In this document: piece after piece, positions 1 to 64,000 of the stretch
How the letters are laid out: each line of letters begins with the position of its first letter
Numbering within the stretch: position 1 is the stretch's first letter
Source of the DNA: Candidatus Iainarchaeum sp.
Lineage (GTDB): Archaea; Iainarchaeota; Iainarchaeia; Iainarchaeales; 0-14-0-20-30-16
Assembly (NCBI GenBank): GCA_028710695.1
Contig: JAQTTP010000001.1
Span: 140,559-204,558 of the forward strand
Length of the DNA stretch: 64,000 nucleotides
Reading direction: 5' to 3'
Notes under the pieces: generated by a model
Databases searched by the model: none
Seen by the model: the letters and a program-made list of their open reading frames with translations, nothing else
What the model was told of the DNA's origin: nothing
Translations under genes and position numbers: made by a program

Positions 1-1
1 G

Positions 2-229
2 CTTAAGGCAAACTTCTATACTCAAGGAAAGTTCATAGAATCTATTGCTGTAAAAGATCTAATGAAAGGCCTAAAAGAGAAGAAAGGAATCTCAATGATA
101 ATCTTTGACGGCATAGTTACAAAGAGATTAGCAGAAATGGCTAAGTCTAAGGGCGTAGCTGAAATAGTTGGCCTTAAAGTAGGAAAGATGAGCAAGATCA
201 AGGGAATAAATATAACTTCCCTTGAATAG
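2..229 (+). CDS. partial CDS, C-terminal fragment of an unidentified protein (start outside window)
   Basis: Frame 2 is open from the window edge to TAG at 227-229 (..IIFDGIVTKRLAEMAKSKGVAEIVGLKVGKMSKIKGINITSLE). No family motif recognised. Confidence 0.35.
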   Translation, partial: LKANFYTQGKFIESIAVKDLMKGLKEKKGISMIIFDGIVTKRLAEMAKSKGVAEIVGLKVGKMSKIKGINITSLE

Positions 230-295
230 TTCTTTTTTCCCTTTTTTTATTCTTTTTCTTTTTATATTATAAACTTTTACGTCTTATATTTTTGC

Positions 296-1000
296 ATGTA
301 TTCACAAGATCGTTCTTTAGAAGGTATTCCTGAATCTGAATGGAAAGAACTTTCTAAAAGAATTTCAGAAGCTGGCGGACGAGTTTTACTGCTTGTTCAT
401 CCTTTTTATAACTCTGTAACTGACAAGAGATATTATGATACTCTTTATGCGCTGTTGAGAAAATCAAAAATACCAATAATTACACTAGAAGAAGAACGTA
501 GAATCCATGAAACAAATGGTAGATTTAAAGCATTTGGGGCAAAACAAGTTTTTTTTATTTCTACAGCCCCCGGGTCTTCAGAAGTAATTGTTGGAAAAAA
601 ACAAGCTGTTGATTTAAGAGGTAATACTTATGGTTATGACCATTATGATTACGGACTTACAGTTTTTCATGATAAATTAAAATCCCTTGGTGTTAGACAT
701 TTGTTTATTGGCGGTCAAAAAACACATTATGTTGAGCATGAACGATGGCACCCTTTACTTGGACACAAAATACCCGTAGAAAAAAAGCATTTAAAAGAAA
801 CAATTGAATTAGAATCTAAACGATATCCACACCTGAGAACACCCCCTGGGAAAACAATTTTACTTGGTTGTGCAGGAGATCATTATAGTCGTGCATTAAA
901 ACGCTTAGAAAAAGTTACTTTAATACCAAATTTGGTATCACCTGATAAGCCAATTAGAAAAAAAAGATCTCCTTGGCTTAGAAAGTTACGCCCCAAATAA
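296..1000 (+). CDS. hypothetical protein
   Basis: 234-aa ORF with no signature motif recognised; possibly an alpha/beta hydrolase-like fold. Confidence 0.4.
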   Translation: MYSQDRSLEGIPESEWKELSKRISEAGGRVLLLVHPFYNSVTDKRYYDTLYALLRKSKIPIITLEEERRIHETNGRFKAFGAKQVFFISTAPGSSEVIVGKKQAVDLRGNTYGYDHYDYGLTVFHDKLKSLGVRHLFIGGQKTHYVEHERWHPLLGHKIPVEKKHLKETIELESKRYPHLRTPPGKTILLGCAGDHYSRALKRLEKVTLIPNLVSPDKPIRKKRSPWLRKLRPK

Positions 1001-1690
1001 TTATTTTATTATTTCTTTAACAATTTTGTAGACTTCTTTTTGTATTTCTTCAATTGACTTTGGCTTGTTTTTTTCAAAGCAAACAATTCTTTTCCAATTC
1101 TCTGATTTATCATTTTCTAAACAAAACAAATAAGCACTTTCTGCATTTTTTAAATGATTTGCATCTGCTTCATGGAGATCTCTTTTTTTGCCTTTTGTAT
1201 ATTCTCTTGCATCCTTTTTATCAACTAACTGTTGTCCTATTAAAGGATCCATGTGTAATAATAAGGTTAAATCTGGCTTTGGAATTCCTAAAATATTATA
1301 TTCTAAATCATTAACCCAAGTTAGGAATGCATCTCTCTCTTTATCAGATGCTATTTTGCCAAGTTGGTGGCCTTTATTTGAAGATGTGTATCTATTTGAA
1401 ATAACTGTAACTCCATTATTTAGCCATTCTCTTATCTGGAAGCTAGCTGCAAATCTATCTAAAGCATAAAACAAGGATGCTTTCTTAGCGCTTACTTGTT
1501 CAAGAGTTCCAAATTCCCCGCGAAGATACCTTGCAACAAATTCAGCAGACCAGTTTCCATATTGCGGGAAATCTGCAGTTTTTACCTCTTTGCCTTCAGA
1601 GATTAATTTATTAACCAGGAGGTCCATTTGGGTTTTCTTGCCAGATCCATCAGTTCCATCTATAACAATAAACTTTCCTTTCTGCACCAT
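1001..1690 (-). CDS. tmk: thymidylate kinase
   Basis: P-loop FIVIDGTDGSGKKTQ at the N-terminus and dTMP-kinase length and layout. Confidence 0.85.
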   Translation of the reverse strand: MVQKGKFIVIDGTDGSGKKTQMDLLVNKLISEGKEVKTADFPQYGNWSAEFVARYLRGEFGTLEQVSAKKASLFYALDRFAASFQIREWLNNGVTVISNRYTSSNKGHQLGKIASDKERDAFLTWVNDLEYNILGIPKPDLTLLLHMDPLIGQQLVDKKDAREYTKGKKRDLHEADANHLKNAESAYLFCLENDKSENWKRIVCFEKNKPKSIEEIQKEVYKIVKEIIK

Positions 1691-1739
1691 AATAAAATTA
1701 GGCTTTTTGTTTTATAAAGATTTTGCTTTTTATCTTATT

Positions 1740-3017
1740 ATGGATGTTATTCTTGCACTGATTATTATTGCCACCATTTTACTGCTTGGTGTTTTTGGAG
1801 AATTCTTCTTTAGGAAGACGGGGATACCAGATGCTCTTTGGCTAATTCTATTTGGATTTGCAATAACTACTTTATTCAATATTATAAGCCCACAAGCTTT
1901 TTCAGCAATAATACCTATCTTTGTAGTTGTTACTTTGGTAGTTATTCTGTTTGAAGGCGGATTACATCTAAAACTTACTGGTGTTGTTAAAGCCTCTTTG
2001 GCAGGCATGGGGCTAGCCATATTATTTTTTATATTTTCAGTTATCATTGTAACTGGAATTACCTATTTGATGAGCGTTCTTGGATTTTATCCTGGCTGGA
2101 ATTTATGGACTGGGGTGTTGCTAGGGGCAATACTCGGTGGAACATCTTCTGTAGGTGTTATTGCTTTAGTTCAATTTGCGAATCTTGGTGAAGAAGCATC
2201 AGATATATTGGTGGTTGAATCAGCATTTAATGATGCTTTATGTATTGTTGTAGTAAGCACATTAGTGGTTTATCTATTAGGGGCAACTAGCTCAGTAGGA
2301 ATAAAATCAGTTCTTCAAGGTATTTCTTCTGGGTTTGCAATAGGCATTGTTATTGGCATAGCATTTGGATTTATTTGGCTTTATTTGCTGTATAAACTTG
2401 AAAGCAACAAAGATATGAAAAATTATTTTTATTTTTTTACTTTGGCGGCGCTATTTTTTATTTACATTCTTACTGATTATGTTGGCGGTTCAGCAGTAAT
2501 CGCTTGTTTTATTTTTGGTCTAATTATGGGAAATACCCTTTTGATAAAACAATTATTTAAAATCGAAAGAATGTATGAAGTTGATAAAGAGTTACTGTTA
2601 ATAAATTCACAGTTGGCATTTTTAATAAAAAGCTTTTTCTTTGTGTTAATTGGAATGCTTTTAGTTCTAGACTACAAACTGTGGATTTATGGATTAATAA
2701 TAACAGTCTTTTTACTAATCCCTCGAATACTTGCAATTCTTATTGTCCCATCTACTCGAAAGATTGAAAAGACAAAAAGAACTTTGCTTTATTTTATTTA
2801 TCCTAAAGGTTTAGCAGCAGGAATATTAGCCATAAGTTTAGCAAACGCACCGGGATTAGATAAAGCAATACCAACAATTTCGTGGTTTGTGCCGATAATA
2901 TTTTCTACAATATTTTTGTCGATATTGATGTCAACAATAAGTTTGGGAATTTATAGGTGGAAAATGAAAAAAACACAAGTACAAGGAGATAATACAAATG
3001 TTGATACCAATAGTTAA
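1740..3017 (+). CDS. cation:proton antiporter (CPA1/NhaP-like) membrane protein
   Basis: About 12 hydrophobic segments. Start moved to ATG 1740 (MDVILAL..) to remove the overlap with tmk. Confidence 0.6.
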   Translation: MDVILALIIIATILLLGVFGEFFFRKTGIPDALWLILFGFAITTLFNIISPQAFSAIIPIFVVVTLVVILFEGGLHLKLTGVVKASLAGMGLAILFFIFSVIIVTGITYLMSVLGFYPGWNLWTGVLLGAILGGTSSVGVIALVQFANLGEEASDILVVESAFNDALCIVVVSTLVVYLLGATSSVGIKSVLQGISSGFAIGIVIGIAFGFIWLYLLYKLESNKDMKNYFYFFTLAALFFIYILTDYVGGSAVIACFIFGLIMGNTLLIKQLFKIERMYEVDKELLLINSQLAFLIKSFFFVLIGMLLVLDYKLWIYGLIITVFLLIPRILAILIVPSTRKIEKTKRTLLYFIYPKGLAAGILAISLANAPGLDKAIPTISWFVPIIFSTIFLSILMSTISLGIYRWKMKKTQVQGDNTNVDTNS

Positions 3018-3480
3018 TGAAAAAGACAAAATAATATGCTATAAAGACAGAGATAGTATCGGACAAAAAGACATTTATCGTGTTTCTGCTTTGTGGATAA
3101 TTAATTCTAAAAGTGAGTTTCTTCTTGCAAAAAGGGTAAAAACAAAAAAGAATAATCCAGGAAAGTGGGGGCCAGCAGTTGCTGGAACAGTTGAAAAAGG
3201 AGAAACATACAAACAGAATATTTTAAAAGAAACAAAAGAAGAGCTAGGATTAGATCCTAAAGGCCTTAGACAAGGGCCAAAGATAAAAAACACAGGCGAA
3301 CATAACTTTTTTTGTCAGTGGTATTTTTTAAAGCAAGATAAAGATGAAAAAGAATTTGATTTTGATAAAAAAGAAGTTGATGAAGTAAAGTGGTTTTCAA
3401 AGAAAGAATTTGAAAAAGAATATCTTAAGAACCCAGAACTGTTTTTGAAAAACGCACCATTTTGGGTTAACACCTTCTAA
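2998..3480 (+). CDS. NUDIX hydrolase
   Basis: Nudix box GKWGPAVAGTVEKGETYKQNILKETKEELGL (Gx5Ex7REUxEExGU). Confidence 0.8.
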   Translation: MLIPIVNEKDKIICYKDRDSIGQKDIYRVSALWIINSKSEFLLAKRVKTKKNNPGKWGPAVAGTVEKGETYKQNILKETKEELGLDPKGLRQGPKIKNTGEHNFFCQWYFLKQDKDEKEFDFDKKEVDEVKWFSKKEFEKEYLKNPELFLKNAPFWVNTF

Positions 3481-3941
3481 GGGCAAAATAGTCTTGTTAA
3501 AAGTTTTTTTGCATCATCTTTTGTTTTTTCCTTTGCTGCGATTAATATTATTTCATTTTCTATTTCTGCATATTCTGGTTGTTTTAAAACCAGCAATGTT
3601 TTTTCAGGAGGTTTAAGAGTAGTGGCTTTATTCTCCGCCGCATAGGCAAGATTGTAACTTATTTCTGATAAAATCAATGCAGATCTTTTATTTCCATCCG
3701 AAAATGGGTGTCTGGTAGATATAAAGATAAGACAATTAGCTGCAACATCAATCGGTTTTAATCTTTTTATTACTGTATCTTGTACTAAGTTATAAATTAT
3801 AAAGTCAAGGGTGGACTCTGATCGGATTCCAAGTTCCCCCCCAGTTTTTTCTATTATTAAATTATGTATTTCAATAAATCTTGATTTTATTTGTTGTTCT
3901 AATTTAATTATTCTTTCTCCAATATGTTTGTCAATTTCCAA
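3477..3941 (-). CDS. doc: Doc (death-on-curing) family Fic-fold toxin
   Basis: HPFSDGNKRSA matches the Doc-type Hx(F)x(D/N)GNKR motif; length 154 aa. Apparent TTG start at 3941, with no in-frame ATG upstream before a stop. Confidence 0.7.
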   Translation of the reverse strand: MEIDKHIGERIIKLEQQIKSRFIEIHNLIIEKTGGELGIRSESTLDFIIYNLVQDTVIKRLKPIDVAANCLIFISTRHPFSDGNKRSALILSEISYNLAYAAENKATTLKPPEKTLLVLKQPEYAEIENEIILIAAKEKTKDDAKKLLTRLFCP

Positions 3942-3945
3942 ATAA

Positions 3946-4080
3946 TCACTTTGTTGATAGACTCTTGAATAATGGGGCGTGCTTTGTTAGTATTTTTGAA
4001 ACTCTTTTTTTAATATTGCTTTTGTTTTTTAGTTTCTTTTCCATTTGCCCTATTCTTTTGTTTATATCCTTCGAAGTCAT
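3946..4080 (-). CDS. 44-aa basic mini-ORF upstream of doc; candidate Phd-like antitoxin
   Basis: ATG at 4078-4080, stop TGA at 3946-3948 (MTSKDINKRIGQMEKKLKNKSNIKKRVSKILTKHAPLFKSLSTK). The stop lies 4 nt before the doc TTG, a translational-coupling layout. Below the 60-aa cutoff of the ORF track. Confidence 0.4.
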   Translation of the reverse strand: MTSKDINKRIGQMEKKLKNKSNIKKRVSKILTKHAPLFKSLSTK

Positions 4081-4110
4081 AAATAATATTCACCTTTTAT
4101 TAATATAAAT

Positions 4111-5568
4111 CTATTTCCCTTTCTTCTCAGAATATAATTTATTTATCAGTTCTTCTGGGTCTTCGTAGTACTTCTGAATGTATTGGGTAATCTCTTTGTA
4201 TTCTTCTATTCCTTTGTTTAACAAGAATTCTAAAATCTTTTCTCTTAACTCAATTTCATCATAAATCTTTACTTTCTCTACGCCCATTGCCTTTGCAACA
4301 TTTTCTAGAGTTCTTGATGGCACAGAACTTCTATTGGCCTTATCATCGTCTTTGTCATATTCAAATACATTGCTTAGAAGAACTTTGTTGTCCATTCTTT
4401 CTATCTCCGCTATTTCTGAAACAAATCTTGTAATTCCTTTTTTGGTGTCAAATTGCTTTTTTATTGTTACTATTAAATTAAGCAAAGGGAGATTTGATTC
4501 TGGGATTGACATGGGCTCGCTTTTCAATCTGATAATTGCTTCTTTAGAATTGTTTGCGTGTAATGTGCCTAAAAGGCCATTGTGGCCTGTGTCCATAGCC
4601 GTAAACATGGTTCTTGCTTCTTCTCCTCTTACCTCTCCAACAATTATTCTATCTGGTCGCATTCTCAAGGAGTTTTTTAGTAGCATATCCATAGTAACTT
4701 CTTCAACTGTACTTGTTTTTGGTCTTGCTTCAAGGGATATCCAATTCTCCCTATCTGATAAATTTAGCTCTGGGGTGTCTTCAATAGAAACTATCCTTTC
4801 ATTATATCTTATGAAAGATGTTAAGGCAAAAAGCAGGGTTGTTTTTCCTGATCCTGAACCGCCAATAACTAGGGTGCTTTGTGGGCACAATCTGAATCCA
4901 TCTATGCAAACCCACAAAAATGCTGCGGCCTCTTTTGAGATTGTATTATTTTTTATTAAAGATACAATGGATAGTGGCTTTTCAGTAAATTTTCTAATTG
5001 TAATTGTTGGGCTAAAAGGGGTTACATAATTTGAGGTAATATTTATTCTTGAGCCATCAGGTAATCGGCCATCTAAAACTGGGTTGTGTTCATCTAATTT
5101 CTTTGAAGTTAGGTTTTGTAATTTATTTAAAAATGTAAGATACTCTTCTTTTGTGAAATTAATATTTGTTTTACAAAGCCCTTCTTTTTTGTGGAATATG
5201 AATATTGGGGAATCTGTTTTATTTACCATAATTTCTTCGATTTCATCATTATCGAAAAAGAAGCTTAAGCCACCGTATCCAGATAAATATAAACTTATTG
5301 CTTCTGGCTGTTTTATAGATCCCATTCCAGATTTTGAAAGCAATTCTTTTACAGTGGTGTTTAGGTCATCTTGTTCTATTTTATTTGGAAAAGTGCTGTT
5401 TGACATAACAAAATCTAGCTTTGAAAGTGCTTCTTTTAGAAAGGAGTCTCCTTTTTTTGAAAGATCTTTAATTTTTTTGATAAAAGAGTAGATTTCTTCT
5501 TTGTTCGAAACCTTGTAAATTTTAAAAGGATAATCTTGTTCTATGGTATGCTCGCTCATAAAAACCAC
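4111..5568 (-). CDS. type IV pilus / secretion-system ATPase (FlaI/VirB11/TadA superfamily)
   Basis: Walker A LVIGGSGSGKTTLL, about 485 aa, N-terminal domain typical of archaeal pilus-assembly ATPases. Confidence 0.75.
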   Translation of the reverse strand: MVFMSEHTIEQDYPFKIYKVSNKEEIYSFIKKIKDLSKKGDSFLKEALSKLDFVMSNSTFPNKIEQDDLNTTVKELLSKSGMGSIKQPEAISLYLSGYGGLSFFFDNDEIEEIMVNKTDSPIFIFHKKEGLCKTNINFTKEEYLTFLNKLQNLTSKKLDEHNPVLDGRLPDGSRINITSNYVTPFSPTITIRKFTEKPLSIVSLIKNNTISKEAAAFLWVCIDGFRLCPQSTLVIGGSGSGKTTLLFALTSFIRYNERIVSIEDTPELNLSDRENWISLEARPKTSTVEEVTMDMLLKNSLRMRPDRIIVGEVRGEEARTMFTAMDTGHNGLLGTLHANNSKEAIIRLKSEPMSIPESNLPLLNLIVTIKKQFDTKKGITRFVSEIAEIERMDNKVLLSNVFEYDKDDDKANRSSVPSRTLENVAKAMGVEKVKIYDEIELREKILEFLLNKGIEEYKEITQYIQKYYEDPEELINKLYSEKKGK

Positions 5569-5625
5569 CGGTCGATAGTATATATTTCATAAAATAATAT
5601 AAACCTCTGTGTTATATATCAAGAT

Positions 5626-6882
5626 ATGGAAGAAATTTTTGCAATAAAGAAGCAGATCTTGGAACTAATTAAGCCAACCCTGAAAGATAGAGAGAAATAT
5701 AAGAAAAAGCTTTCAAAAATAATTCAGAAGATAATGAAATATTCAAAAAAGAAAAATATTCCTCTGAACAAAGTGGTTGTGGCTGGCTCTTTTGCAAGAA
5801 ATACTTCTCTAAAGGATAACACAGATTTTGATTTGTTTTTGCTTTTTGATAAAACAATTGAACTAGACAAAATTGTTGAATATAATAAAAAAATAATTTA
5901 TTCTTGCTTTTGGAATAGAAGATTAGTAGAAAGTTATTCTGAACACCCTTATGTGCAATACCAAAGAAAGAAATACAAAATAGATTTTGTGCCTGCTTAT
6001 GAAATAGCAGATTATAAGGAAAGAAAAACAGCAGTAGATAGGACTCCATTGCATTTAAAATATTTGCAAGAAAACCTGTCTGACAAGCAAAGAAATGATG
6101 TTCTTATTTTGAAGCAATTCTTGAAAAATAATTTGTTATACGGGTCTGATCAAAATATTTCTGGATTTTCAGGATATCTTGTGGAAGTTTTGATCTTGTA
6201 TTACAAAGATTTTGAGAACTTTTTAATCCACTTTCCAAAGCTTAAAGAAAAATCTAGAATTGTATTAGAGAAGGATGGAAAGAAAGAATATTCTGATCCA
6301 TTAGTTGTAATTGATCCTGTTGATCCAAATAGAAATGTGGCTGCGGCTCTGTCTCTAAAACAATTTGAGAGAACAAAAAAATTATGTAAGTTATTTTCGG
6401 AAAAGCCAAGTAAAGAATTTTTCTTTTCGGATCCCGAACCAAATTTAGGAAATGTTTTGGTTTATAAAATAAAAAAGCCGGAAAAAAATACAGATATATT
6501 GTACGGAATGGTAAATAGAACTTTAAAAAGAATAACTCAATCTGTGTCCGAAGTTGAGGGAATAAATTCATATATAGATTCTGATTTATATTTAGTCTTT
6601 TGTTTATCGAAATTAGAACAAGAAAAAGTTTTTGAGGTAAAAGGGCCGTCTGCGAAAGACGTAGAAAATGGAAAAAAGTTCAAGGAGAAGCACCCAATTG
6701 TTTATGAAAGAAATGGAATCTTGTTTGCAAAAGAAGAGAATAAAGAAACAAATGTGGAAAAAATAATTGATTCACAAGTAATTCAATACTTTGGAAAGTT
6801 TAAGAAGATTATAAAAATAGATTCAAGTAAAACAATTTTAAAGAAAAAGATCTTGGAAGCAAAAGGATTTGTGAGATTATAA
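5626..6882 (+). CDS. cca: CCA-adding tRNA nucleotidyltransferase, archaeal class I
   Basis: VVAGSFARNTSLKDNTDFDLF nucleotidyltransferase motif, 418 aa. Confidence 0.8.
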   Translation: MEEIFAIKKQILELIKPTLKDREKYKKKLSKIIQKIMKYSKKKNIPLNKVVVAGSFARNTSLKDNTDFDLFLLFDKTIELDKIVEYNKKIIYSCFWNRRLVESYSEHPYVQYQRKKYKIDFVPAYEIADYKERKTAVDRTPLHLKYLQENLSDKQRNDVLILKQFLKNNLLYGSDQNISGFSGYLVEVLILYYKDFENFLIHFPKLKEKSRIVLEKDGKKEYSDPLVVIDPVDPNRNVAAALSLKQFERTKKLCKLFSEKPSKEFFFSDPEPNLGNVLVYKIKKPEKNTDILYGMVNRTLKRITQSVSEVEGINSYIDSDLYLVFCLSKLEQEKVFEVKGPSAKDVENGKKFKEKHPIVYERNGILFAKEENKETNVEKIIDSQVIQYFGKFKKIIKIDSSKTILKKKILEAKGFVRL

Positions 6883-6885
6883 TAG

Positions 6886-7296
6886 TCATTTCAAAGCAGC
6901 AGATAGTATTTGCATCTCTTTGTCTAATGTTTTTTGTTTTCCTAATAACTCTCTTACATGTTCATCAAAACTTTTTAAGTTTTTATATCTGGCGGCAAGA
7001 TCTTCATATCTTTTTCTTTCCTGTTCAACGCCTCTGCTTTTTATTGCATTTAGTTCACTTACTATTTGGCCTAGTTCTTCTTTTACGTCTGTGAGCCTAC
7101 GTCTAATAACCTCTCTTGCATGCCCACGTAATTCCGTAGAAACAAGAGACCCCCTTATATCCCCCGCCCTAATTTCCTCATGTTCTGCTACTAAACCTTT
7201 TGCCTTTTTTCTTTGTGCTAACGCCGCTAATACAGATTGTTCTTTCATAAGGTGCCTTACTACTATTGGATGATGGTGTGGAACAGGGGTATGCAT
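6886..7296 (-). CDS. hypothetical coiled-coil protein with His-rich N-terminus
   Basis: Start trimmed to ATG 7296 (MHTPVPHHHP..). Heptad-rich charged sequence. Locally elevated GC. Confidence 0.4.
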   Translation of the reverse strand: MHTPVPHHHPIVVRHLMKEQSVLAALAQRKKAKGLVAEHEEIRAGDIRGSLVSTELRGHAREVIRRRLTDVKEELGQIVSELNAIKSRGVEQERKRYEDLAARYKNLKSFDEHVRELLGKQKTLDKEMQILSAALK

Positions 7297-7393
7297 AAAT
7301 ATCACTTTATTATTATACTGACTTGATAAATTTATATCTTTTGTGGCTCTAATATTAATTATGATTATATATATTTCATACAAATTCTCGGAA

Positions 7394-7759
7394 ATGGACA
7401 AATTTCTCCTTAAAGAAAAACTGAAAATGCTTTCTAAGGCTCTTGAAAACCAAGGAAATAAAACAAAAGTGTTTTTTAGAGATGTGCAAAACTGGGGCGA
7501 CACCCAAGTTAAGCAAGAAGAAATTTTGCCAAAAGCTTATGAAATGATAAAAGAATCTGATGCCATTTTTGCTTTTGTGGATGTTGGAGAAAAAAGTGAA
7601 GGCCAACTTCTTGAGATTGGATTTGCAAAAGCAAAAGGAAAGAAAATTGTTCTTGCAATTAAAGACGGCCTTGGATACAAGTTCTTACGAATGATTGCAG
7701 ATGAGGTTATTGAATTTGAAAACCTCGATGACCTGATAAATCAAATTAATGCTTTGTAA
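7394..7759 (+). CDS. nucleoside 2-deoxyribosyltransferase-like (Rcl/DNPH1 fold) protein
   Basis: SDAIFAFVDVGEKSEGQLLEIGFAKAKGKKIVL resembles the NDT core (D..DSGTxFExGyA.A.gKpv). Start set at ATG 7394. Confidence 0.4.
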   Translation: MDKFLLKEKLKMLSKALENQGNKTKVFFRDVQNWGDTQVKQEEILPKAYEMIKESDAIFAFVDVGEKSEGQLLEIGFAKAKGKKIVLAIKDGLGYKFLRMIADEVIEFENLDDLINQINAL

Positions 7760-7776
7760 GTGATGTTGGTGATTTT

Positions 7777-8514
7777 ATGGACTTGAATAAAGATGCATAT
7801 GGTTGGGAAGTATGGGATTATCAAAATAAAAAAGAAGGATTTGAAATAATTCATAGAGGGGATAATACTTATTGGATTTCATCCGGCCCTAAATCATATT
7901 TTTCTAAATATAAGGATTGGCCAGAAAATCTAAAGAAAGCCTTAAAACTTGCAAAGGGAAGTATATTAGATGTTGGTTGTGGTGCAGGCAGAACTTGTTT
8001 GTACTTGCAGAAAAAAGGCCACAAAGTTGTGGGTATAGATAATTCTCCTTTAGCTGTAAAAACTTGTAAGGCAAGGGGAGTAAAAAATGTAAAAATAATG
8101 GGTATAGAGGATATTGAAAAATTAAAAGAAAAGTTTGATACTATTCTAATGCTTGGAAACAATTTTGGATTATTTGGAAGTTATAAAAAAGCAAAAGATC
8201 TTTTGAAGAAAATGCACACAATCACTTCGAAAGAAGCAGTAATAATTGCTGAAAGTATTGATCCTTATAAAACAAAAGACCCACTTAATTTGGAATACCA
8301 AAAGAGCAATGTAAAACAAGGAAGAATGGCTGGCCAATTAAAGTTACAAGTAGTATATAAAAAATATATTGGGAATTGGTTTGATTATTTGATTGTGTCT
8401 AAGAAAGAGATGAAAGATATATTGAAAGGAACTGGTTGGAAAATTCGGGCATTTATAAACCCTACAAAATGGAACAAATGCTATATTGCAATAATTGAAA
8501 AAGAAAAAAAATAA
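7777..8514 (+). CDS. class I SAM-dependent methyltransferase
   Basis: Motif I ILDVGCGAGR and motif II VVGIDNS. Confidence 0.7.
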   Translation: MDLNKDAYGWEVWDYQNKKEGFEIIHRGDNTYWISSGPKSYFSKYKDWPENLKKALKLAKGSILDVGCGAGRTCLYLQKKGHKVVGIDNSPLAVKTCKARGVKNVKIMGIEDIEKLKEKFDTILMLGNNFGLFGSYKKAKDLLKKMHTITSKEAVIIAESIDPYKTKDPLNLEYQKSNVKQGRMAGQLKLQVVYKKYIGNWFDYLIVSKKEMKDILKGTGWKIRAFINPTKWNKCYIAIIEKEKK

Positions 8515-8527
8515 TTGTGTGATTTTA

Positions 8528-9373
8528 ATGCAAACAACAAAACAAATAGAGCAAGAAATAAAAAACACAATAGAAGGCTATAAGCTTTGCAACAAAAAAG
8601 AAAAAGTTCTTGTTGCTCTTTCTGGCGGAAAAGATTCTGCTACAACTCTTTATGTTTTGAAAAAGTTAGGCTACAATGTTGAGGCATTTTATTTGGATCT
8701 TCTTATTGGAGATTGGAGCAAGAAAAATCTTGATGCCACAATAAAATTATGTGAAAAATTAAAAGTGAAATTGCATTTAGTAAACATACGTGATGAATTA
8801 GGATATTCCATGTGCTCTATTCGTGGTGGAATAAAATCTAAAGAGAAATTAAGTAATTGTATGATTTGTGGAGTAATAAAAAGATATTTGCTAAATAGAA
8901 AAGCAAGAGAATTAGGTGCAAAGAAAATTGCAACGGGCCACAATCTAGATGACGAAATAGAAGTTTACTTTATGAATTTGTTAAAAGCAAATACTGATTT
9001 ATTGTGGGGTGTAGGCCCGCAAAATGGTGTGACTTTAGATAAAAAGTTTGTGCCAAGAATTAAGCCTTTGTATTTCATTACAAATGCAGAAACAAGAAAA
9101 TTTACAAAAGCTTTGAAGCTTCCAGTTGTTTATGAAAAATGTCCTTGTTCTACAAAAGCAGGAATCAGAAATGATGTGCGAGCAATGGTATTAGAATTTG
9201 AAAAGAAAAACAAAAAGATCAAGAAAGAATTAATAAAAAATATGTTAGAACTAATAAAACAGAATCGCCCAAGAAAAATCGGGGCCATAGCTTATTGTGA
9301 AAAATGTGGAGAACCATCAAGGAACGCCGTTTGTAAGAGTTGCTTGCTTTTCGAGAAAATGTTTAAGAAATAG
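8528..9373 (+). CDS. PP-loop ATPase of the tRNA-thiolation family (TtcA/Ncs6-like)
   Basis: PP-loop LSGGKDS; C-terminal CxxC...CxxC. ATG 8528 chosen over the overlapping upstream alternative start. Confidence 0.7.
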   Translation: MQTTKQIEQEIKNTIEGYKLCNKKEKVLVALSGGKDSATTLYVLKKLGYNVEAFYLDLLIGDWSKKNLDATIKLCEKLKVKLHLVNIRDELGYSMCSIRGGIKSKEKLSNCMICGVIKRYLLNRKARELGAKKIATGHNLDDEIEVYFMNLLKANTDLLWGVGPQNGVTLDKKFVPRIKPLYFITNAETRKFTKALKLPVVYEKCPCSTKAGIRNDVRAMVLEFEKKNKKIKKELIKNMLELIKQNRPRKIGAIAYCEKCGEPSRNAVCKSCLLFEKMFKK

Positions 9374-9466
9374 CTCTAAAGCCTTGACTTTAAATTTATA
9401 ATCTTTTCTGTTAATACATATATATGCCTAATGTAAGGCTGAAAAACAATATAGGAGTTGAATAAA

Positions 9467-9712
9467 ATGAATGGAACAGTAAAATTCTACAATGTAAAGA
9501 AGAGATTTGGATTCATAACTGGGGAAGACAGCAAAGATTACTTTGTTCACTTGTCTGGTGTTGAAAAGGGAAATTTTTTAACAGAGAATTCAAAAGTTGA
9601 GTTTGAAGTTGAAAACGACGAAAAAGGTCCTAAGGCAGTTAATGTTAAATTAACAGAACCAAACCCACCAAGAGAAAGAAAGCCAAGAAAGACTGAAGAC
9701 GAAGAAGAATAA
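9467..9712 (+). CDS. cold-shock domain protein
   Basis: GTVKFYNVKKRFGFI cold-shock RNP motifs and an acidic C-terminal tail. AGGAG RBS upstream of ATG 9467. Confidence 0.75.
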   Translation: MNGTVKFYNVKKRFGFITGEDSKDYFVHLSGVEKGNFLTENSKVEFEVENDEKGPKAVNVKLTEPNPPRERKPRKTEDEEE

Positions 9713-9735
9713 AATCTAATTTTTTAGATTATGCT

Positions 9736-10290
9736 TTAGAGGGCATTATGCCCTTTATCTTTTTTCATTCTATCCGCAACATTGTATCTCTCGTCATTAG
9801 GATAGAATGTGGCGTAATATTTCTGGAATAATCTTGATTTTGTAAACTTTCTTAAATTTGTGGAGATTGCTTTTATCATTTTTGGTATTGCATCGAATTT
9901 TGACAAGAACTTTACCATTTTGTCGCCTTTTATTGCTTCGTGTACAATTGCCTGGCCAACAAGGATCTTTTCTGTTTCTGCAAATATCAAGTAAGTTCTA
10001 TTTATTGCTCCAAAAATAAGCCCAAATGGAAATACAGCAAGGATATCTAACCAGTGATGTGTGAAGAAGAACCTTACATTTTTTGACCTTTTGTAAATTA
10101 TGATTAAATCAGTTCCAAATACTACAATAACTAATATGTCAATAATTTCAAATACAAGTTGCATACCGGGGAGTTTTGTATTACCAAAGATACTATAAAA
10201 TATTACAAAAATAAGTAGAACAAGAACAAGTGGCATGATTCTGCTGTTTATTCTGTCAACTTTTTTTAAGAAGGGGCTAAGTTCTCCCAT
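9736..10290 (-). CDS. hypothetical membrane protein
   Basis: 184 aa with several hydrophobic helices; no motif recognised. Confidence 0.4.
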   Translation of the reverse strand: MGELSPFLKKVDRINSRIMPLVLVLLIFVIFYSIFGNTKLPGMQLVFEIIDILVIVVFGTDLIIIYKRSKNVRFFFTHHWLDILAVFPFGLIFGAINRTYLIFAETEKILVGQAIVHEAIKGDKMVKFLSKFDAIPKMIKAISTNLRKFTKSRLFQKYYATFYPNDERYNVADRMKKDKGHNAL

Positions 10291-10416
10291 ATTTATAATA
10301 AAACAAACCTATTTAAGTGATTTTCTATTTATAAACGAGATCCGGCTAGTTTTTTAAGATAATAGCCCCTTATTTTTATAGAATAAATGGTATAAAGGGT
10401 GGAGGAGGGGTAAAAG

Positions 10417-10575
10417 ATGCCAGTAAATTATTCTATTGCAAGCGGGCCGGGTGCCTGCACATGTGGTGGTTGTGTTCATTATAAGCCATTTCCAGATAAT
10501 CCAAAGAAAGGAAAATGCTTTAGTAGCGAAGTAGAATGCTCTGGGCATTGTAAGTTCTTTAGATATAAAAGGTAG
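10417..10575 (+). CDS. 52-aa cysteine-rich small protein
   Basis: GGAGGAGGGG RBS 6 nt upstream of ATG 10417. MPVNYSIASGPGACTCGGCVHYKPFPDNPKKGKCFSSEVECSGHCKFFRYKR has 7 Cys and 2 His. The track gives an opposite-strand ORF here, which I judge spurious. Confidence 0.4.
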   Translation: MPVNYSIASGPGACTCGGCVHYKPFPDNPKKGKCFSSEVECSGHCKFFRYKR

Positions 10576-10589
10576 ATTCCCGCCTTTTT

Positions 10590-11393
10590 TTATTTTTTTG
10601 CTAAATAAATCGGAAAAATAAAATCAAGTAGGTAACCTGTTTTTGTTATCTTAATGTTTTTTGGTTGTACTTTTGATTTTAAAATTATCTTTTGTATTTT
10701 TTCTATTTCTATCTTTGTGAAATCATATCTTTCTATGTGTTCTTTTTCTGTTAGTTTCATATTATTTGACTTGCCAATAAGTTTTAATTCTTTAAAGCCA
10801 GCTTTTGAATATAATTCTGAAATACTTTCTTTGGATTGAAAATGCCTTTTGCCTATTAGCTTGTTTGAAGCATAAATTTTATCTGCTAAATCTCTGTCTT
10901 TATTTGTTGGCATTGCTGCACAACAATTTATGAACAGACCAGATTCTGTTAAATGTTTTTTAATGTTTTTTAGCGCCTTGACCTGTAATTTTTCTTTGTA
11001 AATATAATCCAAAGAGGAACGCATAATAATTAAATCAAACTTTGTGCATAGATCACAAGTTAGAATGTCTGCAAGAACTTTTTTTGTTTTTGGATTTTTA
11101 TTTTCATCTAATTGTTTTTGTGAAATGTCTAATAAGGTAAGTTCTGACTTTATGTTATGTTTTTTGAGAGAAAGAATTAGTTTTTCTCCTAGGAGACCAT
11201 TACCGCCTGCAACATAAAGGATTTCAATTTTCTTTTTGTTTAATTTTTTTATGTGTGGTAGGCAAGCTTTAATAAAAAGATTAATATTTGTTGTATCTGA
11301 AAAATAAGAATTATAAGTTTTATTCCAATTCTTTCCAAGAACATTTTTGTCAGTTTCTAAATTATTCTTGGAAATCTTTGTTATTTTTTGCAT
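10590..11393 (-). CDS. SAM-dependent methyltransferase-like protein
   Basis: EILYVAGGNGLLGEKL..LLDIS glycine-rich motif I-like segment. Confidence 0.45.
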   Translation of the reverse strand: MQKITKISKNNLETDKNVLGKNWNKTYNSYFSDTTNINLFIKACLPHIKKLNKKKIEILYVAGGNGLLGEKLILSLKKHNIKSELTLLDISQKQLDENKNPKTKKVLADILTCDLCTKFDLIIMRSSLDYIYKEKLQVKALKNIKKHLTESGLFINCCAAMPTNKDRDLADKIYASNKLIGKRHFQSKESISELYSKAGFKELKLIGKSNNMKLTEKEHIERYDFTKIEIEKIQKIILKSKVQPKNIKITKTGYLLDFIFPIYLAKK

Positions 11394-11926
11394 TAAAATC
11401 TTCCTTTAGTCCAAAATTCTTTTGGTAATTTTAATAATATTTTTCTTAGAACTATATAATCAATGTCTTTTTTTATTACTTCAATAACTTGTTTATCGCG
11501 CAAAACTTTTTCACTTGTTCTATTTGTATCTATTATGGTTTGCAATTTTGTAATATACAATGCTTCTGTGTTCAAACAATTTAAATAAATCTTTTTATAT
11601 TTTATTTTTTTTGTTTGCTTGAGAAATATTTTTGTTCCGAGTAAAGATGTATGTACATCGAAAGTAGTATTATTTTTACTTAATCTTACATAATTATGTT
11701 CTGAATTTTTGTTATTGCTCTGAAAATCTATTTTCCAATTTTTGTTTTTGAACTGATCTTTTATTTTGTTTAATAATTCTTTATTTTTTACATAGATGTC
11801 TATATCTGCAGAAGTTTCTAAACCAGTTGCCAGATGACTACAAAAACCGCCGAATATAACATAATCATCAATGTTATCTAATGCTTGTGTAATTTCATCC
11901 ATTTCTTTTGTAATTCTAGAATCCAT
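11393..11926 (-). CDS. nucleotidyltransferase-fold protein (hypothetical)
   Basis: The ORF-track N-terminus runs through the tRNA-Thr gene, so the start was reset to ATG 11926 (MDSRITKE..). GGFCSHLATG...DIDIY is reminiscent of a Pol-beta NTase. Confidence 0.4.
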   Translation of the reverse strand: MDSRITKEMDEITQALDNIDDYVIFGGFCSHLATGLETSADIDIYVKNKELLNKIKDQFKNKNWKIDFQSNNKNSEHNYVRLSKNNTTFDVHTSLLGTKIFLKQTKKIKYKKIYLNCLNTEALYITKLQTIIDTNRTSEKVLRDKQVIEVIKKDIDYIVLRKILLKLPKEFWTKGRF

Positions 11927-11927
11927 A

Positions 11928-12000
<73 letters not shown>

Positions 12001-12120
12001 CTATGCCTTTCTTTTTCCAAAAAAGAAAGCCGTAAGTTCCCACAAAGAAAAAGGAACAAACTATATTTTATAATGACAAAAAATTTATATTACAAAGGTT
12101 TTATTCTTATGTGATAAGGT

Positions 12121-12549
12121 ATGAATAAACAATTTAGAATCTATAAATCTAATTCTCAAAAGAATGGAACTGCGATGTCAGTAGATATAAACAAAGAAAA
12201 GCAAAGCATTTTCTTGGAGTTTGCAAAGCAGAAACCAGATGACACGTTTGATTGGGAAAAGAAGCTTACAATAAAATTATCTTTGAGCGAACTTGCAAAA
12301 GTTTGTGTGTTTTATAGAAATAAAACCGCAGAAGTAACGTTTTTTCATGATCCTTCTAAAGGAGAATATAAGGCCAGTTTTAAGAACGCTGTTTTGAAAG
12401 TATCACGCGGAACTAATAATTATTATTTAAAGTTAAATCAACAGGAATTGGACGGAAACCTGAATTCAATTTTGGTTAATGTAACAGAAGAAGAAATGTA
12501 TTCTTTGTGTTTGATATTTGATAGAATGATTCAAGATAGTTATCTTTAG
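12121..12549 (+). CDS. hypothetical protein
   Basis: 142-aa ORF with no motif recognised. Confidence 0.4.
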   Translation: MNKQFRIYKSNSQKNGTAMSVDINKEKQSIFLEFAKQKPDDTFDWEKKLTIKLSLSELAKVCVFYRNKTAEVTFFHDPSKGEYKASFKNAVLKVSRGTNNYYLKLNQQELDGNLNSILVNVTEEEMYSLCLIFDRMIQDSYL

Positions 12550-12558
12550 GTGAATAAA

Positions 12559-12873
12559 ATGAAAAAGTTGAAAGTGCAAAAAGAGTTTATGGATTTTTTA
12601 AAAGAGTATAAAATAGTTGCTTTGGCAATTGCGTTTATTATGGGTGCTGCAGCAACTACTCTGATAAAATCTTTAGTTGACAACATAATAATGCCCATAA
12701 TAACTGTGTTTATTCCAAGTGGTTCTTGGAAAACAGCAACATATAGTTTGGGGTCAATAGCGATTGGTTGGGGCAGCTTTTTGAGCGAGTTAATAAGTTT
12801 TTTTATAATAGCAGTTGTAGTTTTTATTGTTGTAAAAAAAGTTATGAAAGATGACAAAATCACAAAAGAATAA
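12559..12873 (+). CDS. mscL: large-conductance mechanosensitive channel
   Basis: EFMDFLKEYKIVALAIAFIMGAAATTLIKSLVDNIIMPII aligns with the MscL N-terminus and TM1 ([39 protein letters not shown]). AGGTG RBS before ATG 12559. Confidence 0.8.
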   Translation: MKKLKVQKEFMDFLKEYKIVALAIAFIMGAAATTLIKSLVDNIIMPIITVFIPSGSWKTATYSLGSIAIGWGSFLSELISFFIIAVVVFIVVKKVMKDDKITKE

Positions 12874-12913
12874 GTTCATTCTGGAATATCCCAAATCTTT
12901 GATTTGTGGATAT

Positions 12914-12944
12914 GGTCTGTTTTTGGCAGACCGTGCCTTTTTTC
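12914..12944. terminator. hairpin plus T-run between mscL and tRNA-Phe (possible bidirectional terminator)
   Basis: GGTCTG-tttttgg-CAGACC stem-loop followed by TTTTTT; the opposite strand shows a T-run right after the tRNA 3' end. Confidence 0.3.
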
Positions 12945-12957
12945 TAAAAAGGCTGGA

Positions 12958-13031
12958 TGGGAAGAGAGGGATTTGAACCCTCGACACTTAGGTCTTCAGC
13001 CTAATGCTCTTCCGGACTGAGCTACCTTCCC
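12958..13031 (-). tRNA. tRNA-Phe (anticodon GAA)
   Basis: Reverse complement GGGAAGG-TA-GCTC-AGTCCGGAA-GAGC-A-TTAGG-CTGAAGA-CCTAA-GTGTC-GAGGG-TTCAAAT-CCCTC-TCTTCCC-A; canonical cloverleaf. Confidence 0.8.
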
Positions 13032-13145
13032 ACGATCCTTTTTTCTTTTTAAAAAGAAAAAAGCCTACGTTTGCCAAAAAAGAAAATGGCTTCGCGTAAA
13101 ACGAAAATAAGTAAGAATAACTAATGCTATTCTGTGTTTATTGGA

Positions 13146-13787
13146 TTAGTTTGCTTTGAATAATTTGTCCTGCATTTTCTTTACTTCTTCTTGTGAAAGC
13201 CTTTTGTGTATCTCTGCAACATACTTCTGTATTAATGCAGATAAATCCATGATTCCGTCTTGTAGCTCGTACATTGAAATATCATACTTTTCAGGAGCAA
13301 TTACCTCTACACTTGTTGGTGTGTAGAAACTAACAAAATAAATTAATGTAGAAAAACTTTTTAAAGAAAGTGTTGCATCTATGTAGCCGAAAAACATATT
13401 GTCTTGCTCTAAAATTTCGGAAATTTTTGAATCATAAATAGTGAAATCCTTTTCATTTGTCATCATTTTTTCGATTTTTTCAAGATTCACTCTTACTAGG
13501 TCTTTGTCAATTCCTTGCAATTCGATAATTGCTCTTACTTTTAGTTTATAAGAATCATTCTCAGAGATTTGCTTCCTTTTCTTAACTGTTTCAATAATGT
13601 AATCGTCTAAAGTGTACTTTGTTGGGAACCCATCTTGCTTTTTTATTAAGCCTTGTTTTAGCATGTTATTTAGCTCTTTTGTTACCTGTGCATAGCCAAT
13701 ATCTAGCTGTTTGTTTATATCTTCTGCAGTTTTTGGTTCTGTAAGCAATAAAACAGCGATTTTTCTCTGCATTTCGGGAATTCTCAT
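13146..13787 (-). CDS. winged-helix DNA-binding protein (putative transcriptional regulator)
   Basis: N-terminal wHTH-like segment (KIAVLLLTEPKTAEDINKQLDIGYAQVTKELNNMLKQGLI); divergent from the pilin genes. Confidence 0.45.
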   Translation of the reverse strand: MRIPEMQRKIAVLLLTEPKTAEDINKQLDIGYAQVTKELNNMLKQGLIKKQDGFPTKYTLDDYIIETVKKRKQISENDSYKLKVRAIIELQGIDKDLVRVNLEKIEKMMTNEKDFTIYDSKISEILEQDNMFFGYIDATLSLKSFSTLIYFVSFYTPTSVEVIAPEKYDISMYELQDGIMDLSALIQKYVAEIHKRLSQEEVKKMQDKLFKAN

Positions 13788-13888
13788 AAAATATCACTAG
13801 AAAACTATAGATATTAGGGAGGAGTTACTTTTTTAAATAAGAATGGTTTATTATATATGACTCTTATATGACTTTGGAGGTTATAATT

Positions 13889-14389
13889 ATGATTGGACAA
13901 AGAGGACAAGCGTTTAGTGTATTTAAGATTTTGATTGCAGCAATTGTTGCACTAGCTATTTTGGGATTATTATTGAACATTATGGGATTAATTAGCTTTA
14001 ACCCTGCAAACGAGCCAGAAACAGCAGTAAAGGACTTAGTTAAGAAGGCTTATAGTAGCCCATATGCTCCAGCATCAAGTGTTGTAACTTTTAGTTATCC
14101 TGATCACTATCAGATAACAAAAGCACAAATAAAAGAAGCAGCATCATTAACTGATGAACAAATTGTATTTGTATCTCCTAATTCACAATCAATATCAGCA
14201 CTATTTAGTGCAGAAGATTTTTCTTTAAAATTGGAAAATAGTGTAAAGAGTAAAGAAGCGCTTCTTTATGTGATTTGTGGTGCTAACCCAAATGATATTT
14301 CACAGAGTGTTCCAGAAGTGTTTGGAAACTTGTCTGCACAAGATATTGGGGACGTAGTTTGTTATATCACAGTTGGCCCTAAGAAGTAA
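13889..14389 (+). CDS. archaeal type IV pilin-like protein (class III signal peptide)
   Basis: GGAGG RBS 8 nt before ATG 13889. MIGQRG|QAFSVFKILIAAIVALAILGLLL is a KG/RG-Q prepilin peptidase site followed by a hydrophobic stretch. Confidence 0.65.
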   Translation: MIGQRGQAFSVFKILIAAIVALAILGLLLNIMGLISFNPANEPETAVKDLVKKAYSSPYAPASSVVTFSYPDHYQITKAQIKEAASLTDEQIVFVSPNSQSISALFSAEDFSLKLENSVKSKEALLYVICGANPNDISQSVPEVFGNLSAQDIGDVVCYITVGPKK

Positions 14390-14399
14390 GTGATCAAAA

Positions 14400-14591
14400 A
14401 TGTTTGAGAATATAAAGGGGTTCCTAAAAGAAAAGAAAGGGCAGAGTGAGTGGAACACCCTTTATATTGTCCTAATTCTAGCAATCGCAGCAGTTGTGCT
14501 AATTGCTGTTGTAAAACCCATGTTTAAAGGCACTACAAAGGTGGCAAGCAGCCAGCCAGTAGCGGGGACTCCTGCAGCGCCAACTAGCTAG
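14400..14591 (+). CDS. small archaeal pilin-like protein (class III signal peptide)
   Basis: KEKKG|QSEWNTLYIVLILAIAAVVLIAVV; 63 aa. Confidence 0.55.
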   Translation: MFENIKGFLKEKKGQSEWNTLYIVLILAIAAVVLIAVVKPMFKGTTKVASSQPVAGTPAAPTS

Positions 14592-14688
14592 ACACACTAA
14601 CCTATTAGTTTATAAACGCCTACTTATACATATATAATTATAAGTACAAATTGTATTATTTTTAAAAAATAAATTCGGGGGTTGGTAC

Positions 14689-15399
14689 ATGTATACTACT
14701 TCTAAAGCTCCAGCAATGGCATATGATAGAGCAATAACTGTTTTCAGTCCAGAAGGAAAACTTTATCAGGTTGAATATGCAACAAAAATAATCGATAAAG
14801 GGACTCCAGCTTTGGCTGTAAAATACAAGGAAGGAATAGTATTTTTGGCAGATTTGAACTTCGAGTCAAAACTGCTAGTTTCGGATACTTTGGAGAAAGT
14901 ATTCAAGGTAGATGACCAAATATACCTTATCTCAGCAGGAATGGCTGGAGATGCAAGGAGAATAGTGGAATTCGCTAGAGAAATGATCCAAGAAAATAGG
15001 ATAATATACGGTGAGCCATTAGAAGTGCCATATTTAGCAAAGAAAATAGGAAGTATAAAGCAAGCATTCACTCAGTATGGGGGGATGAGGCCTTACGGAG
15101 TTTCATTCATAATTGTTGGAAAGGATGAAGATTTCCATATTTATGAGACAGAGCCTTCCGGGTCAGTTGCAGAATACAAAGCATTAGCAATTGGAAGAAG
15201 TAGACAAAAAGCAATGTCTTTTTTTGAAAAGAATTACAAGGAAAATATTTCAGAAAAAGATGCAGTAAAATTATGCTTAAATGCATTGAAGCAAATTTAT
15301 GACAAGGAAAAAATGGAATTGTCAAAAGTAAAAGTGGGAATCATAGACGACAAAAAATCAAGGGTTTACAACCTTGAAGAATATTTGTCTAAAAACTGA
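14689..15399 (+). CDS. psmA: proteasome alpha subunit
   Basis: MAYDRAITVFSPEGKLYQVEYA N-terminal signature; 236 aa. Confidence 0.9.
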   Translation: MYTTSKAPAMAYDRAITVFSPEGKLYQVEYATKIIDKGTPALAVKYKEGIVFLADLNFESKLLVSDTLEKVFKVDDQIYLISAGMAGDARRIVEFAREMIQENRIIYGEPLEVPYLAKKIGSIKQAFTQYGGMRPYGVSFIIVGKDEDFHIYETEPSGSVAEYKALAIGRSRQKAMSFFEKNYKENISEKDAVKLCLNALKQIYDKEKMELSKVKVGIIDDKKSRVYNLEEYLSKN

Positions 15400-15408
15400 G
15401 GGTTTTAG

Positions 15409-16095
15409 ATGGTCACAGTAGATAAGGCTATAGTTGCAAGCCATGATAAAAATGGAAAACATTTTGAAATATTAGTGGATGCTGATTTAGCATTAGAAGT
15501 AAGAGAAGGAAAGCAAATAGAACAGGTGTTTGGAAACCTGTTGGCATCAGATGATGTTTATAAAGATGCGGGCAAGGGAGAAAGAGTGCCTTCAAAAGAT
15601 TTGTTAGATGCTTTTAATACTGAAGAAATGCTTCCAATAGCAAAAGAAATAATTCTTGATGGAAGAGTGGAATTAACAACAGAACAGAAAAGGAAAAAAT
15701 TAGAACAAAAGAGAAAAGAAATAATATTGTATATTTCTAAAAATGCAATTAATCCTTTGACAAAAACACCACATCCACCACAAAGAATTGAGCTTGCAAT
15801 TGACCAGGCAAGGGTTACAATAGATCCAACAAAACCAGTAAAAGCACAGATCGATAAAATAATAGAAAAGATAAAACCTATTTTGCCGCTATCTTTTGAC
15901 CAGGACGTACTTAGTATGAAAATACCAATAAGTTTTGCAAACAAAGTTCTTGGTTTTTTAAGCAAGTATGAAGTTGTAGAAAAAAAATGGAATAGTGATG
16001 GATTAAATATCAAAATAAAGATAAGTAGTGGCCTTAAACAAGAAGTAACAAATAATGTATATGCGGCTACTTCTGGAAAAGTAATGTTTGAATAA
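15409..16095 (+). CDS. sdo1: ribosome maturation protein Sdo1/SBDS
   Basis: About 228 aa; sits between psmA and rrp4 as in the archaeal superoperon; N-terminal FYSH-like region. Confidence 0.75.
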   Translation: MVTVDKAIVASHDKNGKHFEILVDADLALEVREGKQIEQVFGNLLASDDVYKDAGKGERVPSKDLLDAFNTEEMLPIAKEIILDGRVELTTEQKRKKLEQKRKEIILYISKNAINPLTKTPHPPQRIELAIDQARVTIDPTKPVKAQIDKIIEKIKPILPLSFDQDVLSMKIPISFANKVLGFLSKYEVVEKKWNSDGLNIKIKISSGLKQEVTNNVYAATSGKVMFE

Positions 16096-16111
16096 AAGTG
16101 TGGTGTATATT

Positions 16112-16717
16112 ATGAAAGAAATAATTTTTCCCGGGGATGTTATTAACGAAAATCTCAAACCTGGATTTGGAACCTATAAAAAAGATGGGAAAGTTTATTC
16201 CAAGTATTTAGGAATTTTGTATAAAGACGATGGAATAAAAGTAATCCCAATAACTGGAAAATATATTCCAAAAGAAAGTGACAATATAATTGGTGTTGTT
16301 TTAGAAGAAGATAATTTTGTGTATTTATTGGACATAAACAGCTACAAACAAGGTGTTTTGTTTAAGAGAGCAAATAGTGCAAAATTATATGATGTTTATT
16401 TGATGAGAGTAAACGGTGTAAACGAAGTTAGAGACGTTGAATTAGAAGTAATTAGTAAATTAGCAAATGGAGAAGCAGTAAAAGTAAATCCAAAAAAAGT
16501 TGCAAGACTTATTGGAAAAAATAAATCTATGCAAACTTTGATAGAAACAAAAACAAATACAAAAATCATAATTGGATTAAATGGAATTGTTTATGTAATT
16601 GGAAATAATATAGAAAAAGTGAAAGAGATAATAAAATTTATTGAAGATTACAGTCATGAGGATAATTTGACTAATAAGGTAAGTGAAGTTTTAGATAAAA
16701 TGAATGTTAAAAAATAA
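16112..16717 (+). CDS. rrp4: exosome complex RNA-binding protein Rrp4 (S1 + KH)
   Basis: S1 domain (IIGVVLEEDNFVYLLDI) and C-terminal KH (IIIGLNGIVYV); start at ATG 16112. Confidence 0.8.
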   Translation: MKEIIFPGDVINENLKPGFGTYKKDGKVYSKYLGILYKDDGIKVIPITGKYIPKESDNIIGVVLEEDNFVYLLDINSYKQGVLFKRANSAKLYDVYLMRVNGVNEVRDVELEVISKLANGEAVKVNPKKVARLIGKNKSMQTLIETKTNTKIIIGLNGIVYVIGNNIEKVKEIIKFIEDYSHEDNLTNKVSEVLDKMNVKK

Positions 16718-16727
16718 AGGTGTATAT

Positions 16728-17426
16728 ATGGTGAAGAAGAGAGTTGACGGACGAGAAATGAATGAGTTAAGACCAATAAAAATTGTTCCCTCAGTAATTG
16801 AGAGAGCAGATGGCTCCGCATATTTAGAGTGGGGTCAAAATAAAATGATTGTGGCAGTATATGGCCCAAAAGAAATGCTTCCAAAGCATTTAGCAGATTC
16901 ACAAAGAGGAAAAATAAATTTTATCTACAGAATGGCGCCATTTTCAGTGCCAGAAAGAAAGAATCCTAAGCCAGGAAGGCGAGATATAGAAATTTCAAAA
17001 GTTGTTGGAGAGGCTTTGTCTCACGCAGTTTTATTAGAAGAATTCCCTGGAATGGTAATAGATGTTTATGTTCAAATATTGGACAGTAACGCAGGAACAA
17101 GAGTTGCTGCTTTAACAGCTTCTTCAGTTGCTTTAGCTGATGCAGGAATTCCAATGAAAGATTTAGTTACTGCGGTTGCAGTTGGAAAAGCAAACGGAAA
17201 CATAATTGCAGACTTAAATAAATACGAAGAAGATGCAGAAGATGCGGTAGATATGGCATTTGCAATGCTTCCTGGGAGTGAAGAGATTGTATTGCTTCAG
17301 GCAGATGGGATCCTAAGCGAGGACGAATTTGACAAGGCAATAAAAATAGCAAAGGAAAAATGCCAAGAAGTAAAAAAACTGCAAATTGAGGCTTTAAAGT
17401 CAAAATTTAAGGCTTTAAAGGAGTGA
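16728..17426 (+). CDS. rrp41: exosome complex exonuclease Rrp41 (RNase PH-like)
   Basis: GREMNELRPIKI..ADGSAYLEWGQNKMIVAVYGP RNase PH motifs. AGGTG RBS before ATG 16728. Confidence 0.85.
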   Translation: MVKKRVDGREMNELRPIKIVPSVIERADGSAYLEWGQNKMIVAVYGPKEMLPKHLADSQRGKINFIYRMAPFSVPERKNPKPGRRDIEISKVVGEALSHAVLLEEFPGMVIDVYVQILDSNAGTRVAALTASSVALADAGIPMKDLVTAVAVGKANGNIIADLNKYEEDAEDAVDMAFAMLPGSEEIVLLQADGILSEDEFDKAIKIAKEKCQEVKKLQIEALKSKFKALKE

Positions 17427-17431
17427 TATAG

Positions 17432-18217
17432 ATGATAGACTATTCTTATGATATTGAAATGGTAAAAGGAAGAATCGAAAAAGGAATAAGAACAAACAAT
17501 AGAAAAGATGATGAATACAGAGAAATAAAGATTGAGACTGGAATATTGAAAAATGCAGCAGGATCGGCAAAAGTAACTTTAGGAAAGACAATGATCTATG
17601 CTGGAACTAAGTTGGAAATAGGCACACCTTATCCTGATACCCCTGAAGAAGGTGGAATCACAGTTGGTGTAGAATTGAGCCCAATTGGTGCTCCAGAGTT
17701 TTATGCTGGTCCTCCAAGCGAAACATCAATTGAATTATCAAGAGTTGTTGATAGGGGTATAAGAGAAGCAAAAACAATAGATTTCAAGAAGCTTTTGCTT
17801 GTTCCCAAGGAGAAAGCTTGGTTTGTATATGTAGATATTTATGTTATGAACCACGATGGGAATTTGTTCGACGCATGCCAAATAGCAGCAATGGCGGCTT
17901 TGAAAACAACAAAAATACCAAAAATAGATGAAGATTTTAACCAAATTAAAGGGGAATATGCAGGAAATTTGAAGCTAGAAAAGCTGCCTGTGCTTAACAC
18001 ATATTCAAAGATAAGTAATAAAATAATTTTGGACCCTGATTTAAATGAAGATTATGCAACAGAGGCAAGATTATCTATTGCTATAGATGATAATTTGAAC
18101 ATTTGTGCATTACAAAAAGGTGAAAAAGGGTTCTTCACACAAGAAGAATTGAAAGAGATAATAAAAACATCAAAGAAGAAGTATAAAGAAATGAGGAAAA
18201 TTTTTGAAAAGTTATAA
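17432..18217 (+). CDS. rrp42: exosome complex component Rrp42
   Basis: Second RNase-PH-like subunit, 261 aa, directly after rrp41. Confidence 0.8.
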   Translation: MIDYSYDIEMVKGRIEKGIRTNNRKDDEYREIKIETGILKNAAGSAKVTLGKTMIYAGTKLEIGTPYPDTPEEGGITVGVELSPIGAPEFYAGPPSETSIELSRVVDRGIREAKTIDFKKLLLVPKEKAWFVYVDIYVMNHDGNLFDACQIAAMAALKTTKIPKIDEDFNQIKGEYAGNLKLEKLPVLNTYSKISNKIILDPDLNEDYATEARLSIAIDDNLNICALQKGEKGFFTQEELKEIIKTSKKKYKEMRKIFEKL

Positions 18218-18228
18218 AAGGTGAAAAC

Positions 18229-18615
18229 ATGACAATATCATCCGGATTTGGATCAAAATATGGAAGAAAAATAAGAAGAAAATACGATAATGTTACACAA
18301 GGCTATAAATTCAAGAAACTAGTTTGTCCTTTTTGTGGAATGAAGAAAGTGACAAGAGAAGCTTCAGGGATATATGAATGCCTTTACTGTAAAAAGAAAT
18401 TTGCTGGTGGAGCATACGAAGTTGAAACAAGAATAGGAAAAACAATAAGAAGCTCAATGGCAAAGAAAAATGTGAAAGAATTAGAAGTATTTTTGGAAGA
18501 AGAAACAAAGATAGAAGATAAAGGCGAAAAAGAAGAAAAGGCTGAAAAAGAGGAAAAAGTAGACAAAAAAGAAAAAAAGCAAAAAAAAGAAAAAGCTAAA
18601 GAGAGTGAGGAATAA
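18229..18615 (+). CDS. rpl37ae: ribosomal protein L37Ae with K/E-rich C-terminal extension
   Basis: Zn ribbon CPFCG...CLYCKKKF; position in the superoperon. Confidence 0.85.
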   Translation: MTISSGFGSKYGRKIRRKYDNVTQGYKFKKLVCPFCGMKKVTREASGIYECLYCKKKFAGGAYEVETRIGKTIRSSMAKKNVKELEVFLEEETKIEDKGEKEEKAEKEEKVDKKEKKQKKEKAKESEE

Positions 18616-18752
18616 TGGTTGTCTATAAATGCATAAGATGCGGGGCAGAATTCGAGTCTTTAATAGATGGTGAAGTAAGATGCCCACAATGCGCCTTTAG
18701 AGTTATAGAGAAAAAGAGACAAAGATTTGCAAAGTCTGTAAAAGCAATATAA
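18615..18752 (+). CDS. rpoP: DNA-directed RNA polymerase subunit P (Rpb12/RpoP)
   Basis: 45-aa ORF MVVYKCIRCGAEFESLIDGEVRCPQCAFRVIEKKRQRFAKSVKAI with CxxC..CxxC. Its ATG overlaps the rpl37ae stop by 1 nt. Absent from the ORF track (<60 aa). Confidence 0.75.
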   Translation: MVVYKCIRCGAEFESLIDGEVRCPQCAFRVIEKKRQRFAKSVKAI

Positions 18753-18774
18753 CTCTCTTTTTTTATTGATTTTT

Positions 18775-19245
18775 ATGACTAATCTGATTACAACTTCAAG
18801 AAAGCCAGGAAGAAACCTGAGAAAGTTTGTTAGGCAGGTTTGTCCAATCTTTAATACTAAATATTTTGTTAGAGGGAAAACATCAGTAAAAGAACTTGCA
18901 GAATATTTGGAGTATGAAGGATATGACAAGTTGATTGTTGTATCTGAATTTAAAGGAAATCCGGGATCTTTGATAATTTACACAAGCAAAAATGGATTTT
19001 TTAAACAAGAAAGAAAATACAAAATTACTTATTACAAGCTTTCTGAGAAGAAGATGCAGTTCCCTAAATATGAAATAGAATTGGAAGACAAAGAAAACAA
19101 AGACTTTTTCAAATATCTGGGGACAGAAAATGAAAAAGTAGACGCAAAGATAATTGATGATAAGGGAATAATAAAAATAAAAAAAGGAAAAGATACATAT
19201 CTGAGTTTTAAGGTAGAAAAAGTGGTGGAAAAATGCCTGAAATGA
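18775..19245 (+). CDS. Brix-domain ribosome biogenesis protein (Imp4 family)
   Basis: LITTSRKPGRNLRKFVRQ..RGKTSVKEL Brix N-terminus; conserved superoperon position. Confidence 0.7.
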   Translation: MTNLITTSRKPGRNLRKFVRQVCPIFNTKYFVRGKTSVKELAEYLEYEGYDKLIVVSEFKGNPGSLIIYTSKNGFFKQERKYKITYYKLSEKKMQFPKYEIELEDKENKDFFKYLGTENEKVDAKIIDDKGIIKIKKGKDTYLSFKVEKVVEKCLK

Positions 19246-19457
19246 AGATTTTTATAACTGAGAATTTTAAAGATATATATAAAATAATAACTCAGGAGAA
19301 AGAGATTAATAGTAGAACAAAAACTGAGTTCAACCTGAAGAAAGACGGGTTGGAGATAGTAACAAAAGCAAAAGATTATGTTGCTTTAAGAGCAAATATG
19401 AACTCTCTTTTGCAGAAGCTTGCATTAATAAATAATACTTATTCGGAGAAGAGGTGA
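19233..19457 (+). CDS. small alpha/beta protein at the Pcc1 (KEOPS) position of the superoperon
   Basis: 74 aa at the position where COG2892/Pcc1 sits in archaeal superoperons. Assigned by context; the sequence itself was not diagnostic. Confidence 0.4.
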   Translation: MPEMKIFITENFKDIYKIITQEKEINSRTKTEFNLKKDGLEIVTKAKDYVALRANMNSLLQKLALINNTYSEKR

Positions 19458-19464
19458 ATAATTT

Positions 19465-19818
19465 ATGGATCAAAAAGAAATAATGGAATTTAATAACTAT
19501 AGTAACCAGATGAATATGCTTAATGCTCAAACTATGAACATAAAAGGAATGATGGATAAAATAAAAGAAAACATAGATGAGTTAAATAAAAGCAAGGAAA
19601 CACATGGTTACAAGAATTTGGGATTAGTTTTGATAAAGAAACCAAAGGCAGATTTGGTAAAAGAGTTAGAAGAAACTAAAAAGTCTTTAGACTTGAGATT
19701 AAAGACTATTGATAAGCAAGAGAAGATTGTTTCAGCAAAGTTAGAAGAACTTAAAGCTAAGTTCGAGTTAGAACAAAAGAAACAAGAAAAAGATGCTGAA
19801 AAGAAGGATAAGAAATAA
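19465..19818 (+). CDS. pfdB: prefoldin beta subunit
   Basis: Coiled-coil/beta-hairpin/coiled-coil layout (GYKNLGLVLIKKPKADLVKELEE), about 117 aa. Confidence 0.75.
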   Translation: MDQKEIMEFNNYSNQMNMLNAQTMNIKGMMDKIKENIDELNKSKETHGYKNLGLVLIKKPKADLVKELEETKKSLDLRLKTIDKQEKIVSAKLEELKAKFELEQKKQEKDAEKKDKK

Positions 19819-19873
19819 TTAAGATAAGAGTTTAGAAGTAAGGTATATTAATCCCTTACTCTATTTTTATATT

Positions 19874-20665
19874 ATGCCTAGAAAACAGCCACAAAAAATT
19901 GCAACAAAAAAACAATATGTTGCCCCTAAATGTATAGAACTCAGGGGGAAAGATGTAAGTATTTGGCAGACTAAAGAACGTAGAGATATGGTTCAGTGGA
20001 AATTAGAAACTGATCCACCAGATATTGCTAGAAGGCGGTTGGCACTTCTTGCTAAAGGTACAAAAAAATGCCTTGGGCAAAAAAATGTGACTATTTTTGT
20101 GAAAAATGTAACTCAAAAAGAATTAGATATAATTGATAAGTTAAGGAAAGCTGGAATATTTACAGAAATGCCTTTTGATTTTAAATTAAAAACTGCCGGC
20201 GGTCGTGAACGTGGGCCAATGGGCTTTTTAAATGCTGGTGAATCTTTTGCCAAGGCTACGATAAGGGCAAATAATGCAAAATTAAGAGCCATGTTTATGC
20301 CAGTAGCTGACATTATTGGGCAGATGCATGCTTTAGGTGTAGAGCACGGGCATGTGACTACAAGCAACGTTCACATCCATAATGGGCGCTTGTGTTTAGT
20401 TGATTTTTCAATAGCTGAACAACACTTAGTTGACTGGAATTCTGTGGGTAGTATCTATAATGCATTTGTAAGAGATTATACTACTAGAATAACAAGAAGC
20501 AAAAGCCAATATGCAAATATGACTTTTTGTAAAGAATTTTTCAGAAGAATGATTTCTCATTATCCTACATCAGAACAAATAAAAAGTGAATTAATTAATA
20601 AACTGAATAATGATTTGGAAAATTATAGATCCAGGGATTTATTGCCTTATCATGGGCCATGTTAA
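19874..20665 (+). CDS. Bud32/PRPK-like atypical kinase-fold protein with altered catalytic loop
   Basis: HGHVTTSNVHIHNGRLCLVDFSIAE aligns with the Bud32 signature HGDLTTSN....IDFGL, with D->H and DFG->DFS changes. Elevated GC. Confidence 0.5.
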   Translation: MPRKQPQKIATKKQYVAPKCIELRGKDVSIWQTKERRDMVQWKLETDPPDIARRRLALLAKGTKKCLGQKNVTIFVKNVTQKELDIIDKLRKAGIFTEMPFDFKLKTAGGRERGPMGFLNAGESFAKATIRANNAKLRAMFMPVADIIGQMHALGVEHGHVTTSNVHIHNGRLCLVDFSIAEQHLVDWNSVGSIYNAFVRDYTTRITRSKSQYANMTFCKEFFRRMISHYPTSEQIKSELINKLNNDLENYRSRDLLPYHGPC

Positions 20666-20676
20666 TTTGTAAGTTT

Positions 20677-21417
20677 TTATATTTTTATTTCTGTTTTTTT
20701 ACAGTTATCTAGGACAATTAGTTTTGTATTTTTTAACTTCTCTGAAGCTCTTTCTTTGAGTTTATCCATATTTGTTTTTATTAGAGAAAATGTGTTGTAG
20801 TGCATAGGTATTGTTACTTTGGGTTCTGTTTTCCTCGCAAAAGCAACGAATTCAAAAATATCCATTGTGAAAACTCCTCCGCAAGGAAGGATTGCAATAT
20901 CTACTTTTACATCTATGTTTTGGTCGTAGGTATCACCTGCAAAATATATGTCTTTTTCTTGGTATTTTAATAAAAATCCAACACTATACTGGGATTGTGG
21001 GTGTTGTGCAGGAACTACGATAACATCCATATTTGCGACCTTTATTTTATCATCTATTTTTATTGTTCTTTTTTGTGAGTTTTCAAGATCTAATTGGTTT
21101 GTTACTAATGATGGTGCAATAACTGGGCAATTATCCCTTTTTGCTAAAAATTCAACTGCACCTTTGTCAAAGTGGTCAAAGTGCTCGTGGCTAATAAAAA
21201 TTGCATCTAGTTTTGGAATTGCTTCTTTTGTTATTTCTAATTTTTCTGCTGCCTCAAAATTATCTGGGGCATTGCTTCCAAAGAAAGGATCAAAAAGAAT
21301 TGTTTTGTCAAAGAAGTTAATTAGAATAAAGCTGTGCCAGTATTTTGTAATATAAATCTTGTCTTGTGTGCACTCCTCTACTTTTTTAGGCATTAACTTT
21401 TTTAGAAGTTGAACCAT
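20677..21417 (-). CDS. metallo-beta-lactamase-fold hydrolase
   Basis: HxHxDH motif FISHEHFDHF; start trimmed to ATG 21417. Confidence 0.7.
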   Translation of the reverse strand: MVQLLKKLMPKKVEECTQDKIYITKYWHSFILINFFDKTILFDPFFGSNAPDNFEAAEKLEITKEAIPKLDAIFISHEHFDHFDKGAVEFLAKRDNCPVIAPSLVTNQLDLENSQKRTIKIDDKIKVANMDVIVVPAQHPQSQYSVGFLLKYQEKDIYFAGDTYDQNIDVKVDIAILPCGGVFTMDIFEFVAFARKTEPKVTIPMHYNTFSLIKTNMDKLKERASEKLKNTKLIVLDNCKKTEIKI

Positions 21418-21677
21418 AAAATATATTGGATGGAATAGCTTTAAAAACAACTTAGTTAATAATTATCATACTATAATGCCTTTTTTCACCGTTTTTACCT
21501 TAAATTACTTCGAAAATAGCCTCCCAAAGCCCCCTTTGCCAAAAGGTAACTTTTTTAAAGCAATGTCCTTCTATAATAATATATCTAATCACAAAGCAAG
21601 TTTTTCCGAACCGAAACTTCTTTAAGATTAAGACATTTCATAAGATAATTGGATTTTTTGATAAAAGGTGAATAAAA

Positions 21678-22097
21678 ATGGTTAGTGTTTATGACGTACA
21701 TCACAGTAAGCTTATAGCTGCTGTGGCTAAAGAACTTAAGGAAAAGGTAGAAGCACCAAAGTTTACTGTTTTTGCAAAAACAGGAAAGATGAAAGAAAGG
21801 TCACCACAAGATATAGACTGGTACTACTCTAGATTGGCTGCTGTTTTTAGAAAGTTTTATGTAAAAGGAACAATAACAACAAATGTATTGACTATTCTTT
21901 ATGGTGGAAAGAAGAACTACGGAGTAGAGCCAGAGCACTTTTGTAAAGGATCTGGGGCTATAGCAAGACATTGTGTTCAGGATCTTGAGAAATTAGGCTA
22001 TTTAAAGAAAACAGATAAAGGAAGAACAATAACTCAAGCAGGTAGAACTTATTTGGATAAGGTGGCTTATACTATAATTAAGTCTGAGAAGAAGTGA
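21678..22097 (+). CDS. rps19e: ribosomal protein S19e
   Basis: DIDWYYSRLAAVFRKFY S19e signature. Confidence 0.85.
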   Translation: MVSVYDVHHSKLIAAVAKELKEKVEAPKFTVFAKTGKMKERSPQDIDWYYSRLAAVFRKFYVKGTITTNVLTILYGGKKNYGVEPEHFCKGSGAIARHCVQDLEKLGYLKKTDKGRTITQAGRTYLDKVAYTIIKSEKK

Positions 22098-22288
22098 TAA
22101 AGATGAAAGATTCAGGTATTAAGGAATATTTAATTTCACAAAGAAAGAAAATGAAAGCAGGAGTATCTGGTGCCCCAGTATGGGTTATGATGAAATCCGG
22201 AAAAAGAATCTGGAATAAAAAAGGAAAAAGACACTGGAGAAGAACTGAGTTTGGACACGAGTATGACCGAGTTATTGGGAAATACTAG
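22094..22288 (+). CDS. rpl39e: ribosomal protein L39e
   Basis: APVWVMMKSGKRIWNKKGKRHWRRT matches the L39e ..PVWV..K....HPKRR.WRRT core. Confidence 0.7.
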   Translation: MIKMKDSGIKEYLISQRKKMKAGVSGAPVWVMMKSGKRIWNKKGKRHWRRTEFGHEYDRVIGKY

Positions 22289-22306
22289 AACCAAAGGATT
22301 TAGGGT

Positions 22307-22729
22307 GTGATTATTGTGGTAGATACAAAGAATATTAAAGTTGGAATAAATGTAGTTGGAAAGCATAGAAAAAGAAGAGCAACATTTGCAATTAGATTTT
22401 TAAGAAAAGAAATCGAAAAGCACTTGAGAACTAAAGATTATGCTTTAGACAACAGCGTAAACAGTTTTGTTTGGAAAAGAGGAAAAGCAGAAAGCCCAAC
22501 ACAAGTTGATATGACTGTTTTAATGGAAAAAGTGCCAAGACTATTTTTGGCAAACTCTCCAGAGCTGAAAGCTTACTTAGAAAAAGGTAAAGAAAAGAAG
22601 GAAGCTAAAGAGAAGAAAGCAGAGCCAAAGAAAGAAGATAAAAAAGAAGAAGTAAAGAAAGAGCCTGCAAAAGAAGATGCTAAACCAAAAGTAAAAGCCC
22701 CTAAAAAAGAAGCAAAGAAGAAAGAATAA
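22307..22729 (+). CDS. rpl31e: ribosomal protein L31e with K/E-rich C-terminal tail
   Basis: KRRATFAIRFLRKEIEKHL...LDNSVNSFVWKRG L31e core. Confidence 0.8.
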   Translation: MIIVVDTKNIKVGINVVGKHRKRRATFAIRFLRKEIEKHLRTKDYALDNSVNSFVWKRGKAESPTQVDMTVLMEKVPRLFLANSPELKAYLEKGKEKKEAKEKKAEPKKEDKKEEVKKEPAKEDAKPKVKAPKKEAKKKE

Positions 22730-22798
22730 GGGCGTTAAATTAAGGCAAGTAGGTGTTGTGACAAATTTTTTTGTCGCAGCCTCTTTTTTGTGATATTT

Positions 22799-23458
22799 AT
22801 GATTATAAAGAAGACTAATTTTAAGTCATATACAACAATAGGAATTTTTTGTTCAATTTCAGAGAACATTGCACTATTGCCATTGGATGCATCTGCTAAG
22901 TTTGAAGGAATAATAAAAGATGTCTTTGGGGTTGAGGTAATAAAAACAAGCCTTGGGGAAACAAACTTGCTTGGAAGCCTTTCAAAAATATATGGTAAGA
23001 AAGCGATTGTATCTAATATTACAACAGATAAAGAGATTAAGTATTTAGAAGACCTTGGATTGAAAACTTTGAGATTGAATGCTTACCACGCAGTTGGGAA
23101 TTTGATTTCAGTAAATAAAAATGCAGCTTTATTGAGCAAAATAATAAGTGATGCAGATAATAAAAAAATATCAAAGTTCTATTCTTTGGATTTTGATTCT
23201 TTTAATGTTGCAGGAACAGATTTAGTTGGGAGTGTTTTAGCTACAACTGACGAGGCTTTTGCAGTAAGTTCTAGTGTTAGTGAAAAAGATTTTGAAAAAA
23301 TAAAAAACTTGTTTAAAGTTGATGGAAATGTTGCAACTGTAAATTATGGTGACGGGTTTGTTTCAAATGGGTTGCTAGTTAATACTAAAGGTTTAATAGT
23401 TGGTGAAAAGACAACTGGATATGAAATAATGAGATTGGATGAAATCTTTAGAAAATGA
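22799..23458 (+). CDS. eif6: translation initiation factor 6
   Basis: Pentein repeats, with GNLISVN and GNVATVN lines; conserved position after rpl31e. Confidence 0.8.
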   Translation: MIIKKTNFKSYTTIGIFCSISENIALLPLDASAKFEGIIKDVFGVEVIKTSLGETNLLGSLSKIYGKKAIVSNITTDKEIKYLEDLGLKTLRLNAYHAVGNLISVNKNAALLSKIISDADNKKISKFYSLDFDSFNVAGTDLVGSVLATTDEAFAVSSSVSEKDFEKIKNLFKVDGNVATVNYGDGFVSNGLLVNTKGLIVGEKTTGYEIMRLDEIFRK

Positions 23459-23474
23459 TATTTGAGGTGGGATT

Positions 23475-23945
23475 ATGGCTGATACTAAGGAAACTAAAAA
23501 ACCAGAAAAACAAGTAAGACAAATACAAATGACTCCAGAAATGGCAAAGAATATAGTCAAGATAAGTAGACAGAATTTGAATAAAGTATTACAAAGAAAA
23601 GCACAAGTTGAACAAGGAATTCTTGGTTTGGATGCAACTTTGGCTAATGTTGATGCTCTACAAAATAACACTGATGAGCAAGGAATGATAAATTTGGGAA
23701 ATGGGGTGTTTGTTTCATTAAAATTCCCTGAAAACACAAAGAAAGCATTATTCCAAATTGGAAACGATATTTTAATAGATAAAGAGTTTTCAGAAATAAA
23801 GAAAGTATTGGATTCAAAGAGATTGAATTTACAAAAAGAATATGAATTTTTAATAAAACAAGAAGGAGAATTAACAGAAAATTTGAATAAGCTTTATTTC
23901 TACCTTTCAAATGTTGAAAAAGCAGTAAAAGAAGCAAAGAAGTAA
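23475..23945 (+). CDS. pfdA: prefoldin alpha subunit
   Basis: 156 aa with two beta-hairpins between coiled coils (GNGVFVSLKF..); conserved position before ftsY. Confidence 0.75.
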   Translation: MADTKETKKPEKQVRQIQMTPEMAKNIVKISRQNLNKVLQRKAQVEQGILGLDATLANVDALQNNTDEQGMINLGNGVFVSLKFPENTKKALFQIGNDILIDKEFSEIKKVLDSKRLNLQKEYEFLIKQEGELTENLNKLYFYLSNVEKAVKEAKK

Positions 23946-23971
23946 AATAGAAAGATCTGCGGGGCGGAGAA

Positions 23972-25225
23972 ATGTTCAAGTTGCTTAAGTCTGCATTTTC
24001 AAAAGTTGCAGACGTATTAAAATCAAAAAAAGAAGTTATAGAAACTCCTGCAGAAAAACCAGAAGAAACAAAGGTTGTTCCAAAAGAAGAACCTAAGCAA
24101 GAAATAAAGGCGGAACAAAAGAAAGAAGAAATAGTTAAAGCAGTAAAAGAAATAAAAAAAGAAAAGGAAAAACCAAAACAAAAAGAAATAAAGCCAAAGG
24201 AAGAACCTAAAGAGCAAAAGGTAGAAGAACCAAAAACAGAAAACAAAGACAAACCACAACTAAACAAAGAAGAGCCAACTCAAACCAAAGCAAAGGAAAA
24301 ACAGGATAAAGTTGTTGACAACCTACATGGCAGCAAAGAAAAAGAACTAGTTTCTGCCCCTTCTTTTAAAACAAAATTAAAATCTCTTTTTTCTGAAAAA
24401 ATATCTTTATCTGAAAATGATTTAAAAGATATAAAAGAAAAGTTTGAAATTGTTCTATTGCAAAGTGATTTTTCTGTTGAAATACTTGATTCTATTTTAA
24501 ATAATTTTATTGGAAAATTGAAGTTAGGAATTGAAAAGAAAAAGAATCTAGATTCTGAAATAAAAGAAAAATTCTTAGAAACTCTATTTGAGTTAGTTAC
24601 TTTAGATAAAGGTACATTATTTTCATTATCTGCAAAACCAGCAAAGATACTATTCGTTGGCCCAAATGGTTGCGGAAAAACAACAACTATTGCAAAGCTT
24701 GCAAAGATGATTTTAGATAACAAAAAGAGCGTTGTAATGGCAGCAGGCGATACTTTTAGGGCGGCATCTATAGAGCAGTTGAAAGAACATGCAAATAATT
24801 TAAAAGTACCAATTATTGCAGGGAATTATGGTAGTGACCCAACTTCTATTGCTTTTGATGCTGTAACTTTTGCAAAAAATAAAAATATTGATTATGTTTT
24901 AATTGATACTGCGGGAAGACAAGAAACAAATTCTTCTTTAATGAATGAACTAAAGAAAATGAAAAGAGTAATAAATCCAGATTTAGTGATTTATGTTGCA
25001 GAATCTATTGCTGGGCAGGCAGTTGTAAACCAAGTTAAGGAATTTGAAAAAGAAATTGGAGTTAATGCCTTTATTATTACAAAAGCAGACGTAGATTCAA
25101 AAGGCGGGACAGCTTTTTCTCTTAATATTTTCTTTAAGAAGCCAATATTATTCTTAGGAACTGGGCAAGGATATAAAGATTTAGTTCTATTTGAAAAAGA
25201 TGCTTTACAAGGTTTATTTGAGTGA
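23972..25225 (+). CDS. ftsY: signal recognition particle receptor FtsY
   Basis: K/E-rich N-terminal acidic domain. NG domain with LFVGPNGCGKTTTIAKLA (G1) and DTAGRQ (G3). Confidence 0.9.
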   Translation: MFKLLKSAFSKVADVLKSKKEVIETPAEKPEETKVVPKEEPKQEIKAEQKKEEIVKAVKEIKKEKEKPKQKEIKPKEEPKEQKVEEPKTENKDKPQLNKEEPTQTKAKEKQDKVVDNLHGSKEKELVSAPSFKTKLKSLFSEKISLSENDLKDIKEKFEIVLLQSDFSVEILDSILNNFIGKLKLGIEKKKNLDSEIKEKFLETLFELVTLDKGTLFSLSAKPAKILFVGPNGCGKTTTIAKLAKMILDNKKSVVMAAGDTFRAASIEQLKEHANNLKVPIIAGNYGSDPTSIAFDAVTFAKNKNIDYVLIDTAGRQETNSSLMNELKKMKRVINPDLVIYVAESIAGQAVVNQVKEFEKEIGVNAFIITKADVDSKGGTAFSLNIFFKKPILFLGTGQGYKDLVLFEKDALQGLFE

Positions 25226-25229
25226 TTTT

Positions 25230-25754
25230 ATGCTAATTGTTTTTAGGTATGGGCATAGGGCCTTTAGAGATATAAGGGTTACAACCCATTGTGCTCTTGT
25301 TTCGAGAGTTTTTGGAGCAGATAAGTTAGTTTACTATGGGCAAAGAGATGACTCTTTTGAAAAATCCTTACAAAAAACAGTTGGACAATGGGGTGGAAAG
25401 TTTAAAGTAGAATATGCTGAAGACTTTGTTGATTACCTGACAAAAAAGAAAGAAGAAGGATTTAAAATAGTCCACCTTACCATGTTTGGAGTAAATCTTC
25501 CTGATTTTGAGCCTTATTTTAAAAAACTGAGAAAAGAAAAAAAGATTCTTATTTTTGTGGGCGCAGAGAAAGTTCCTGGAGAAGTTTACAAAATTGCAGA
25601 TTACAATGTTGCTGTTGGGAATCAGCCACACTCTGAGATTGCTGCTTTGGCTGTATTTTTGGACAGGCTTCAAGAAGGTAAGGAACTTAAGAAAAAATAT
25701 CCAGGGGCAAAAACAAAAATAAAAAACGGTTTTAGGAATACTTTAAAAGAATAA
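25230..25754 (+). CDS. tRNA (cytidine56-2'-O)-methyltransferase aTrm56 (SPOUT)
   Basis: LIVFRYGHRAFRDIRVTTHCALVSRVFGADKL matches the aTrm56 N-terminus (VLRLGHRPxRDKRVTTHVALTARAFGA); about 175 aa. Confidence 0.7.
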   Translation: MLIVFRYGHRAFRDIRVTTHCALVSRVFGADKLVYYGQRDDSFEKSLQKTVGQWGGKFKVEYAEDFVDYLTKKKEEGFKIVHLTMFGVNLPDFEPYFKKLRKEKKILIFVGAEKVPGEVYKIADYNVAVGNQPHSEIAALAVFLDRLQEGKELKKKYPGAKTKIKNGFRNTLKE

Positions 25755-25802
25755 AATATAAAAGTAGGGCAAGAATCGCCCTAGTTAGGCAAAGAAATTG
25801 GT

Positions 25803-25976
25803 TCATGCCTTTCTTAGTTCTCTGAACACAGTCATATTTGAGATTCCTAAAGCGCTTGCTATGTCTCTAGTACTAAAACCATCAGCATATAGAGAACAAA
25901 TTAGGTCTGTTCTAGAATTGTCCTTCAGAGTGATGCCAACAATATGAATTAGCTCCTTCTGCGAAATATCTTGATA
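25803..25976 (-). pseudogene. degenerate fragment encoding a resolvase/transposase-type HTH with no usable start
   Basis: Minus-strand frame reads ..ELIHIVGITLKDNSRTDLICSLYADGFSTRDIASALGISNMTVFRELRKA* with no ATG/GTG/TTG start. An overlapping short ATG ORF lies in another frame. The region sits in an otherwise empty intergenic gap. Confidence 0.45.
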
Positions 25977-26110
25977 TTAAATTCTTGTTACTCATGATTG
26001 CATCACCCTCCGTATACATAAAATATGAAGAATATGGGGCTACAAAGGTTTTTAAATGGGTGTAACTGGGGTTACGCAGGCTTTTAAAAGAAATCACTCT
26101 GGATTTAAGT

Positions 26111-26761
26111 ATGAACAAATTCATCTTTGACATGGACGGGACTCTGTATAATTTCAAAGATGCTATTCCTGGAAAGTTTTATGATACCGGTTTTTACAGT
26201 GATTTAAAAAAGAACATCTATTCTTATCTTGGAGAAAAAATGGGTTTTAATAGAGAAAGAATTGATAAAGAACTGGCTGTTGCGGTCAGAGACTTTAATG
26301 GGGAATATAGTTTATATTTTGAAAAAGTCCACGGGATAGACAGGTATGAGTATTTAAGTAAAGTATTTAGCTTGGATCCTGAAAAGCATATAGTAAAAAC
26401 AAAAGGACTTCCAGAGTTTTATGCTAAGATTAAGGACAGATCATTAATACTAACCACTGCGCCAAAATCCTGGGCAAAAAAGGTATTAACTTATTTAGAA
26501 ATAGTGGACTATGTTGGTGATAATTTAATAACTGGGGAACCAGATATTAGAAAGCCAAATCCTCTTGTATTTATTAATGCTCTAAAAATGCTTAAATCTG
26601 AACCAGAAAATACTTATTCTATTGGAGATCAAGAACATTCAGATATAATTCCCGCAAAGAATATTGGGATAAAAACAATAATTGTTGGAAAAAGTAAATC
26701 TGCAGATTACGAAGTTAAGGATACAAAAGAATTGATGAAACTGGTCGAGGAACTGTTATGA
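26111..26761 (+). CDS. HAD-superfamily hydrolase (nucleotidase/phosphatase-like)
   Basis: Motif I FIFDMDGTLYNF; motif III/IV (K..GDQEHSD). Confidence 0.75.
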   Translation: MNKFIFDMDGTLYNFKDAIPGKFYDTGFYSDLKKNIYSYLGEKMGFNRERIDKELAVAVRDFNGEYSLYFEKVHGIDRYEYLSKVFSLDPEKHIVKTKGLPEFYAKIKDRSLILTTAPKSWAKKVLTYLEIVDYVGDNLITGEPDIRKPNPLVFINALKMLKSEPENTYSIGDQEHSDIIPAKNIGIKTIIVGKSKSADYEVKDTKELMKLVEELL

Positions 26762-27666
26762 AAAAAATAATAATTGACACGGATCCAGGACATGATGACG
26801 CCTTAGCAATAATGCTTGCAGAAAAAAGTCGGATGTTTGATATTCTTGCAATTACTACTGTTGCAGGAAATACAACAATTGAAAAAACAACAAGAAATGC
26901 AAAATATGTTTTAGATCTTTTGGATTCAAAAATCCCTCTATACTCTGGATCCGAAAAGCCAATAAAAAGAGAATTAATAAAAGCAGTAGTGCATGGGGAA
27001 AGTGGACTTGCGGGAATAGATCCAGAAGGGGAAGTAGAACTAACAAATAATGCAGTGGATATGATTTTAAAATTAGTAAAAGAAAATCCTGAAGAAATAA
27101 CTTTAGTAACTTTGGGCCCTTTGACAAATATTGCAAGGGCAATTCAGAGAGATCCAGATGTTATGAAAAAAGTAGTAGAAATTGTGGCTATGGGCGGAGC
27201 AATAAAAGTTCCTGGAAACAAAAACAGGGTTGCAGAATTTAATTTTTTTGTAGATCCCGAAGCAGCAGATATTGTGTTTAGATTTCCTGTGAAAAAAACA
27301 ATTGTGCCTTTAGATGCTTGTAATAGGATTAAATTGTCTTTAGATGATTTCAAGAAAATAAAAAACCAAAAAATACGGGGGCCAGTTTTGAAAATGATGG
27401 GCCCGTACATAGAAAATATAACTGCGGATGCAGGCGTGAGAGGGGCATTAATGTATGATCCTCTGACTGTATATTATTTGATTAACCCTGACTCCGCAAA
27501 AACTAAAATCTACGATTTAGTAATTGAGACTAAGGGTGAGTTTACAAGTGGGATGTGTGTTCTAGAATTGAGAAAAAGGGTAAAGAAAGAAAAAAACATT
27601 CTAGTTGTAGAAAAAATTAATAGAGAAAGTTTTAAGAAAGATTTTATTGAGATTCTTGGACGATAG
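26758..27666 (+). CDS. inosine-uridine-preferring nucleoside hydrolase family protein
   Basis: IIIDTDPGHDDALAI is the N-terminal DxDxxxDD Ca-binding signature; 4-nt overlap with the HAD gene. Confidence 0.8.
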   Translation: MKKIIIDTDPGHDDALAIMLAEKSRMFDILAITTVAGNTTIEKTTRNAKYVLDLLDSKIPLYSGSEKPIKRELIKAVVHGESGLAGIDPEGEVELTNNAVDMILKLVKENPEEITLVTLGPLTNIARAIQRDPDVMKKVVEIVAMGGAIKVPGNKNRVAEFNFFVDPEAADIVFRFPVKKTIVPLDACNRIKLSLDDFKKIKNQKIRGPVLKMMGPYIENITADAGVRGALMYDPLTVYYLINPDSAKTKIYDLVIETKGEFTSGMCVLELRKRVKKEKNILVVEKINRESFKKDFIEILGR

Positions 27667-27746
27667 GTTTAGATGAAACAAATAATTTTAAAGGTTCGTA
27701 ACAAATGTTACAGTTCATTAAATGCCTTTTCTGCCTTGAAAGAGGT

Positions 27747-28742
27747 ATGGATGAAATACAACTGGCAAGAGAGTTACTGAAAATAAACTCTGTTTCTGGG
27801 AACGAACTGGAGATAGGGAATTATATTGTAAATCTCTTAAGGCCTTACTTTAAAATAAAAAAACAAAAAGTGGGGAATTCATTTAATATTTTTGCATATA
27901 TTGGGAAACCAAAGCTGATTCTTAATACTCACATAGATACTGTGGCCCCCTTTTTTGAAGTAAAAGAAAACGAAAGATATTTGTATGGGCGTGGGGCTTG
28001 TGATACAAAAGGTCTAATGGCTTCTATGCTCTGTGCAGGAATTGATGCTGCTAAAGAGGGGGTCAAAGATTTTGGAATTTTGTTTACTGTGAGGGAAGAA
28101 ACTGATTTTGCAGGAGTGAAAAAGGCAATAAATCTTGTAAATCCAGAAATTATGATCGTAGGTGAGCCAACAAATTTTGATTTTGTAGTTGGACAAAAAG
28201 GAATTATTTCCGCAAAAATAATTGCAAGAGGAAAAACAGCACACTCTGCAACACCAGAGAAAGGAGACTCAGCTATCTCAAAACTTTTGGATGTATTACA
28301 AAAAATACAGAAAATGATCTTGCCTACAAGTCCGCAGTTAGGACCTACTACATTAAATATTGGAAAAATATCTGGGGGGGTTGCCTCAAATATTGTGCCA
28401 GATTATGCGGAAGCAAGTATTTCTTTTAGGCTTGCTTGCGATAGTAAGATAATATTAAATGACTTGAATGAGATTTGTAAAGGCCTGGAATTACAAATAA
28501 TAAATTGCTATGAATACAAAATAACAGATTCTGGCTTTCTGAAAAGTTTCAAAAATAAGAAAATAGTTTTGCCTTATTTTACGGAAATGGGCTTTTGGAA
28601 TTGTAAGGCATTTATATTTGGGCCTGGGCAAGCAAAATATGCACACTCAAAAAATGAGAAAATAAGAAAAATAGATATTGTGAAAGGAAGAAAAGAATAC
28701 CTAAAGTTGATCCGGTGGTCTTATAACACAAAAAGACTCTGA
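27747..28742 (+). CDS. M20-family metallopeptidase/deacylase (ArgE/DapE-like)
   Basis: NTHIDTVAP and GRGACDTKG metal-ligand motifs; AGAGG RBS before ATG 27747. Confidence 0.7.
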   Translation: MDEIQLARELLKINSVSGNELEIGNYIVNLLRPYFKIKKQKVGNSFNIFAYIGKPKLILNTHIDTVAPFFEVKENERYLYGRGACDTKGLMASMLCAGIDAAKEGVKDFGILFTVREETDFAGVKKAINLVNPEIMIVGEPTNFDFVVGQKGIISAKIIARGKTAHSATPEKGDSAISKLLDVLQKIQKMILPTSPQLGPTTLNIGKISGGVASNIVPDYAEASISFRLACDSKIILNDLNEICKGLELQIINCYEYKITDSGFLKSFKNKKIVLPYFTEMGFWNCKAFIFGPGQAKYAHSKNEKIRKIDIVKGRKEYLKLIRWSYNTKRL

Positions 28743-29069
28743 AAATTCGGCCTTTTGCTTGCATTCTTCATAAAACAGTGACACCCAGTCATGATTATAC
28801 TGTTCACAAGCAGTTGCAATTTTATGTGCTTGCCAATATGTAAAGCAATTAAATTTCATTAAACTAAATTCGATAACTTCATGTTTTAAATTTCGTTCCT
28901 GAGTTTCTTCAGGCATAGCAGAATCAAGCCAAATATCATATTCTTTTTTTAAGGCTGTGAAGCCAATGGTTTTTGCAGCAAAATAATTCATTGCAGCATA
29001 GTCAAGTAATAGTTGTGGATCAACAAGTTTAACATTGAAATCTAAATAACTAAATCCATTCAATCCCAT
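28701..29069 (-). CDS. hypothetical protein
   Basis: 122-aa ORF; its 3' end overlaps the M20 gene 3' end by about 40 nt; no motif recognised. Confidence 0.3.
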   Translation of the reverse strand: MGLNGFSYLDFNVKLVDPQLLLDYAAMNYFAAKTIGFTALKKEYDIWLDSAMPEETQERNLKHEVIEFSLMKFNCFTYWQAHKIATACEQYNHDWVSLFYEECKQKAEFSESFCVIRPPDQL

Positions 29070-29202
29070 GTGTCATCACAAGCAATTAATTTATATACTG
29101 CACGAGCATATATAAATTTTTTCCTTATTTTGATTAATTTTTCATTATAAAAAGAGAATTTAATAATTAAAAAATAAAAAAGAAGAGGACATTATGATAA
29201 TT

Positions 29203-29613
29203 TTATAGTCCTTTTTTCCTTGGTTTGCCTAATTTACCTTTTTCTAATGGTTTTGGTAAAGGCATCAGATGGTGTCCAAACCTGTAAATCATTATTCCTA
29301 ATATGAACACTACTATCCAACCGAATAAACAAGCCATTGGTTTTAATGCTAGCTGAATCATCTGGTTACTATTGAAATATACTTGATTTGGATATAGCAT
29401 TAATCCTGTATCATTGAAAGCAGCTTGCTTACAATCTAAAATATAATTTTCTCCAAGATCTGTGTAACATCTGTCTAGATGATCAGAAACAGTCCACATC
29501 TGGATTAAACTCCCTATGCTTGCTAAGATTCCGAATATACCAATGAAAAATATAAAAGCACCAATCAATTTCAAGCCGTGTGTATTTTTTCCTACTCTAA
29601 GAACTCTATGCAT
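29203..29613 (-). CDS. hypothetical membrane protein
   Basis: Three hydrophobic helices and a basic C-terminus. Confidence 0.4.
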   Translation of the reverse strand: MHRVLRVGKNTHGLKLIGAFIFFIGIFGILASIGSLIQMWTVSDHLDRCYTDLGENYILDCKQAAFNDTGLMLYPNQVYFNSNQMIQLALKPMACLFGWIVVFILGIMIYRFGHHLMPLPKPLEKGKLGKPRKKGL

Positions 29614-29774
29614 ATTTAGCCCCCTATAATTATTACCTGATTTTTCAATATATATTAATCTTTAAGCTTTTTATACTTATCTAAAAATTGTTCAAAATAC
29701 CTGCAGAGAATAGAAAAAAATATATACTCCTAAATAGTGTGTTTAATATAACATTAAAGAAGTGACACTCAACA

Positions 29775-30899
29775 ATGGAAGAAGATGAGGGATCGTTAAA
29801 AGTTAAAAAGCCTCCCCTCGGTTTGGCAAAAAAAACCGATTGGAGAACTATTCTACGCGATAGCGTCAGTACTCCTACGGCCCTTGCTAATTCTTTGAAT
29901 TTATCTAAAGATGAAATTTCTGAAGTCTGTGATAATTACCCTGCAATGATTAATCCTTACTACCTATCTTTGGTAAAGAAAAAAGGAGACCCGATCTACA
30001 AGCAATGTGTTCCAGATGTGAAGGAATTACAAGATTATGTTGGCGAAGAAGACCCTCTCTGTGAAGAGCCAGATCACCAGCAAAGAAAAGGGGTTCCTTC
30101 TTTAGTAACACATAGATATCCGGATAGATTATTATTTAGAGTTTCAAACCAATGTGCAATGTTCTGTAGGTTTTGTACTAGAAAGAGAAAGGTTGGGCAC
30201 CCGAAAAAGAATCCAACCCCAAAAGAGATTTCTGAAGCAATAATTTATATAAAAAACCACTCTGAAATAAGGGATGTAATTTTGTCTGGTGGAGACCCAC
30301 TAATGTTAGGTGATAAACAGCTTGAAACAATAATAAGGAACGTTTATAACATTCTGAAAAAAAGAAAAAACAGCATAATAAGAATTGGAACTAGAATGCC
30401 CTGTGTTTTGCCACAGAGAGTAACAAAGGGGCTTTGTAGAATGCTGAAGAAATACCACCCTCTGTTCATAAACACCCACTTTAACCATCCTTCTGAAATA
30501 ACTCCCGAAAGCAGAAAAGCCTGCGGGATGCTAGTAGATTCTGGGATTCCTATGGGAAATCAAACTGTTTTGCTGAAGGGGGTAAATGACGACCCTGCAG
30601 TAATGAAAGAATTGGTTCAAGGGCTGATAAACATGAGGGTAAGGCCATATTATCTTTATCAAGCAGATTTGGTAAGGGGAACAAATCACTTTAGAACTAC
30701 AGTCCAAAAAGGATTAGAGATATACAAGGCGTTAAGGGGCCATACATCTGGGTTGTGTGTTCCGAATTATGTTATTGATGCTCCGGGTGGTGGGGGAAAG
30801 ATCCCTCTGTTGCCAGAATATGTAGTTTCTATTAGTAAGGACAAAGTGGTTTTAAAGAATTATGAAAACAAGAAGTTCGAATATTTACAAATAGAATGA
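29775..30899 (+). CDS. lysine 2,3-aminomutase family radical-SAM enzyme, short (EpmB-like) form
   Basis: CAMFCRFCTRKR (CxxxCxxC), LSGGDPL, VPNYVIDAPGGGGKIPLLPEYV, collinear with KamA. Ends before the KamA C-terminal CxCxxC zinc site. Confidence 0.8.
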   Translation: MEEDEGSLKVKKPPLGLAKKTDWRTILRDSVSTPTALANSLNLSKDEISEVCDNYPAMINPYYLSLVKKKGDPIYKQCVPDVKELQDYVGEEDPLCEEPDHQQRKGVPSLVTHRYPDRLLFRVSNQCAMFCRFCTRKRKVGHPKKNPTPKEISEAIIYIKNHSEIRDVILSGGDPLMLGDKQLETIIRNVYNILKKRKNSIIRIGTRMPCVLPQRVTKGLCRMLKKYHPLFINTHFNHPSEITPESRKACGMLVDSGIPMGNQTVLLKGVNDDPAVMKELVQGLINMRVRPYYLYQADLVRGTNHFRTTVQKGLEIYKALRGHTSGLCVPNYVIDAPGGGGKIPLLPEYVVSISKDKVVLKNYENKKFEYLQIE

Positions 30900-30906
30900 A
30901 TTGTCT

Positions 30907-31251
30907 TTACCTAATTATTTTCTCTGTTTTTAGATTCAGAATCCTGCAAGCATGTAAAAGATTGTAATCATCACTGTGTAAAGTGGCTTTTTTTTCTAAG
31001 GCAAGAGCAATAACCTCTATGTCTGTTTCGGAAAGTTTTAGCTTGTTCTTTTTCTTGATTTCTTTTACTTTTTTTACGCTCTCCTCAGAAGGGTCTTGGA
31101 TTTTTAGTTTTCCTATAGAGATTGCATTATTTAATTTGGTTCTGAATTCGAAATCCTTTATTTCTGAGATAACGGAATTTGTAATATAAGCCTCTGTTTC
31201 TATTGGCCCGAAATTGTTTAGTATCGCAGAAGTATCAAAAACATTAACCAT
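30907..31251 (-). CDS. PIN-domain nuclease (VapC-like)
   Basis: N-terminal VFDTSAIL, central SETDIEVIALAL and C-terminal LHSDD acidic residues, typical of PIN domains. Confidence 0.6.
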   Translation of the reverse strand: MVNVFDTSAILNNFGPIETEAYITNSVISEIKDFEFRTKLNNAISIGKLKIQDPSEESVKKVKEIKKKNKLKLSETDIEVIALALEKKATLHSDDYNLLHACRILNLKTEKIIR

Positions 31252-31342
31252 ATTACAAAGAAGAACGAAATAGAATATAAATTAAATACCACACATTTGC
31301 GCAAAAGAAACCTTTTTATACTGTTTGTGTGGTATTGATAAT

Positions 31343-32224
31343 ATGCAATTAGTTACTAAAGGGATTGGAAAAGGCAAAGTATATTATTTACATCATACCA
31401 GAAGGGAAGGGAAGGAGTACAAAAACTATGACCTATATCTTGGAAAAGTACTGCCTGGAGACCTAGAATTTAGAAAATATGCCTTTTTTGAAGAGGTTTA
31501 TGCTGATGTATTTAAGGAAATAGTTCGGATTAAGGAAAAAATAAAAAAAGAAGAAAAAAATATGCCGCTCTCTGTAGAAAAGAAGAACTTATTTCAATTT
31601 GGAATTAAGTTTACATATAATACAAATAGAATTGAAGGCAGCACACTAAGCATTAAAGATACTAAAGACGCAATAGAAGATAATATCTTGCCAGATCGTA
31701 AACCAATATCAGATGTAATTGAAGCAAAAAAACACCAAGAACTATTTTTAAAAATAATTGAATCAAAAGAAGACGTAAGTTACTCAAGCATTTTATATTG
31801 GCATAAATTTTTATTTACTGAAAGCAAGGGGGATATCGCAGGGAAAGTTAGAACTTATCCTGTGTGGATTTCAGGATCCAAATTTAACCCCCCTGGACCA
31901 AATGAGGTTGACTTTGAACTTAAGGATTTTTTTAAATGGTATGAAAAAAATAAACAAAAACTAGATCCAATTATTTTATCGTCTTTAGTACACTTTAAAT
32001 TTGTGTCTGTGCATCCTTTTGGAGACGGAAACGGAAGAATTTCAAGGCTTATGATGAATGCAGTTTTAAATAGATTTAGATATCCTTTATTTATAATAGA
32101 TTACAAAAATAGACGTGGATACTATAATGCTTTGGAAAAGTCTAATGTAGAAAATAATGAACTACATTTTGTGGCTTGGTATTTGAAAAATTATTTGAAA
32201 TATTTGAAGAGTGATAATAAATGA
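31343..32224 (+). CDS. Fic-family protein (AMPylase-type Fido domain)
   Basis: Canonical Fic motif VHPFGDGNGRISRL (HPFx[D/E]GNGR). Start at ATG 31343. Confidence 0.8.
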   Translation: MQLVTKGIGKGKVYYLHHTRREGKEYKNYDLYLGKVLPGDLEFRKYAFFEEVYADVFKEIVRIKEKIKKEEKNMPLSVEKKNLFQFGIKFTYNTNRIEGSTLSIKDTKDAIEDNILPDRKPISDVIEAKKHQELFLKIIESKEDVSYSSILYWHKFLFTESKGDIAGKVRTYPVWISGSKFNPPGPNEVDFELKDFFKWYEKNKQKLDPIILSSLVHFKFVSVHPFGDGNGRISRLMMNAVLNRFRYPLFIIDYKNRRGYYNALEKSNVENNELHFVAWYLKNYLKYLKSDNK

Positions 32225-33120
32225 TGAAAGCGGTATTATTAGGAAGTGTATCTAGCAAGCCGACTACTGAGAATTTTACTTCTTGTATGCTTGTACAGAA
32301 TGAGGCAAAAGTTTACTTATTTGATGCCTGTGAAGGAGTACAGATGAGAATAATGCAATCTGGAATAAGCTTTATGAAAATAGATTCTATTTTTTTGAGC
32401 CACTTTCATGCAGACCATATTTTGGGAATTCCTGGGCTTATTGCAACAATGGAATTATCAGAAAGGCAAAGCCCATTGAATATATTTGGGCCAAAAGGAA
32501 TTAAGCAAAGAGTTTCAGAGATTTTAAATTTGATGAATATTGGACACTCTTTTAAAATAAATTACAAAGATCTGAGCGAGGGGAAAGTTTTTGAGAATGA
32601 AAAAGTAGAAATTTATGCGAAAAAATTTATTCATAGAATATTGAATTATGGATTTATTATGAAAGAAAAAGACAAGGTAGGGGAATTTAATAGAAAAAAA
32701 GCAGAGAAACTTCTTCCGCCTGGGCCATTATATAAACAATTACAAGATGGGAAAACAGTAACTTATAATGGAAAGAAAATAAAGCCGGAAATGGTAATGG
32801 ATTATAACAAAGGCAGAATTGGAAAGAAGATTGGGTATATTGTTGATACTTATGATAAGGGCTATGAAAAATTTATCGGCAATGCAGATATTTTGTTTCA
32901 TGAGTCTTGCTTTATGAAAGAAGAAGAAAAGAGAGCAAAGCAGACAAAGCACTCAGTAATGGAAGATGTAATAAAAATCTCAAAAAAAGCAAAAGTAAAA
33001 AAACTAGTTCTGTTTAATTATAGTAATAGGTATTTAGAAGACTTGGAAAAAACAAAAAAGAAAATAAAGTCTAAAGATATTGTATTTGGAAACGATTTAG
33101 ATTGTTTTGAACTAAAATAA
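32221..33120 (+). CDS. rnz: ribonuclease Z (tRNA 3' endonuclease)
   Basis: LLGSVSSKPTTENFTS...LFDACEGVQ...IFLSHFHADHILGIPGL is the RNase Z / MBL HxHxDH pattern; about 299 aa. Confidence 0.75.
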   Translation: MMKAVLLGSVSSKPTTENFTSCMLVQNEAKVYLFDACEGVQMRIMQSGISFMKIDSIFLSHFHADHILGIPGLIATMELSERQSPLNIFGPKGIKQRVSEILNLMNIGHSFKINYKDLSEGKVFENEKVEIYAKKFIHRILNYGFIMKEKDKVGEFNRKKAEKLLPPGPLYKQLQDGKTVTYNGKKIKPEMVMDYNKGRIGKKIGYIVDTYDKGYEKFIGNADILFHESCFMKEEEKRAKQTKHSVMEDVIKISKKAKVKKLVLFNYSNRYLEDLEKTKKKIKSKDIVFGNDLDCFELK

Positions 33121-33137
33121 CTGTTGCGGGGATTATT

Positions 33138-33521
33138 ATGAAGGAAGTTTTGAGGAAAGCAAAAAAGACTAAAGATGAAGTTCATTTGGTGAGGCCTGTT
33201 TCTTTTAAAGAATTTAGGTCACACTTTTCAAAGAAGAAAAAAATACATATGTCAAAATCAACTTTGTCTAGGCTGTCTGAGCAGACAAAAATCTTAATAC
33301 ACCAAAAAAAGATAAAAATAATAATTGAAAAAATAAGGGGAAGACCAATAGAAGCAGATCCTAAACTGTTGGCAAAAGCAATATCTTTATACAAATCTGG
33401 ATTTTCTTATAGAGAAATTGAAAAGAAAATTGGAATGCCAAAAAGTAGCGTACATTATATTGTAAAAAAAGCAAAAAGAAAAAAAATAAAAACAAAGAAA
33501 GGGCATTATTCAATTGATTAA
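33138..33521 (+). CDS. small basic protein with resolvase-type (HTH_7-like) helix-turn-helix
   Basis: IRGRPIEADPKLLAKAISLYKSGFSYREIEKKIGMPKSSVHYIVKK resembles Hin/resolvase C-terminal HTH. There is no recombinase catalytic domain. Confidence 0.45.
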   Translation: MKEVLRKAKKTKDEVHLVRPVSFKEFRSHFSKKKKIHMSKSTLSRLSEQTKILIHQKKIKIIIEKIRGRPIEADPKLLAKAISLYKSGFSYREIEKKIGMPKSSVHYIVKKAKRKKIKTKKGHYSID

Positions 33522-34402
33522 TAGGTTAAAAGATAAACCCTTTCATTGTGAACTAAGAATATTGATTCTATTCTTGAAAATATCTCTGCTGTGCCTAAAT
33601 TTGACATCCTTTCTGTAATTCTATTTCTTGCATTCACTGTTGACCCAAGTTCAAAGAGGCCAAATCTTCCAAATACGTATGTTGCCCCCTCTTTTAATGG
33701 TTCTAATGTATCCCCCACTTTTAGCACGAAACCGCTTTTTGTTTTTGCTATAACTGGGCTTTCAAGAATTAGCGTTTTTGCATCTATGTGGTCGTGGTTT
33801 AATACTACCCCGGAGTTCTCAACAATCTGAACTTTTGATTTTTCTGTAAATTCTGCAAGTTTTCCTGCTATCTGCCTTAACGGGCTTCCACTAGTATATG
33901 ATGCTTTACCAACAGTCTCTAAAATATCTCTCTTTGTCTGGTCGTGCCAACCTCTATTGAATCTTTTTATGTGGAGACCGCCATTGCTGTCAACAAAAAA
34001 TACACTTTCAACAGGTGCAACTTTACTTTTATTAATTCTTACTACATTTTGGGACATAACTAATCTTGTTTTTCCATCCCATACAATAAGGCCAGATGCC
34101 CCGAAAATATAATGTACTCCTTTAGATAATAAAACTGGTGGTGCATCTGGGCTATTAAAAAATACCTTGTTTTCAATTTTTTCTAAACGGTACATATTAG
34201 TAGATTCTGTACCATGCCCTGTGCCCATGGCAGAAACTATTCCGTTTGCTCTGTATACCGCAGTTTCTGTTGCCCTTGCTTGTTTTCTTACAAAAGAATT
34301 TGCAGGCATTTTTGTATGTTCTGTTTCTCTATCAATATGTATTTCTAAATTTGGCTTTCTAAGTCTTCTAGCTATCTTTCTAAATAACTCCCCCATAAAC
34401 AA
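33518..34402 (-). CDS. hypothetical conserved protein (family not recognised)
   Basis: 294 aa, Gly-rich segments (AMGTGHGTEST); I could not place it in a family. Confidence 0.35.
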   Translation of the reverse strand: MFMGELFRKIARRLRKPNLEIHIDRETEHTKMPANSFVRKQARATETAVYRANGIVSAMGTGHGTESTNMYRLEKIENKVFFNSPDAPPVLLSKGVHYIFGASGLIVWDGKTRLVMSQNVVRINKSKVAPVESVFFVDSNGGLHIKRFNRGWHDQTKRDILETVGKASYTSGSPLRQIAGKLAEFTEKSKVQIVENSGVVLNHDHIDAKTLILESPVIAKTKSGFVLKVGDTLEPLKEGATYVFGRFGLFELGSTVNARNRITERMSNLGTAEIFSRIESIFLVHNERVYLLTY

Positions 34403-34417
34403 CCACTTTTTAAATAT

Positions 34418-34954
34418 CTAAATATTCTTTAGGTTCCAATTTTTTATAAATCTACTCTTTGGAATTTGGTTTTTTATTGTATTATCTAAACAAATACCCA
34501 TGCCCACTATTTCGTCTCCAAATTTTATTATTTTGTAGCCACGTTCTAGAGGCTCTTTTAGAACAAGATCTTCCCCTCTCAAATATGATAATAAGTCAGA
34601 TTCTTTTATTTGGTAAAGGTTTTTTGTTGCGTGCTTTCCAAAAATTTGAATAAAATTTGTTGTTGCTTTTTTATTGTCATCAAAAGGATTACGTAAAGCT
34701 CGTAGGCCAACAGTATTTATTTTTAGGCCGGAGTTAATAAATGCAAGTGCTTGTGTTGATTTTTTTGTGGAAATCCAAAGATCTTTTCCTCTTTTTATAA
34801 ATTCATAACCTTTGAAAGCTTTGCTAGGAATTCCAAACTGAGATTCTAGATAATTGAAAATTACTAATTCCTCTTTTTTGCTTAATAGCTGATATTCTAT
34901 TTTTTCATAATTTTTGTCAGGAAAAAAGCCCCTATCTTCGCTTTGTGTGGCCAT
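34418..34954 (-). CDS. PUA-like C-terminal domain protein related to NOL1/NOP2/Sun methyltransferase C-termini
   Basis: AGGTG RBS before ATG 34954. Overlaps the 3' end of the upstream methyltransferase ORF by about 57 nt in another frame, so this may be a frameshifted C-terminal domain. Confidence 0.4.
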   Translation of the reverse strand: MATQSEDRGFFPDKNYEKIEYQLLSKKEELVIFNYLESQFGIPSKAFKGYEFIKRGKDLWISTKKSTQALAFINSGLKINTVGLRALRNPFDDNKKATTNFIQIFGKHATKNLYQIKESDLLSYLRGEDLVLKEPLERGYKIIKFGDEIVGMGICLDNTIKNQIPKSRFIKNWNLKNI

Positions 34955-35829
34955 ATTCTTACGCACCTCTTAATTTGTTTGTCTATTTCGAAATCCTTGT
35001 ACTTTGTTAATCCATTTGATTGATTAACACCATCAAATTCAACAGGTTTTATTTCAATATCAAATTCTTTTAATACTCTGTTTACAACCAACTCATTTTC
35101 TTCTGGAGAAATTGTACAAGTAGAATAAATAATTGTTCCTTTTGGTTTTGTTGCAGTAATTGCTGCCTTTAATAATTCATATTCCAATTTTGCAGAACCG
35201 CTGACAAAGTTTGGGCCCCATTTGTGCTTGATTTTTTCGTCTTTGAACATCGTTCCTTCTAAAGAGCAAGGGGCATCTAATAATACCTTATCAAATGCTT
35301 CAGGCATTTTTCTAAAATATCTGCCATCATTTCTTGTTATAACTGTATTTATAATTCCTAATCTTTCTAGGTTGTCTTGTAATGCTTGAATTCTTTTTTG
35401 GTTTGGTTCGTTTGCAACAATTAGACCTTGGTTTTTCATATCCATGCCTATTTGAGTTGTTTTTGACCCTGGCGCAGCAGCAAGATCCAAAATGGACTCA
35501 TCTTCCTCTGCCTCCAAAGGAATTACTGGAAGCATAGAACTTGCATCTTGGACATAAATTTTTCCTAAAAAATGTTCTAAAGTGTTTCCTAAGGACGCAC
35601 CAAAAGCATTAACAAAAAAGCCGTATTTATACCATTCCATTTGTGTTAATTTAAACCCTTTGGCTTCTAATGATTCTTTAACCTCTTTAGGGCTTGCTCT
35701 AAGGGAATTTACCCTGAATGATTTTAGAGGGGGCTCAACTAATGCCTTTTTGAAGTCATCGATTTCTTTCTCGGGAAGTATTTCTGTAACTTTTTCTAAA
35801 AACAATTTTGGTATCTCTTGTGTTTGCAT
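34897..35829 (-). CDS. NOL1/NOP2/Sun-family RNA cytosine-C5 methyltransferase
   Basis: LDLAAAPGSKTTQI (motif I), LLDAPCSLEGT (motif IV PC) and TCTISPEENE (motif VI TC). Confidence 0.8.
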   Translation of the reverse strand: MQTQEIPKLFLEKVTEILPEKEIDDFKKALVEPPLKSFRVNSLRASPKEVKESLEAKGFKLTQMEWYKYGFFVNAFGASLGNTLEHFLGKIYVQDASSMLPVIPLEAEEDESILDLAAAPGSKTTQIGMDMKNQGLIVANEPNQKRIQALQDNLERLGIINTVITRNDGRYFRKMPEAFDKVLLDAPCSLEGTMFKDEKIKHKWGPNFVSGSAKLEYELLKAAITATKPKGTIIYSTCTISPEENELVVNRVLKEFDIEIKPVEFDGVNQSNGLTKYKDFEIDKQIKRCVRIWPHKAKIGAFFLTKIMKK

Positions 35830-35882
35830 ATATGACTTTATGGCAGATATTATTTATAAAGAAATACTTTCTTATTTTTTTT

Positions 35883-36434
35883 ATGAAGCCAAGAAAACCA
35901 GAGCGAGCAATAAGGGAACTGGGCGTAACAACAAAAGAACGAGCCAAAGAGGTCCATGGTCTTGCAGTAGAAGAATTAAGACGAAGAAATGGGGAACTTC
36001 TTGAGATGGTTCCCCGTAAAACACGAGTATACAAGAATGAACATCTTGGCCTTTGGCATATTGACCTGGCGGGCATTGGCGAAGCAATGGTTGAAAAAGA
36101 TGAGCTCTATGGAGATCGTTTCCTTTTTGTATCTAGTTTTAATGTTGGTGACCCTGGAAATGGGCATAGCGGCCTAAGAAAACAAAAACTTGGGTCTATA
36201 TTATTAAATATTATTAAGGGGCTGGCAAAAAGAGAAAAAAAACAAGCTGTTTTTTTGGTTTGTAAAGGCAAAGTAAGAGAATTTTATGAAAAAAATGGGT
36301 TTGTAAAATTTAAATCTGCCGGGTCAGATTCTGATGGTGCAGAATCACATGTAATGGTATTCTTTTTAGACGCAAAGTTGAAAGAATGGTTTAAGAAAGA
36401 TCCGCGAGGCCTTATAGACGAAATTATAATTTAG
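35883..36434 (+). CDS. GNAT-fold protein (acetyltransferase-like)
   Basis: C-terminal FLVCKGKVREFYEKNGFV is GNAT motif A/B-like; start at ATG 35883; elevated GC. Confidence 0.45.
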   Translation: MKPRKPERAIRELGVTTKERAKEVHGLAVEELRRRNGELLEMVPRKTRVYKNEHLGLWHIDLAGIGEAMVEKDELYGDRFLFVSSFNVGDPGNGHSGLRKQKLGSILLNIIKGLAKREKKQAVFLVCKGKVREFYEKNGFVKFKSAGSDSDGAESHVMVFFLDAKLKEWFKKDPRGLIDEIII

Positions 36435-36462
36435 TAAAGAATTTTAACCTTGCCGCTCATTT

Positions 36463-37671
36463 TTGTACATGCATTTTATAAAATACGGGCATCTTGTAAA
36501 ATCAAAATTTGGGGTAATCCTTCTTGCAACCTTGATTTGGCTTGCAGCAGATAGAATGCTGGAATATGTAATGCCACTATATCTGGAAGGTATTGGGAAA
36601 TCTTATTTTGAAATTGGTTTGCTTTTGTCATTGACTGCTTTGGGCGGACTTTTATTTGATTGGCCATTAGGAAATTTGTCTGATGCAACAAGTAGAAGAA
36701 AGATAATGTTTACAAGTGTGATTTTATCAATAATTGCTTCGGCCCTTATTTTTATATTTGAAATAAATTGGGTTTTGACAATATTGATTTTGGTTTGGAG
36801 TATTGCATACCAAATGTGGTGTGTTCCGCGTGATGCTTATCTTGCAGCACATACAGACCACAACAAAAGGTCAAGAGAATATGGCCTGTTTAATGAAGTT
36901 GTGGATATTGCGGAAACAATAGGTCCACTAATCTGTGGTGCTTTGCTTCTATATTTGGGTTATAGTGGGATAGTAAGTATTTATGCAGTGATGCTTGGAA
37001 TTGCTGCTTTGATAATATTATTTTTCATTGCTGAAACAGACCACCGGTCTATGCTTAAAGCAATTCCCCAAAGTTTTAAATTTTCTGCTTTTATAAGAGA
37101 TTTAAAAGAGTTGAAGTATCTTGGTTCATTTGGATTATTGCTATTATTTTATTCTTTTAGTTTCATGGCTTTAGATAATGTTATTTTCTTGTTTGAGCCA
37201 CTTTTTTGTACATCTGGTGGGCTTGGTCTTTCACTTTCTCTCGCAGGTCTATTGATGGCATTCTTTTCAATACCTGGAATTCTATTTTCATATTTGTTTG
37301 GACTGATTGCAGATAAAATTGGAAAAAAGAAAGTGCTTTTTGCAGGAATGATTTGTATTGGTTTAAGTTTGATTCTTTTTGTGAGTACAAAAAATATTGT
37401 TTTACTATTTGCGTTTGCATCCTTATATTCAATAGGAGCGGCAATGTTCCTTCCATCTCTGAATGGGCTTATTGTTGACTTGTCATTTGGACATCAAAAA
37501 GGAAAAATTGTTGGGCTTTGGGATTCTTTTACAGATTTGGGATATTTTATTGGTCCACTTATTGGCGGAATAATTGCGGAATTTTATGGCCTGAGGGAAG
37601 TATATATTTCTTTGGGAGTGTTTTTTATTGCTATAAGCCTATTGATTTTTTTCTTTGTTAAAAGAAAGTAA
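36463..37671 (+). CDS. MFS-type transporter
   Basis: 12 predicted TM helices; D-R/K motif region (LGNLSDATSRRKIM). Confidence 0.65.
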   Translation: MYMHFIKYGHLVKSKFGVILLATLIWLAADRMLEYVMPLYLEGIGKSYFEIGLLLSLTALGGLLFDWPLGNLSDATSRRKIMFTSVILSIIASALIFIFEINWVLTILILVWSIAYQMWCVPRDAYLAAHTDHNKRSREYGLFNEVVDIAETIGPLICGALLLYLGYSGIVSIYAVMLGIAALIILFFIAETDHRSMLKAIPQSFKFSAFIRDLKELKYLGSFGLLLLFYSFSFMALDNVIFLFEPLFCTSGGLGLSLSLAGLLMAFFSIPGILFSYLFGLIADKIGKKKVLFAGMICIGLSLILFVSTKNIVLLFAFASLYSIGAAMFLPSLNGLIVDLSFGHQKGKIVGLWDSFTDLGYFIGPLIGGIIAEFYGLREVYISLGVFFIAISLLIFFFVKRK

Positions 37672-37697
37672 TATAAACTGCTTTCTTCTTTTTTTAT

Positions 37698-37780
37698 TGT
37701 GATTTTATGGGCAAGAAAGCAATTTATAAATAAATTGTTTCAAGAACCATAAAATATATGGTGTGATTTTATGGGCAAGA
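37698..37780. repeat. 19-nt direct repeat (TGTGATTTTATGGGCAAGA x2) in the rbcL leader
   Basis: Copies at 37698-37716 and 37762-37780. Each carries ATGGGCAAG, so a translational start has been duplicated. Confidence 0.6.
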
Positions 37781-37848
37781 TGTTGCTATACATATTAATA
37801 CTAATTATTATTGTTCTTGTTGTTCTAATGTTAACTGGTGTTATCTGA
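37771..37848 (+). CDS. 25-aa hydrophobic upstream mini-ORF (MGKMLLYILILIIIVLVVLMLTGVI)
   Basis: Starts inside the second repeat copy and ends 19 nt before the rbcL ATG; single TM-like peptide. Confidence 0.3.
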   Translation: MGKMLLYILILIIIVLVVLMLTGVI

Positions 37849-37867
37849 GAGGGTATGAGGGATTTCT

Positions 37868-39175
37868 ATGGCTGGAAAGATTGAATGGTATCATGAATTT
37901 GTGAATAAAAAATATAACCCCAAACCAAATGATGTTAAAGTACTTTTTAAATACAAACCTGCAGAAGGTATGACTAAAGAAGAAGTAATTGGAAGGGTTG
38001 CTTCTGAGAGCTCGTCAGGAACCTGGACAACACTTGCCAATAGACCAAAGCTTTTGAAGAAGGTAATGGCTTATGGTTATGATTATGATAAAGACTATGT
38101 GAAAATAGCTTATCCAAGAATTTTATTTGAAGATGGCTCTGTTCCTTGTATGATGTCTGGAATAGCAGGAAATATTTTTGGGATGAAAGCAGTAGAAGGA
38201 TTGAGACTGCAAGATGCAGAGCTTCCAATGGATTATGTTAAAGGTTTTAAAGGCCCCAAATTCGGACAAACTGCAATACAAAAAATCTTTAAGAGAAAGC
38301 ACGGCCCAATAACTTCTGTTGTACCTAAACCGAAAGTGGGCTATACTTCTAAAGAGCATGCTTATTTTGTTGCAAAGCAGGTTTGGAGTGGTGGAATTGA
38401 TTGTGTTAAAGATGACGAGAATTTAACAAATCAAAAGTTTAACAAATTTGCAGATAGGGTGAAATATCTTGCAAAGGTTAGGGACCAAGTAATGAAAGAT
38501 ACAGGGGATATCAAAGATGCTTTCATTAACTGTACTTCTCCAACTCTAAAAGAAATGGAAAAAAGAGTAAAAATGGTTCATGATTATGGATTTAATTATT
38601 TTATGTTGGATTTAGTAGTGGGCGGTTTTACTGCTGTTGGAACTGCAGTGGAATTGAGCTATGACTATAAAATGGCAATACATGGACACAGAGCTATGCA
38701 CGCGGCCTTTACAAAAAATCCAGATCACGGAATTTCAATGCTTTTCTTAGCAAAGCTTTACAGGCTTATGGGTGTGGATAATATTCACACAGGTACTGTT
38801 GTTGGAAAGCTTGACGGCAATGAAAAAGAGATAATGGCAATGAAAGATATGATTATGGAGCCAAAGGTTGATGAAATAAAAAACATAAGGCTGGCTCAGA
38901 AATGGGGCAAGATAAAACCATCATTACCAATATCTTCCGGGGGTTTACATCCTGGATTGATTCCTGCGGTTTTTGATGTTTATGGGACAATGAACATAGG
39001 TCTACAATTAGGTGGTGGAACACAAGGCCATCCAGATGGAATTGAGGCAGGGTCTAGAGCAATGATGCAAGCAATAGAGGCTCACAGACAAGGAATAGAA
39101 TTGAAAGATTATGCTAAGAACCACAAAGAATTAGCAAGAGCATTAGAGAAATGGGGTGTCATGAAGCCTATTTAG
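37868..39175 (+). CDS. rbcL: ribulose-1,5-bisphosphate carboxylase large subunit, archaeal form III
   Basis: GTWTTL, CVKDDENL, HGHRAMHAAF, GGGTQGHPDG active-site blocks; 435 aa; no small-subunit gene. Confidence 0.9.
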   Translation: MAGKIEWYHEFVNKKYNPKPNDVKVLFKYKPAEGMTKEEVIGRVASESSSGTWTTLANRPKLLKKVMAYGYDYDKDYVKIAYPRILFEDGSVPCMMSGIAGNIFGMKAVEGLRLQDAELPMDYVKGFKGPKFGQTAIQKIFKRKHGPITSVVPKPKVGYTSKEHAYFVAKQVWSGGIDCVKDDENLTNQKFNKFADRVKYLAKVRDQVMKDTGDIKDAFINCTSPTLKEMEKRVKMVHDYGFNYFMLDLVVGGFTAVGTAVELSYDYKMAIHGHRAMHAAFTKNPDHGISMLFLAKLYRLMGVDNIHTGTVVGKLDGNEKEIMAMKDMIMEPKVDEIKNIRLAQKWGKIKPSLPISSGGLHPGLIPAVFDVYGTMNIGLQLGGGTQGHPDGIEAGSRAMMQAIEAHRQGIELKDYAKNHKELARALEKWGVMKPI

Positions 39176-39253
39176 TTTGCACTAAATAGCTTCAGGGCTC
39201 AAAACTTTTTAGCTAAAAAGTTTTTCACTATGAAGCCGATGTAATCTTTTTAT

Positions 39254-40231
39254 CTATCTGGACACGGCTTTGCCTTGTTCAGCCCTTTTTTTCCAATATC
39301 TTAATCTAGCATCTACTTGATCTGGAGTAACAGTTCTACCTAAGGCATTTGAAATTTGCGCAGGTTTAAGGCCTTTCTGCGCCAATTCTCTAATAATTTT
39401 ATTTTGCCTTTCGATTTCTGCAAGAGAATGTTGTGTTGGGCCCCGTGGTCTGTTTGGAAGTTGTTGCCTTTCAGTTGATCTGGCTCTTACCCTCATTATA
39501 ACACTTACTCTGTCAAATCTAAACTTAAAGCCGCTCTTTTCTAGTTCGGCATTTAATTTTCTCGCAATATCATCTAATTTTGTTCCCTTTAAATATTCTG
39601 AAAGAATCAAAGCATTTTGTTTTTTTAATTCTCCGATTGAAAAAGAACTCCCTGGAAAAGGTCTTAAGTCTTTTATGTGTTGTGGGACTTCAGATAAATA
39701 GTTTACTATTGATGTTATGCTCATGCCAAGTAACTCAGCAAGGTCCTCATTTGAGAGCCTAGGATCTTCTTTTACTAATCTGGCAACTTCTGCAATCTTT
39801 GGGTTTACTGGGTCTTGTTTATGTAAAGAATATTCCGCATCCCAATATTTTCTTACTGCTTCTAGATCAGCATCTAACAGCATTTTTCCAGTTTCTCCAG
39901 AATATTGTGGAAGACTTAAAACATCACTTATTTGTGCCCCAGCATCTAGCCGTTCTTTAAGATCGTGCCGTCTTGTAATATTTTCTTCTCTTTGCCCTAC
40001 TATTGCTGCTCTTTTTCCAACTGGCACATGAAGGCCTTCTCTTTCTAAATCCAACAATATTTTCCCTGCTTTTCCATATGAAAAGCCATGTTCTTGAACT
40101 AATTCTGTTGCTGTTACGGACCCATGTTTTTTAATGATGTCTAATGCTCGTTTTCTTTCTGTTCGATAATCTTTTATTTGTTGTTTTCGTTCTTGCCCGT
40201 ATTTCTTTCTCCAACCGGTTCTTATTTTCAT
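39254..40231 (-). CDS. hypothetical protein with several helix-turn-helix-like segments; GC-rich, possibly foreign
   Basis: Segments LSNEDLAELLGMSITSIVNYL, LDDIARKLNAE and LKPAQISNALGRTVTPDQV; start at ATG 40231; GC visibly above window background. Confidence 0.4.
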   Translation of the reverse strand: MKIRTGWRKKYGQERKQQIKDYRTERKRALDIIKKHGSVTATELVQEHGFSYGKAGKILLDLEREGLHVPVGKRAAIVGQREENITRRHDLKERLDAGAQISDVLSLPQYSGETGKMLLDADLEAVRKYWDAEYSLHKQDPVNPKIAEVARLVKEDPRLSNEDLAELLGMSITSIVNYLSEVPQHIKDLRPFPGSSFSIGELKKQNALILSEYLKGTKLDDIARKLNAELEKSGFKFRFDRVSVIMRVRARSTERQQLPNRPRGPTQHSLAEIERQNKIIRELAQKGLKPAQISNALGRTVTPDQVDARLRYWKKRAEQGKAVSR

Positions 40232-40273
40232 GTAAAAAATAGGCAAAAGAAGTATAAAAAGCTATTGTGTAGG

Positions 40274-41059
40274 CTACTTTTTAGACTTGCTGTTCCAAAG
40301 GGCATAGAAATAGTCTCTGTGTGTTTGCGCCATTTCTTTGCTGTGTATCATAAAAGCAATAATATTTTCTTTTGATACTAACTTTAGAACTACTTTGTCC
40401 CCATATATCCAAACAGTTTGAGGATTGGTAAAAGTTTTTGGAAGATATTTTACAGAAACAAATTTTTCGGTTATTAATTTTTTGTAATATTTTTTCCCAG
40501 TCTCTGTTGGTGTCACTAGAACTTTTCTATGGATTTTTTTGTTAATTCTCTTTTTATTAAATATATCTAAATATATTGGATAAAGATCTGGCGCATTTCC
40601 TGATGACCCAATAGTAAGCCATTCTTTTCCAGTGTTTATTATATCGTCAAAGATTGCTTTTATTCCTTCTTTACCTTCATATGTTTCTGAAAATATGTTT
40701 GTTTTCTTTACTTTGTATTTTTCTTCTAAAGCAGAAATTTCAGTATCAATATTGTTATTATACTCCTCTAAAATGTGTTTAATTTTTTGTGGATTTGTTG
40801 CTATAAAATATTTTTTGTTTCCTTTAGAAAAATGAGACACTAAGCCTTTTTCTATTAACCTGTTTAAGGCATCATATGTCGCCCTTCTATGTAGATTTGT
40901 TTTTTTTGATATGTTTGTTGCAATGTCATTTTCTACAGCAATTAAGTAATAATAACATTTTATTTCATTAGTAGTTAATCCTATTTGCTTAAGGCCTGAA
41001 AAATTATCCATATTGGTATTTATGTCCGAAAAGATTATATTTGTGGTGCTATTAAGCAC
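40274..41059 (-). CDS. TrmB-family transcriptional regulator
   Basis: N-terminal wHTH (LTTNEIKCYYYLIAVENDIATNISKKTNLHRRATYDALNRLIEKGLV) plus a C-terminal ligand domain. Divergent from a binding-protein gene. Confidence 0.65.
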   Translation of the reverse strand: MLNSTTNIIFSDINTNMDNFSGLKQIGLTTNEIKCYYYLIAVENDIATNISKKTNLHRRATYDALNRLIEKGLVSHFSKGNKKYFIATNPQKIKHILEEYNNNIDTEISALEEKYKVKKTNIFSETYEGKEGIKAIFDDIINTGKEWLTIGSSGNAPDLYPIYLDIFNKKRINKKIHRKVLVTPTETGKKYYKKLITEKFVSVKYLPKTFTNPQTVWIYGDKVVLKLVSKENIIAFMIHSKEMAQTHRDYFYALWNSKSKK

Positions 41060-41098
41060 ACCATTAATATAAATAGGGGGTCATGTCAGAAAACTAGT

Positions 41099-42187
41099 AT
41101 GAAGAAATTGATTTGGATAGTTGGGCTATTATTGATTTTGGTGCTTGTTTTTGTAACATATTACTCTGTACAAAAAAATGCAATTACTGTGGGCGTAATA
41201 ATCCCCCTTTCTGGCTCTGTTGCTGATTTGGGTTTACAGTCAAAAAACGGATTTGATCTTGCAATAAATGAGGGCATAGAATTTGAATTTATTTTTGAGG
41301 ACTCTGTAGGAGACAAAACTGCAGCAATTAACGCTTATAATAAATTAGTATCTGCAGATAATGCAAAGATAATAATTTGTCAGTTGGGCGGGGTATGTGA
41401 TGCTTTGGCAGACATTGCTAAAGATAATGATGTTATTCTGTTAGGTCTGACGTCAAATGACGATTTTGCTGTAAAAGGAAAAAATATTTTTAATGTGAGA
41501 GCAAGTGGTTATGGTATTGGAAAAAGGCTTGCAGAATATTTAATAAAAGAAAATTATAATTCTGTTGCTGTTTTATATAATGAGGAACCAACACATGCCG
41601 CAATTTTTAAAGGATTTAAAAATTATTTTGAAGAAAAGGGCGGTAAAGTAGTTTACTCTGGTTTACATAAAAGTGATGAAAAAGAGTTTAAAACTGAATT
41701 GCTTAAGGCAAACAATGAAAAACCCGAAGGGTTTGTGTTATTTTCAAGATATGGAAACCTGATTAATATTATAAAACAAAAAGAAGAATTAGGAATAAAC
41801 TTGCCAATATTTTCTAATACTGGTGTTGAATCTAAAGAGTTTATTGATTCTCTTGGCCCACTTGCAAATGGAATAATCTTTTCAAGTGCTTCCTTTGACT
41901 ATGATTTAGATTCAGATAAAGTAAAATATTTTATTAGCTTACATGAAAAAATGTTTGGAACAGATATCATTCCATTTTATACTGCTAATGCCTATGAAGT
42001 TGTAGACCTATTAAATTACCTAAAAAGTAAAGGCTGTAACACAACAAAAGAAATAATTTCTTGTTTAGAAAATTTTGGGGGCTATGAAAGTGTATTGGGA
42101 AAAATCTCATTTGATTCTGATGGTGGCGTAATTAGAAACTACCTGATTTATCAAATACAAGATGGCGCATTTGTTAAATTAGAATAG
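41099..42187 (+). CDS. LivJ/LivK-type (type I periplasmic-binding-fold) solute-binding protein with N-terminal membrane anchor
   Basis: Signal anchor, then ITVGVIIPLSGSVADLGLQSKNGFDLAINE, the Peripla_BP_6 N-terminal signature. Confidence 0.75.
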   Translation: MKKLIWIVGLLLILVLVFVTYYSVQKNAITVGVIIPLSGSVADLGLQSKNGFDLAINEGIEFEFIFEDSVGDKTAAINAYNKLVSADNAKIIICQLGGVCDALADIAKDNDVILLGLTSNDDFAVKGKNIFNVRASGYGIGKRLAEYLIKENYNSVAVLYNEEPTHAAIFKGFKNYFEEKGGKVVYSGLHKSDEKEFKTELLKANNEKPEGFVLFSRYGNLINIIKQKEELGINLPIFSNTGVESKEFIDSLGPLANGIIFSSASFDYDLDSDKVKYFISLHEKMFGTDIIPFYTANAYEVVDLLNYLKSKGCNTTKEIISCLENFGGYESVLGKISFDSDGGVIRNYLIYQIQDGAFVKLE

Positions 42188-42541
42188 TTATTCTCTCCAT
42201 TCTGTGTCTTCTGAGAAATTGGCTTTTGTAACAAACAAAAGTAAACCTTGTTTTCCTGCTTTTACTTCATGCCACTCATTTGGCTTTACAATGAATAGAA
42301 CTCCTTGCTTTAGTTTTATAACTTGCTTTCCAGATTTAACAGAACCAGTTCCTTTTAGAACATATTCTGCTTCTTCTTGGCCTTTGTGATAATGTGGTCT
42401 TACAGTTGTGTTTGGCTTTATTTTTATATATTGTGTTTTGCAGAATTTTCCTTGCGCATTTTCTGTTGTCATGAATACTTTTCTAAAGTATCCATAATTT
42501 GTTTTTTGCCATTTCATCTTGCTTGGATTTATCTCTTGCAT
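42188..42541 (-). CDS. cupin-domain protein
   Basis: Cupin motifs PHYHKGQEEAEYVLKGTG and G..F.V.P.EWHEV. Confidence 0.65.
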   Translation of the reverse strand: MQEINPSKMKWQKTNYGYFRKVFMTTENAQGKFCKTQYIKIKPNTTVRPHYHKGQEEAEYVLKGTGSVKSGKQVIKLKQGVLFIVKPNEWHEVKAGKQGLLLFVTKANFSEDTEWRE

Positions 42542-42550
42542 ACTATCACT

Positions 42551-43510
42551 TTAGAAAGGTGCAAAGTTTAGTTTAAGTTCTTTTTTAATATCCAAAACAG
42601 AATAATTCTTTATGTATTGCGGGAAATAATTCTTGAATGATTTGATTATAAAATCTGTTTCATCATCACTTGCAGTTTCAATCTCTAATTCCACATTATG
42701 GCTTCCAATACAATTTACATAATACAAAATTGGTGGGTGCCCTTGTGCAAATATTTCCATGTCACGCAGAATCTTTTCGTTAAAGCTTTGTAATGTAAAT
42801 AGAATCATTTGGTATGTTCTACCTATTTTCTTTGGATCTATTGTAATCTTTGGCATTATTACTCCTAAGCTTTTTAGTTTTTTCATTCTGTTTCTTATTG
42901 TATCCGGTTTTATTTTTGTTTTTTTGCTTAATTCAATATAACTTGCACGTGCATTTAAGGCGAGGGCTTTAATGATCCTTTCATCTTTATTATCTATATT
43001 TACTATTTCTTGATCGCCTAAATAGATAAACTCTTTTTTTTCTATATTTTCTACTAAATAGGATCTAGTAAATAAAGGCGCTTTTGTTAAAATTACCAAG
43101 TCCTCGGAATAAATATATACTCCAAATTTATTTTTTAGTCCATTATAGAAATTTTTGTAATCTTTTAATTGTTTTGCTAAAAATGAGATAATATAATCAT
43201 AATTACCTCTTGTGGATACTGCCCAAAAAACGCCTTGTGTTTTTTTAATAAACTCCTCAAATTCTGCTTCTTTTTCAGAGTTGATGTTTTGTAACCGCAA
43301 AAATAGTTTGTAGTGTGTGTTTCCAAGTTTTGCTAAATTGACCATTAGCACAAATTTATCAATTATGTTATTTTTTTGTAGTCTTTCAATTCTATATGCT
43401 ACTGCCTGTTCAGATAGTTTGACTTTTTTAGCAATTTGCTTATTTGTTTGTCTACAATCTGCGTCAAGCTCATATAGAATTCTGTTGTCATACTTATCTA
43501 AAATCTGCAT
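42551..43510 (-). CDS. tandem Lrp/AsnC-family transcriptional regulator (two HTH-RAM units)
   Basis: Two repeats of the HTH_AsnC pattern (DNRILYELDADCRQTNKQIAKKVKLSEQAVAYRIERL.. and DERIIKALALNARASYIELSKKTKIKPDTIRNRMKKL..), each followed by a RAM-like domain. Confidence 0.7.
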   Translation of the reverse strand: MQILDKYDNRILYELDADCRQTNKQIAKKVKLSEQAVAYRIERLQKNNIIDKFVLMVNLAKLGNTHYKLFLRLQNINSEKEAEFEEFIKKTQGVFWAVSTRGNYDYIISFLAKQLKDYKNFYNGLKNKFGVYIYSEDLVILTKAPLFTRSYLVENIEKKEFIYLGDQEIVNIDNKDERIIKALALNARASYIELSKKTKIKPDTIRNRMKKLKSLGVIMPKITIDPKKIGRTYQMILFTLQSFNEKILRDMEIFAQGHPPILYYVNCIGSHNVELEIETASDDETDFIIKSFKNYFPQYIKNYSVLDIKKELKLNFAPF

Positions 43511-43636
43511 ATATTTGTATAATAACTAAAATATATATAAATATTTCTGTTTTATTCCAAATTTTATTAAAAGGCAATATATTGTCAGAAAAACCCAAGT
43601 TAAATATACTGGATAATACTAATTGGGGGTTTTCTA

Positions 43637-44749
43637 ATGAATAAAAATTATTTGTTTTTTGGAGTAATTGTAATAGTAATTCTTGCTCTGATAATTGGGT
43701 TTTCCATTGGTGGCAATAATGATACCTTAAAAGTGGGATTAGTTGCACCAATGAGTGGAGATGTTTCTATCTGGGGCACTAATGTTTTAGTTGGTGCACA
43801 AATTGCTATTGATGAGTTTAACGCCAAGGGCGGACTAAATGGGCAAAAGATAGAATTAATTGTTGAAGATGGGCAATGCTCTGCAGAAGCGGGGGCTAAA
43901 GCATATAGTGCTTTACTTAATGGTAATGATTTAGTTGCTATGCTTGGACCTGTTTGTTCTGCAGAGGCAAGTGCGGGATTGCCACAAGGGGTGGTAGCAA
44001 ATATGCCAACTGTAATTGCAACAGCATCTGCACCTGAGTTAACGGCTTTGGGAGACAATATATTTAGAGTGTATCCATCTGATACCTTGCAAGGTGGATT
44101 TGCTGCAGAATACGTATATAATGTTTTGGGAAAGAAAAAAGTTGCAATTATTTATGCAAGCAATGCTTGGGGTCAAGGTGTTGCAAATAATTTTAAAACG
44201 GCATATCAAAAATTGGGTGGTGAAATAGTTTATTTTGATAAAGTATCACAAGATGAAGTTGAGGTAAAAGATGTAATTAACAAATCAAAATCAACAAATC
44301 CAGATATGTTGTTTTTGCCAATATATCCTAAAACAATAATGGCAATATTAAAAACAAAAGATGAATTGAATTGGAATATTCCTGTATTGGGTGGGGATGC
44401 TACTCTTTCTGAAGAGGTTATTAAAAGTAATTTAGGAAATGAAATTTTGTTCACACAACCACAATTCAATATCTCTGAAGAACTAAAAGAAAAAGTAAAA
44501 AAGAAGAATGGGGAAAACTTTATGATAAATGTTGGTTCTTCATTTGGTTATGATGCTGCAATAGTTCTTTTGACTGCATTAGAAAATGCAGATTCCTTAA
44601 GTCACGAGGACGTAATAAAAGAATTGGCAAAGACAAAAATCAGCGGAATTTCAAATTCTGTAATTGAATTTGATGCAGAAGGAGATTTAAAAACAGGGAC
44701 TTTTGAAGTTCAAATAATAAAAAACAATCAAGCAATTCCGGCGGAATAA
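43637..44749 (+). CDS. LivJ/LivK-type solute-binding protein with N-terminal membrane anchor (paralog 2)
   Basis: LKVGLVAPMSGDVSIWGTNVLVGAQIAIDEFNAKGGLNGQKIELIVED..; C-terminus nearly collinear with paralog 3. Confidence 0.75.
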   Translation: MNKNYLFFGVIVIVILALIIGFSIGGNNDTLKVGLVAPMSGDVSIWGTNVLVGAQIAIDEFNAKGGLNGQKIELIVEDGQCSAEAGAKAYSALLNGNDLVAMLGPVCSAEASAGLPQGVVANMPTVIATASAPELTALGDNIFRVYPSDTLQGGFAAEYVYNVLGKKKVAIIYASNAWGQGVANNFKTAYQKLGGEIVYFDKVSQDEVEVKDVINKSKSTNPDMLFLPIYPKTIMAILKTKDELNWNIPVLGGDATLSEEVIKSNLGNEILFTQPQFNISEELKEKVKKKNGENFMINVGSSFGYDAAIVLLTALENADSLSHEDVIKELAKTKISGISNSVIEFDAEGDLKTGTFEVQIIKNNQAIPAE

Positions 44750-44770
44750 TTTCCGCCCCTCTTTTTTTAT

Positions 44771-45733
44771 TTAGAACGGAACAAAGTTTAGTTTTAATTC
44801 TTCTTTTACTGTAAGTACTGTATAGTTCTTTATATACTTGAAAAATTGTTTTCTGAAATCATTAATTATTTGCTCAGTTTCTTCATTGTTTTTTGTTTCC
44901 ATTTCTAATTCTATGTTGTGATTTCCAATACAATTAATATAGTAAATAATCTCTGGATATCTTGTTGCAAAAGACTGCATTTCTTTTTGTGTTCTTACAT
45001 CAAAACTCTGCAATGTTATTGTGGCCAAGGTATATGTTCTTCCAATCTTTTTTTCATCAATAGTTATTTTTGCTCCAGTTATTGCCCCGAGTTTTTTTAA
45101 TTTGTCATATCTGTTTTTGACTGTGTCGGGGGTTATCCCAGTGATTTTACCTAGTTCAATATAATTTAATCTTGCGCTGTTTCCTAACGCGTGTAATATT
45201 TTTTTGTCTTTTTCATCCAGTATTACCGTTTCTCTTATTCCCCCATATAATATTTCTCTTTTTTCTGGGCTGTTTTTTAGATATGATCTGTTAAGTAAAG
45301 TTCCGTGTGTAAGCAGAGAAAGTTCTTCAGAATAAACATATGGCCCCCAAATTTCTTTTATTTTGTCATACATCTCTTTATAATCTAATAAATCTTTTGC
45401 AAGATATGAAATCACGTAATCATACAAACCTAAAGTTTTTCCAGCCCAAAAAATATTGTCTTCTTTTTTAATATAATTTATGAACTCTTGCTCTTTTTCT
45501 GGCGATATATTTTGTAGTTTTAGATATAATTTATAATGTGTATAACCCATTCTTCGGGGGTTAGTCATAAGTACAAATTTTTTTATTACTCCTTCCTTTA
45601 GCATTTTGTCTATTCTATATGCTACTGTTTGCTCTGAAACCTTTGCTTTTTTTGCAAGTTGTTTATTGGTTTGTCTTGAATTTAGATCTAGTTCATAAAG
45701 TATAGAATAATCTGTAGGGGTTAAATTAATCAT
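44771..45733 (-). CDS. tandem Lrp/AsnC-family transcriptional regulator (paralog of 42551-43510)
   Basis: Same double HTH-RAM layout; ends ..EELKLNFVPF versus ..KELKLNFAPF in the paralog; start at ATG 45733. Confidence 0.7.
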   Translation of the reverse strand: MINLTPTDYSILYELDLNSRQTNKQLAKKAKVSEQTVAYRIDKMLKEGVIKKFVLMTNPRRMGYTHYKLYLKLQNISPEKEQEFINYIKKEDNIFWAGKTLGLYDYVISYLAKDLLDYKEMYDKIKEIWGPYVYSEELSLLTHGTLLNRSYLKNSPEKREILYGGIRETVILDEKDKKILHALGNSARLNYIELGKITGITPDTVKNRYDKLKKLGAITGAKITIDEKKIGRTYTLATITLQSFDVRTQKEMQSFATRYPEIIYYINCIGNHNIELEMETKNNEETEQIINDFRKQFFKYIKNYTVLTVKEELKLNFVPF

Positions 45734-45843
45734 AACATAGAATTTGTAGGCAAGATTTATTAAATATTTCGGAAATATTCTAAATTTGTCTGTTTGGTAC
45801 ATAAATATTCCTTATAATCAGAATGTAATTGGGGGTATCTATT

Positions 45844-46944
45844 ATGAATTTTAAAGCAGTTTTGTTTGGAGTAATAGCATTAATTATCTTGGCAGTAATA
45901 ATTGGTTTTTCTGTTGGTGGAGATAAAGATGTGATAAAGATTGGGATCATTGCACCACTGACTGGCGATATTGCAAGCTGGGGCCAAAATGGGCTTGCAG
46001 GAGTTGAATTGGCTGTAAAAGAAATAAATGACGCAGGCGGAATAAATGGATCTTTAGTTGAATTAATTGTTGAAGATGATAAAAGCACAGATGCAGTAAA
46101 TCCAGCAAATAAATTAATTAATATAGATAATGTGGATGCATTAATATTTGCGGGGGGTTCAAATCAAGCTCAACCAATAATACCAATAGTAACTGAAAAA
46201 CAAATTCCTTTGATTTTGACAGTTGCGTCTAATCCTGATCTTACTTTGTCATCTGATTGTGTATTTAGAGTTTATCCTTCTGATACTGCACAGGGGAAAT
46301 TTGCTGCAGAATATTTGTACAACAACCTTAATGTAAAAAACGTAGCAGTGATATATGAACAAAATCAGTGGGCAACAGGAGTAAAAGAGGTCTTTGAAAA
46401 AGGGTACAAAGGAACAATCGAAGAGGTAATTATTTTACAAAAATACCAACAAGATTTTAAGACTGAACTAACAAAATTGGATAGTCTTGACGTAAACTAT
46501 GTTTATGTTTTGGTATATCCTGAAACTGGAATGGCATTCTTAAACCAATACAAAACATTTGGATCTGACAAGAAAATATTTGGCGGAGATATGTTTGATA
46601 GTGGAGAATTAATAACAAGTGGATTTGCGGATGGGGTGTTATATACTGTGCCTAAAGTTACAACACCGGAATCTTTTAAAGAGGAAATAAAAACAATGCC
46701 TGCTTTTTCTACTTTAGAAATATCCTTGGCTGCGCCTTTGGGTTACGATGCAGCAAAGGTTCTGCTAACTGCTTTGGAAAATGTGGCTCCTTTAAGCTCA
46801 GAAAATTTGATAATTGAATTAAAGAAAACAAGTATTGCGGGAATGTCAAATTCTCTTATCGAGTTTGATAATCATGGAGATTTAAAAACCCCTGGGTTCG
46901 AAGTAAAAATGATAAATAACAAGGAAGCAGTTCCAGTTAAATAG
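45844..46944 (+). CDS. LivJ/LivK-type solute-binding protein with N-terminal membrane anchor (paralog 3)
   Basis: IKIGIIAPLTGDIASWGQNGLAGVELAVKEINDAGGINGSLVELIVED. The AATTGGGGG RBS region is shared with paralog 2. Confidence 0.75.
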   Translation: MNFKAVLFGVIALIILAVIIGFSVGGDKDVIKIGIIAPLTGDIASWGQNGLAGVELAVKEINDAGGINGSLVELIVEDDKSTDAVNPANKLINIDNVDALIFAGGSNQAQPIIPIVTEKQIPLILTVASNPDLTLSSDCVFRVYPSDTAQGKFAAEYLYNNLNVKNVAVIYEQNQWATGVKEVFEKGYKGTIEEVIILQKYQQDFKTELTKLDSLDVNYVYVLVYPETGMAFLNQYKTFGSDKKIFGGDMFDSGELITSGFADGVLYTVPKVTTPESFKEEIKTMPAFSTLEISLAAPLGYDAAKVLLTALENVAPLSSENLIIELKKTSIAGMSNSLIEFDNHGDLKTPGFEVKMINNKEAVPVK

Positions 46945-46949
46945 GGGGC

Positions 46950-47591
46950 TTATTTTCTCCCCTTATTCTCTTTTATTGTTTTCATAATACTGCGGATGTA
47001 TTCAGCTCGGTTCTTTGAAATTGTATTAATTTCAGATTGTGGTTGAATCATAATATGCACTGGAATCTTATTGAAAATAATTTTTACATAAATTTGGTTT
47101 GTGATTTTGCTGTCTGTGTCTCTGTGTTTTTGGACGGACCCGAAAAAGTTTTCTGGATTTTTCATTCCTTTTATTTTTTGTAATTTATATTTTTTTAAAA
47201 TTAGATCTAAAACTTTGTGGCAGTCTTCCTCCGTTTTTGGTAGAATTTTTATTCCAATGAAATCTGTTAAAGCGTTTTTTAATTCCTTGCCAACAATTTT
47301 ACAGTAGTAATATTTTCGATTTATGCTGTGAATAGTTTTTATTCTTGAAATATAGTCACAAGAAATTCCAGTAAATTTTATTGCAAATTTTAGTTCTTTT
47401 AGAAGCTTTTTTTTGGTGGCAAATAACTCTTTATGGTTTCCTTTTATAGACCTAATTAGTTTGTATTGCTTTGGAATGGTTAGGCGTAAAATTAGGCTTT
47501 TTATGTGGCCAAGAAACATCTCTTTTTTGTGTTTTAGATAAATCCATAAAAAGGAATACATGCTGGGCTCCTTTTTTTTATTTCTATTCAC
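46950..47591 (-). CDS. divergent RelA/SpoT-like (RSH synthetase-fold) nucleotidyltransferase
   Basis: Order of blocks ISRIKT..S..K / DFIGIKIL / DCHKVLDLI / ENFFGSVQKH / VHIMIQPQSE / AEYIRSI mirrors RxKxxxSxxxK / DxxGxRxx / DxY / GYxSxH / ExQIRT of (p)ppGpp-synthetase domains, but with substitutions at catalytic positions. Confidence 0.4.
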   Translation of the reverse strand: MNRNKKKEPSMYSFLWIYLKHKKEMFLGHIKSLILRLTIPKQYKLIRSIKGNHKELFATKKKLLKELKFAIKFTGISCDYISRIKTIHSINRKYYYCKIVGKELKNALTDFIGIKILPKTEEDCHKVLDLILKKYKLQKIKGMKNPENFFGSVQKHRDTDSKITNQIYVKIIFNKIPVHIMIQPQSEINTISKNRAEYIRSIMKTIKENKGRK

Positions 47592-48702
47592 CTAAACTTA
47601 AGTCCCAGTATGTGTATTCATAACCCGATTCTGGATCTTGCGGTGGATTCCAAACTTGGGTTTTTTGGCCAACGGCCCTGTGCCCTTTAGCATTACCACC
47701 AACATGTACTTGTAAATTCTCATATTCTTTGCTTTTTCCTAGTTGTTGATCAGGGCTTTCATCACAATACTCATTTCTTGTAGGTGATGGCGTTTTATCT
47801 ACATTTAACTCTGCAGATATAAATGCTGCCCCGCCATATTGGTCATCATCTGTAAAACCAAATAAACTTTGGTTCTCTGATTCCATGGTGGCAGTTCCAT
47901 TACCTTCTTTGGTTAAAATAACACAGCCGGTATCTACAACCATTTTATAAGTCCACATAAATTTGCCATTCTCGAAATAATAACTTTTTGTACCTACTGT
48001 TTCGCCTAAAACACTATATCTTTTTAATGTTCCACCAACGATGTCTACTTTTGTAAAATAATAAGTATCTTCTGCTTCAGATAAATATTCATATTTAATT
48101 CTACTACAAAGATCTCCTGCACCACTTTGTTTGGTTTCTGCTAATTTTTTTAAATCGTCAAATCCTAATTCGTCACACAAAATTACAATTTCTTTTAATC
48201 TATTTTTGCAAATATATATGTCATTTATTTCTTCTGTTAGTCTATTTTTAATTGTATCTAAAACTATTTTATCTAAATTTGGCAACAATCCAAAACTTTG
48301 TAGTAGTCGTAATGCGTCAATTAACATGCTATTTGTTGAATTGGGGTCGCTGATAATACTTTCAGCCCATTGCTTGATTTTTGCCTTTGTTTGTGCATCA
48401 TATTTATCTGTGTCTGGTAAGCCCCAAATTTTTGCTAAACCTAATGCATCTATCATTTGTTGAGGTGTTGATTTGGGATTATTAAAAGTATCTTCTACAT
48501 TGCCCATAGTATTAGCTTGATTTGCATTCATTTGATCTTTTGATGAATCTCCTGTGCTTGGATAAGTCGCATCATCACCACTTGTTAAGCCAGATTTTGT
48601 TGTACCTAAATTGCTTTCATCAGTTCCTGGAGCAACACAGCCAGACAAAAATATAACTGATACAAAAAAACAGAGAATCAAAGAAATAATTATTTTATTC
48701 AT
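47584..48702 (-). CDS. secreted lipoprotein, Ser/Thr/Asp-rich linker then globular domain
   Basis: Start set at ATG 48702. Signal peptide ends in lipobox LSGC. The 3' end overlaps the RSH-like gene start by 8 nt. Confidence 0.5.
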   Translation of the reverse strand: MNKIIISLILCFFVSVIFLSGCVAPGTDESNLGTTKSGLTSGDDATYPSTGDSSKDQMNANQANTMGNVEDTFNNPKSTPQQMIDALGLAKIWGLPDTDKYDAQTKAKIKQWAESIISDPNSTNSMLIDALRLLQSFGLLPNLDKIVLDTIKNRLTEEINDIYICKNRLKEIVILCDELGFDDLKKLAETKQSGAGDLCSRIKYEYLSEAEDTYYFTKVDIVGGTLKRYSVLGETVGTKSYYFENGKFMWTYKMVVDTGCVILTKEGNGTATMESENQSLFGFTDDDQYGGAAFISAELNVDKTPSPTRNEYCDESPDQQLGKSKEYENLQVHVGGNAKGHRAVGQKTQVWNPPQDPESGYEYTYWDLSLGE

Positions 48703-48755
48703 TATACAAATACTAAATATAACTTTAAATAAGTATCCCAGGCTATTTTTATTAG

Positions 48756-48976
48756 GCAGTAGTGGTCCAGTGGTAAGATAAGAGCTTCCCAAGAACCCTT
48801 TTTAGAAACAAAAAGAAACTTTTGCCCTGGCAAAAGCGTTCTTTAGGTCCAGAAGAAATTTTTGGAAAACAAAAATTGGCTTCTTGAAAAGCGTTCACGG
48901 AAAAAGGAGTGCATAAGGCACCCCAGAATAGGTTCGGAAAGAGCTTTTGACCCGGGTTCAATTCCCGGCTACTGCA
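48756..48976 (+). tRNA. tRNA-Gly (anticodon CCC) interrupted by a ~149-nt intron at the canonical 37/38 position
   Basis: 5' exon GCAGTAG-TG-GTCCAGTGGTAAGAT-A-AGAGC-TTCCCA (48756-48792); 3' exon A-GCTTT-TGAC-CCGGG-TTCAATT-CCCGG-CTACTGC-A (48942-48976). Acceptor halves are perfectly complementary. Intron ends GAACC.../...GGTTC can pair as the central helix of a bulge-helix-bulge. Confidence 0.65.
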
Positions 48977-49042
48977 TCTCTAAGCTTTCTTTTCAAAAAA
49001 GAAAGCTACAGCCTCCCAAAGAAAACCTTCTGGATGATTATT

Positions 49043-49672
49043 ATGGATAAAATGAAGATTATTTTGTTTATATTGGTTTTACTTACTTTTGTTGTTGGAA
49101 TTGTAATCTATCCGTATATGCCTGGTACAGTTGCAAGTCATTGGAATGCCGCGGGAGAAGTAGATGGGCATATGTCTAAATTTTGGGGAGTATTTTTAAT
49201 GCCAATAATTTGTTTGGTATGTATTTTATTGTTTATTTTTATTCCGAAAATGGATCCTCTAAAAAAGAATTTTAAAGCCTTTGAAAAAGAATTTAATTTG
49301 TTTATTTTAGTAATCTTTTTGTTCTTTTTTTATATTTATCTTCTGACTATATTTTGGAATTTGGGTTATGATCTAAATATTGGAAAATATATTACTCCTG
49401 CCTTTGGAATCTTGTTTATATTTGTTGGGCTTTTGTTAAGAAAAGCAAAAAGAAATTATTTTGTAGGAATAAGAACTCCTTGGACTTTGGCTAATGACAA
49501 AGTCTGGGATAAAACCCATCAGTTAGGATTTAAGTTATTTGTAATTATCGGAGTAGTGTGTTTTTTAGGAATATTTTTCCCGGAATATACTTTTTACATA
49601 TTTATTGGGCTTGTATTATTGGTAACAGGAGTATTGTTTTTGTATTCTTATTTAATTTATCGGAGGGGATAA
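49043..49672 (+). CDS. hypothetical multi-pass membrane protein
   Basis: Start moved to ATG 49043 (MDKMKIILF..), downstream of the tRNA; 5-6 TM helices. Confidence 0.45.
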   Translation: MDKMKIILFILVLLTFVVGIVIYPYMPGTVASHWNAAGEVDGHMSKFWGVFLMPIICLVCILLFIFIPKMDPLKKNFKAFEKEFNLFILVIFLFFFYIYLLTIFWNLGYDLNIGKYITPAFGILFIFVGLLLRKAKRNYFVGIRTPWTLANDKVWDKTHQLGFKLFVIIGVVCFLGIFFPEYTFYIFIGLVLLVTGVLFLYSYLIYRRG

Positions 49673-49673
49673 A

Positions 49674-49838
49674 ATGAAATCATTTGTGTTAATATTTGGG
49701 TTGTTGGCATTTTTGTTATTAATTGCAACTATTTTTGTTGGTGTTTTTGGAACCAAATTTAAGATAAAGTCAATATATCACAAGATTTTTGGATTGTTGA
49801 CATTGATTTTTACAATTCTGCATGTTGCATTTGTTTAA
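49674..49838 (+). CDS. 54-aa two-helix membrane mini-protein
   Basis: GGAGGGG RBS before ATG 49674; MKSFVLIFGLLAFLLLIATIFVGVFGTKFKIKSIYHKIFGLLTLIFTILHVAFV. Confidence 0.35.
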   Translation: MKSFVLIFGLLAFLLLIATIFVGVFGTKFKIKSIYHKIFGLLTLIFTILHVAFV

Positions 49839-50998
49839 TCTTTTGCAAAGAAAATATATCCCAGGCTTGCAATTGCTGCAAGAATGAAACAGATAGTAAA
49901 CGGATAAAAATTTAAAATGAAAATTAGCATAAGAAGTGGATAAAATAAAACCCTAATAAAATTGAAATAAAAGTCTCGAATAACTATGAATTTGAAGTAC
50001 CCTTCTTTTTCTGCAAGATCATAGTTTTTTGCGTCATAAGGGATATAAAGAACCTTTTCTGCAACATGTTTGTAAGACTCTATAAAAAATATTTTTGTTG
50101 CTGTGTCTGCGAAAATTCTTGCTACCCATGCAAAGAAGTATAGTGCAGTTCCGAATTTTATCATAAGTTCTTTTTTGTGCTTGTCTGTAATTTTTCCAAT
50201 AAAGTAGAATAGGGCAAGAGATAGTAGCATTGTAAGGGTGACAATTATTCCTGTTTTTTGTGTTGAAACTAAAATAACAATTAGAAATATTGGCCAAATT
50301 ATTTTTCCAACAATTGTTTCAAATGAATAACCTATAAAAGTTACTAGTATTCCTGCGTATTTTTTTGTTAAAAATTCTTTTAACATGTCTTTTGATTTAA
50401 AATTGAGTTCTGTGTAGCAATCGGGAGTAAACATTAAAACTAAAGAACCTAAGATTAATATCATTGAACCAATGATGTACAAGACAACAAAGCCGTAATA
50501 ATATGCAATAAATCCACCTAATACTGGGCCAAGAACAGAAACAATCATTGCTAATGCACTTAAAAAAGAAATTTCTTTGCCTCTATTCTTTCTATCTGAG
50601 TGATTAATGTAGTTCACATGATATCCATTATAGTAGAATGCTCTTCTTATCGCCCAAATTAAAGGGAGAATAACAAATACTGCCCAACTTGTTGTTATGA
50701 AGTATAATCCGATGTAATATAATATTGAGAGGGGGGTAGAAACTAGGATTGCGTGCTTAGCTCCAATCTTTGCAACTGCTTTTGCAACAGGATATGCAAA
50801 AATAACATAGAATAAAGCATCTAAAAGGAAGAAAAGAAGGATTAGGGGGATTGAATAGCCTAAATTATAGAAATAAATTGGAACGAAAATTCCAATCATG
50901 CTTTCTGCAAATGTTGTGATTGTTATTGCAAGATAGAAAAGGTTTAGTTCTTTGTTTTTCAAAAATGGAATTACATGGAAGTTACTAAACAAAGACAT
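49835..50998 (-). CDS. MFS-type transporter
   Basis: 12 TM helices; MFS motif region (RRAFYYNGYHVNYINHSDRKNRGKEI between TM2/3-like loops). Confidence 0.6.
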   Translation of the reverse strand: MSLFSNFHVIPFLKNKELNLFYLAITITTFAESMIGIFVPIYFYNLGYSIPLILLFFLLDALFYVIFAYPVAKAVAKIGAKHAILVSTPLSILYYIGLYFITTSWAVFVILPLIWAIRRAFYYNGYHVNYINHSDRKNRGKEISFLSALAMIVSVLGPVLGGFIAYYYGFVVLYIIGSMILILGSLVLMFTPDCYTELNFKSKDMLKEFLTKKYAGILVTFIGYSFETIVGKIIWPIFLIVILVSTQKTGIIVTLTMLLSLALFYFIGKITDKHKKELMIKFGTALYFFAWVARIFADTATKIFFIESYKHVAEKVLYIPYDAKNYDLAEKEGYFKFIVIRDFYFNFIRVLFYPLLMLIFILNFYPFTICFILAAIASLGYIFFAKD

Positions 50999-51056
50999 AA
51001 TAGAAAAAGAAGAATAAGAAATAAAAAAGAATTGCTATTTTTTGGAAACTATTTGA

Positions 51057-51470
51057 TTATGCTTCTTTTAATTTCCGTAATTCTTTTAGATGGTCTTCTA
51101 AGAATTCGAAATGTGTCTTTACTGGATATTTTTTGCTGTAAGATAATCCTCTTTGAACCATTGCAATCAGAATCGTTCTATAACGTACTTTTAAAGATCT
51201 TGGCATTTCATCTAAAGCATCATTTAAATGTGTTACAAAATTAATTGGGTTAATCATATCAACTGAACTTTCAGATCGTAGGTCTCTAATCTCACGTTCA
51301 AAAGCAACATATCTTTCTCTTTCGTGTAAAAGATTTGCAATTGTTGCCTTTCGTTCTTGGTGAGGTGTTGTTGAATTCTCCCTTGGCTTAAAATGAACTA
51401 CCTCTCCATGTCCTTTTGGCGGTTCTGGTTTTTTAGGTCCAAATCTTCTTGTTACACTCATATTAACCAC
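51057..51470 (-). CDS. hypothetical protein (second gene of a two-gene operon)
   Basis: 137 aa, basic N-terminus; overlaps the upstream gene by 8 nt; no motif recognised. Confidence 0.4.
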   Translation of the reverse strand: MVNMSVTRRFGPKKPEPPKGHGEVVHFKPRENSTTPHQERKATIANLLHERERYVAFEREIRDLRSESSVDMINPINFVTHLNDALDEMPRSLKVRYRTILIAMVQRGLSYSKKYPVKTHFEFLEDHLKELRKLKEA

Positions 51471-51828
51471 GTTTTAATTGTGCAAGCGCTCTTCTAAAAT
51501 ATGTAAAATAAAGTAAATATTTTTTATCTAGTGCTAAAGCCTCTTTTTCTCGCGTGAACAAAAATTCAATTGCTCTTATAATATCAGATCTTCTTTGACG
51601 AACTATTTCTTTTGGTGAATTTCTCATTGCACTATAAAGTGCAGTCATACCATAAATAATTTTTTCATGTGGGCTCATTGCAAACTCAATTGCGGAAGTG
51701 AGTTTTTTTTCTCTGATTTTTCTAACTGCTTCTAAGCCATATTTTTTTTGGTCATATTCAATTCCATAAGTTTTTTTGAACTCTTTTTTTGGTACTTTTC
51801 CAGACATTCTATCTTTTGCTACGACCAT
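51463..51828 (-). CDS. hypothetical protein (first gene of a two-gene operon, divergent from hydA)
   Basis: 121 aa, helical; no motif recognised. Confidence 0.4.
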   Translation of the reverse strand: MVVAKDRMSGKVPKKEFKKTYGIEYDQKKYGLEAVRKIREKKLTSAIEFAMSPHEKIIYGMTALYSAMRNSPKEIVRQRRSDIIRAIEFLFTREKEALALDKKYLLYFTYFRRALAQLKRG

Positions 51829-51878
51829 AATAGTTATTTTGCAGGAATCTTTTTATATTCTTATCACATAATTTTATC

Positions 51879-52970
51879 ATGGAAAAAACTATTGAGCAAC
51901 AAATTTACTTTGATGATCTCGATGGCTTGATAAAAGCAATGACTGCAGAAACGAAAAAAGGAAAAATATTAGTTGCTCAAATTGCACCCGCAGTACGATT
52001 TTCTATTGGAGAATGCTTTGGAGAAAAAGCAGGGATTGATAATACAAAAAAAACAATCTCTTTATTGAAAGAACTTGGATTTGATTATGTTTTTGATACT
52101 CCTCTTGGGGCAGATTTGATTGTTGTTGATGGAGTCAAAAATTTCTTAAAAATGGATTTGAAACATTTTGAGAAGTTTCCAGTTTTTACATCTTGTTGTA
52201 TAGGGTGGAGAAGATTTGCACAAAAAAATTATTTTTATAAAAAACATCTTTCAAAAGAGGTAAGTCCAAATATGGCTTTGGGACTAACAGCAAAAACTTT
52301 TTTTGCAAATAAAATTAAGAAAAAAGCAGAACAAATTGTGGTTGTTGGAATAATGCCTTGTACTTTGAAAAAATATGAAACTTTGTATGAATTCAAAAAA
52401 GGAATAAAATATGTTGATTATGTTGTTACAACAAAAGAGCTCGGGGCTTGGGCAAAGAAAGAAAATATTGATTTTAAAACCTTGAAAGGGCATGAATTTG
52501 ACTATTTACACGAAAGCTCAAAAGAAGGGCTTATGTTTGGGGCTAGCGGAGGAGTAACAGAGGCATTCCTGACGGCTTTGGCAGATAAGCTTGGAGAAAA
52601 AAAGGAAATACTTTTTTTTAGAAATAATAAAAGGATAAAAAGGCAAAAGGTAAAGATTGGAGATCTAGAATTAAATGTGGCTAGTGTTTATGGATTCGGG
52701 GCGCTGGTGAAATTACACAGAGAGATGGATCGTGGAGTAACATACCATTTTGTAGAAGTTATGCAATGTCCTTTGGGTTGTGTGGGCGGGCCTGGGCAGC
52801 CGGAAGCAGGATTTTTTAAAATAAAAAGAAGGGCAAAAGAGTTGAGGAGACATGCAAGCAGAAAGCGTGAACATAGTGCTTTAGAAAACAAAACCGTGGA
52901 TGAGATTAGTGCTTATCTAGAAAAGAAGAAGATCTCTTTGCATTTGCATGAGCATAAAGAGCACAAATAG
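51879..52970 (+). CDS. [FeFe]-hydrogenase catalytic (H-cluster) domain protein, minimal form without F-cluster domain
   Basis: QIAPAVRFSIGECFG; L1 FTSCCIGW; L2 MPCTLKKYE; L3 FVEVMQCPLGCVGGPGQP. All three H-cluster motifs are present, in order. Confidence 0.75.
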   Translation: MEKTIEQQIYFDDLDGLIKAMTAETKKGKILVAQIAPAVRFSIGECFGEKAGIDNTKKTISLLKELGFDYVFDTPLGADLIVVDGVKNFLKMDLKHFEKFPVFTSCCIGWRRFAQKNYFYKKHLSKEVSPNMALGLTAKTFFANKIKKKAEQIVVVGIMPCTLKKYETLYEFKKGIKYVDYVVTTKELGAWAKKENIDFKTLKGHEFDYLHESSKEGLMFGASGGVTEAFLTALADKLGEKKEILFFRNNKRIKRQKVKIGDLELNVASVYGFGALVKLHREMDRGVTYHFVEVMQCPLGCVGGPGQPEAGFFKIKRRAKELRRHASRKREHSALENKTVDEISAYLEKKKISLHLHEHKEHK

Positions 52971-53024
52971 TATCATATTTATATATAAGTTTAAACTCTA
53001 CTTTATATATAACTAGTGACTTCT

Positions 53025-54893
53025 ATGGCCGAAAAAGATCTAAATTATAGTACAACTGCAGAAATTAAAGTTCCTGATAAACTTATCGACCAAGTTATAG
53101 GCCAGGAAAGAGCAGTTGAATTAGTAAAAAAGGCCGCAAAGCAAAGAAGAAATGTTCTTCTTATCGGAGAGCCCGGAACTGGAAAGTCCATGCTTGCAAA
53201 AGGAATGGCAGACATAATGCCTGTTGACAAGTTAGACGATATTTTAATTTACCCTAATAAAATTGATTCTCATACGCCAATTGTAAAAGTTTTGCCTGGC
53301 GGAGAAGGAAAGAAAATTGTTGAAAAAATGACATTAGATGAAAAAGCACAAAAAGATTCAATGAGGTTTGTTTCGTTGATTTTGCCTTTGGGCTGGTTTA
53401 TTCTATCTGTTGTTGCATGGCAAATGGCTTGGATAAGTGATGTTATTTTTGCAGCAGCACTAATTGTGGGCTCATTCTTTGTTGTAGCATCAGCATTATC
53501 TGGGCAGATTAGAATGCCCTTGAAAGTTGTAACTCCTAAACTATTAATTGATAATTCTAAAAAAAATAAAGCTCCTTTTGTAGATGGTACTGGGTCTAAA
53601 GCGGGAGCATTATTTGGTGATGTTAAGCACGACCCATTACAAAGCGGCGGATTAGGAACTCCACCACATTTAAGAGTTATACCTGGAATGATACATAGAG
53701 CAAATAAAGGTGTTTTATTCTTGGATGAAATCGCAACTTTGTCTCCAAAATCACAGCAGGATTTGCTAACTGCAATGCAGGAAAAGAAAGCATCAGTAAC
53801 TGGGCAGAGCGAATTATCAAGTGGTGCAATGGTTAGAACAGAGCCTGTTCCTTGTGACTTTGTTTTAGTTGCTGCAGGAAACTACGAATCTTTACAACAC
53901 TTACATCCAGCAATAAGATCTAGAATTAGAGGTTATGGTTACGAAGTTTACATGAATGTTGACATGGATGATACTCCAGATAATAGAAATAAGATTGTAA
54001 GATTTGTTGCCCAAGAAGTTAAGAATGATGGAAAGATTCCGCACTTTAACAATGAAGCAGTAGAGTTTATTATTTTTGAAGCAAGAAGAAGAGCAAACTC
54101 CAAAAAGAAGCTAAGCTTAAAATTTAGGGAGCTTGGTGGATTAATAAGAGCGGCAGGAGATATTGCAGTTGAAAAAGGAAAGAAAATTGTTGATATGGAA
54201 GATATGATGGAAGCAAAGAAATCTGCAAAAACTTTGGAAGAGCAGATGATAGGAAAGTACATTAATAGAATTAAAGATTATAGTGTGTTTAGTACCAAAG
54301 GAAGAGAAGTTGGAAGGGTAAATGGATTAGCAGTTTTATCTGATGGTGAAACTGGAACTATAATTTCTATTGAAGCTGATGTTGCTCCTGCACAATCAAA
54401 AAGTGAAGGAAAAATTTATGCTACTGGAAAGCTTGGAGAAATTGCAAAAGAAGCAGTACTAAATGTTTCTTCAATAATAAAGAAAGTTTCTAATACTGAT
54501 CTTTCAAGTCATGATATACACATTCAATTTTTACAAAGTTATTCTGGTGTTGAAGGGGATTCAGCATCAATCGCTATTACAACTGCAGTAATATCTGCAA
54601 TAGAGGGAATTCCTGTAAGGCAAGATATTGCTATGACTGGATCTTTAAGTGTTAAAGGAAAAGTAATGCCTGTTGGCGGGGTAACTGCAAAAGTAAAAGC
54701 AGCATTAGATGCAGGTTTTAGAACAGTAATTGTTCCAAAGCAGAATGTGGAAGACATTGTATTAACTGAAGAAGATAAAAAGAAAGTAAGAATTATTTCA
54801 GTAAATAATTTGCACGATGTTTTAAGCCAAGTATTTGAAGATGGAAAACAGATGGATGTTTTCTTGAAAAAACTTAAAAAAGAGTTAGAATAA
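53025..54893 (+). CDS. lon: archaeal membrane-bound Lon protease (LonB)
   Basis: Walker [10 protein letters not shown]; two TM helices inserted in the AAA+ domain; protease domain with [10 protein letters not shown] (catalytic Ser) and K.AL.AG. Confidence 0.85.
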
Positions 54894-54907
54894 GCAAGTG
54901 ATAAAGT

Positions 54908-55876
54908 ATGGATGATGTTGCAAAGAAGACAATATTTTTCGGGTTTTTTTTACTTTTGATTTGCTTGCTTGCATATTTTTTATATGATGTATTTTTTGGA
55001 TTTAATTATTGGGTTAAATTGACTTTGCTTATTATTGCAATCCTGATTTTACTAATATTTTTGATTGTAAAAACCGGTGCCTTATTGCTATTGAAAGAAT
55101 ATGAGAGGGCAGTAGTATATAGATTTGGAAAATTATCAAGAGTGGGGGGCCCAGGGTGGATAATGGTAATACCTTTAATAGAAGAGTTCACTGTTGTAGA
55201 CTTAAGGGTTCAAACAATAGATATTCCAAAGCAAAATGTAATTACAAAGGATAATATAATGCTTAGAGTTGATGCATTAGTTTATATAAAAGTTAAAGAC
55301 AAAACAGAAGATGTTGTTAACTCTGTTATAAAAGTTGAGAATTATAAAAAAGCGGCAAGACTATTTATTGAAGCCAATATAAGAGAAGTAATGGGTCAGA
55401 TGCTTTTGTCGGAAATTATAAGTAGTGCAGGGACCTTGTCTGCTAAACTTAAAGCAGAATTGGGTCTAATCGCAAAAGATTGGGGTATTGTAGTTGATGC
55501 GGTTGAGATACAAGAAATTATAATCCCCGAAGAAGTACAAGATGCTATGCACAAAAAAGAAGCAGCAACTCAGAACAAGAAAGCAATAATTGAATTAGCT
55601 GAAGCAGAAAGAGAAAAAATAAATGCTATTAATCAGGCAGCAAGTGGGCTATCAGATAAATCAGTTGTATACTATTACATAAAAGGCCTTGAGGAGATGT
55701 CTAAAGGGGCATCAACGAAATGGATTTTTCCAATGGAGTTTACTAAGCTTGCAGGATTGATTGCTGGGCAAACTTCTGGAACTAAAGTAGAGCAAGAAAA
55801 AATGTATGAATTCCTTGCTAAGTATGGCCCAACTTTCGAGAAATCCTTGGAAAAGGTTAAAAAAGCTAAGAAGTAA
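54908..55876 (+). CDS. SPFH/band-7 (stomatin/prohibitin-like) membrane protein
   Basis: N-terminal TM helix, then EYERAVVYRFGKL...VDLRVQTIDIPKQ...ITKDNIMLRVDALVYIKV band-7 core and a C-terminal coiled coil. Confidence 0.8.
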   Translation: MDDVAKKTIFFGFFLLLICLLAYFLYDVFFGFNYWVKLTLLIIAILILLIFLIVKTGALLLLKEYERAVVYRFGKLSRVGGPGWIMVIPLIEEFTVVDLRVQTIDIPKQNVITKDNIMLRVDALVYIKVKDKTEDVVNSVIKVENYKKAARLFIEANIREVMGQMLLSEIISSAGTLSAKLKAELGLIAKDWGIVVDAVEIQEIIIPEEVQDAMHKKEAATQNKKAIIELAEAEREKINAINQAASGLSDKSVVYYYIKGLEEMSKGASTKWIFPMEFTKLAGLIAGQTSGTKVEQEKMYEFLAKYGPTFEKSLEKVKKAKK

Positions 55877-55885
55877 AGGTATAAT

Positions 55886-56878
55886 ATGACACAAGAATTC
55901 CTGTTTGCTTTTACCTTTCCTTTTGTAGAGCAATCTAAAAAGCAAATTCTTGAGATTTCTAGTTCTATAGATAATGTAAAAGACGAAGACCTGAACCTGA
56001 TCTCTGTGCTTCTTGAAAAAATTATAAATAAAGATTACTCTTTTTTTGAATATATTCTAAGCTCAGAAGATAAGAGATATTTATTGTATTACCCATATAT
56101 TAGAATAATATTATCTATTTCTAATAACGGCAAATACTTTTCTGCATTTAGTGATTCTTATATTTATTTTACAAAAAAAATTATTTCACAATTTGGAATC
56201 AAAGAAGTTGCAAATTATTTGAAAATAGATTATAAACTTGAAGCTGAAAAGTACTGCCTAAACTTTTATGATTATATAAAAGCAAAGATTTATGATGAAA
56301 GTCAAAAGTTAACTAATTTTGATGTGAAAGATGGAAAAGTTTTTTTAAGTTCCAAAGAGTTTGAGGACTATATATCAAGATATGTTTCAAAGCAGGTTGT
56401 TACTGGATTGCCATTAAATGTAATTGGCGTAGATAAAAAATTTGGTGTTGTTGCTGAAAAATTAAAATCTCAAATAAAGGAAATAGAAGTAAAGTATTCA
56501 AAAGAGGATTTCAAATATTTCCCGCCTTGCGTAAATAAAATAATTGATTCTTTAAATGGCGGTTCGCCATCGCATGCAGAAAGATATTTTTTAGCAACAT
56601 TTTTGTTTAAAATAAAAATGCCTTTTGAAAGCGTATTAGGGATATTTTCTAAAGCATCAGATTATGATGAAAAAATTGCAAAATATCAGCTTAAGAAAAT
56701 ACAGGATGGAAATTATTCTGTTTCCAATTGTCAGAAATTAAAATCAATTGGAATAGACTGTGGAGATTGTAATTCTTTAAGTCCAATTGGATATTATTTA
56801 TATCGTAAAAAGAAAAATAAAAAATACAAGACTTATAATAAAGAGAATAGTGAGGGCACAAGTAACACAAAAAAATAA
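55886..56878 (+). CDS. priL: DNA primase large subunit PriL
   Basis: C-terminal Fe-S cluster module FPPCV...C..C.DCGDC and a helical N-terminal domain; about 330 aa. Confidence 0.6.
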   Translation: MTQEFLFAFTFPFVEQSKKQILEISSSIDNVKDEDLNLISVLLEKIINKDYSFFEYILSSEDKRYLLYYPYIRIILSISNNGKYFSAFSDSYIYFTKKIISQFGIKEVANYLKIDYKLEAEKYCLNFYDYIKAKIYDESQKLTNFDVKDGKVFLSSKEFEDYISRYVSKQVVTGLPLNVIGVDKKFGVVAEKLKSQIKEIEVKYSKEDFKYFPPCVNKIIDSLNGGSPSHAERYFLATFLFKIKMPFESVLGIFSKASDYDEKIAKYQLKKIQDGNYSVSNCQKLKSIGIDCGDCNSLSPIGYYLYRKKKNKKYKTYNKENSEGTSNTKK

Positions 56879-56886
56879 AAGGTGAT

Positions 56887-57390
56887 TTGTTGATTAGTAG
56901 AAAACCCTTAGCCAAAAGAAAGCCGCCAGTACCACAAGTAAGGCACATTGTTAAAAATGAAACAACAGTGGTGTATGCGGGTAGAAAAACCCCTTATGAA
57001 TTATGGGCTAAACGTAGAAATGCGGTATCAAAGATTCTTGGCTTTAAAGAAGCAGATAGGCAGTGGGATAGAGATTACTTTGGGCTTGCTGTCCCTCACC
57101 ATTTTGGTTCTTATGGGCAATTAGTTCTTAGACCTTGGTTCGTAGAAGGGAAAAGATTTGCATATGTTGAAGGTATAAGAGTAAAAGATTGGTACGAACA
57201 TAGAGGTCTTGCAACAAGGATGTATAAAAAAGCAGAAGAGATTGCAAGAAAACAGGGCTTGCCAGAAATTAGGGTTTGGTTGGTGAATAATATTGAAAGG
57301 CAAGAGAAGATTTTGACTGAACTTGGCTGGAAAGAATTTGCAAAATTAAGTGATAAAAATGGAAAAATGTGGAGTAAAATGTTGATTTAA
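56887..57390 (+). CDS. GNAT-family N-acetyltransferase
   Basis: GIRVKDWYEHRGLATRMYKKAEEIARKQG is GNAT motif A (R/Q-x-x-G-x-G/A); elevated GC. Confidence 0.6.
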   Translation: MLISRKPLAKRKPPVPQVRHIVKNETTVVYAGRKTPYELWAKRRNAVSKILGFKEADRQWDRDYFGLAVPHHFGSYGQLVLRPWFVEGKRFAYVEGIRVKDWYEHRGLATRMYKKAEEIARKQGLPEIRVWLVNNIERQEKILTELGWKEFAKLSDKNGKMWSKMLI

Positions 57391-58103
57391 CTCTTCGCAA
57401 TATTCCAAAGAAGCTCAAAGAAGTTTCTATTTGTTTCTACTGCTTTTTTGCTTTTTACAACAAATGCTAATGGTTGTTCTCCCCACACTATTGTGATAAA
57501 CTTGTCGCCATAAACCATGTTGGTTGAAGGATAATCATATTTTTCTGGAAGAAATTTCATTATGAAATTTTTTGTGGCTTCTTTAATTTTTTGCTTTTTT
57601 ATTTTTTTATTATAAATTATTTTTAGAATTATTTTTTTTAATTCTCTTTTTTGGTGCCATTTAACATAATAAACTGGAAATAGCTCTTTAAATCTGCTTT
57701 GTGCACCGAAAATAAAAATCTCTTTTGAATTTAAAGCATCGTCGAAGATAAATTTTATTCCTTTCTTGCCACGGAATATTGTTGCATTATCATCTTTTTG
57801 TGTATCATAATATGTAGACTTTAGTTCGCCTAGGATATCCATTAACTTATTCTGTTTTTCGTCAAGCATTTCTTCTAATATCTTTGGGTTATTTGGCTTA
57901 AACATTTTTACATTATTTTCTAGAACATAGCTTACTAGTCCTTTCTCTACAAGCCTTTCTAATGCATCGTAAACATTTGAGCGGTTTGCCTCGCACTTGT
58001 TTGTTATTTTACTTGCTTTTGCTTCTCCCAAAGAAAGCAAGGCGAGATAGACTTTTGATTCTGTCTCACTTAGTCCAAATTCTTGTAAAGTATTTTCTTG
58101 CAT
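57387..58103 (-). CDS. TrmB-family transcriptional regulator (paralog of 40274-41059)
   Basis: LSETESKVYLALLSLGEAKASKITNKCEANRSNVYDALERLVEKGLV wHTH; divergent from a fourth binding-protein gene. Confidence 0.65.
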   Translation of the reverse strand: MQENTLQEFGLSETESKVYLALLSLGEAKASKITNKCEANRSNVYDALERLVEKGLVSYVLENNVKMFKPNNPKILEEMLDEKQNKLMDILGELKSTYYDTQKDDNATIFRGKKGIKFIFDDALNSKEIFIFGAQSRFKELFPVYYVKWHQKRELKKIILKIIYNKKIKKQKIKEATKNFIMKFLPEKYDYPSTNMVYGDKFITIVWGEQPLAFVVKSKKAVETNRNFFELLWNIAKS

Positions 58104-58188
58104 ATAATTTGATAGTTACAAAATGTATTTATTGCTGTTGGTATGCCAACGACAAGTTAAGAAATACTTGAAAAGATAAAGTATTTAT

Positions 58189-59274
58189 ATGGGTAAAAAT
58201 ATTTTATTGGTGGTAGGAGTTGGATTTATTTTCGTGGCGGCTATAATCATTTTTGCCTTTATCTTTTCTGAGCCCGGAACTGCAATTAAAATTGGGGCAA
58301 TAATTCCTTTAACTGGTGATGTTTCTTATATGGGCCAGAGTATGAAAAATGGAATTGATTTGGCGTCTAAAGAAACAGGTTTGAAAGTTGTGTATGAAGA
58401 TTCACAAGGAAAAAAGGATGTTGCGGTAAATGCATATAATAAATTGACGCAACTTGATGGTGTGAATTATATTCTTGGGAGCCAAAGTGGAGTGATTTTG
58501 AGTTATTCTTCTCTTGCAAAAGAACAGAAGAAAATAGTTTTTGCAATTGGAACTGCAAGCCCAGGATTAACAAAAAATAATGATTATCTTTTTAGAAATA
58601 ATTTGTATACCGCAGAAGAAGCAGAATTTAATGCAAGGCAGATTTATAACTTGGGCTATAAAAATTTAGTCTTGTTGGCACACAACCAACCAGGTGGGGT
58701 GGATTATTTGAAAATAATTTCTGATAATTATGGTGGAAAAATAGAATTCCAAGAAATATTTTATAGTGCCCTGGACTTCAAAACAATTTTGAGCAAAATA
58801 AAAGATTCAAATGCTGATTCTGTGTTTGTATATTCCTATGCTTCTGAGCTAGCAGAGTTGTTAAAGGAAAGTTATGGTTTGGGATTAAATGTAAGATGGT
58901 TTAGCTTCTTTGCAATGGAAGAAAAAACAATTCATAACTTGCCATTGAATGTAAAAGAGGGTCTAGTTTACTCTTACCCAATAGATGATAAAAATCCAAA
59001 ATATTTAGAATTTCAAGAAAAATACTTTTCTGTGTATGGGGAATACCCTGACTTGTTTGCAGCGCTGGCTTATGATAATATTTTTATGTTAAAGCAAGCA
59101 ATGCAAGGTTGTGAATATGAAAACACAGATTGTGTGAAAGATAATTTGTTAGAGATAAAAGAGTTTGAGGGTGTAAGCGGGCTAACAAGTATAGATTCAG
59201 ATGGAGATTCCCACAAACCAATATATCTAAAAACAATTAAGGATGGAGAATTTGTAATGTTTGAAAATCAGTAA
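58189..59274 (+). CDS. LivJ/LivK-type solute-binding protein with N-terminal membrane anchor (paralog 4)
   Basis: IKIGAIIPLTGDVSYMGQSMKNGIDLASKE after a signal anchor. Confidence 0.75.
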   Translation: MGKNILLVVGVGFIFVAAIIIFAFIFSEPGTAIKIGAIIPLTGDVSYMGQSMKNGIDLASKETGLKVVYEDSQGKKDVAVNAYNKLTQLDGVNYILGSQSGVILSYSSLAKEQKKIVFAIGTASPGLTKNNDYLFRNNLYTAEEAEFNARQIYNLGYKNLVLLAHNQPGGVDYLKIISDNYGGKIEFQEIFYSALDFKTILSKIKDSNADSVFVYSYASELAELLKESYGLGLNVRWFSFFAMEEKTIHNLPLNVKEGLVYSYPIDDKNPKYLEFQEKYFSVYGEYPDLFAALAYDNIFMLKQAMQGCEYENTDCVKDNLLEIKEFEGVSGLTSIDSDGDSHKPIYLKTIKDGEFVMFENQ

Positions 59275-59600
59275 GGCGGATCTATCTTTATTTGTATTCC
59301 AGTTTCTGTTTTAAAAAGAATTATTGTATATTGTGTCTTGCGTGATCCTCTCTGGTTAGTTAATTTAAAAGAAAATCTTTCTTCTCCTTTTTCTAAAGCT
59401 CTCAAAGCACCAGTCAATCCAGCAAGCAAAGCTCGCTTTGCATTTGTCTCTAGTCTGCGAAACAGATAATTTATCTCCTCTCGTTTTAGAAGCTCTTCAG
59501 GATGGATTTTTGTAGGTCTTTCGGGAGCCACATGTTCAATCAGTTTTCTTTCTTCTTGTTTTTCCCGTCTTCTGAAGCGTTCAAGTAGCCTTCTAAACAT
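59268..59600 (-). CDS. hypothetical protein
   Basis: 110-aa Arg/Glu-rich ORF upstream of the NAC gene; no motif recognised. Confidence 0.35.
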   Translation of the reverse strand: MFRRLLERFRRREKQEERKLIEHVAPERPTKIHPEELLKREEINYLFRRLETNAKRALLAGLTGALRALEKGEERFSFKLTNQRGSRKTQYTIILFKTETGIQIKIDPPY

Positions 59601-59607
59601 AAAAGAT

Positions 59608-59940
59608 TCACTTCTTTAATCCCATGATTGCTTCTGCCACATTGCCATTTGCTTTCTCAAGAGCTTTCTTTGCTTTATCTTTTGTAACTCCTGCCTTTTC
59701 CATAATAAGTTTAATATCATCTTCGTTTATTCCTGATTCTTCTTTTGATTCTCCAATAACTTGGTATGTGTCTGTTCCCTTTATTGTTGTCTTTGTTACT
59801 TGGGGATTTTCAAAGATCATTTTCTTGTCTTCAAGTTCAAAAATTATTTTCTTAACAGTCATTTCCTCTGTTTCAATTCCCATTTGTTTCATCATTGCTT
59901 GCATTCTTCTTGGATCCATATTTCCTAAACCGCCAAACAT
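59608..59940 (-). CDS. nascent polypeptide-associated complex protein (NAC alpha homolog) with UBA domain
   Basis: MFGGLGNMDPRRMQAMMKQMGI N-terminus, NAC domain (KIIFELEDKKMIFENPQV..) and a C-terminal UBA-like tail; start at ATG 59940. Confidence 0.75.
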   Translation of the reverse strand: MFGGLGNMDPRRMQAMMKQMGIETEEMTVKKIIFELEDKKMIFENPQVTKTTIKGTDTYQVIGESKEESGINEDDIKLIMEKAGVTKDKAKKALEKANGNVAEAIMGLKK

Positions 59941-59951
59941 CTTTATCACTC

Positions 59952-60812
59952 TCAAATTAATAAATAACTTTCAATTAGTGCTCCGATTAATAAACATACG
60001 ACTGCCAAAATTATTAAAATAATAACATCTACAATTGTGTTCCTTACTGTTTTTACATCTTTATAATAATGTCCAACTAACATTGCAGAAATAATTCCTC
60101 CTGCAACAGCACCAACAAAATATGCAAAGATTTCAAAAATCCCGTGTGGCAAAATCCCAAGAGACAGATAAGTGGCATGAGCAAAGGCCATTGCTTTAGC
60201 CGCGACCCCAAAATGGAGATATTTGTTTACCAAGTTCAAGACGTTTGAACCAATAATAACCCCTAGGATTGAGGCCTGATAAGCAATCAAGAATACCGCT
60301 CCAGCACCATATACGAACGAGAGGAGGATAATTGCTAATAAAACCTGCAAGTTGTTAACAAAAATTAAACTAAAAAATGCTTCTCCTTTTTGGGTAAAGT
60401 ATGCGAATTTTGCATTTACTACGTCCTTTACTGTGCTAATATTTTGTAGAGTTTTCATCTGATCTGAAAATAAAGTCATTCTAATGTCATCAGGTACTAA
60501 TATAAAAATTACACTAAAAACAAAGGTGATTACTAAGAAAATCTTTGCATAAGCCATGAATACAAAGCTATATTTTTTCCAGAGGTTGAATTTGTAGTCT
60601 CCTGTTTCTTGCTTCTCAAGCATTTGGAACGTGCTATACATCAGATAGGTAAATGCAATAGAAATAAAGGCAATTGTAAGAATACTTGCGGAATCAGGGA
60701 AGAAAAAATAAGATGTAAAACAAGCGATTACAGTGATGATTGCTGTATATAGGATAAGTTTGAAATGAGAGTGTAAAAGATCCTTTGTTTTGAATATGTG
60801 CTCTAAAACCAT
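59952..60812 (-). CDS. SpoIIM-like (DUF95) multi-pass membrane protein
   Basis: GILPHGIFEIFAYFVGAVAGGI segment is typical of the family; 6 TM helices. Confidence 0.55.
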   Translation of the reverse strand: MVLEHIFKTKDLLHSHFKLILYTAIITVIACFTSYFFFPDSASILTIAFISIAFTYLMYSTFQMLEKQETGDYKFNLWKKYSFVFMAYAKIFLVITFVFSVIFILVPDDIRMTLFSDQMKTLQNISTVKDVVNAKFAYFTQKGEAFFSLIFVNNLQVLLAIILLSFVYGAGAVFLIAYQASILGVIIGSNVLNLVNKYLHFGVAAKAMAFAHATYLSLGILPHGIFEIFAYFVGAVAGGIISAMLVGHYYKDVKTVRNTIVDVIILIILAVVCLLIGALIESYLLI

Positions 60813-60942
60813 ACATTACACCTTATTTTACATATAATTATGGGGCTTAAACTTAAAATTCTAATCTAATATATAAATATATTGTTCTAATAAATATTAG
60901 TACTATTCTAGAATACTTTTTTTTGGAGTTTTTGGTGTTTTT

Positions 60943-61494
60943 ATGAAGAAAATTGCAGTTACAGGCGAAAAGTTAGGGAATGAAGAAGATCTGATGATAG
61001 TTGGGGATGCATATATTGATAATGCCGGAAACATATTCCCTCGAAGTGCAAGCACAGTTGAACTTGACGACGACACAATTACAATAGAATCTTTGCATAA
61101 ACAGAAGATTTTACAGGGGGATATTGTAGTTGGATCCGTAGTAGAAATAAAAAAGAATTATGCTACTTTAGAACTACAAAAAAACATAACTATGGACAAA
61201 ACAATATCTGGAAAAGCAAATTTGAGTATGTCTGAAATTGCATTTGCATATGTTAAAGAAATTAGGGACGCTTTAAGAATAGGCGATATTGTAAAAGCAA
61301 AAGTAAAAAGCTGTGAAAAAAATGTAGTTGAATTGACATTAAAGGACAGGGGCTCAGGAGTAATAATTGCTTATTGTATGGGCTGTAGAAGAAAATTAGA
61401 CAAAAAAATTATATTTAGAAATAAAGATATATCAACTATCCAATGCAGTAATTGTCATGCAAAGCAGACAAGAAAATTTGAAGGAGGATTCTAA
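60943..61494 (+). CDS. csl4: exosome complex RNA-binding protein Csl4
   Basis: S1 domain (GDIVVGSVVEI..) and C-terminal zinc ribbon CMGC....CSNC. Confidence 0.75.
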   Translation: MKKIAVTGEKLGNEEDLMIVGDAYIDNAGNIFPRSASTVELDDDTITIESLHKQKILQGDIVVGSVVEIKKNYATLELQKNITMDKTISGKANLSMSEIAFAYVKEIRDALRIGDIVKAKVKSCEKNVVELTLKDRGSGVIIAYCMGCRRKLDKKIIFRNKDISTIQCSNCHAKQTRKFEGGF

Positions 61495-61806
61495 ATGGAA
61501 GTAGAAATGTTAAAGAAAACAAAGAACGAAATTGAGTTTAAAATAATTGGTGATAAATACACAGTAACTGGATTTTTACAAAAGAAATTATTAGCAGATA
61601 AAGACGTTGAATTTGCTGCTTATTATATAGATCACCCAGACAAGGATGAATGTAAGTTTACATTAAGAACTGTAAAAGGTGTTGATGCAAAAGACGCTTT
61701 GGATAAAGCCATGAGCGAATGTAAAAAAGAAATGGCAGAATTAAATAAACAAGTTTTAGCATTGCTTTCAGAAGTTTCTTCAAAAAAGAAAGCAAAGAAG
61801 AAATAA
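61495..61806 (+). CDS. rpoL: DNA-directed RNA polymerase subunit L (Rpb11 homolog)
   Basis: EFKIIGDKYTVTGFLQKKLLADKDVEFAAYYIDHPDKDE matches the RpoL/Rpb11 dimerisation motif; adjacent to csl4 as in many archaea. Confidence 0.75.
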   Translation: MEVEMLKKTKNEIEFKIIGDKYTVTGFLQKKLLADKDVEFAAYYIDHPDKDECKFTLRTVKGVDAKDALDKAMSECKKEMAELNKQVLALLSEVSSKKKAKKK

Positions 61807-61832
61807 GCATCTAAATCTGTTGTGGGTGCATT

Positions 61833-62546
61833 ATGGTCTGGAAAGAAATAAAAGCAAAGTTAAAATGGATAGACCCATTCACCTACCTTGATTTTTTTAT
61901 TGAGTTCCTACATAAAAAAGGAATAAACTATAAAATATTGGATATTGTTTTACAAATTCTATATGCTCTTCTTTTGGCATATATTACAATCCTAATTATT
62001 GGCCTTTTCACTGGTGCAGCAAAACCAATTACAATTGTTGTTACTGGATCCATGGAACCAAATGTAAACATTGGGGATTTCTTATTTATTGGGTCAGCAA
62101 AGAATATCGAAACTACTGATGTTTATTATAATGGAAATGTTGGCGGAAAAGATGTAAAAGAATTTTTGGAACCAATATTTGTTAATGGTAATACGACAAA
62201 AGTAAAAATAGATGGAAATATTTACGATTTAAACACAAACGCGGACGTGGTTGTATATTATTCTCCGATAGTTAATAAGGATTTAGTGCATAGGGCTGTG
62301 CTAAAAATCCATGCAAATGACGGGATATTTTATATTACAAAAGGAGACAACACAGAAACTAATTTTATGATAGACGAAGATTGTAATTTTGTTTACGGTC
62401 CTTATATAGTAACTGATGCTTGTTTGTATAAAACAGCAATTCCAGAAAGTGAACTGCAAGGAAAAATGCTTTGGAAAATACCCTATTTAGGATATATAAA
62501 AGTTATACCCTATAAAATCTTTTTATGGGTGAAGGGTTTATTTTAA
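61833..62546 (+). CDS. signal peptidase I (archaeal/eukaryal Sec11 type)
   Basis: N-terminal TM anchor, then VVTGSMEPNVNIGDFLFI, the catalytic Ser box. Confidence 0.7.
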   Translation: MVWKEIKAKLKWIDPFTYLDFFIEFLHKKGINYKILDIVLQILYALLLAYITILIIGLFTGAAKPITIVVTGSMEPNVNIGDFLFIGSAKNIETTDVYYNGNVGGKDVKEFLEPIFVNGNTTKVKIDGNIYDLNTNADVVVYYSPIVNKDLVHRAVLKIHANDGIFYITKGDNTETNFMIDEDCNFVYGPYIVTDACLYKTAIPESELQGKMLWKIPYLGYIKVIPYKIFLWVKGLF

Positions 62547-63911
62547 GCCAAGTAATCTTTTCATTTCAGCATGTGGTGGTGGAACCTTTTGAGCAGCAGC
62601 AAGTAGAATTCTATTTGTTTCTCTAAACCCCACTCCAGATCTAGTAAGCCCTTTTCTTAAATTTGTTTCTTGTCCTAAAATTTCCACTCTTATTTTGTTC
62701 CAATCTTGTTCATTTAATCTGGAAAAAACATCTCCTTGTAGCTTTCTTAAAGCCTCGCGGTCTCCAAAGAATTGACCATAAAATAAAGGTGCAAACTTGG
62801 TTACATTCTTGCCTGTTCCAGTAACGTGTATATGTGACTGGCAAAGGTCCAAGCCCCCCGCTTTACATTCTTTAATAAGATCTGGGCCAACATCGGCCTT
62901 TCCAATGACTGCATAATCTAAATCACTTTCTGGAGTAAAATACCCTTTCTCTGTACTGCCAAATATAGTTAATCCAATAAAATCTTTATGTTTTTTTCTA
63001 AGTGTAGAAACAATAGATGAGATTTTTCTATTTCTTTCTGCTAAAGCTTTTATGTGACTTGTTGCAAGCACAGATTCTCTTGATCCCATTAATAATGGCT
63101 TCCCAAATTCTTTTTGTTCAATTATATTTATGCTTTTTTTTGCTTCATTGACTACAAGATAAGAATTATCAGCAAGAAGTTTTTGTAATAATGGAAGTGC
63201 TTCTATGCCGACAACAGGAAGCTTTAGAGCTAAAAAAACTCTCACTCCAATTTTTGGATCATTAGCAAAATGTTCTAAATATTGTAGTGACTTTGGGCCA
63301 ATTGTGGCAAAGGCGTCAATTAATATCATTTTTGTATCAGATCTAAAGGCGTGTATTGCAGACCCCAGATAAGGTAGTGCCTTTTCACCGAAACTTGTTA
63401 ATGCTCTTATTGAAGCAATGGATAGGTAAGGGTCTTCAGAAACAAGAGCGATGTTCAAATATTCCAATGCCTTTTCACCACAAAAACCAAGAGCAACAAT
63501 GTGTTTTAGCCGATCTATTGTGGACCCATCATTAATTAGATTAATTATCTCTTGTTTTTTCCCTTTTGCTAATAAATCTTTAAGCATTCTAACTGTTTTG
63601 TCTGATTTTACAACAGGAAATGTTTGTCCAGATGCAACTTCTAATTTTGAGACTTGTTCTTTTGAAAGGTGCTTTTTTAATGTGCTTGGTTCGATTCTTT
63701 TTAACCACCTTGCAGCAAGCTCCCTAAGAACAGGATCCTTGTGATCTAATAGGGACACAACCCCTCTTATATTTAGTCGTCTTCTTTGAAATTGCCTATA
63801 TTCTGGCGGGTAGTGATCATGGGGGAAAGTAGGATTAAGGCTAAGGTCATGTCTTTCTTGTTCTAATCTTGCTTTAAATAATTGTTCGTGAAATTTAGTT
63901 GGCCTGGGCAT
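62538..63911 (-). CDS. HEAT/PBS-lyase-repeat protein fused to a Pol-beta-type nucleotidyltransferase domain
   Basis: N-terminal array of HEAT-like repeats (DPVLRELAARWL.., DPYLSIASIRALTSFG.., DPKIGVRVFLAL..). C-terminal IGLTIFGSTEKGYFTPESDLDYAVIG = G[SG]x9-13Dx[DE] NTase motif. Elevated GC. Confidence 0.5.
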   Translation of the reverse strand: MPRPTKFHEQLFKARLEQERHDLSLNPTFPHDHYPPEYRQFQRRRLNIRGVVSLLDHKDPVLRELAARWLKRIEPSTLKKHLSKEQVSKLEVASGQTFPVVKSDKTVRMLKDLLAKGKKQEIINLINDGSTIDRLKHIVALGFCGEKALEYLNIALVSEDPYLSIASIRALTSFGEKALPYLGSAIHAFRSDTKMILIDAFATIGPKSLQYLEHFANDPKIGVRVFLALKLPVVGIEALPLLQKLLADNSYLVVNEAKKSINIIEQKEFGKPLLMGSRESVLATSHIKALAERNRKISSIVSTLRKKHKDFIGLTIFGSTEKGYFTPESDLDYAVIGKADVGPDLIKECKAGGLDLCQSHIHVTGTGKNVTKFAPLFYGQFFGDREALRKLQGDVFSRLNEQDWNKIRVEILGQETNLRKGLTRSGVGFRETNRILLAAAQKVPPPHAEMKRLLGLK

Positions 63912-64000
63912 ATATAAAGAAGGGGGCTTAGATATTTATATTTACAGGGGGTAATAGGAACCTTGGTTCTTATGGCTATACATAAAAGAGTACTTTTTTA

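What the first reader, a model, noticed from the sequence alone, without database searches (positions are those of the whole stretch)
19874..20665. Bud32-like kinase-fold protein next to the Pcc1-position gene, with the catalytic Asp replaced by His
The segment HGHVTTSNVHIHNGRLCLVDFSIAE aligns with the KEOPS kinase Bud32 signature HGDLTTSN...IDFGL. The catalytic-loop Asp is His, and DFG is DFS. The gene follows the superoperon's Pcc1-position ORF and pfdB, and is visibly more GC-rich than its neighbours. It could be a pseudokinase KEOPS subunit, a regulator, or a horizontally acquired paralog.
Basis: partly seen in the sequence, partly recalled or inferred. Interest (0 to 1): 0.55.

Follow-up and report, generated by a model that had tools for sequence, protein, structure and literature searches.

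The report
Bud32-like kinase family using His
The gene is real and encodes a kinase-fold protein most similar to the tRNA-modification kinase Bud32, but it belongs to a distinct, unnamed, fast-evolving and sometimes duplicated family of DPANN (Iainarchaeum-type) archaea in which a histidine routinely replaces the catalytic aspartate, so it is probably a Bud32-derived paralog and not the standard KEOPS subunit.

Summary
ORF 19874-20665 (+, 263 aa) follows Pcc1 and prefoldin-beta at the end of the exosome/proteasome superoperon. It carries HGHVTTSN...DFS where Bud32 has HGDLTTSN...DFGL. Every alignment places His160 on the catalytic-loop Asp.

It is not a canonical Bud32. It scores 39 bits against a 125-bit cut-off. 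It has no Gly-rich loop and none of the Bud32 beta3-Lys/K.YR..LD block. It also lacks the RGRY tail whose Arg is essential for t6A.

An exhaustive profile search shows it is one member of a family of more than 100 sequence clusters. Across 82 members Asn165 and Asp177 are invariant, and the catalytic position is His in 71, Asp in 8 and Asn in 3. Profile-profile comparison to Bud32 gives 99.6% probability over alphaC plus the C-lobe only. An AlphaFold model (pLDDT 93) matches Bud32/PRPK and WaaP best.

The family occurs as tandem or nearby copies in some genomes. Its non-synonymous rate is 3-16 times that of its neighbours. Linkage to Pcc1-pfdB holds only in the closest clade, where a conserved palindrome precedes the start codon. 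GC3 is average, so horizontal transfer is not supported.

I could not determine whether the same genome also has a canonical Bud32.

The parts
19874..20665 (+). Bud32-like kinase-fold gene, 263 aa, net charge +18; NCBI name 'lipopolysaccharide kinase InaA family protein'
   Evidence: ORF. Pfam Kdo PF06293, 26.3 bits. NCBIfam arch_bud32, 39.2 bits vs cut-off 125. AF2 pLDDT 93.3. Foldseek top hit 3en9 Kae1-Bud32.
19874..19933 (+). Basic N-terminal tail MPRKQPQKIATKKQYVAPKC; the motif [RK][RK]xYxKPxV recurs across the family
   Evidence: Alignments A4 and sequences. Absent from short paralogs P0006 and P0008.
19973..20149 (+). Remodelled N-lobe: two helices (aa 34-61), beta hairpin (aa 63-80, conserved T63, K/R65, K/R77), then alphaC (aa 81-92). 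No Gly-rich loop.
   Evidence: AF2 secondary structure. Only Gly25, 62 and 68 in the first 80 aa. hhalign to Bud32 starts at aa 77. Column statistics.
20345..20368 (+). Catalytic loop HGHVTTSN: His160 (CAT, 20351-20353) replaces the catalytic Asp; Asn165 is invariant
20402..20410 (+). DFS, the DFG equivalent; Asp177 is invariant in 82/82 family members
20648..20662 (+). C-terminal tail YHGPC (clade motif Y-x-G-[PIF]-x) in place of the Bud32 RGRY tail
   Evidence: Alignments.
19838..19873 (+). Conserved palindrome GTAAGG-N9/10-CCTTAC with an A/T-rich loop centred about -26 from the ATG, followed by a T-tract. Candidate promoter with operator, and/or terminator of pfdB.
   Evidence: Stem invariant in five orthologous loci. 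Unique in the window with none expected. Present only upstream of pfdB-linked orthologs. Hairpin dG -11.4, z -2.2.
19233..19457 (+). Pcc1 (KEOPS subunit), 74 aa
   Evidence: PF09341, E 3.9e-7; NF011470, 24.6 bits.
19465..19818 (+). Prefoldin beta, 117 aa
   Evidence: PF01920 and TIGR02338.
20677..21450 (-). Convergent metallo-beta-lactamase-fold hydrolase; syntenic in all close relatives
   Evidence: PF12706, E 6e-21. Synteny.

Best explanation
The gene encodes a member of an unnamed kinase-fold family that is derived from, or sister to, the KEOPS kinase/ATPase Bud32. All four named members come from Iainarchaeum/Diapherotrites (DPANN) MAGs.

Shown: the alphaC helix and the whole C-lobe are homologous to Bud32. 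The Mg/nucleotide ligands Asn165 and Asp177 are invariant. The catalytic-loop Asp is replaced by His as a family trait. The first half of the N-lobe is rebuilt from helices plus a hairpin, with no Gly-rich loop. The Bud32 C-tail is missing. The family is duplicated within genomes and evolves several-fold faster than flanking housekeeping genes, yet remains under purifying selection.

Inferred: it still binds a Mg-nucleotide in the cleft. It works as a slow ATPase or nucleotide-dependent switch, with His160 standing in as general base or gamma-phosphate ligand (joined by His162 in most of the family). It contacts an RNA or protein partner through its very basic surface and N-terminal tail. It is an accessory paralog, and a canonical Bud32, possibly fused to Kae1, should exist elsewhere in the genome. 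In this clade the gene was parked behind Pcc1-pfdB and has its own conserved palindromic control element.
For: Homology to Bud32: NCBIfam arch_bud32 is the best hit for the target (5e-10) and for 76 of 82 family members. hhalign family vs canonical Bud32 gives 99.6% probability, E 8e-24, over aa 77-246. Foldseek top hits are 3en9 (Mj Kae1-Bud32), WaaP, At Bud32 and PRPK.

Distinct family: 159 cluster representatives at E<1e-3 and 53 at E<1e-10. The HGHPHxxN...IDF[KS] motif is seen. The family forms a separate clade from canonical Bud32 in a rough NJ tree, with Asp-retaining members mostly basal.

Not canonical: 39 bits vs the 125-bit cut-off. 64 bits to a canonical-Bud32 HMM, against 280-290 bits for real Bud32s. 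No GAEA loop, K.YR..LD block or RGRY tail.

Literature: Bud32 D451A and tail R530D each abolish t6A synthesis (PMC11621456).

Paralogy within genomes: tandem P0011+P0008 in L013, a partial second copy in L005, and a second copy in L015.

Fast evolution: dN 0.19 vs 0.012-0.063 for neighbours. At the RadA-linked site the flanking genes are 81-97% identical while the kinase copies share 34-43%.

Selection: dN/dS 0.19.

Own control element.
Against: No canonical Bud32 or Kae1 was found in the window or in any fetched locus. However, only about 6% of a roughly 1-Mb genome was visible, so the paralog claim is indirect. The conserved position immediately after Pcc1 in the near clade, and a Cgi121 gene 1.8 kb from a family member in L014, could mean the protein does serve KEOPS. 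Nucleotide binding is inferred only from two invariant residues. The usual ATP-anchoring Lys and the Gly-loop are not identifiable, and position 77 is Arg in 48 of 82 members. The tree has no support values and is rooted by assumption.
Confidence: 0.6

Rival explanations
1. It is the lineage's only Bud32: a highly divergent ortholog that still works in KEOPS with Kae1, Pcc1 and Cgi121, with His160 acting as the general base for ATP hydrolysis.
For: Bud32 is the closest family by sequence and fold. The gene directly follows Pcc1 in all close relatives. No canonical Bud32 was seen in the sequence available. The literature treats Bud32 as universal in archaea (PMC10989989). Metal-binding Asn and Asp are invariant.
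Against: It lacks the catalytic Asp and the invariant tail Arg, both individually essential for t6A. It lacks the N-lobe elements shared by all canonical Bud32s, including a DPANN (Woesearchaeota) one. It is multi-copy in some genomes. Its dN is 3-16 times that of its neighbours. The Pcc1 linkage is lost outside the nearest clade and is never with Kae1.
Confidence: 0.25
2. It is a catalytically dead pseudokinase that acts purely as a scaffold or binding module and does not turn over nucleotide.
For: The catalytic Asp is missing, there is no Gly-rich loop, and the beta3 position is mostly Arg across the family. Rapid sequence change is typical of binding modules.
Against: Asn165 and Asp177 are strictly invariant in 82 of 82 members despite about 20-25% overall identity. 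His158, His160 and His162 are strongly conserved. This argues for a functional active-site chemistry, not a vestigial pocket.
Confidence: 0.2
3. It is a small-molecule (LPS/Kdo-type) kinase, as the NCBI name 'InaA family' implies.
For: Pfam PF06293 Kdo scores above its gathering threshold (26.3 vs 21.3 bits). WaaP is the second-best structural hit.
Against: Canonical Bud32s also list PF06293 first, so this hit is not specific. The Kdo kinase NCBIfam model gives only E 0.014. Archaea of this type make no LPS (general knowledge). Kdo/WaaP kinases keep the catalytic Asp.
Confidence: 0.04
4. It is a recently horizontally acquired gene inserted at the end of the superoperon.
For: Total GC is slightly higher than in the flanking Pcc1 and pfdB genes.
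Against: GC3 is exactly average (z -0.09) and the excess lies at codon positions 1 and 2. Synteny persists down to 51% identity. All named relatives are from the same archaeal lineage.
Confidence: 0.03

Closest known systems
Bud32 / PRPK (TP53RK), the KEOPS kinase/ATPase (TIGR03724, PRK14879; PDB 3EN9, 4WW5, 6WQX, 8K20)
   Same: Small atypical kinase fold. alphaC plus C-lobe are homologous (hhalign 99.6%). Catalytic-loop context HG-x-[VL]TTSN. Mg-binding Asn and DF-Asp. The VD[WL] and Y(P) C-lobe positions align. Encoded next to Pcc1 in this clade.
   Different: His instead of the catalytic Asp. No GAEA Gly-loop, no beta3 Lys-x-Arg and no K.YR..LD block. An extra basic N-terminal tail and two extra helices. 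No RGRY tail. Never adjacent to or fused with Kae1 in the loci seen. Multi-copy and fast-evolving. Scores far below every Bud32 model cut-off.
Kdo/WaaP lipopolysaccharide kinase family (Pfam PF06293; PDB 6DFL)
   Same: Passes the Pfam gathering score. Similar minimal kinase fold (Foldseek E 3.4e-6, TM about 0.5).
   Different: Those enzymes keep the catalytic Asp and act on LPS core sugars, which these archaea do not make. The match is the same generic one that true Bud32 proteins give.
RIO kinases (Rio1/Rio2), ribosome-biogenesis ATPases
   Same: Small atypical kinase-fold ATPases of archaea with N-terminal helical extensions. A ribosome/RNA-processing gene neighbourhood would suit an analogous role.
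   Different: Only marginal profile similarity (E 0.013 for the target; 12 of 82 members hit Pfam RIO1). RIO kinases have the catalytic Asp and an IDxxQ metal loop.
Eukaryotic pseudokinases lacking the HRD Asp (for example HER3 with HRN, JAK JH2, MLKL)
   Same: Kinase fold with the catalytic base substituted while nucleotide-binding residues are partly kept (from general knowledge, not tested here).
   Different: Unrelated lineages. None is known to me with a conserved His at this position, or with an H-x-H-x-H catalytic loop.

Membership tests
KEOPS Bud32 (TIGR03724 / PRK14879 / PRK09605) | Score above the curated model cut-off | tested here: not met
   39.2 bits vs 125. The other Bud32 models give 17-35 bits vs 174-447. 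The target scores 64 bits to my canonical-Bud32 HMM, against 280-290 bits for true Bud32s.
KEOPS Bud32 (TIGR03724 / PRK14879 / PRK09605) | Bud32-type kinase fold with a homologous C-lobe | tested here: met
   hhalign 99.6%, E 8e-24, aa 77-246. Foldseek top hits are 3en9_A, 8k20_B, 6wqx_C and 4ww5_A, TM 0.46-0.59.
KEOPS Bud32 (TIGR03724 / PRK14879 / PRK09605) | Catalytic-loop Asp (H-x-D-L-T-T-S-N; Mj D451), essential for t6A | tested here: not met
   His160 is at that column. It is conserved in orthologs and in 71 of 82 family members. Essentiality of the Asp: PMC11621456.
KEOPS Bud32 (TIGR03724 / PRK14879 / PRK09605) | Mg-binding Asn and DFG Asp | tested here: met
   Asn165 and Asp177 are invariant in 82 of 82 members.
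KEOPS Bud32 (TIGR03724 / PRK14879 / PRK09605) | N-lobe Gly-rich loop (GAEA), beta3 Lys-x-Arg and the K.YR...LD block | tested here: not met
   These are invariant in 17 canonical Bud32s. They have no aligned counterpart in the family. Residues 1-80 contain only three isolated Gly. The model shows helices there.
KEOPS Bud32 (TIGR03724 / PRK14879 / PRK09605) | C-terminal RGRY tail with the invariant Arg (Mj R530) | tested here: not met
   The target ends ...LLPYHGPC and the clade motif is Y-x-G-[PIF]-x. Canonical tails are shown. Essentiality.
KEOPS Bud32 (TIGR03724 / PRK14879 / PRK09605) | Genomic or physical association with Kae1 | tested here: inconclusive
   No Kae1 in the window or in the 19 loci fetched (15 of them distinct). 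The Kae1 query sequence was recalled from memory. Only fragments of the genomes were visible. A physical complex is not testable with these tools.
KEOPS Bud32 (TIGR03724 / PRK14879 / PRK09605) | Single-copy, conserved core gene | tested here: not met
   Tandem or nearby paralogs in L013, L005 and L015. dN is 3-16 times that of neighbouring genes.
Pfam PF06293 Kdo/WaaP | Score above the gathering threshold | tested here: met
   26.3 vs 21.3 bits. Canonical Bud32s match the same model, so this is superfamily-level only.
RIO kinases | RIO domain profile match | tested here: not met
   No Pfam RIO1 hit for the target. NCBIfam Rio1 gives E 0.013, 14.9 bits vs 480.
Pseudokinase (operational definition: kinase fold lacking at least one of beta3 Lys, catalytic Asp, DFG Asp) | Missing catalytic Asp | tested here: met
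   His160. Whether activity is actually lost is not testable here.
Anti-phage defence kinases (PADLOC PD-T4-6, MkoA, mad6, Stk2) | Specific profile match and defence-system context | tested here: not met
   Only 17-18 bits over the catalytic loop for the target. There are no defence genes nearby.

The most novel reading that the evidence does not exclude
The family may be a kinase fold whose chemistry has been rebuilt around histidines. In most members His160 and His162 sit beside the invariant Asn165 and Asp177. This could make an ATPase or phosphotransferase that runs through a phospho-histidine or His-base mechanism, or a transition-metal site that does non-kinase chemistry. In addition, the family would be a DPANN-specific, rapidly diversifying paralog set spun off from the universal KEOPS subunit Bud32, possibly tuning tRNA or ribosome-linked processes or symbiont-host interactions.
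Probability: 0.15. Interest if true: 0.8.

Novelty: new variant of a known kind. Interest (0 to 1): 0.55.

Why it matters
Bud32 is treated as a universal, single-copy and essential partner of Kae1 in Archaea and Eukarya. A sizeable sister or derived family that systematically swaps the catalytic Asp for His, rebuilds the ATP lid, drops the tRNA-contacting tail, duplicates and evolves quickly has no Pfam or NCBIfam model of its own, and I found no paper describing it in the library searched.

If it is a paralog, it is a natural experiment in how an ancient ATPase switch gets re-used in reduced DPANN genomes. If it is the only Bud32 in these organisms, then two residues shown to be essential for t6A synthesis are dispensable in nature, which would change the current KEOPS mechanism. 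Either way, the NCBI label 'lipopolysaccharide kinase InaA family' is misleading for these archaeal proteins.

Tried and rejected
1. A structure prediction from the 4-sequence alignment gave pLDDT 58 and was discarded in favour of the 82-sequence model.

3. The search for homologous proteins with the family alignment returned almost only the near clade because of the word-index limit.

4. The genome-collection scan failed with the broad alignment. With the narrow one it found only two loci. The metagenome scan found four loci, two of them new.

5. I tried to show a canonical Bud32 in Iainarchaeia by naming canonical hits (only one name, Woesearchaeota) and by a canonical-Bud32 profile search (the 120 listed hits are mostly unnamed metagenome proteins, and the few named ones are Bathyarchaeia or Asgard-type lineages). 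Neither was informative.

6. Walking along the contig from the end genes of the window failed because no exact product was on record.

7. Supplements of the two KEOPS-distribution papers list only Pcc1/Pcc2 for Diapherotrites.

8. tRNA identity elements: tRNA-Thr(GGU) has U36-A37-A38 and the GCU/AGC-G26 D-arm, but the non-substrate tRNA-Phe has the same D-stem, so the test does not discriminate.

9. PADLOC and PHROG matches are generic kinase-loop similarity only.

10. The horizontal-transfer reading was rejected on GC3.

11. The sigma-70 promoter/terminator scanner was not used because it does not apply to archaea.

Full report
OBSERVATION

It ends the archaeal exosome/proteasome superoperon, which reads here psmA, SBDS, Rrp4, Rrp41, Rrp42, L37ae, RpoP (45-aa ORF at 18615-18752), Brix, Pcc1, pfdB and then the target. 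Only three of these neighbours were profile-tested: Pcc1 (19233-19457; PF09341, E 3.9e-7), prefoldin beta (19465-19818; PF01920, TIGR02338) and Brix, which gave no Pfam hit. The other names rest on reading the translations and on Pfam labels for the homologous genes in L001.

The peptide HGHVTTSN...VDFSIAE is present (nt 20345-20368 and 20402-20410; His160 codon CAT). The source is an NCBI MAG labelled Candidatus (I)ainarchaeum sp., on a 238-kb contig, where the protein is named 'lipopolysaccharide kinase InaA family protein'.

IS HIS160 REALLY AT THE CATALYTIC ASP?

Yes. Single-sequence and profile searches of PDB sequences align GVEHGHVTTSN with GVIHRDIKSDS of PAK4, with KSR, and with HGDLTTSN of plant, human and archaeal Bud32/PRPK. 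In every case His160 falls on the HRD/HxD Asp. Profile-profile alignment against 17 canonical Bud32 sequences does the same.

HGH and DFS are conserved in independent assemblies at 72%, 62% and 54% identity. dN/dS against the 72-73% identical orthologs is 0.19. This rules out a sequencing error or a decaying pseudogene.

WHAT FAMILY IS IT?

Pfam gives only PF06293 (Kdo/WaaP), 26.3 bits against a gathering score of 21.3. That explains the NCBI name. Genuine Bud32 proteins list the same Pfam model first, so the hit is at superfamily level only.

NCBIfam ranks Bud32 models first (arch_bud32 5e-10), but at 39 bits against a 125-bit cut-off.

An exhaustive profile search of 1.84 billion cluster representatives found 159 hits at E<1e-3 and 53 at E<1e-10. 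Aligning them showed that most are 210-270-aa proteins with HGHPHxxN...IDF[KS]. Canonical Bud32 (HGDLTTSN...IDFGL) appears only from E about 3e-7 downward.

In an 82-member alignment, Asn165 and Asp177 are invariant. His158 is present in 77 of 82. Position 160 is His in 71, Asp in 8 and Asn in 3. Position 162 is His in 66. Trp188, Phe198, Asp201 and Tyr230 are each conserved in 75 or more members.

76 of the 82 members hit arch_bud32, all far below the cut-off. hhalign of the family against canonical Bud32 gives 99.6% probability, E 8e-24, but only over aa 77-246, that is alphaC plus the C-lobe.

The canonical N-terminal hallmarks are the GAEA Gly-loop, the beta3 Lys-x-Arg and the K.YR...LD block. 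All are invariant in the canonical set and none has a counterpart here. The first 80 residues of the target contain three isolated glycines.

The canonical RGRY tail is replaced by ...YHGPC. A recent structural study shows that both the HxD Asp (Mj D451) and the invariant tail Arg (R530) are individually required for t6A synthesis (PMC11621456).

STRUCTURE

With the 82-sequence alignment, AlphaFold2 gives pLDDT 93.3 and pTM 0.88. The model has a basic N-terminal tail, two helices (aa 34-61), a beta hairpin (aa 64-67 and 73-80) leading straight into alphaC (aa 81-92), and then a Bud32-sized C-lobe.

The best Foldseek matches in the PDB are the M. jannaschii Kae1-Bud32 fusion (3en9, E 2.5e-6), WaaP, Arabidopsis Bud32, human PRPK and yeast Bud32, with TM 0.46-0.59. 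I could not inspect coordinates, so the identity of any ATP-anchoring basic residue (Lys61, Lys65 or Lys77) is inference only.

DISTRIBUTION, CONTEXT AND TEMPO

The four members that carry an organism name are all from Iainarchaeum/Diapherotrites MAGs. Other contigs carry archaeal markers such as TFIIB, RadA, Spt4, L35Ae and S8e.

The order Pcc1, pfdB, kinase and then a convergent MBL hydrolase is conserved in every near relative, down to 51% identity. Members at about 30% identity lie elsewhere: between UbiA and RadA, or beside a HAD hydrolase and SAM synthetase. None is next to Kae1. One lies 1.8 kb from a Cgi121 gene, separated from it by two genes on the opposite strand.

The family is duplicated within genomes. 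P0011 and P0008 are tandem in L013. L005 has a second partial copy, and L015 has a second, more distant copy.

It evolves fast. Between the window and L011, dN is 0.191 for this gene, against 0.063 (Brix), 0.025 (Pcc1), 0.012 (pfdB) and 0.042 (MBL). At the RadA-linked site the flanking genes are 81-97% identical, while the kinase-like genes share only 34-43%.

In a rough neighbour-joining tree rooted on canonical Bud32, the family is a separate clade. Asp-retaining members lie mostly near its base, and the target's DFS clade is nested in the His-bearing crown. The tree has no support values.

COMPOSITION

The gene's GC is 0.350, against a window ORF mean of 0.322 (sd 0.028). GC3 is 0.242 against 0.246. 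There is no signal of recent transfer.

UPSTREAM ELEMENT

The 55-nt spacer after pfdB contains GTAAGG-TATATTAAT-CCCTTAC followed by TCTATTTTTATATT and then the ATG. The 6-bp arms are invariant in five orthologous loci, even where the coding sequence is only 51% identical. The A/T-rich loop varies.

The palindrome is unique in the window, with none expected by chance. Among the fetched loci it occurs only upstream of the pfdB-linked orthologs. The loop is centred about 26 nt before the ATG, which is the usual place of an archaeal TATA box for a leaderless mRNA (general knowledge). As RNA it forms a modest hairpin (dG -11.4, z -2.2) followed by a T-tract.

It is therefore either a promoter with an overlapping palindromic operator, or the terminator of the superoperon, or both. 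Either way, the gene is not simply another cistron of the Pcc1 operon.

INTERPRETATION

Shown: this is a Bud32-related kinase fold with invariant metal ligands and His at the catalytic-base position as a family trait. It has a rebuilt N-lobe and no Bud32 tail. It is multi-copy, evolves fast and is under purifying selection.

Inferred: it is a Bud32-derived accessory paralog that still binds Mg-nucleotide and acts as a slow ATPase or switch, with His160 (plus His162 in most members) replacing Asp/Lys-type contacts to the gamma-phosphate or water. The very basic protein (net charge +18) and its N-terminal tail may contact RNA or a partner.

The main rival is that this is the lineage's only, extremely divergent Bud32. 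I could not exclude it, because neither the rest of this genome nor any complete Iainarchaeum genome was reachable. No canonical Bud32 or Kae1 lies in the 64-kb window or in the 19 loci fetched. Attempts to find a named canonical Bud32 from this lineage failed. I put the paralog reading at about 0.6-0.65 and the sole-ortholog reading at about 0.25.

NOVELTY

No Pfam or NCBIfam model is specific for the family, and literature searches found no description of a Bud32 paralog family or of a His-for-Asp Bud32. I rate it a new variant of a known kind, of moderate interest.

Noticed in passing
window 19838-19873: Palindrome GTAAGG-N9-CCTTAC plus a T-tract directly upstream of the target ATG. It is better conserved than the coding sequence across orthologous loci, unique in the window, and its A/T-rich loop lies about -26 from the ATG (candidate TATA box with operator, or terminator).
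   Followed up: partly
window 18615-18752 (+): A 45-aa zinc-ribbon ORF (MVVYKCIRCGAEFES...CPQCAFRV...) between L37ae and Brix. It matches the position of the RpoP/Rpb12 gene (Zn_ribbon_RPAB4) called in L001. A small gene like this is easy to miss.
   Followed up: partly
L013 5540-7358; L005 1-1097; L015 5882-6688 and 10001-10780: Tandem or nearby within-genome duplicates of the His-type kinase family. At the UbiA-RadA site, different genomes carry one or two copies that share only 34-43% identity although the flanking genes are 81-97% identical.
   Followed up: partly
L014 12506-13114: A Cgi121 (KEOPS subunit) gene lies 1.8 kb from a family member (P0031) in assembly GCA_053535995.1, separated by TFIIB and S8e genes on the opposite strand. 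This may be coincidence or a weak KEOPS link.
   Followed up: no
window 20677-21450 (-): A metallo-beta-lactamase-fold hydrolase lies convergent to the target. It is syntenic in all close relatives and also lies near the family member in L015. Its function is unknown.
   Followed up: no
window 41099-46944 and 57387-59274: Four paralogous putative solute-binding lipoproteins (N-termini ...IGxIxPLTGD...), each next to a helix-turn-helix regulator gene. The homologous pair in L015 is annotated Peripla_BP_6 plus AsnC-type HTH.
   Followed up: no
window 18229-18615, 22307-22729, 23972-25225: Several housekeeping proteins (L37ae, a second putative ribosomal protein, and a putative FtsY/SRP-receptor GTPase; names read from the translations, not profile-tested) carry long Lys/Glu-rich low-complexity extensions.
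   Followed up: no
window 11928-12001 (-) and 12954-13032 (-): tRNA-Thr(GGU) and tRNA-Phe(GAA). The Thr tRNA has the U36-A37-A38 t6A acceptor motif. Both tRNAs share the GCUC/GAGC D-stem with a purine at position 26. The ARAGORN boundaries for tRNA-Thr appear to include one extra base at each end.
   Followed up: partly
protein P0005: One database 'homolog' is a chimera. Its first ~110 residues are this kinase family, followed by ribosomal protein L11-like sequence (PF00298), probably an assembly or frameshift artefact.
   Followed up: no

Follow-up and report, generated by a model that had tools for sequence, protein, structure and literature searches.

Regulator–binding-protein cassettes of an Iainarchaeota genome as probable modules of a Liv-type ABC importer

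Introduction

In the Escherichia coli LIV-I/LS systems, the binding proteins LivJ and LivK share the LivHMGF translocator. Control of livJ and livK by Lrp is a classical result (Haney et al. 1992, as cited in PMC8050422). Orphan or supernumerary binding proteins, such as the TTT/Bug family of Bordetella and Rhodopseudomonas palustris, are encoded apart from any membrane component and outnumber the transporters (references in PMC8050422).

Here we analyze 64 kb of DNA (hereafter, the window) from a 238-kb contig of a MAG deposited as 'Candidatus ainarchaeum sp.' (DPANN, Iainarchaeota). An initial annotation had described three consecutive cassettes in this region, each pairing a divergent regulator with a membrane-anchored, LivJ-like binding protein (SBP), and had suggested that these proteins may act in sensing or scavenging instead of belonging to a canonical importer. 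We find four such cassettes and consider them probable individually regulated SBP modules of a Liv/HAAT ABC importer (TC 3.A.1.4 type) whose translocator lies outside the window. The cassettes would then belong to an ordinary Liv-type uptake system with an unusually modular gene arrangement rather than to a novel type of sensor.

Results

The cassettes consist of a TrmB-like regulator with SBP1, a tandem Lrp/AsnC regulator with SBP2, a second tandem Lrp/AsnC regulator with SBP3 and a TrmB-like regulator with SBP4:

40274–41011 (GTG extension to 41059), minus strand: TrmB-like regulator 1; Pfam PF01978, E = 5.6e-12
41099–42187, plus strand: SBP1; Peripla_BP_6, E = 6e-45; PDB 3td9, E = 2e-17
42188–42541, minus strand: small cupin protein; Pfam Cupin_2, E = 1.7e-12
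42551–43510, minus strand: tandem Lrp/AsnC regulator 2; Pfam HTH_AsnC-type, two stretches, E = 3.9e-24
43637–44749, plus strand: SBP2, LivJ-like; Peripla_BP_6, E = 7e-48; PDB 3td9, E = 8e-28; LivJ/LivK, E ~3e-23
44771–45733, minus strand: tandem Lrp/AsnC regulator 3, paralogue of regulator 2; two HTH_AsnC units by Pfam
45844–46944, plus strand: SBP3, LivJ-like, paralogue of SBP2; Peripla_BP_6, E = 2e-44
57387–58103, minus strand: TrmB-like regulator 4; Pfam TrmB, E = 3.5e-18
58189–59274, plus strand: SBP4; Peripla_BP_6, E = 1.4e-40; PDB 4gnr, E = 3e-24

All ORFs of cassettes 1–3 are present as first described. In addition, the cupin gene separates cassettes 1 and 2, and the fourth cassette lies at 57387–59274, beyond the range initially covered. 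The cupin gene is 9 nt downstream of the regulator 2 gene and co-directional with it, an arrangement also seen on Logan contig L001, and the two probably form one operon. The regulator 1 gene had been placed at 40274–41059; it is present, but its start is probably the ATG at 41011 rather than the GTG at 41059, because residue 23 of the long ORF is the first within the Pfam match and because the long-ORF sequence is missing from the protein collection in which its neighbours are present. The cassette genes are conserved with synteny on two related contigs (L002 and L011).

The four SBPs belong to the PF13458 family, scoring 140–165 bits (cutoff of 31.7) over approximately positions 2–342 of the 343-position profile, and their nearest solved structures are amino-acid-binding proteins of Liv importers. 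They are single-domain proteins with no fused signalling partner. The initial annotation had named a non-transport family such as the ANF-receptor type as an alternative; Pfam gives ANF_receptor side-hits, and Peripla_BP_6 scores far higher. SBP2 and SBP3 are indeed duplicates (41% identical, E = 1e-88) with a common C-terminal block, whereas SBP1 shares only ~23–26% identity with the other SBPs; the SBP heading an S-P-P-A-A operon (L009) shares 49% identity with SBP3. Each SBP begins with a short K/N-rich segment and a hydrophobic stretch of ~19–22 residues with no Cys lipobox, a predicted export or anchor segment consistent with an extracytoplasmic location. These N-termini had been called uncleaved-looking anchors; the hydrophobic segment is there on every SBP, but it is not diagnostic, since SBPs within complete S-P-P-A-A operons (P0005, P0011 and P0018) carry the same type.

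We compared the ligand pockets, by alignment only, at the positions of LivJ Ser79, Thr102, Tyr202 and Glu226 and of the aromatic residues at 18 and 150. SBP2 and SBP3 read W, S, S, W, Y and D at the LivJ/LivK ligand-contact positions, with SBP2 retaining equivalents of Trp18, Cys78-Ser79, Ser102, Trp150, Tyr202 and Asp226, and these residues are conserved with relatives from complete operons. Conservation of the main-chain-binding residues makes alpha-amino acids the most likely ligands of SBP2 and SBP3. In the SBP1 alignment, Ser79 is replaced by Gly and Glu226 by Thr, and in that of SBP4 both the LivJ acidic residue and the position-150 aromatic are missing. With these alpha-amino-acid residues of LivJ gone, the predicted ligands of SBP1 and SBP4 are something other than alpha-amino acids.

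Regulators 2 and 3 are Lrp/AsnC proteins with two complete HTH+RAM (AsnC_trans_reg) units per chain; residues 4–131 and ~167–291 each align to whole LysM, AsnC, LrpA or FL11 proteins. They missed every NCBIfam equivalog cutoff, and we therefore assign no specific Lrp/AsnC orthologue. Their description as duplicates is well founded, as they are 55% identical and both end in ELKLNF(A/V)PF. Both TrmB-like regulators contain the TrmB winged HTH (PF01978), which in regulator 1 is N-terminal and followed by an uncharacterised C-terminal domain of ~150 residues. A TrmB/TrmBL1 sugar-binding effector domain was considered for their C-terminal half and rejected: this half has no Pfam match, NCBIfam TrmB/TrmBL1 models align to approximately residues 5–150 only, at 20–51 bits (cutoffs of 500–650), and the PDB match to TrmB is confined to residues 5–134. 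We use the label 'TrmB-like' because the C-terminal sugar-binding domain is not matched. Regulator 1 is 33–37% identical to SBP-paired TrmB-like genes within Liv loci, and regulator 4 is 54% identical to one such gene (locus L044).

The regulator and SBP genes of each cassette diverge from a short spacer:

41012–41098, no strand: divergent spacer 1; imperfect inverted repeat TTATATTTGTGGTG/CACCATTAATATAA at 41035–41072
43511–43636, no strand: divergent spacer 2; block TAAATATTTCTGTTTTATTCCAA at 43538–43560; Shine-Dalgarno-like AATTGGGGG at 43621–43629
45734–45843, no strand: divergent spacer 3; palindrome AATATTTC-g-GAAATATT at 45763–45779; Shine-Dalgarno-like AATTGGGGG at 45827–45835
58104–58188, no strand: divergent spacer 4; palindrome GTTGG-TATG-CCAAC at 58137–58150

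The inverted repeat of spacer 1 and the palindrome of spacer 4 are candidate operators. The spacer 2 block lies 28–50 nt upstream of the regulator 2 ATG and is conserved across four homologous spacers; it probably combines the BRE/TATA elements of the regulator gene with an operator half-site. The spacer 3 palindrome is perfect and falls inside the conserved block. The initial annotation had singled out the sequence preceding the SBP2 and SBP3 genes, and exactly two plus-strand copies are found, each a short way upstream of one of the two ATGs. G-rich runs resembling a Shine-Dalgarno sequence are also found ahead of many further genes of the window; we therefore take this sequence to be a ribosome-binding site carried along in the duplication and not a special signal.

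The earlier statement that the window encodes no ABC permease or ATPase stands: in these 64 kb we found no LSGGQ signature, no match to LivH/M and LivG/F HMMs built here, and no ABC permease or ATPase when nearly all the larger ORFs were annotated with Pfam. Nor is there a permease or ATPase gene within 17.7 kb on L002. When a protein database was searched with an iainarchaeal LivH profile, the best 120 matches (at least ~72% identical, except one at 69%) included none from this MAG, whose other proteins (accessions MDD49834xx) are in the same database; within these 120, the name '[Candidatus ainarchaeum sp.]' is attached to LivH of only two other MAGs (MDD5163149 and MDD5148326). This search excludes only a LivH at least ~72% identical to the queries and is blind to genes missing from an incomplete MAG. 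A genome-collection scan likewise gave no LivH locus of this genome among its best 80, from a collection that may not include the genome. Annotated ORFs of the window include no kinase, MCP, GGDEF, AmiR or ANTAR protein. The class of SBP-dependent signalling receptors was rejected as an assignment, there being no signalling partner near the SBPs or fused to them.

We compared the cassettes with 80 loci of DPANN archaea and CPR bacteria, each anchored on LivH. Divergent regulator–SBP cassettes sit among the LivH/M/G/F genes in 29 of the 80 loci, giving 55 cassettes (46 TrmB-like and 9 tandem AsnC), a recurrence that bears out the proposal of a dedicated regulator for each SBP. In 16 of the 55, the SBP gene is followed directly and in the same direction by a gene for an ATPase or permease. 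Four of the 29 cassette-bearing loci come from other Iainarchaeota: Ca. ainarchaeum STA_60 (L023/L094) has the order P-S-S-P-S-S-L<S>-T<S>; Diapherotrites LFW-252_2 (L026), S<L>-P-P-A-A; and Ca. Iainarchaeum DeMMO3_25 (L068), LivH-SBP-LivM-...-tandem AsnC(-)-SBP(+)-LivG, in which the cassette SBP abuts LivG. On JGI contig L097 the order is T<S> T<S> P P A A. With its own lineage excluded, every regulator and SBP of the window has its best relatives in Liv loci. LivH itself is widespread and strongly conserved in DPANN (74–83% identity across phyla and 88–95% within Iainarchaeota). A permease is adjacent in 17 of 19 SBP-anchored loci with enough flank, and four orphan SBPs in a row are therefore atypical.

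Discussion

We propose that the four SBPs would serve a shared translocator, made up of LivH/LivM permeases and LivG/LivF ATPases and encoded outside the 64-kb window. Each SBP would be exported and either held at the membrane by its N-terminal hydrophobic segment or cleaved behind it; as in other type I binding proteins, it would close around its ligand before docking on the common LivHM translocator. Each regulator, divergent from its SBP gene, would bind the AT-rich spacer and probably regulate its own gene too. The tandem Lrp/AsnC proteins can be viewed as covalent 'dimers' of HTH+RAM units that most likely sense intracellular amino acids, and the TrmB-like proteins may sense a different ligand through their C-terminal domain.

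The initial proposal of receptors independent of an importer would require that the lineage represented by the window, L002 and L011 lost or never had LivHMGF, leaving four anchored SBPs to act on their own as sensors or surface scavengers; in one variant, they would raise the local concentration of host-derived metabolites close to a different carrier. It is known that SBPs can deliver ligands to signalling proteins and not to transporters alone (review, PMC8050422), and no ABC parts occur in the 64 kb or on L002. We hold this reading to be unlikely but keep it in view because neither the protein-database search nor the best 80 loci of the genome scan yielded a close LivH belonging to this MAG. 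It is opposed by the same cassettes interleaved with LivH/M/G/F in other Iainarchaeota and in many other DPANN/CPR genomes, and by a window devoid of any kinase, chemoreceptor, AmiR-like protein or other signalling partner. Eight intact but functionless genes would also be odd in a streamlined genome, and the LivH search reached only to ~72% identity in a MAG that may miss genes. Were there truly no translocator, the SBPs could capture surface metabolites for another uptake route or, on a host-attached DPANN cell, hold ligands at the contact zone, with the Lrp/TrmB regulators tuning which receptor is displayed.

The missing ABC parts and LivH could also reflect a lost transporter whose cassettes are becoming pseudogenes. 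We find this very improbable: all eight cassette ORFs are full length with domain scores retained, the ligand contacts of SBP2 and SBP3 match those of relatives in complete operons, regulator 3 and its L011 orthologue share 90% identity, and four spacers retain the promoter block. Service to a nearby non-ABC carrier deserves still less credence. MFS transporter genes (36463–37671 and 49835–50998) do occur at most a few kb away from the cassettes, in the window as in L002 and L011, but they are neither co-oriented nor co-conserved with the cassettes across 80+80 loci, and the partners of the homologues are BPD_transp_2 permeases; we know of no Peripla_BP_6 protein that works with an MFS carrier. 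An assembly or binning artefact that brought in cassettes from another organism has nothing specific in its favour and is extremely unlikely, given uniform GC (0.31 in cassette genes and 0.32 in the window, a native composition), flanking core archaeal genes (RuBisCO form III, LonB and primase) and a gene order syntenic with independent assemblies (L001, L002 and L011).

Several described systems can be compared with the cassettes. AmiC is cytoplasmic and has AmiR as its partner. The window SBPs share with AmiC/ANF-receptor sensor domains the type I binding-protein fold and Pfam ANF_receptor side-hits, but differ from AmiC in their export/anchor segments, the lack of an AmiR-like neighbour and their far higher Peripla_BP_6 scores. 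Like the TTT/Bug orphans, their genes stand away from membrane components; however, the SBP family differs, and each window orphan comes with its own regulator, in a recurrent type of cassette that most often lies inside a transporter locus. As in the trehalose/maltose ABC systems of Thermococcus and Pyrococcus, a TrmB-family winged HTH protein, the presumed controller, is encoded beside an SBP gene, but the window regulators have ~240 residues compared with 338 in TrmB, do not match its sugar-binding C-terminal region and are partnered by SBPs of the Liv family rather than the MalE type.

The E. coli LIV-I/LS systems have the same SBP family (PF13458), the same ligand-contact residues as SBP2 and SBP3, an Lrp-family regulator over SBP genes (control that in the window is presumed) and several SBPs feeding one translocator, as we would expect here. 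In the window, by contrast, each SBP is paired with a divergent regulator of its own, which for the Lrp type is a covalent tandem; the SBPs appear N-terminally anchored rather than free in the periplasm, and no translocator genes are adjacent. The multi-SBP Liv loci of DPANN and CPR genomes share the T<S> and L<S> grammar, the SBP and regulator families and the anchors; their cassettes are interleaved with LivH/M/G/F, whereas those of the window, L002 and L011 stand alone.

Four regulator–SBP cassettes in the window

The initial annotation described three consecutive cassettes, each consisting of a regulator gene on the minus strand and a divergent gene for a membrane-anchored substrate-binding protein (SBP). 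All three are present between 40274 and 46944, with each assignment backed by Pfam, and a fourth, with a TrmB-like regulator and SBP4, lies outside this interval at 57387–59274.

Genes of the four cassettes
40274–41011, minus: TrmB-like regulator, cassette 1 (probable start at 41011)
41099–42187, plus: SBP1
42188–42541, minus: cupin, 117 aa, between cassettes 1 and 2
42551–43510, minus: tandem Lrp/AsnC regulator 2
43637–44749, plus: SBP2
44771–45733, minus: tandem Lrp/AsnC regulator 3
45844–46944, plus: SBP3
57387–58103, minus: TrmB-like regulator, cassette 4
58189–59274, plus: SBP4

Cassettes 2 and 3 are duplicates, as had been proposed: the tandem regulators are 55% identical and have a common C-terminal ELKLNF(A/V)PF, and a full-length comparison of SBP2 with SBP3 gives 41% identity. 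SBP1, a remote paralogue, aligns to the other SBPs at about 23–26% identity. Each half of a tandem regulator aligns with a complete protein of the Lrp/AsnC type, with both HTH and RAM domains. Siroheme decarboxylase (AhbA/B, NirDL) was rejected as an identity for these tandem proteins, with a match below the cutoff (E = 1e-6) versus E = 1e-20 for LysM, AsnC and LrpA. The cupin gene lies 9 nt 3′ of regulator 2 on the same strand, and the two are probably co-transcribed; the cupin is kept on the Logan contig L001 and is absent from the cassettes of the related contigs L002 and L011.

The sequence AATTGGGGG, previously noted in front of both SBP2 and SBP3, occurs at those two SBP starts only in a search of the window. 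It is a Shine–Dalgarno-like site, and we rejected it as a regulatory signal; because G-rich runs of this kind precede many window genes, we interpret it as a ribosome-binding site copied with the duplication.

Operator-like elements in the divergent spacers

Spacers 2 and 3, together with their L002 and L011 orthologues, share the block TAAATATTTC(T/G)G...TATTC(C/T)AA, located 28–50 nt upstream of the regulator ATG. In spacer 3, this block (TAAATATTTC-G-GAAATATT) is a perfect 8-1-8 palindrome, AATATTTCgGAAATATT. On the regulator strand, the block resembles a BRE/TATA element that overlaps an operator, an arrangement that would fit autoregulation of the Lrp-type regulators. In each of the two TrmB-type spacers, the AT-rich background is interrupted by a palindrome that contains G+C, and the two palindromes differ (41035–41072 and 58137–58150). 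The textbook precedent is Lrp control of livJ and livK in E. coli (Haney et al. 1992, cited in PMC8050422).

The cassette is a building block of Liv loci in DPANN and CPR

A genome-collection scan anchored on LivH yielded a best set of 80 loci from DPANN archaea and CPR bacteria, whose ORFs were classified with HMMs built from the sequences of the present analysis. Divergent regulator–SBP cassettes occur in 29 of the 80 loci and number 55, comprising 46 with TrmB-like and nine with tandem AsnC regulators; in 16 of the 55, the cassette SBP is directly followed by a same-strand ATPase or permease gene. Half of the loci encode at least two SBPs. Outside their own lineage, the best relatives of every window regulator and SBP sit inside Liv loci. 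This linkage identifies the cassette as a standard building block of Liv loci in DPANN and CPR; the four window cassettes stand apart from translocator genes. Four of the 80 loci are Iainarchaeota.

Iainarchaeal loci in the LivH-anchored scan (S, SBP; P, LivH/LivM-type permease; A, ATPase; T<S>, TrmB-like/SBP cassette; L<S>, tandem Lrp/AsnC/SBP cassette)
L068, Ca. Iainarchaeum DeMMO3_25: LivH-SBP-LivM-[HTH, DUF7718]-tandem AsnC(−)-SBP(+)-LivG; the cassette SBP abuts the ATPase gene
L023/L094, Ca. ainarchaeum STA_60, sister run SRR22315509: P-S-S-P-S-S-L<S>-T<S>
L018, STB_123: S-P-S-S-P
L026, Diapherotrites MAG LFW-252_2: S<L>-P-P-A-A

A small HTH protein (Pfam HVO_A0114/HTH_20) is encoded on the opposite strand right after LivM in Iainarchaeal Liv loci (L023:13998–14764, L068:12140–12907 and L093:3886–4278), and in L023 and L068 it forms a conserved pair with an accompanying DUF7718 protein. 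Separately, LivH proteins of CPR/Patescibacteria (for example, L025, L034 and L054) are 71–79% identical to those of DPANN (L015, L016 and L043), in a comparison whose DPANN side comprises Aenigmatarchaeota, Woesearchaeota and Nanoarchaeota and whose loci range from L013 to L092. The TrmB-like/SBP cassette grammar is common to both groups. This likeness points to a recent transfer of entire Liv loci between the domains, or to a degree of mis-binning.

Relatives of SBP2 fall into two tiers. The closest, 55–75% identical, are on short metagenome contigs of the same low-GC lineage, where they have the same tandem-AsnC(−)/SBP(+) pair and syntenic neighbourhood; no ABC genes were found within 17.7 kb on L002 and L011. 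The second tier (31–49% identity) is located in complete operons, ordered SBP-(ORF)-LivH-LivM-LivG-LivF in L009, similarly in L004 and L006, and in L008 as three SBPs, LivHMGF, a further SBP and a divergent TrmB–SBP pair. LivH of L009 shares 74–83% identity with proteins that carry the labels Aenigmatarchaeota, Woesearchaeota, Pacearchaeota and Nanoarchaeota, and Liv transporters are thus common in DPANN, where their conservation is unusually high. A metagenome scan anchored on the SBP2/3 clade, which served as the baseline for how frequently homologues occur in S-P-P-A-A operons, gave one close relative, the 3.9-kb L096, with the Lrp-type cassette only.

The cassette at L011:270–2458 is a mosaic with respect to window positions 44770–46050 and 43637–44749. 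Its regulator is 90% identical to regulator 3, and across the spacer and the initial ~200 nt of SBP3 its DNA matches the window at 82% identity; the body of its SBP is nearer to SBP2 and the L002 SBP (54–60%) than to SBP3 (42%). L002 and L011 align over a single 8.8-kb stretch spanning the cassette and downstream region, with a mean identity of 92%. Recombination or exchange of cassettes apparently takes place at a single chromosomal site.

Search for a cognate translocator

A motif scan, custom LivH/M and LivG/F HMMs and Pfam annotation of nearly every sizeable ORF revealed no ABC membrane or ATPase gene in the whole 64-kb window, in agreement with the initial annotation. We then searched an Iainarchaeal LivH profile against a collection of 5.8 billion proteins, in which the other proteins of the window MAG are included by name. 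Among the best 120 matches, only the three known Iainarchaeal LivH proteins (88–95% mutually identical) exceeded 80% identity, and none came from the window MAG. Two LivH entries labelled '[Candidatus ainarchaeum sp.]', MDD5148326 and MDD5163149, come from other MAGs. STB_123 and STA_60 come from the same or a sister run and are distinct from the window MAG, with accessions other than MDD49834xx and a GC content of 0.39–0.42 versus 0.32. Low-GC LivH loci attributable to the lineage of the window were also sought, and none was found. A LivH with an identity of about 72% or more to the queries is therefore probably absent from the deposited MAG; the permease may be more divergent, its gene may have escaped binning, or it may genuinely have been lost.

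Ligand pockets and membrane anchors

Fold and family can be assigned unambiguously from the sequences. We mapped the pockets by alignment to E. coli LivJ and LivK and to Thermotoga, Brucella and Streptococcus homologues, together with a 23-sequence alignment. SBP2 and SBP3 keep equivalents of LivJ Trp/Tyr18, Cys78-Ser79 (Gly-Ser in SBP3), Thr102 (as Ser), Tyr150 (as Trp), Tyr202 and Glu226 (as Asp), positions that in the LivJ and LivK structures hold the main chain of the amino acid. Homologues of SBP2 and SBP3 in complete operons carry these residues too. In SBP1 and SBP4, the acidic residue is missing and position 79 or 150 is altered. Across the 80 loci, the Glu226 column is acidic in eight of nine Lrp-paired and ten of 41 TrmB-paired SBPs (Fisher's exact test, p about 6e-4, which ignores relatedness and draws on an alignment at low identity). 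These alignments suggest that regulator type tracks ligand class, with Lrp/AsnC accompanying amino-acid pockets and TrmB-like regulators other pockets, and would make regulator type a simple guide to likely substrates and to the choice of proteins for ligand screens.

The initial annotation noted an uncleaved-looking N-terminal anchor on every SBP. Such an anchor, without a lipobox, is also present on SBPs of complete operons (P0005, P0011 and P0018) and is no argument against a transport role. A class III (type IV pilin-like) signal peptide, the type used in the Sulfolobus bindosome, was rejected: visual inspection showed no [KR][GA] cleavage motif ahead of the hydrophobic stretch.

Genomic setting

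GC content is ~32% throughout the window, whose MAG proteins are MDD4983408 to MDD4983437; NCBI labels SBP1–SBP3 'ABC transporter substrate-binding protein'. Exact-sequence look-up found an identical 4.2-kb piece in Logan run SRR22315508, where contig L001 carries SBP2. Core archaeal genes place the window on the chromosome of a DPANN archaeon (Iainarchaeota/Diapherotrites).

Core archaeal genes in the window (Pfam annotation)
Proteasome alpha subunit, SBDS and exosome Rrp4/41/42
Ribosomal proteins L37ae, S19e and L31e; eIF6
FtsY, aTrm56, LonB, primase large subunit and form III RuBisCO

The RuBisCO gene (37868–39175, plus) is just 5′ of the cassettes, and an inosine-uridine nucleoside hydrolase (26758–27666, plus) is 10 kb away; the pair is consistent with the nucleoside-salvage carbon route known for DPANN and other archaea. 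A fifth TrmB-HTH protein (13146–13787, minus; 213 aa; Pfam E = 5.6e-8) is divergent to a 173-aa ORF without a family match (13868–14389, plus), a layout as in the SBP cassettes with a different partner. Directly after SBP3, a 213-aa ORF (46950–47591, minus) has a sub-threshold RelA_SpoT match (E = 6e-5, 23.7 bits versus a cutoff of 27), followed by a protein of 402 aa (47584–48792, minus) that has a hydrophobic segment at its N terminus and matches no family; both are conserved on L002 at 67–74% DNA identity. Elsewhere, a 142-aa protein (12121–12549, plus) matches the Whirly single-stranded-DNA-binding domain (PF08536, E = 8.5e-13), a family with mostly plant members. Two Fic/DOC-domain proteins occur in these 64 kb of a small genome (3477–3941, minus; 31325–32224, plus), the second after a PIN-domain gene (30907–31251). 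A 216-aa GTG ORF (11393–12043, minus) overlaps tRNA-Thr (11928–12001, minus), so its start is probably wrong or its 5′ end spurious.

Discussion

We consider it likely that the cassettes supply accessory binding proteins to a Liv/HAAT ABC importer encoded elsewhere; all related loci give this reading a strong prior, which, with the eight intact genes, leads us to favour it over the negative LivH search. That search would fit true orphan binding proteins in a lineage devoid of a translocator, which we regard as unlikely. Decay, other carriers or artefact share the small probability that remains. The sensor role initially suggested for these SBPs is unlikely and finds no support in the comparative evidence.

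With an importer encoded elsewhere, an apparent oddity of the window becomes routine annotation: accessory SBPs of a branched-chain/amino-acid-type ABC importer, an uptake route on which auxotrophic DPANN cells plausibly rely. If the lineage truly has no transporter, a reduced archaeon would here have binding proteins that work without one, a case that would merit experiment. Liv loci of DPANN and CPR are assembled from repeated units of one regulator and one SBP that can be duplicated, recombined and moved. Our literature searches found no paper on this cassette grammar and nothing specific on Liv systems in Iainarchaeota. Less familiar are the strict one-regulator-one-SBP grammar, its recurrence in DPANN and CPR and its detachment from the translocator in the window lineage. 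All elements of the arrangement are already known, and the finding is real but ordinary in kind: functionally, the arrangement is that of a multi-SBP Liv/HAAT ABC importer under Lrp-family and TrmB-family one-component control.

Follow-up and report, generated by a model that had tools for sequence, protein, structure and literature searches.

The forward-strand open reading frame hydA (51879..52970; ATG start, 363 aa according to the ORF listing), located in a 64-kb stretch of DNA that was analyzed as a whole (the window), encodes a full-length H-domain of an [FeFe] hydrogenase, which stands alone and is of the M1-type. The protein is a further member of the published class of archaeal minimal hydrogenases (Greening et al., Cell 2024, PMC11216029) and is likely to function as the monomeric, ferredoxin-type "minimal" group A1 catalytic subunit of an Iainarchaeota archaeon. 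As judged from the alignments, the only detail that goes beyond the literature consulted on these enzymes is the exchange of the central proton-relay glutamate, E279 in CpI of Clostridium pasteurianum, for glycine in the lineage of this protein.

The predicted product (41.4 kDa, pI 9.4) is matched by the complete Pfam profile PF02906 (Fe_hyd_lg_C; profile positions 1-245 of 245, aa 29-305, E 4.1e-63), the sole domain that the Pfam search returned, and HydA and CpI chains from the PDB match it at E values of ~1e-51 to 1e-47; the family match is far above chance. The best partial matches among the NCBIfam models are those of group A. The score against the group A model TIGR02512 (240 bits, partial match) stays under the full-length cut-off because the protein has no F-domain. 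It contains six cysteines in total (46, 106, 107, 161, 297 and 301), five of which are related to the H-cluster, and therefore cannot accommodate an accessory FeS domain. The sequence-only reading of this DNA had proposed a minimal gene restricted to the H-cluster domain, with no ferredoxin-like accessory domain, and the end-to-end profile match, the three signature motifs and the cysteine count support it in both respects. An AlphaFold2 (AF2) model (pLDDT 91, pTM 0.90) superimposes on CbA5H, the HydA of HydABC and CpI with Foldseek TM-scores of 0.80-0.85, and the best 50 PDB matches are all [FeFe] hydrogenases (query-normalised TM 0.79-0.85). The C-terminal tail, which forms helices 312-326 and 338-349 in the model, aligns with the C-terminal regions of PDB HydA chains, and in some homologs the corresponding part is matched by PF02256 (Fe_hyd_SSU). 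An identical protein is annotated at NCBI (MDD4983424.1), and a 5.3-kb Logan contig (SRR22315508) encodes the protein.

All signature motifs that had been read from the sequence, together with the conserved block preceding them, were found by translation in the expected order (Table 1), as compared with the reference motifs TSCCPxW (L1), MPCxxKxxE (L2) and ExMxCxxGCxxGGGQP (L3). Alignment to CpI identified all four cysteines of the [4Fe-4S]H subcluster, namely C107 (CpI C300) in L1, C161 (C355) in L2, and C297 (C499) and C301 (C503) in L3, the last of these bridging to the 2Fe subcluster; the four are invariant among 105 family members. C106 in L1 corresponds to CpI C299, the proton relay to the adt amine. 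L2 contributes M159 (M353), K164 (K358) and E167 (E361), which are invariant in the family together with C161, and L3 contributes M295 (M497). In the block upstream of L1, A36 and P37 (P231) are likewise invariant across the family, and with F220 (F417) all second-sphere residues compared (C106, K164, M159, M295, P37, E167 and F220) are kept. Two deviations from the reference motifs are shared with relatives: isoleucine in place of the usual Pro301 in L1 (P301I) is typical of the family, and the replacement of GGGQP by GGPGQP in L3 (GCVGGPGQP, G507P) is a family signature.

Table 1. Positions of hydA and of its sequence features within the window.
Feature	Position	Strand	Description	Basis
TTTTATAT	51851..51858	+	TATA-box-like element, ~25 nt upstream of the hydA ATG	Read from the sequence
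hydA	51879..52970	+	[FeFe] hydrogenase of 363 aa consisting of the H-domain alone; assigned to the archaeal group A1 "minimal" enzymes	ORF, PF02906, PDB, AF2
QIAPAVRFSIGE block	51978..52013	+	aa 34-45; A36/P37/A38 correspond to CpI A230/P231/S232, beside the 2Fe subcluster	CpI alignment
D84-G85	52128..52133	+	Aligned with CpI E278-E279; central proton-relay Glu replaced by Gly, lineage-specific	Alignment, ungapped from GAD to SCC
L1, FTSCCIGW	52185..52208	+	aa 103-110	CpI alignment, translation
S125-K126-E127	52251..52259	+	Aligned with CpI S319-S320-A321; S319 kept, S320 lost, lineage-specific Glu at 321	Alignment
L2, MPCTLKKYE	52353..52379	+	aa 159-167	CpI alignment, translation
L3, FVEVMQCPLGCVGGPGQP	52749..52802	+	aa 291-308	CpI alignment, translation
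C-terminal tail	52806..52967	+	Basic (pI 10.1) and helical; counterpart of the small-subunit-like C-terminal part in group A enzymes	Homologs, alignment, model

The host of the gene is an archaeon. LonB and PriL, named as archaeal flanking genes by the sequence-only reading, were confirmed, and the window also holds genes for the proteasome alpha subunit, SBDS, Rrp4, Rrp41, Rrp42, L37ae, S19e, L31e, eIF6, prefoldin, aTrm56 and an archaeal CCA-adding enzyme. The downstream gene order, hydA-lonB-SPFH-priL-trmB, is common to the window and a related archaeal MAG (L002), and the recurrence of hydA-lonB-SPFH-priL indicates that the contig is not chimeric. HydA shares 72% identity with its counterpart in this MAG, which lies inside the range of the neighbouring proteins (55-89%), so that hydA appears to evolve like an ordinary constrained gene. 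The compositional check that had been suggested placed hydA within the range of the window in terms of tetranucleotide correlation (r 0.909 vs 0.932 +/- 0.025), and its GC content is 0.345 vs 0.322 +/- 0.023 for the window.

hydA looks monocistronic and lies in a housekeeping neighbourhood. The TATA-box-like element TTTTATAT might possibly be its own promoter, giving rise to a leaderless or short-leader transcript; similar elements, TTTATATA, are found between hydA and lonB. Two overlapping upstream ORFs on the reverse strand (51057-51470 and 51463-51828) were considered as partners and dismissed, as they have neither a Pfam or NCBIfam match nor a counterpart in L002. An MFS gene further upstream is not common to that MAG either. 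Across 63 related loci, a protein here called hyd6TM (~185 aa, several membrane helices predicted, no Pfam match) flanks hydA in 27 and is directly adjacent in 19. Its association with archaeal minimal hydrogenases is common, but not obligatory. A search of the six-frame translation of the window with an HMM of hyd6TM did not find it (best E 0.034). Likewise, the six frames of the 64-kb window contain no ferredoxin-type CX2CX2CX3C motif, and neither a ferredoxin nor a PFOR gene is present within it.

The novelty implied by the sequence-only reading was overstated. Enzyme class, size, activity and the puzzle of the missing maturases were all published in 2024 (PMC11216029), and the protein itself is annotated in NCBI. 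Greening et al. (Cell 2024, PMC11216029) described archaeal group A1 minimal hydrogenases from Iainarchaeota, Micrarchaeota and Nanoarchaeota, with a mean length of 363 aa; their set included 26 A1 sequences. These enzymes were modelled as HydA-only and predicted to be ferredoxin-coupled, and two of them, "Mu" (Micrarchaeota) and "Ia" (Ca. Iainarchaeum andersonii), make H2 after maturation with [2Fe]adt (PMC11216029). The protein analyzed here resembles "Mu" and "Ia" in being HydA-only, in its 363 aa and in its single H-domain with no accessory clusters. Further points of likeness are the DPANN host, the lack of HydEFG nearby, the provisional placement in the same clade of a neighbor-joining (NJ) tree and the predicted ferredoxin-dependent H2 evolution.

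MAGs of Micrarchaeota, Iainarchaeota and Bilamarchaeaceae yielded about 100 homologs that consist of the H-domain only and are 340-390 aa long. In the NJ tree, which was computed from BLOSUM62 distances without bootstrapping and with CpI as outgroup, the protein nests in an archaeal clade with sequences from UBA95 (L045; model in PMC11216029 Figure 2A), which is probably the tested "Mu" enzyme, and Iainarchaeum (L054). Its nearest neighbours in this tree without bootstrap are a "Diapherotrites" sequence and sequences from MAGs of uncultured archaea, and four sequences from Clostridia/Firmicutes are placed at the base. UBA95 and Iainarchaeum are only ~36-37% identical to the protein and, in contrast to it, keep TSCCP and the canonical E278-E279-E282-R286. 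Archaeal A1 genes also often have a hyd6TM neighbour, whereas the gene studied here has none. The protein falls into a derived subfamily with the signatures (N/T)SCCIGW and GGPGQP, and there into a small clade characterized by G279 and E321; the sequences of this clade are 72-79% identical, and the H-cluster residues are invariant there and across more than 100 homologs.

Among enzymes from other organisms, HydA1 of Chlamydomonas reinhardtii (M1-type; 3LX4, 6GM5) likewise consists of the H-domain only, has the same set of cysteine ligands and L1-L3 (E ~1e-38), and takes electrons directly from ferredoxin, as is predicted for the archaeal protein. It differs in being ~100 residues longer with insertions, so that the match falls into two stretches, and in its canonical proton path (E141, equivalent to CpI E279) and dependence on HydEFG. 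CpI (group A, M3; 4XDC) shares the H-domain fold (Foldseek TM 0.80-0.83, ~33% identity), and its H-cluster ligands and second-sphere residues align gap-free around the motifs, but it carries four accessory FeS clusters and an N-terminal F-domain of ~210 residues, none of which is present here. Assignment to the group E "ultraminimal" enzymes (~286 aa, condensed loops, nearest characterised homologue the group C enzyme of Thermotoga maritima) was rejected in view of the 363 aa and the group A matches.

With regard to maturation, the sequence-only reading had noted the lack of hydE, hydF and hydG, and motif and profile searches bear this out for the 64-kb window, in which no HydE (TIGR03956), HydG (TIGR03955) or HydF (TIGR03918) is encoded. 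A CX3CX2C motif occurs, among window ORFs of at least 80 aa, only in a KamA-family aminomutase (TIGR00238, 276 bits) with no match to HydE or HydG, and P-loops are confined to the ORFs for a T2SSE ATPase, FtsY and LonB. When the conserved neighbours in the 63 related loci were inspected for alternative maturation factors, only hyd6TM recurred; EF-1alpha, an HtpX-like protease and a large surface protein were also recurrent, and were set aside as housekeeping genes that reflect the common gene order. The full HydEFG set was reported for no more than 5 out of 130 genomes, maturases are missing from most of the archaeal genomes that carry hydA, and archaea of this kind nevertheless make H2 and possess enzymes that are active once matured (Greening et al., Cell 2024, PMC11216029). 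A maturation route other than HydEFG has been proposed (PMC11216029). The window adds nothing to this question because none of the genes near hydA resembles a maturation candidate.

The proton-transfer path deviates from that of CpI, a point that the sequence-only reading had missed. Of the canonical path C299-E279-S319-E282-R286, the protein retains only C299 (C106) and S319 (S125), with G85 in place of E279, N88 in place of E282 and M92 or a gap in place of R286; at the entrance, S320 is replaced by K126 and E278 by D84. Compared with the S320/H569/E278 entrance motif of CpI, the protein thus retains an acidic residue at position 278 and nothing else. Glycine at position 279 is found only in this protein and in its four closest relatives (P0002/L065, P0003 and L066), whereas glutamate occupies this position in 101/102 of the remaining family members and in 141/147 diverse representatives. 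All five sequences of the clade in turn carry a glutamate at position 321 (E127), where an acidic residue occurs in none of the 102 family members and none of the 147 representatives. Other relay positions vary even within the clade (N, E or K at 282; S, S or L at 319). A second lineage (L046/P0088) combines A279 with a glutamate at position 319, a side observation hinting that relocations recur. A search of the literature on CpI "A321" and on proton transfer in Iainarchaeota yielded nothing beyond the 2024 paper.

In CpI, the variants E279A and E279Q have less than 1% activity, and no rescuing water was seen (PMC6226526); the protein may therefore be very slow. Groups in which the group A path or the S320/H569/E278 entrance motif is missing turn over 10 to 3000 times more slowly (bioRxiv 10.64898/2026.09.22.753672; PMC10407848). 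TamHydS, a putative sensory enzyme of group D with an alternative proton-transfer pathway (PMC10407848), is a precedent for an H-cluster enzyme that lacks the group A relay residues; it uses differently positioned glutamates (E252, E289). It belongs to another phylogenetic group and has accessory clusters, and the protein studied here shows no sequence affinity to it, all of its best matches being to group A. The changes in the lineage may reflect either a rewired path for protons or slow turnover. E127 may represent a relocated proton relay, and that this small Iainarchaeota lineage has naturally rewired its proton pathway, by exchange of the buried relay glutamate E279, which is nearly universal in group A, for glycine and by gain of a new glutamate at CpI position 321, is a tentative reading of the alignments that we hold to be possible but doubtful. 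Asp84 is unlikely to substitute directly for E279, as it aligns with E278, which is located at the entrance of the CpI pathway and bound to H569.

The family assignment, the ligand set, the fold, the archaeal host and the lack of maturases nearby are borne out by the results above; the electron donor, the direction of catalysis and the route to the 2Fe subcluster are inferred from taking the protein as a minimal group A1 hydrogenase. The H-cluster would be held by C107, C161, C297 and C301, the last of which would form the bridge to the 2Fe subcluster, and C106 would relay protons to the azadithiolate bridge. As there are no accessory FeS clusters, electrons should arrive straight from a soluble donor, most likely reduced ferredoxin, which would dock on the very basic surface and the C-terminal tail. 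The canonical path being broken (G85, N88 and M92, with K126 at the position of S320), protons would have to reach C106 by another route, and as a guess we would favour a chain of water molecules occupying the cavity that Gly85 leaves, together with the lineage-specific Glu127 and Asp84. Turnover is probably below that of canonical group A enzymes, and the most likely role would be the disposal of fermentative reductant as H2.

It might be argued that the protein binds the H-cluster but has a low turnover or has been repurposed, serving slow H2 uptake, H2 sensing or redox buffering, and is not a high-flux fermentative H2 producer. The loss of E279, E282, R286 and S320 (to Gly, Asn, Met or a gap, and Lys), the variability of positions 282 and 319 inside the clade and the low activities of the CpI variants and of groups without the path or entrance motif all point in this direction. 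We nevertheless consider it rather unlikely, given that the H-domain is accompanied neither by a signalling domain, such as PAS, nor by a partner gene, that the gene looks monocistronic amid housekeeping surroundings and that the residue equivalent to C299 is kept, the very low activity of the sensory HydS of Thermotoga maritima having been tied to C-to-A variants at this position (Duan et al.). Moreover, the lineage-specific Glu127 near S319 suggests a path that was rebuilt, not abandoned. Much less probable still is a non-functional apo-protein or relic that never receives its 2Fe subcluster in an organism without HydE, HydF and HydG, a scenario with which the maturase-free window and the general scarcity of maturases in archaeal hydA genomes would agree. 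Maturase-less archaea do make H2 with enzymes that are active when matured (PMC11216029), and the invariance of H-cluster ligands and second-sphere residues, seen in over 100 homologs and in the 72-79% identical clade, combined with a divergence of hydA equal to that of neighbouring housekeeping genes, shows that the cofactor site is under purifying selection.

Nar1/NARF proteins fall under PF02906 as well, which raises the option of an FeS-assembly scaffold of this type, and the basal position of the four Clostridia/Firmicutes sequences in the NJ tree could be taken as a sign of bacterial contamination or a chimeric contig. Both readings are effectively refuted and are given next to no weight here. 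A Nar1-like protein is contradicted by the presence of the equivalents of C299, K358, M353, M497 and P231 along with L1-L3, by the lack of an N-terminal ferredoxin-like cysteine cluster (the first cysteine, C46, is single) and by best NCBIfam and PDB matches to true hydrogenases. Contamination is at odds with archaeal genes on both sides, a gene order common to a second archaeal MAG and typical tetranucleotide and GC values. The two findings that the sequence-only reading had named as fatal to its proposal, lost cluster cysteines and a chimeric or bacterial locus, were thus not made.

That DPANN archaea possess stripped-down [FeFe] hydrogenases, seemingly made without HydEFG, was already established (Cell 2024), and the window represents one more genome of this kind. 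The clade to which the protein belongs keeps every H-cluster-binding residue, yet drops a glutamate without which, according to mutagenesis of CpI and HydA1, protons are not properly delivered, and hence offers an inexpensive natural way of testing the rigidity of the group A proton pathway. It might also serve as a model for engineering H2 catalysts of very small size. Should the enzyme have remained fast, it would be a natural case of a group A scaffold that uses an alternative route for protons, and this in the smallest format known for the group.

The hydA open reading frame starts with ATG and encodes a 363-aa protein whose translation contains the signature motifs of [FeFe] hydrogenases in the order described by the sequence-only reading (see table). 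Searched against Pfam, the protein matched the Fe_hyd_lg_C profile (PF02906) with an E-value of 4.1e-63 over aa 29-305, covering the complete profile (1-245 of 245), and this was its sole Pfam domain, while NCBIfam models of group A [FeFe] hydrogenases matched partially, along their H-domain portion only. Since the protein possesses just six cysteines, there is no space for an accessory FeS domain, in agreement with the earlier claim that a ferredoxin-like domain is missing. The top matches among PDB sequences were the H-domains of T. maritima HydA, HDCR HydA2, T. kivui HydA1 and the Clostridium pasteurianum enzyme CpI (E-values of about 1e-51 to 1e-47). An AlphaFold2 model based on an alignment of 34 sequences was confident (pLDDT 91, pTM 0.90), and its best 50 Foldseek matches in the PDB, including CbA5H, HydABC HydA, CpI, HDCR and DdH, were all [FeFe] hydrogenases (query-normalised TM 0.79-0.85, approximately 345-365 aligned columns). 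The superposition also takes in the basic helical C-terminal tail (pI 10.1, compared with 9.4 for the whole protein), which corresponds to a small-subunit-like C-terminus.

To map residues onto CpI, the protein was aligned with CpI variants (HMMER) and with 105 homologs (MAFFT), and the correspondence was gap-free around every motif. All cysteines expected to hold the H-cluster are retained, namely the [4Fe-4S]H ligands C107, C161 and C297 (CpI C300, C355 and C499) and C301 (C503), which bridges to the 2Fe subcluster. Together with C106 (C299), the proton relay to the azadithiolate (adt) amine, and the second-sphere residues P37 (P231), M159 (M353), K164 (K358), E167 (E361), F220 (F417) and M295 (M497), they are invariant throughout the 105 homologs. 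Because of this invariance of ligands and second sphere, a scaffold protein of the Nar1/NARF type was ruled out. The gene product, from a member of the Iainarchaeota, is thus an H-domain whose H-cluster binding site is complete and which lacks accessory clusters.

Features of the window and of related hydA loci (L-numbers; L045, UBA95; L054, an Iainarchaeum MAG)
Feature	Sequence	Position	Strand	Remark
hydA	window	51879-52970	+	363 aa
motif QIAPAVRFSIGE	HydA	aa 34-45	+
motif FTSCCIGW	HydA	aa 103-110	+
motif MPCTLKKYE	HydA	aa 159-167	+
motif FVEVMQCPLGCVGGPGQP	HydA	aa 291-308	+
small basic ORF	window	51057-51470	-	divergent from hydA
small basic ORF, overlapping the former	window	51463-51828	-	divergent from hydA
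radical-SAM ORF	window	29775-30899	+	LAM_C, TIGR00238
type III RuBisCO	window	37868-39175	+	TIGR03326, 521 bits, over cut-off
inosine-uridine nucleoside hydrolase	window	26758-27666	+
Whirly-domain protein	window	12121-12549	+	142 aa; PF08536, E 8.5e-13
ORF with eight cysteines	window	47584-48792	-	402 aa
Peripla_BP_6	window	41099-42187
Peripla_BP_6	window	43637-44749
Peripla_BP_6	window	45829-46944
Peripla_BP_6	window	58189-59274
double-HTH Lrp/AsnC regulator	window	42551-43510
double-HTH Lrp/AsnC regulator	window	44771-45802
TrmB regulator	window	40274-41059
TrmB regulator	window	57387-58103
~185-aa membrane protein	L045	11131-11679		example from loci within L005-L057
~185-aa membrane protein	L054	9356-9916		example from loci within L005-L057
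~185-aa membrane protein	L006	11060-11623		example from loci within L005-L057

The whole window is archaeal in gene content: annotation of its ORFs bore out the archaeal neighbours PriL and LonB, the latter having an archaeal LID domain, and further yielded a proteasome-alpha/SBDS/Rrp4/Rrp41/Rrp42/L37ae superoperon, S19e, L31e, prefoldin alpha and beta, an archaeal CCA-adding enzyme, eIF6, aTrm56 and a type III RuBisCO. The composition of the hydA region is ordinary for the window, with a GC content of 0.345 (0.322 +/- 0.023) and a tetranucleotide correlation of 0.909 (0.932 +/- 0.025 for tiles of the same size). Downstream of hydA, the related locus L002, whose HydA is 72% identical, has the same order (hydA-lonB-SPFH-priL-...-trmB-PBP-spoIIM), with neighbour proteins 55% to 89% identical. 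The shared order speaks against chimerism of the assembly, and hydA diverges at the rate of its constrained neighbours. Upstream of hydA, no ORF of the window is common to L002; the two small basic ORFs lack a counterpart there and are therefore lineage-specific, and neither matched Pfam or NCBIfam. A TATA-like element (TTTTATAT) lies about 25 nt 5′ of the hydA ATG and more such elements precede lonB, which suggests that hydA may be monocistronic.

The type III RuBisCO and the nucleoside hydrolase fit a pathway of nucleoside salvage such as DPANN archaea typically have. Four Peripla_BP_6 solute-binding paralogues (window 40274-46944 and 57387-59274) are interleaved with Lrp/AsnC and TrmB regulators and adjoin no ABC permease or ATPase genes, an unusual, sensor-like arrangement. 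The window also encodes a protein with a Whirly ssDNA-binding transcription factor domain and an eight-cysteine ORF that yielded no Pfam or NCBIfam match.

The reported absence of hydE, hydF and hydG from the window was confirmed by motif and profile searches of a non-overlapping set of 79 ORFs, each 80 aa or longer. A single ORF carries the CX3CX2C radical-SAM motif; it is a KamA-family gene (lysine/glutamate/arginine 2,3-aminomutase-like) that scored under all equivalog cut-offs, and it matched neither HydE nor HydG and is not one of them. The three P-loop ORFs encode a T2SSE ATPase, FtsY and LonB. No ferredoxin-type cysteine motif was found in any frame of the 64 kb, nor was any obvious electron-donor gene.

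A word-indexed search retrieved about 100 H-domain-only homologs (340-390 aa, 38-51% identity), the named sources being Micrarchaeota, Bilamarchaeum, Anstonella and Parvarchaeota, and a scan of GTDB species representatives yielded 63 hydA loci, nearly all from Micrarchaeota, Iainarchaeota, Bilamarchaeaceae or Anstonellales MAGs and four from Clostridia/Firmicutes. In a neighbor-joining tree rooted with CpI, our sequence and L002 fall deep within the archaeal clade, sister to one 'Diapherotrites' and two uncultured-archaeon sequences, with UBA95 and an Iainarchaeum MAG in earlier-branching archaeal subclades and bacterial sequences basal. Short HydA proteins (397-487 aa, GGPGQP signature) from the Firmicutes/Clostridia MAGs L048, L050, L061 and L062 are the ones that branch basally to the minimal clade of archaea, so that the archaeal A1 enzymes might stem from bacteria or have their sister group there. 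A 4122-aa protein of the representative library (P0125) matched our sequence in seven separate stretches (E 4.7e-257), as if seven H-domains stood in tandem; either a fused gene model or a genuine multi-hydrogenase polyprotein may account for it.

Clustering of all ORFs of the 63 loci revealed a single recurrent neighbour, a protein roughly 185 aa long for which several membrane helices are predicted and which has no Pfam match; it is present at 27 loci and adjoins hydA in 19. It corresponds to the gene named 'hyd6TM' in the literature and, alone among these neighbours, is a candidate hydrogenase partner that is conserved. It is absent from the window (HMM search, best E 0.034) and from L002 as well.

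Such HydA-only 'group A1' enzymes (mean 363 residues) have been described from Iainarchaeota, Micrarchaeota and Nanoarchaeota (Greening et al., Cell 2024; PMC11216029). AlphaFold2 models of archaeal A1 enzymes had complete ligating cysteines and differing proton-transfer residues; the assayed enzymes Mu and Ia (Ca. Iainarchaeum andersonii) produced H2 once matured with [2Fe]adt, and ferredoxin-dependent fermentative H2 evolution was predicted as their role (PMC11216029). As merely 5 of 130 hydA-bearing archaeal genomes contained a complete HydEFG set, an alternative maturation pathway was proposed (PMC11216029). The present analysis thus confirms what the sequence-only reading observed and supports its interpretation. 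Minimal architecture, archaeal host, missing maturases and H2 metabolism in small genomes have hence all been published before (PMC11216029), and the present protein, identical to NCBI MDD4983424.1 and already annotated there, is a further member of this kind.

It departs from the canonical group A enzymes in the proton-transfer path, which runs C299-E279-S319-E282-R286 in CpI, with S320, H569 and E278 at the entrance (PMC6226526; bioRxiv 10.64898/2026.09.22.753672). C299 and S319 are kept (C106 and S125), while E279 is replaced by G85, E282 by N88, S320 by K126, E278 by D84 and R286, depending on the alignment, by M92 or a gap. With no indel relative to the family between the GAD and SCC anchors, this assignment is robust. 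Glycine at position 279 is confined to our sequence and its closest relatives (P0002/L065, P0003/P0121 and L066; four data sources, 72-79% identity), whereas glutamate occupies it in 101 of 102 other family members, 23 of 23 longer relatives checked and 141 of 147 diverse 50%-cluster representatives. The HydA proteins of UBA95 and of the Iainarchaeum MAG L054, unlike ours, retain E-E-E-R and TSCCP. In the metagenome relative L066 (positions 1137-1796, 77% identical), an in-frame stop lies nine codons past the apparent hydA ATG; the true start is probably further downstream, the other explanation being a sequencing error.

In CpI, E279A and E279Q leave less than 1% activity, with no rescuing water observed, and E279D leaves 10-30% (PMC6226526), so the alternative that this clade comprises slow enzymes, with no relocated carboxylate, has to be considered. 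All five clade sequences, including the fragment P0004, do carry a glutamate at CpI position 321 (E127 here, motif SKE(V/I)SPN), a position acidic in 0 of 102 family members and 0 of 147 representatives, which have I, V, L, C, T, A or S. Loss of E279 and gain of E321 might, judging from these alignments, represent a relocated relay carboxylate, the comparison comprising one evolutionary event and one analogous case. The latter is a Micrarchaeota MAG protein (L046:653-1819, identical to P0088) with alanine at 279 and glutamate replacing serine at 319; it is a second, independent minimal HydA lineage devoid of the relay glutamate and looks like another carboxylate relocation.

Considering family and literature, electrons would pass directly from reduced ferredoxin to the enzyme, which would release H2, and an acidic ferredoxin would find a favourable docking surface on so basic a protein and tail. 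Some route other than HydEFG, or maturases encoded elsewhere, would supply the 2Fe subcluster. Protons would reach C106 along a non-canonical path, possibly by way of E127, D84 and water occupying the cavity at G85, and the enzyme probably turns over more slowly than canonical group A hydrogenases. To the picture of these archaeal hydrogenases, the lineage-specific loss of E279, accompanied by gain of E321, adds a modest new and testable detail.
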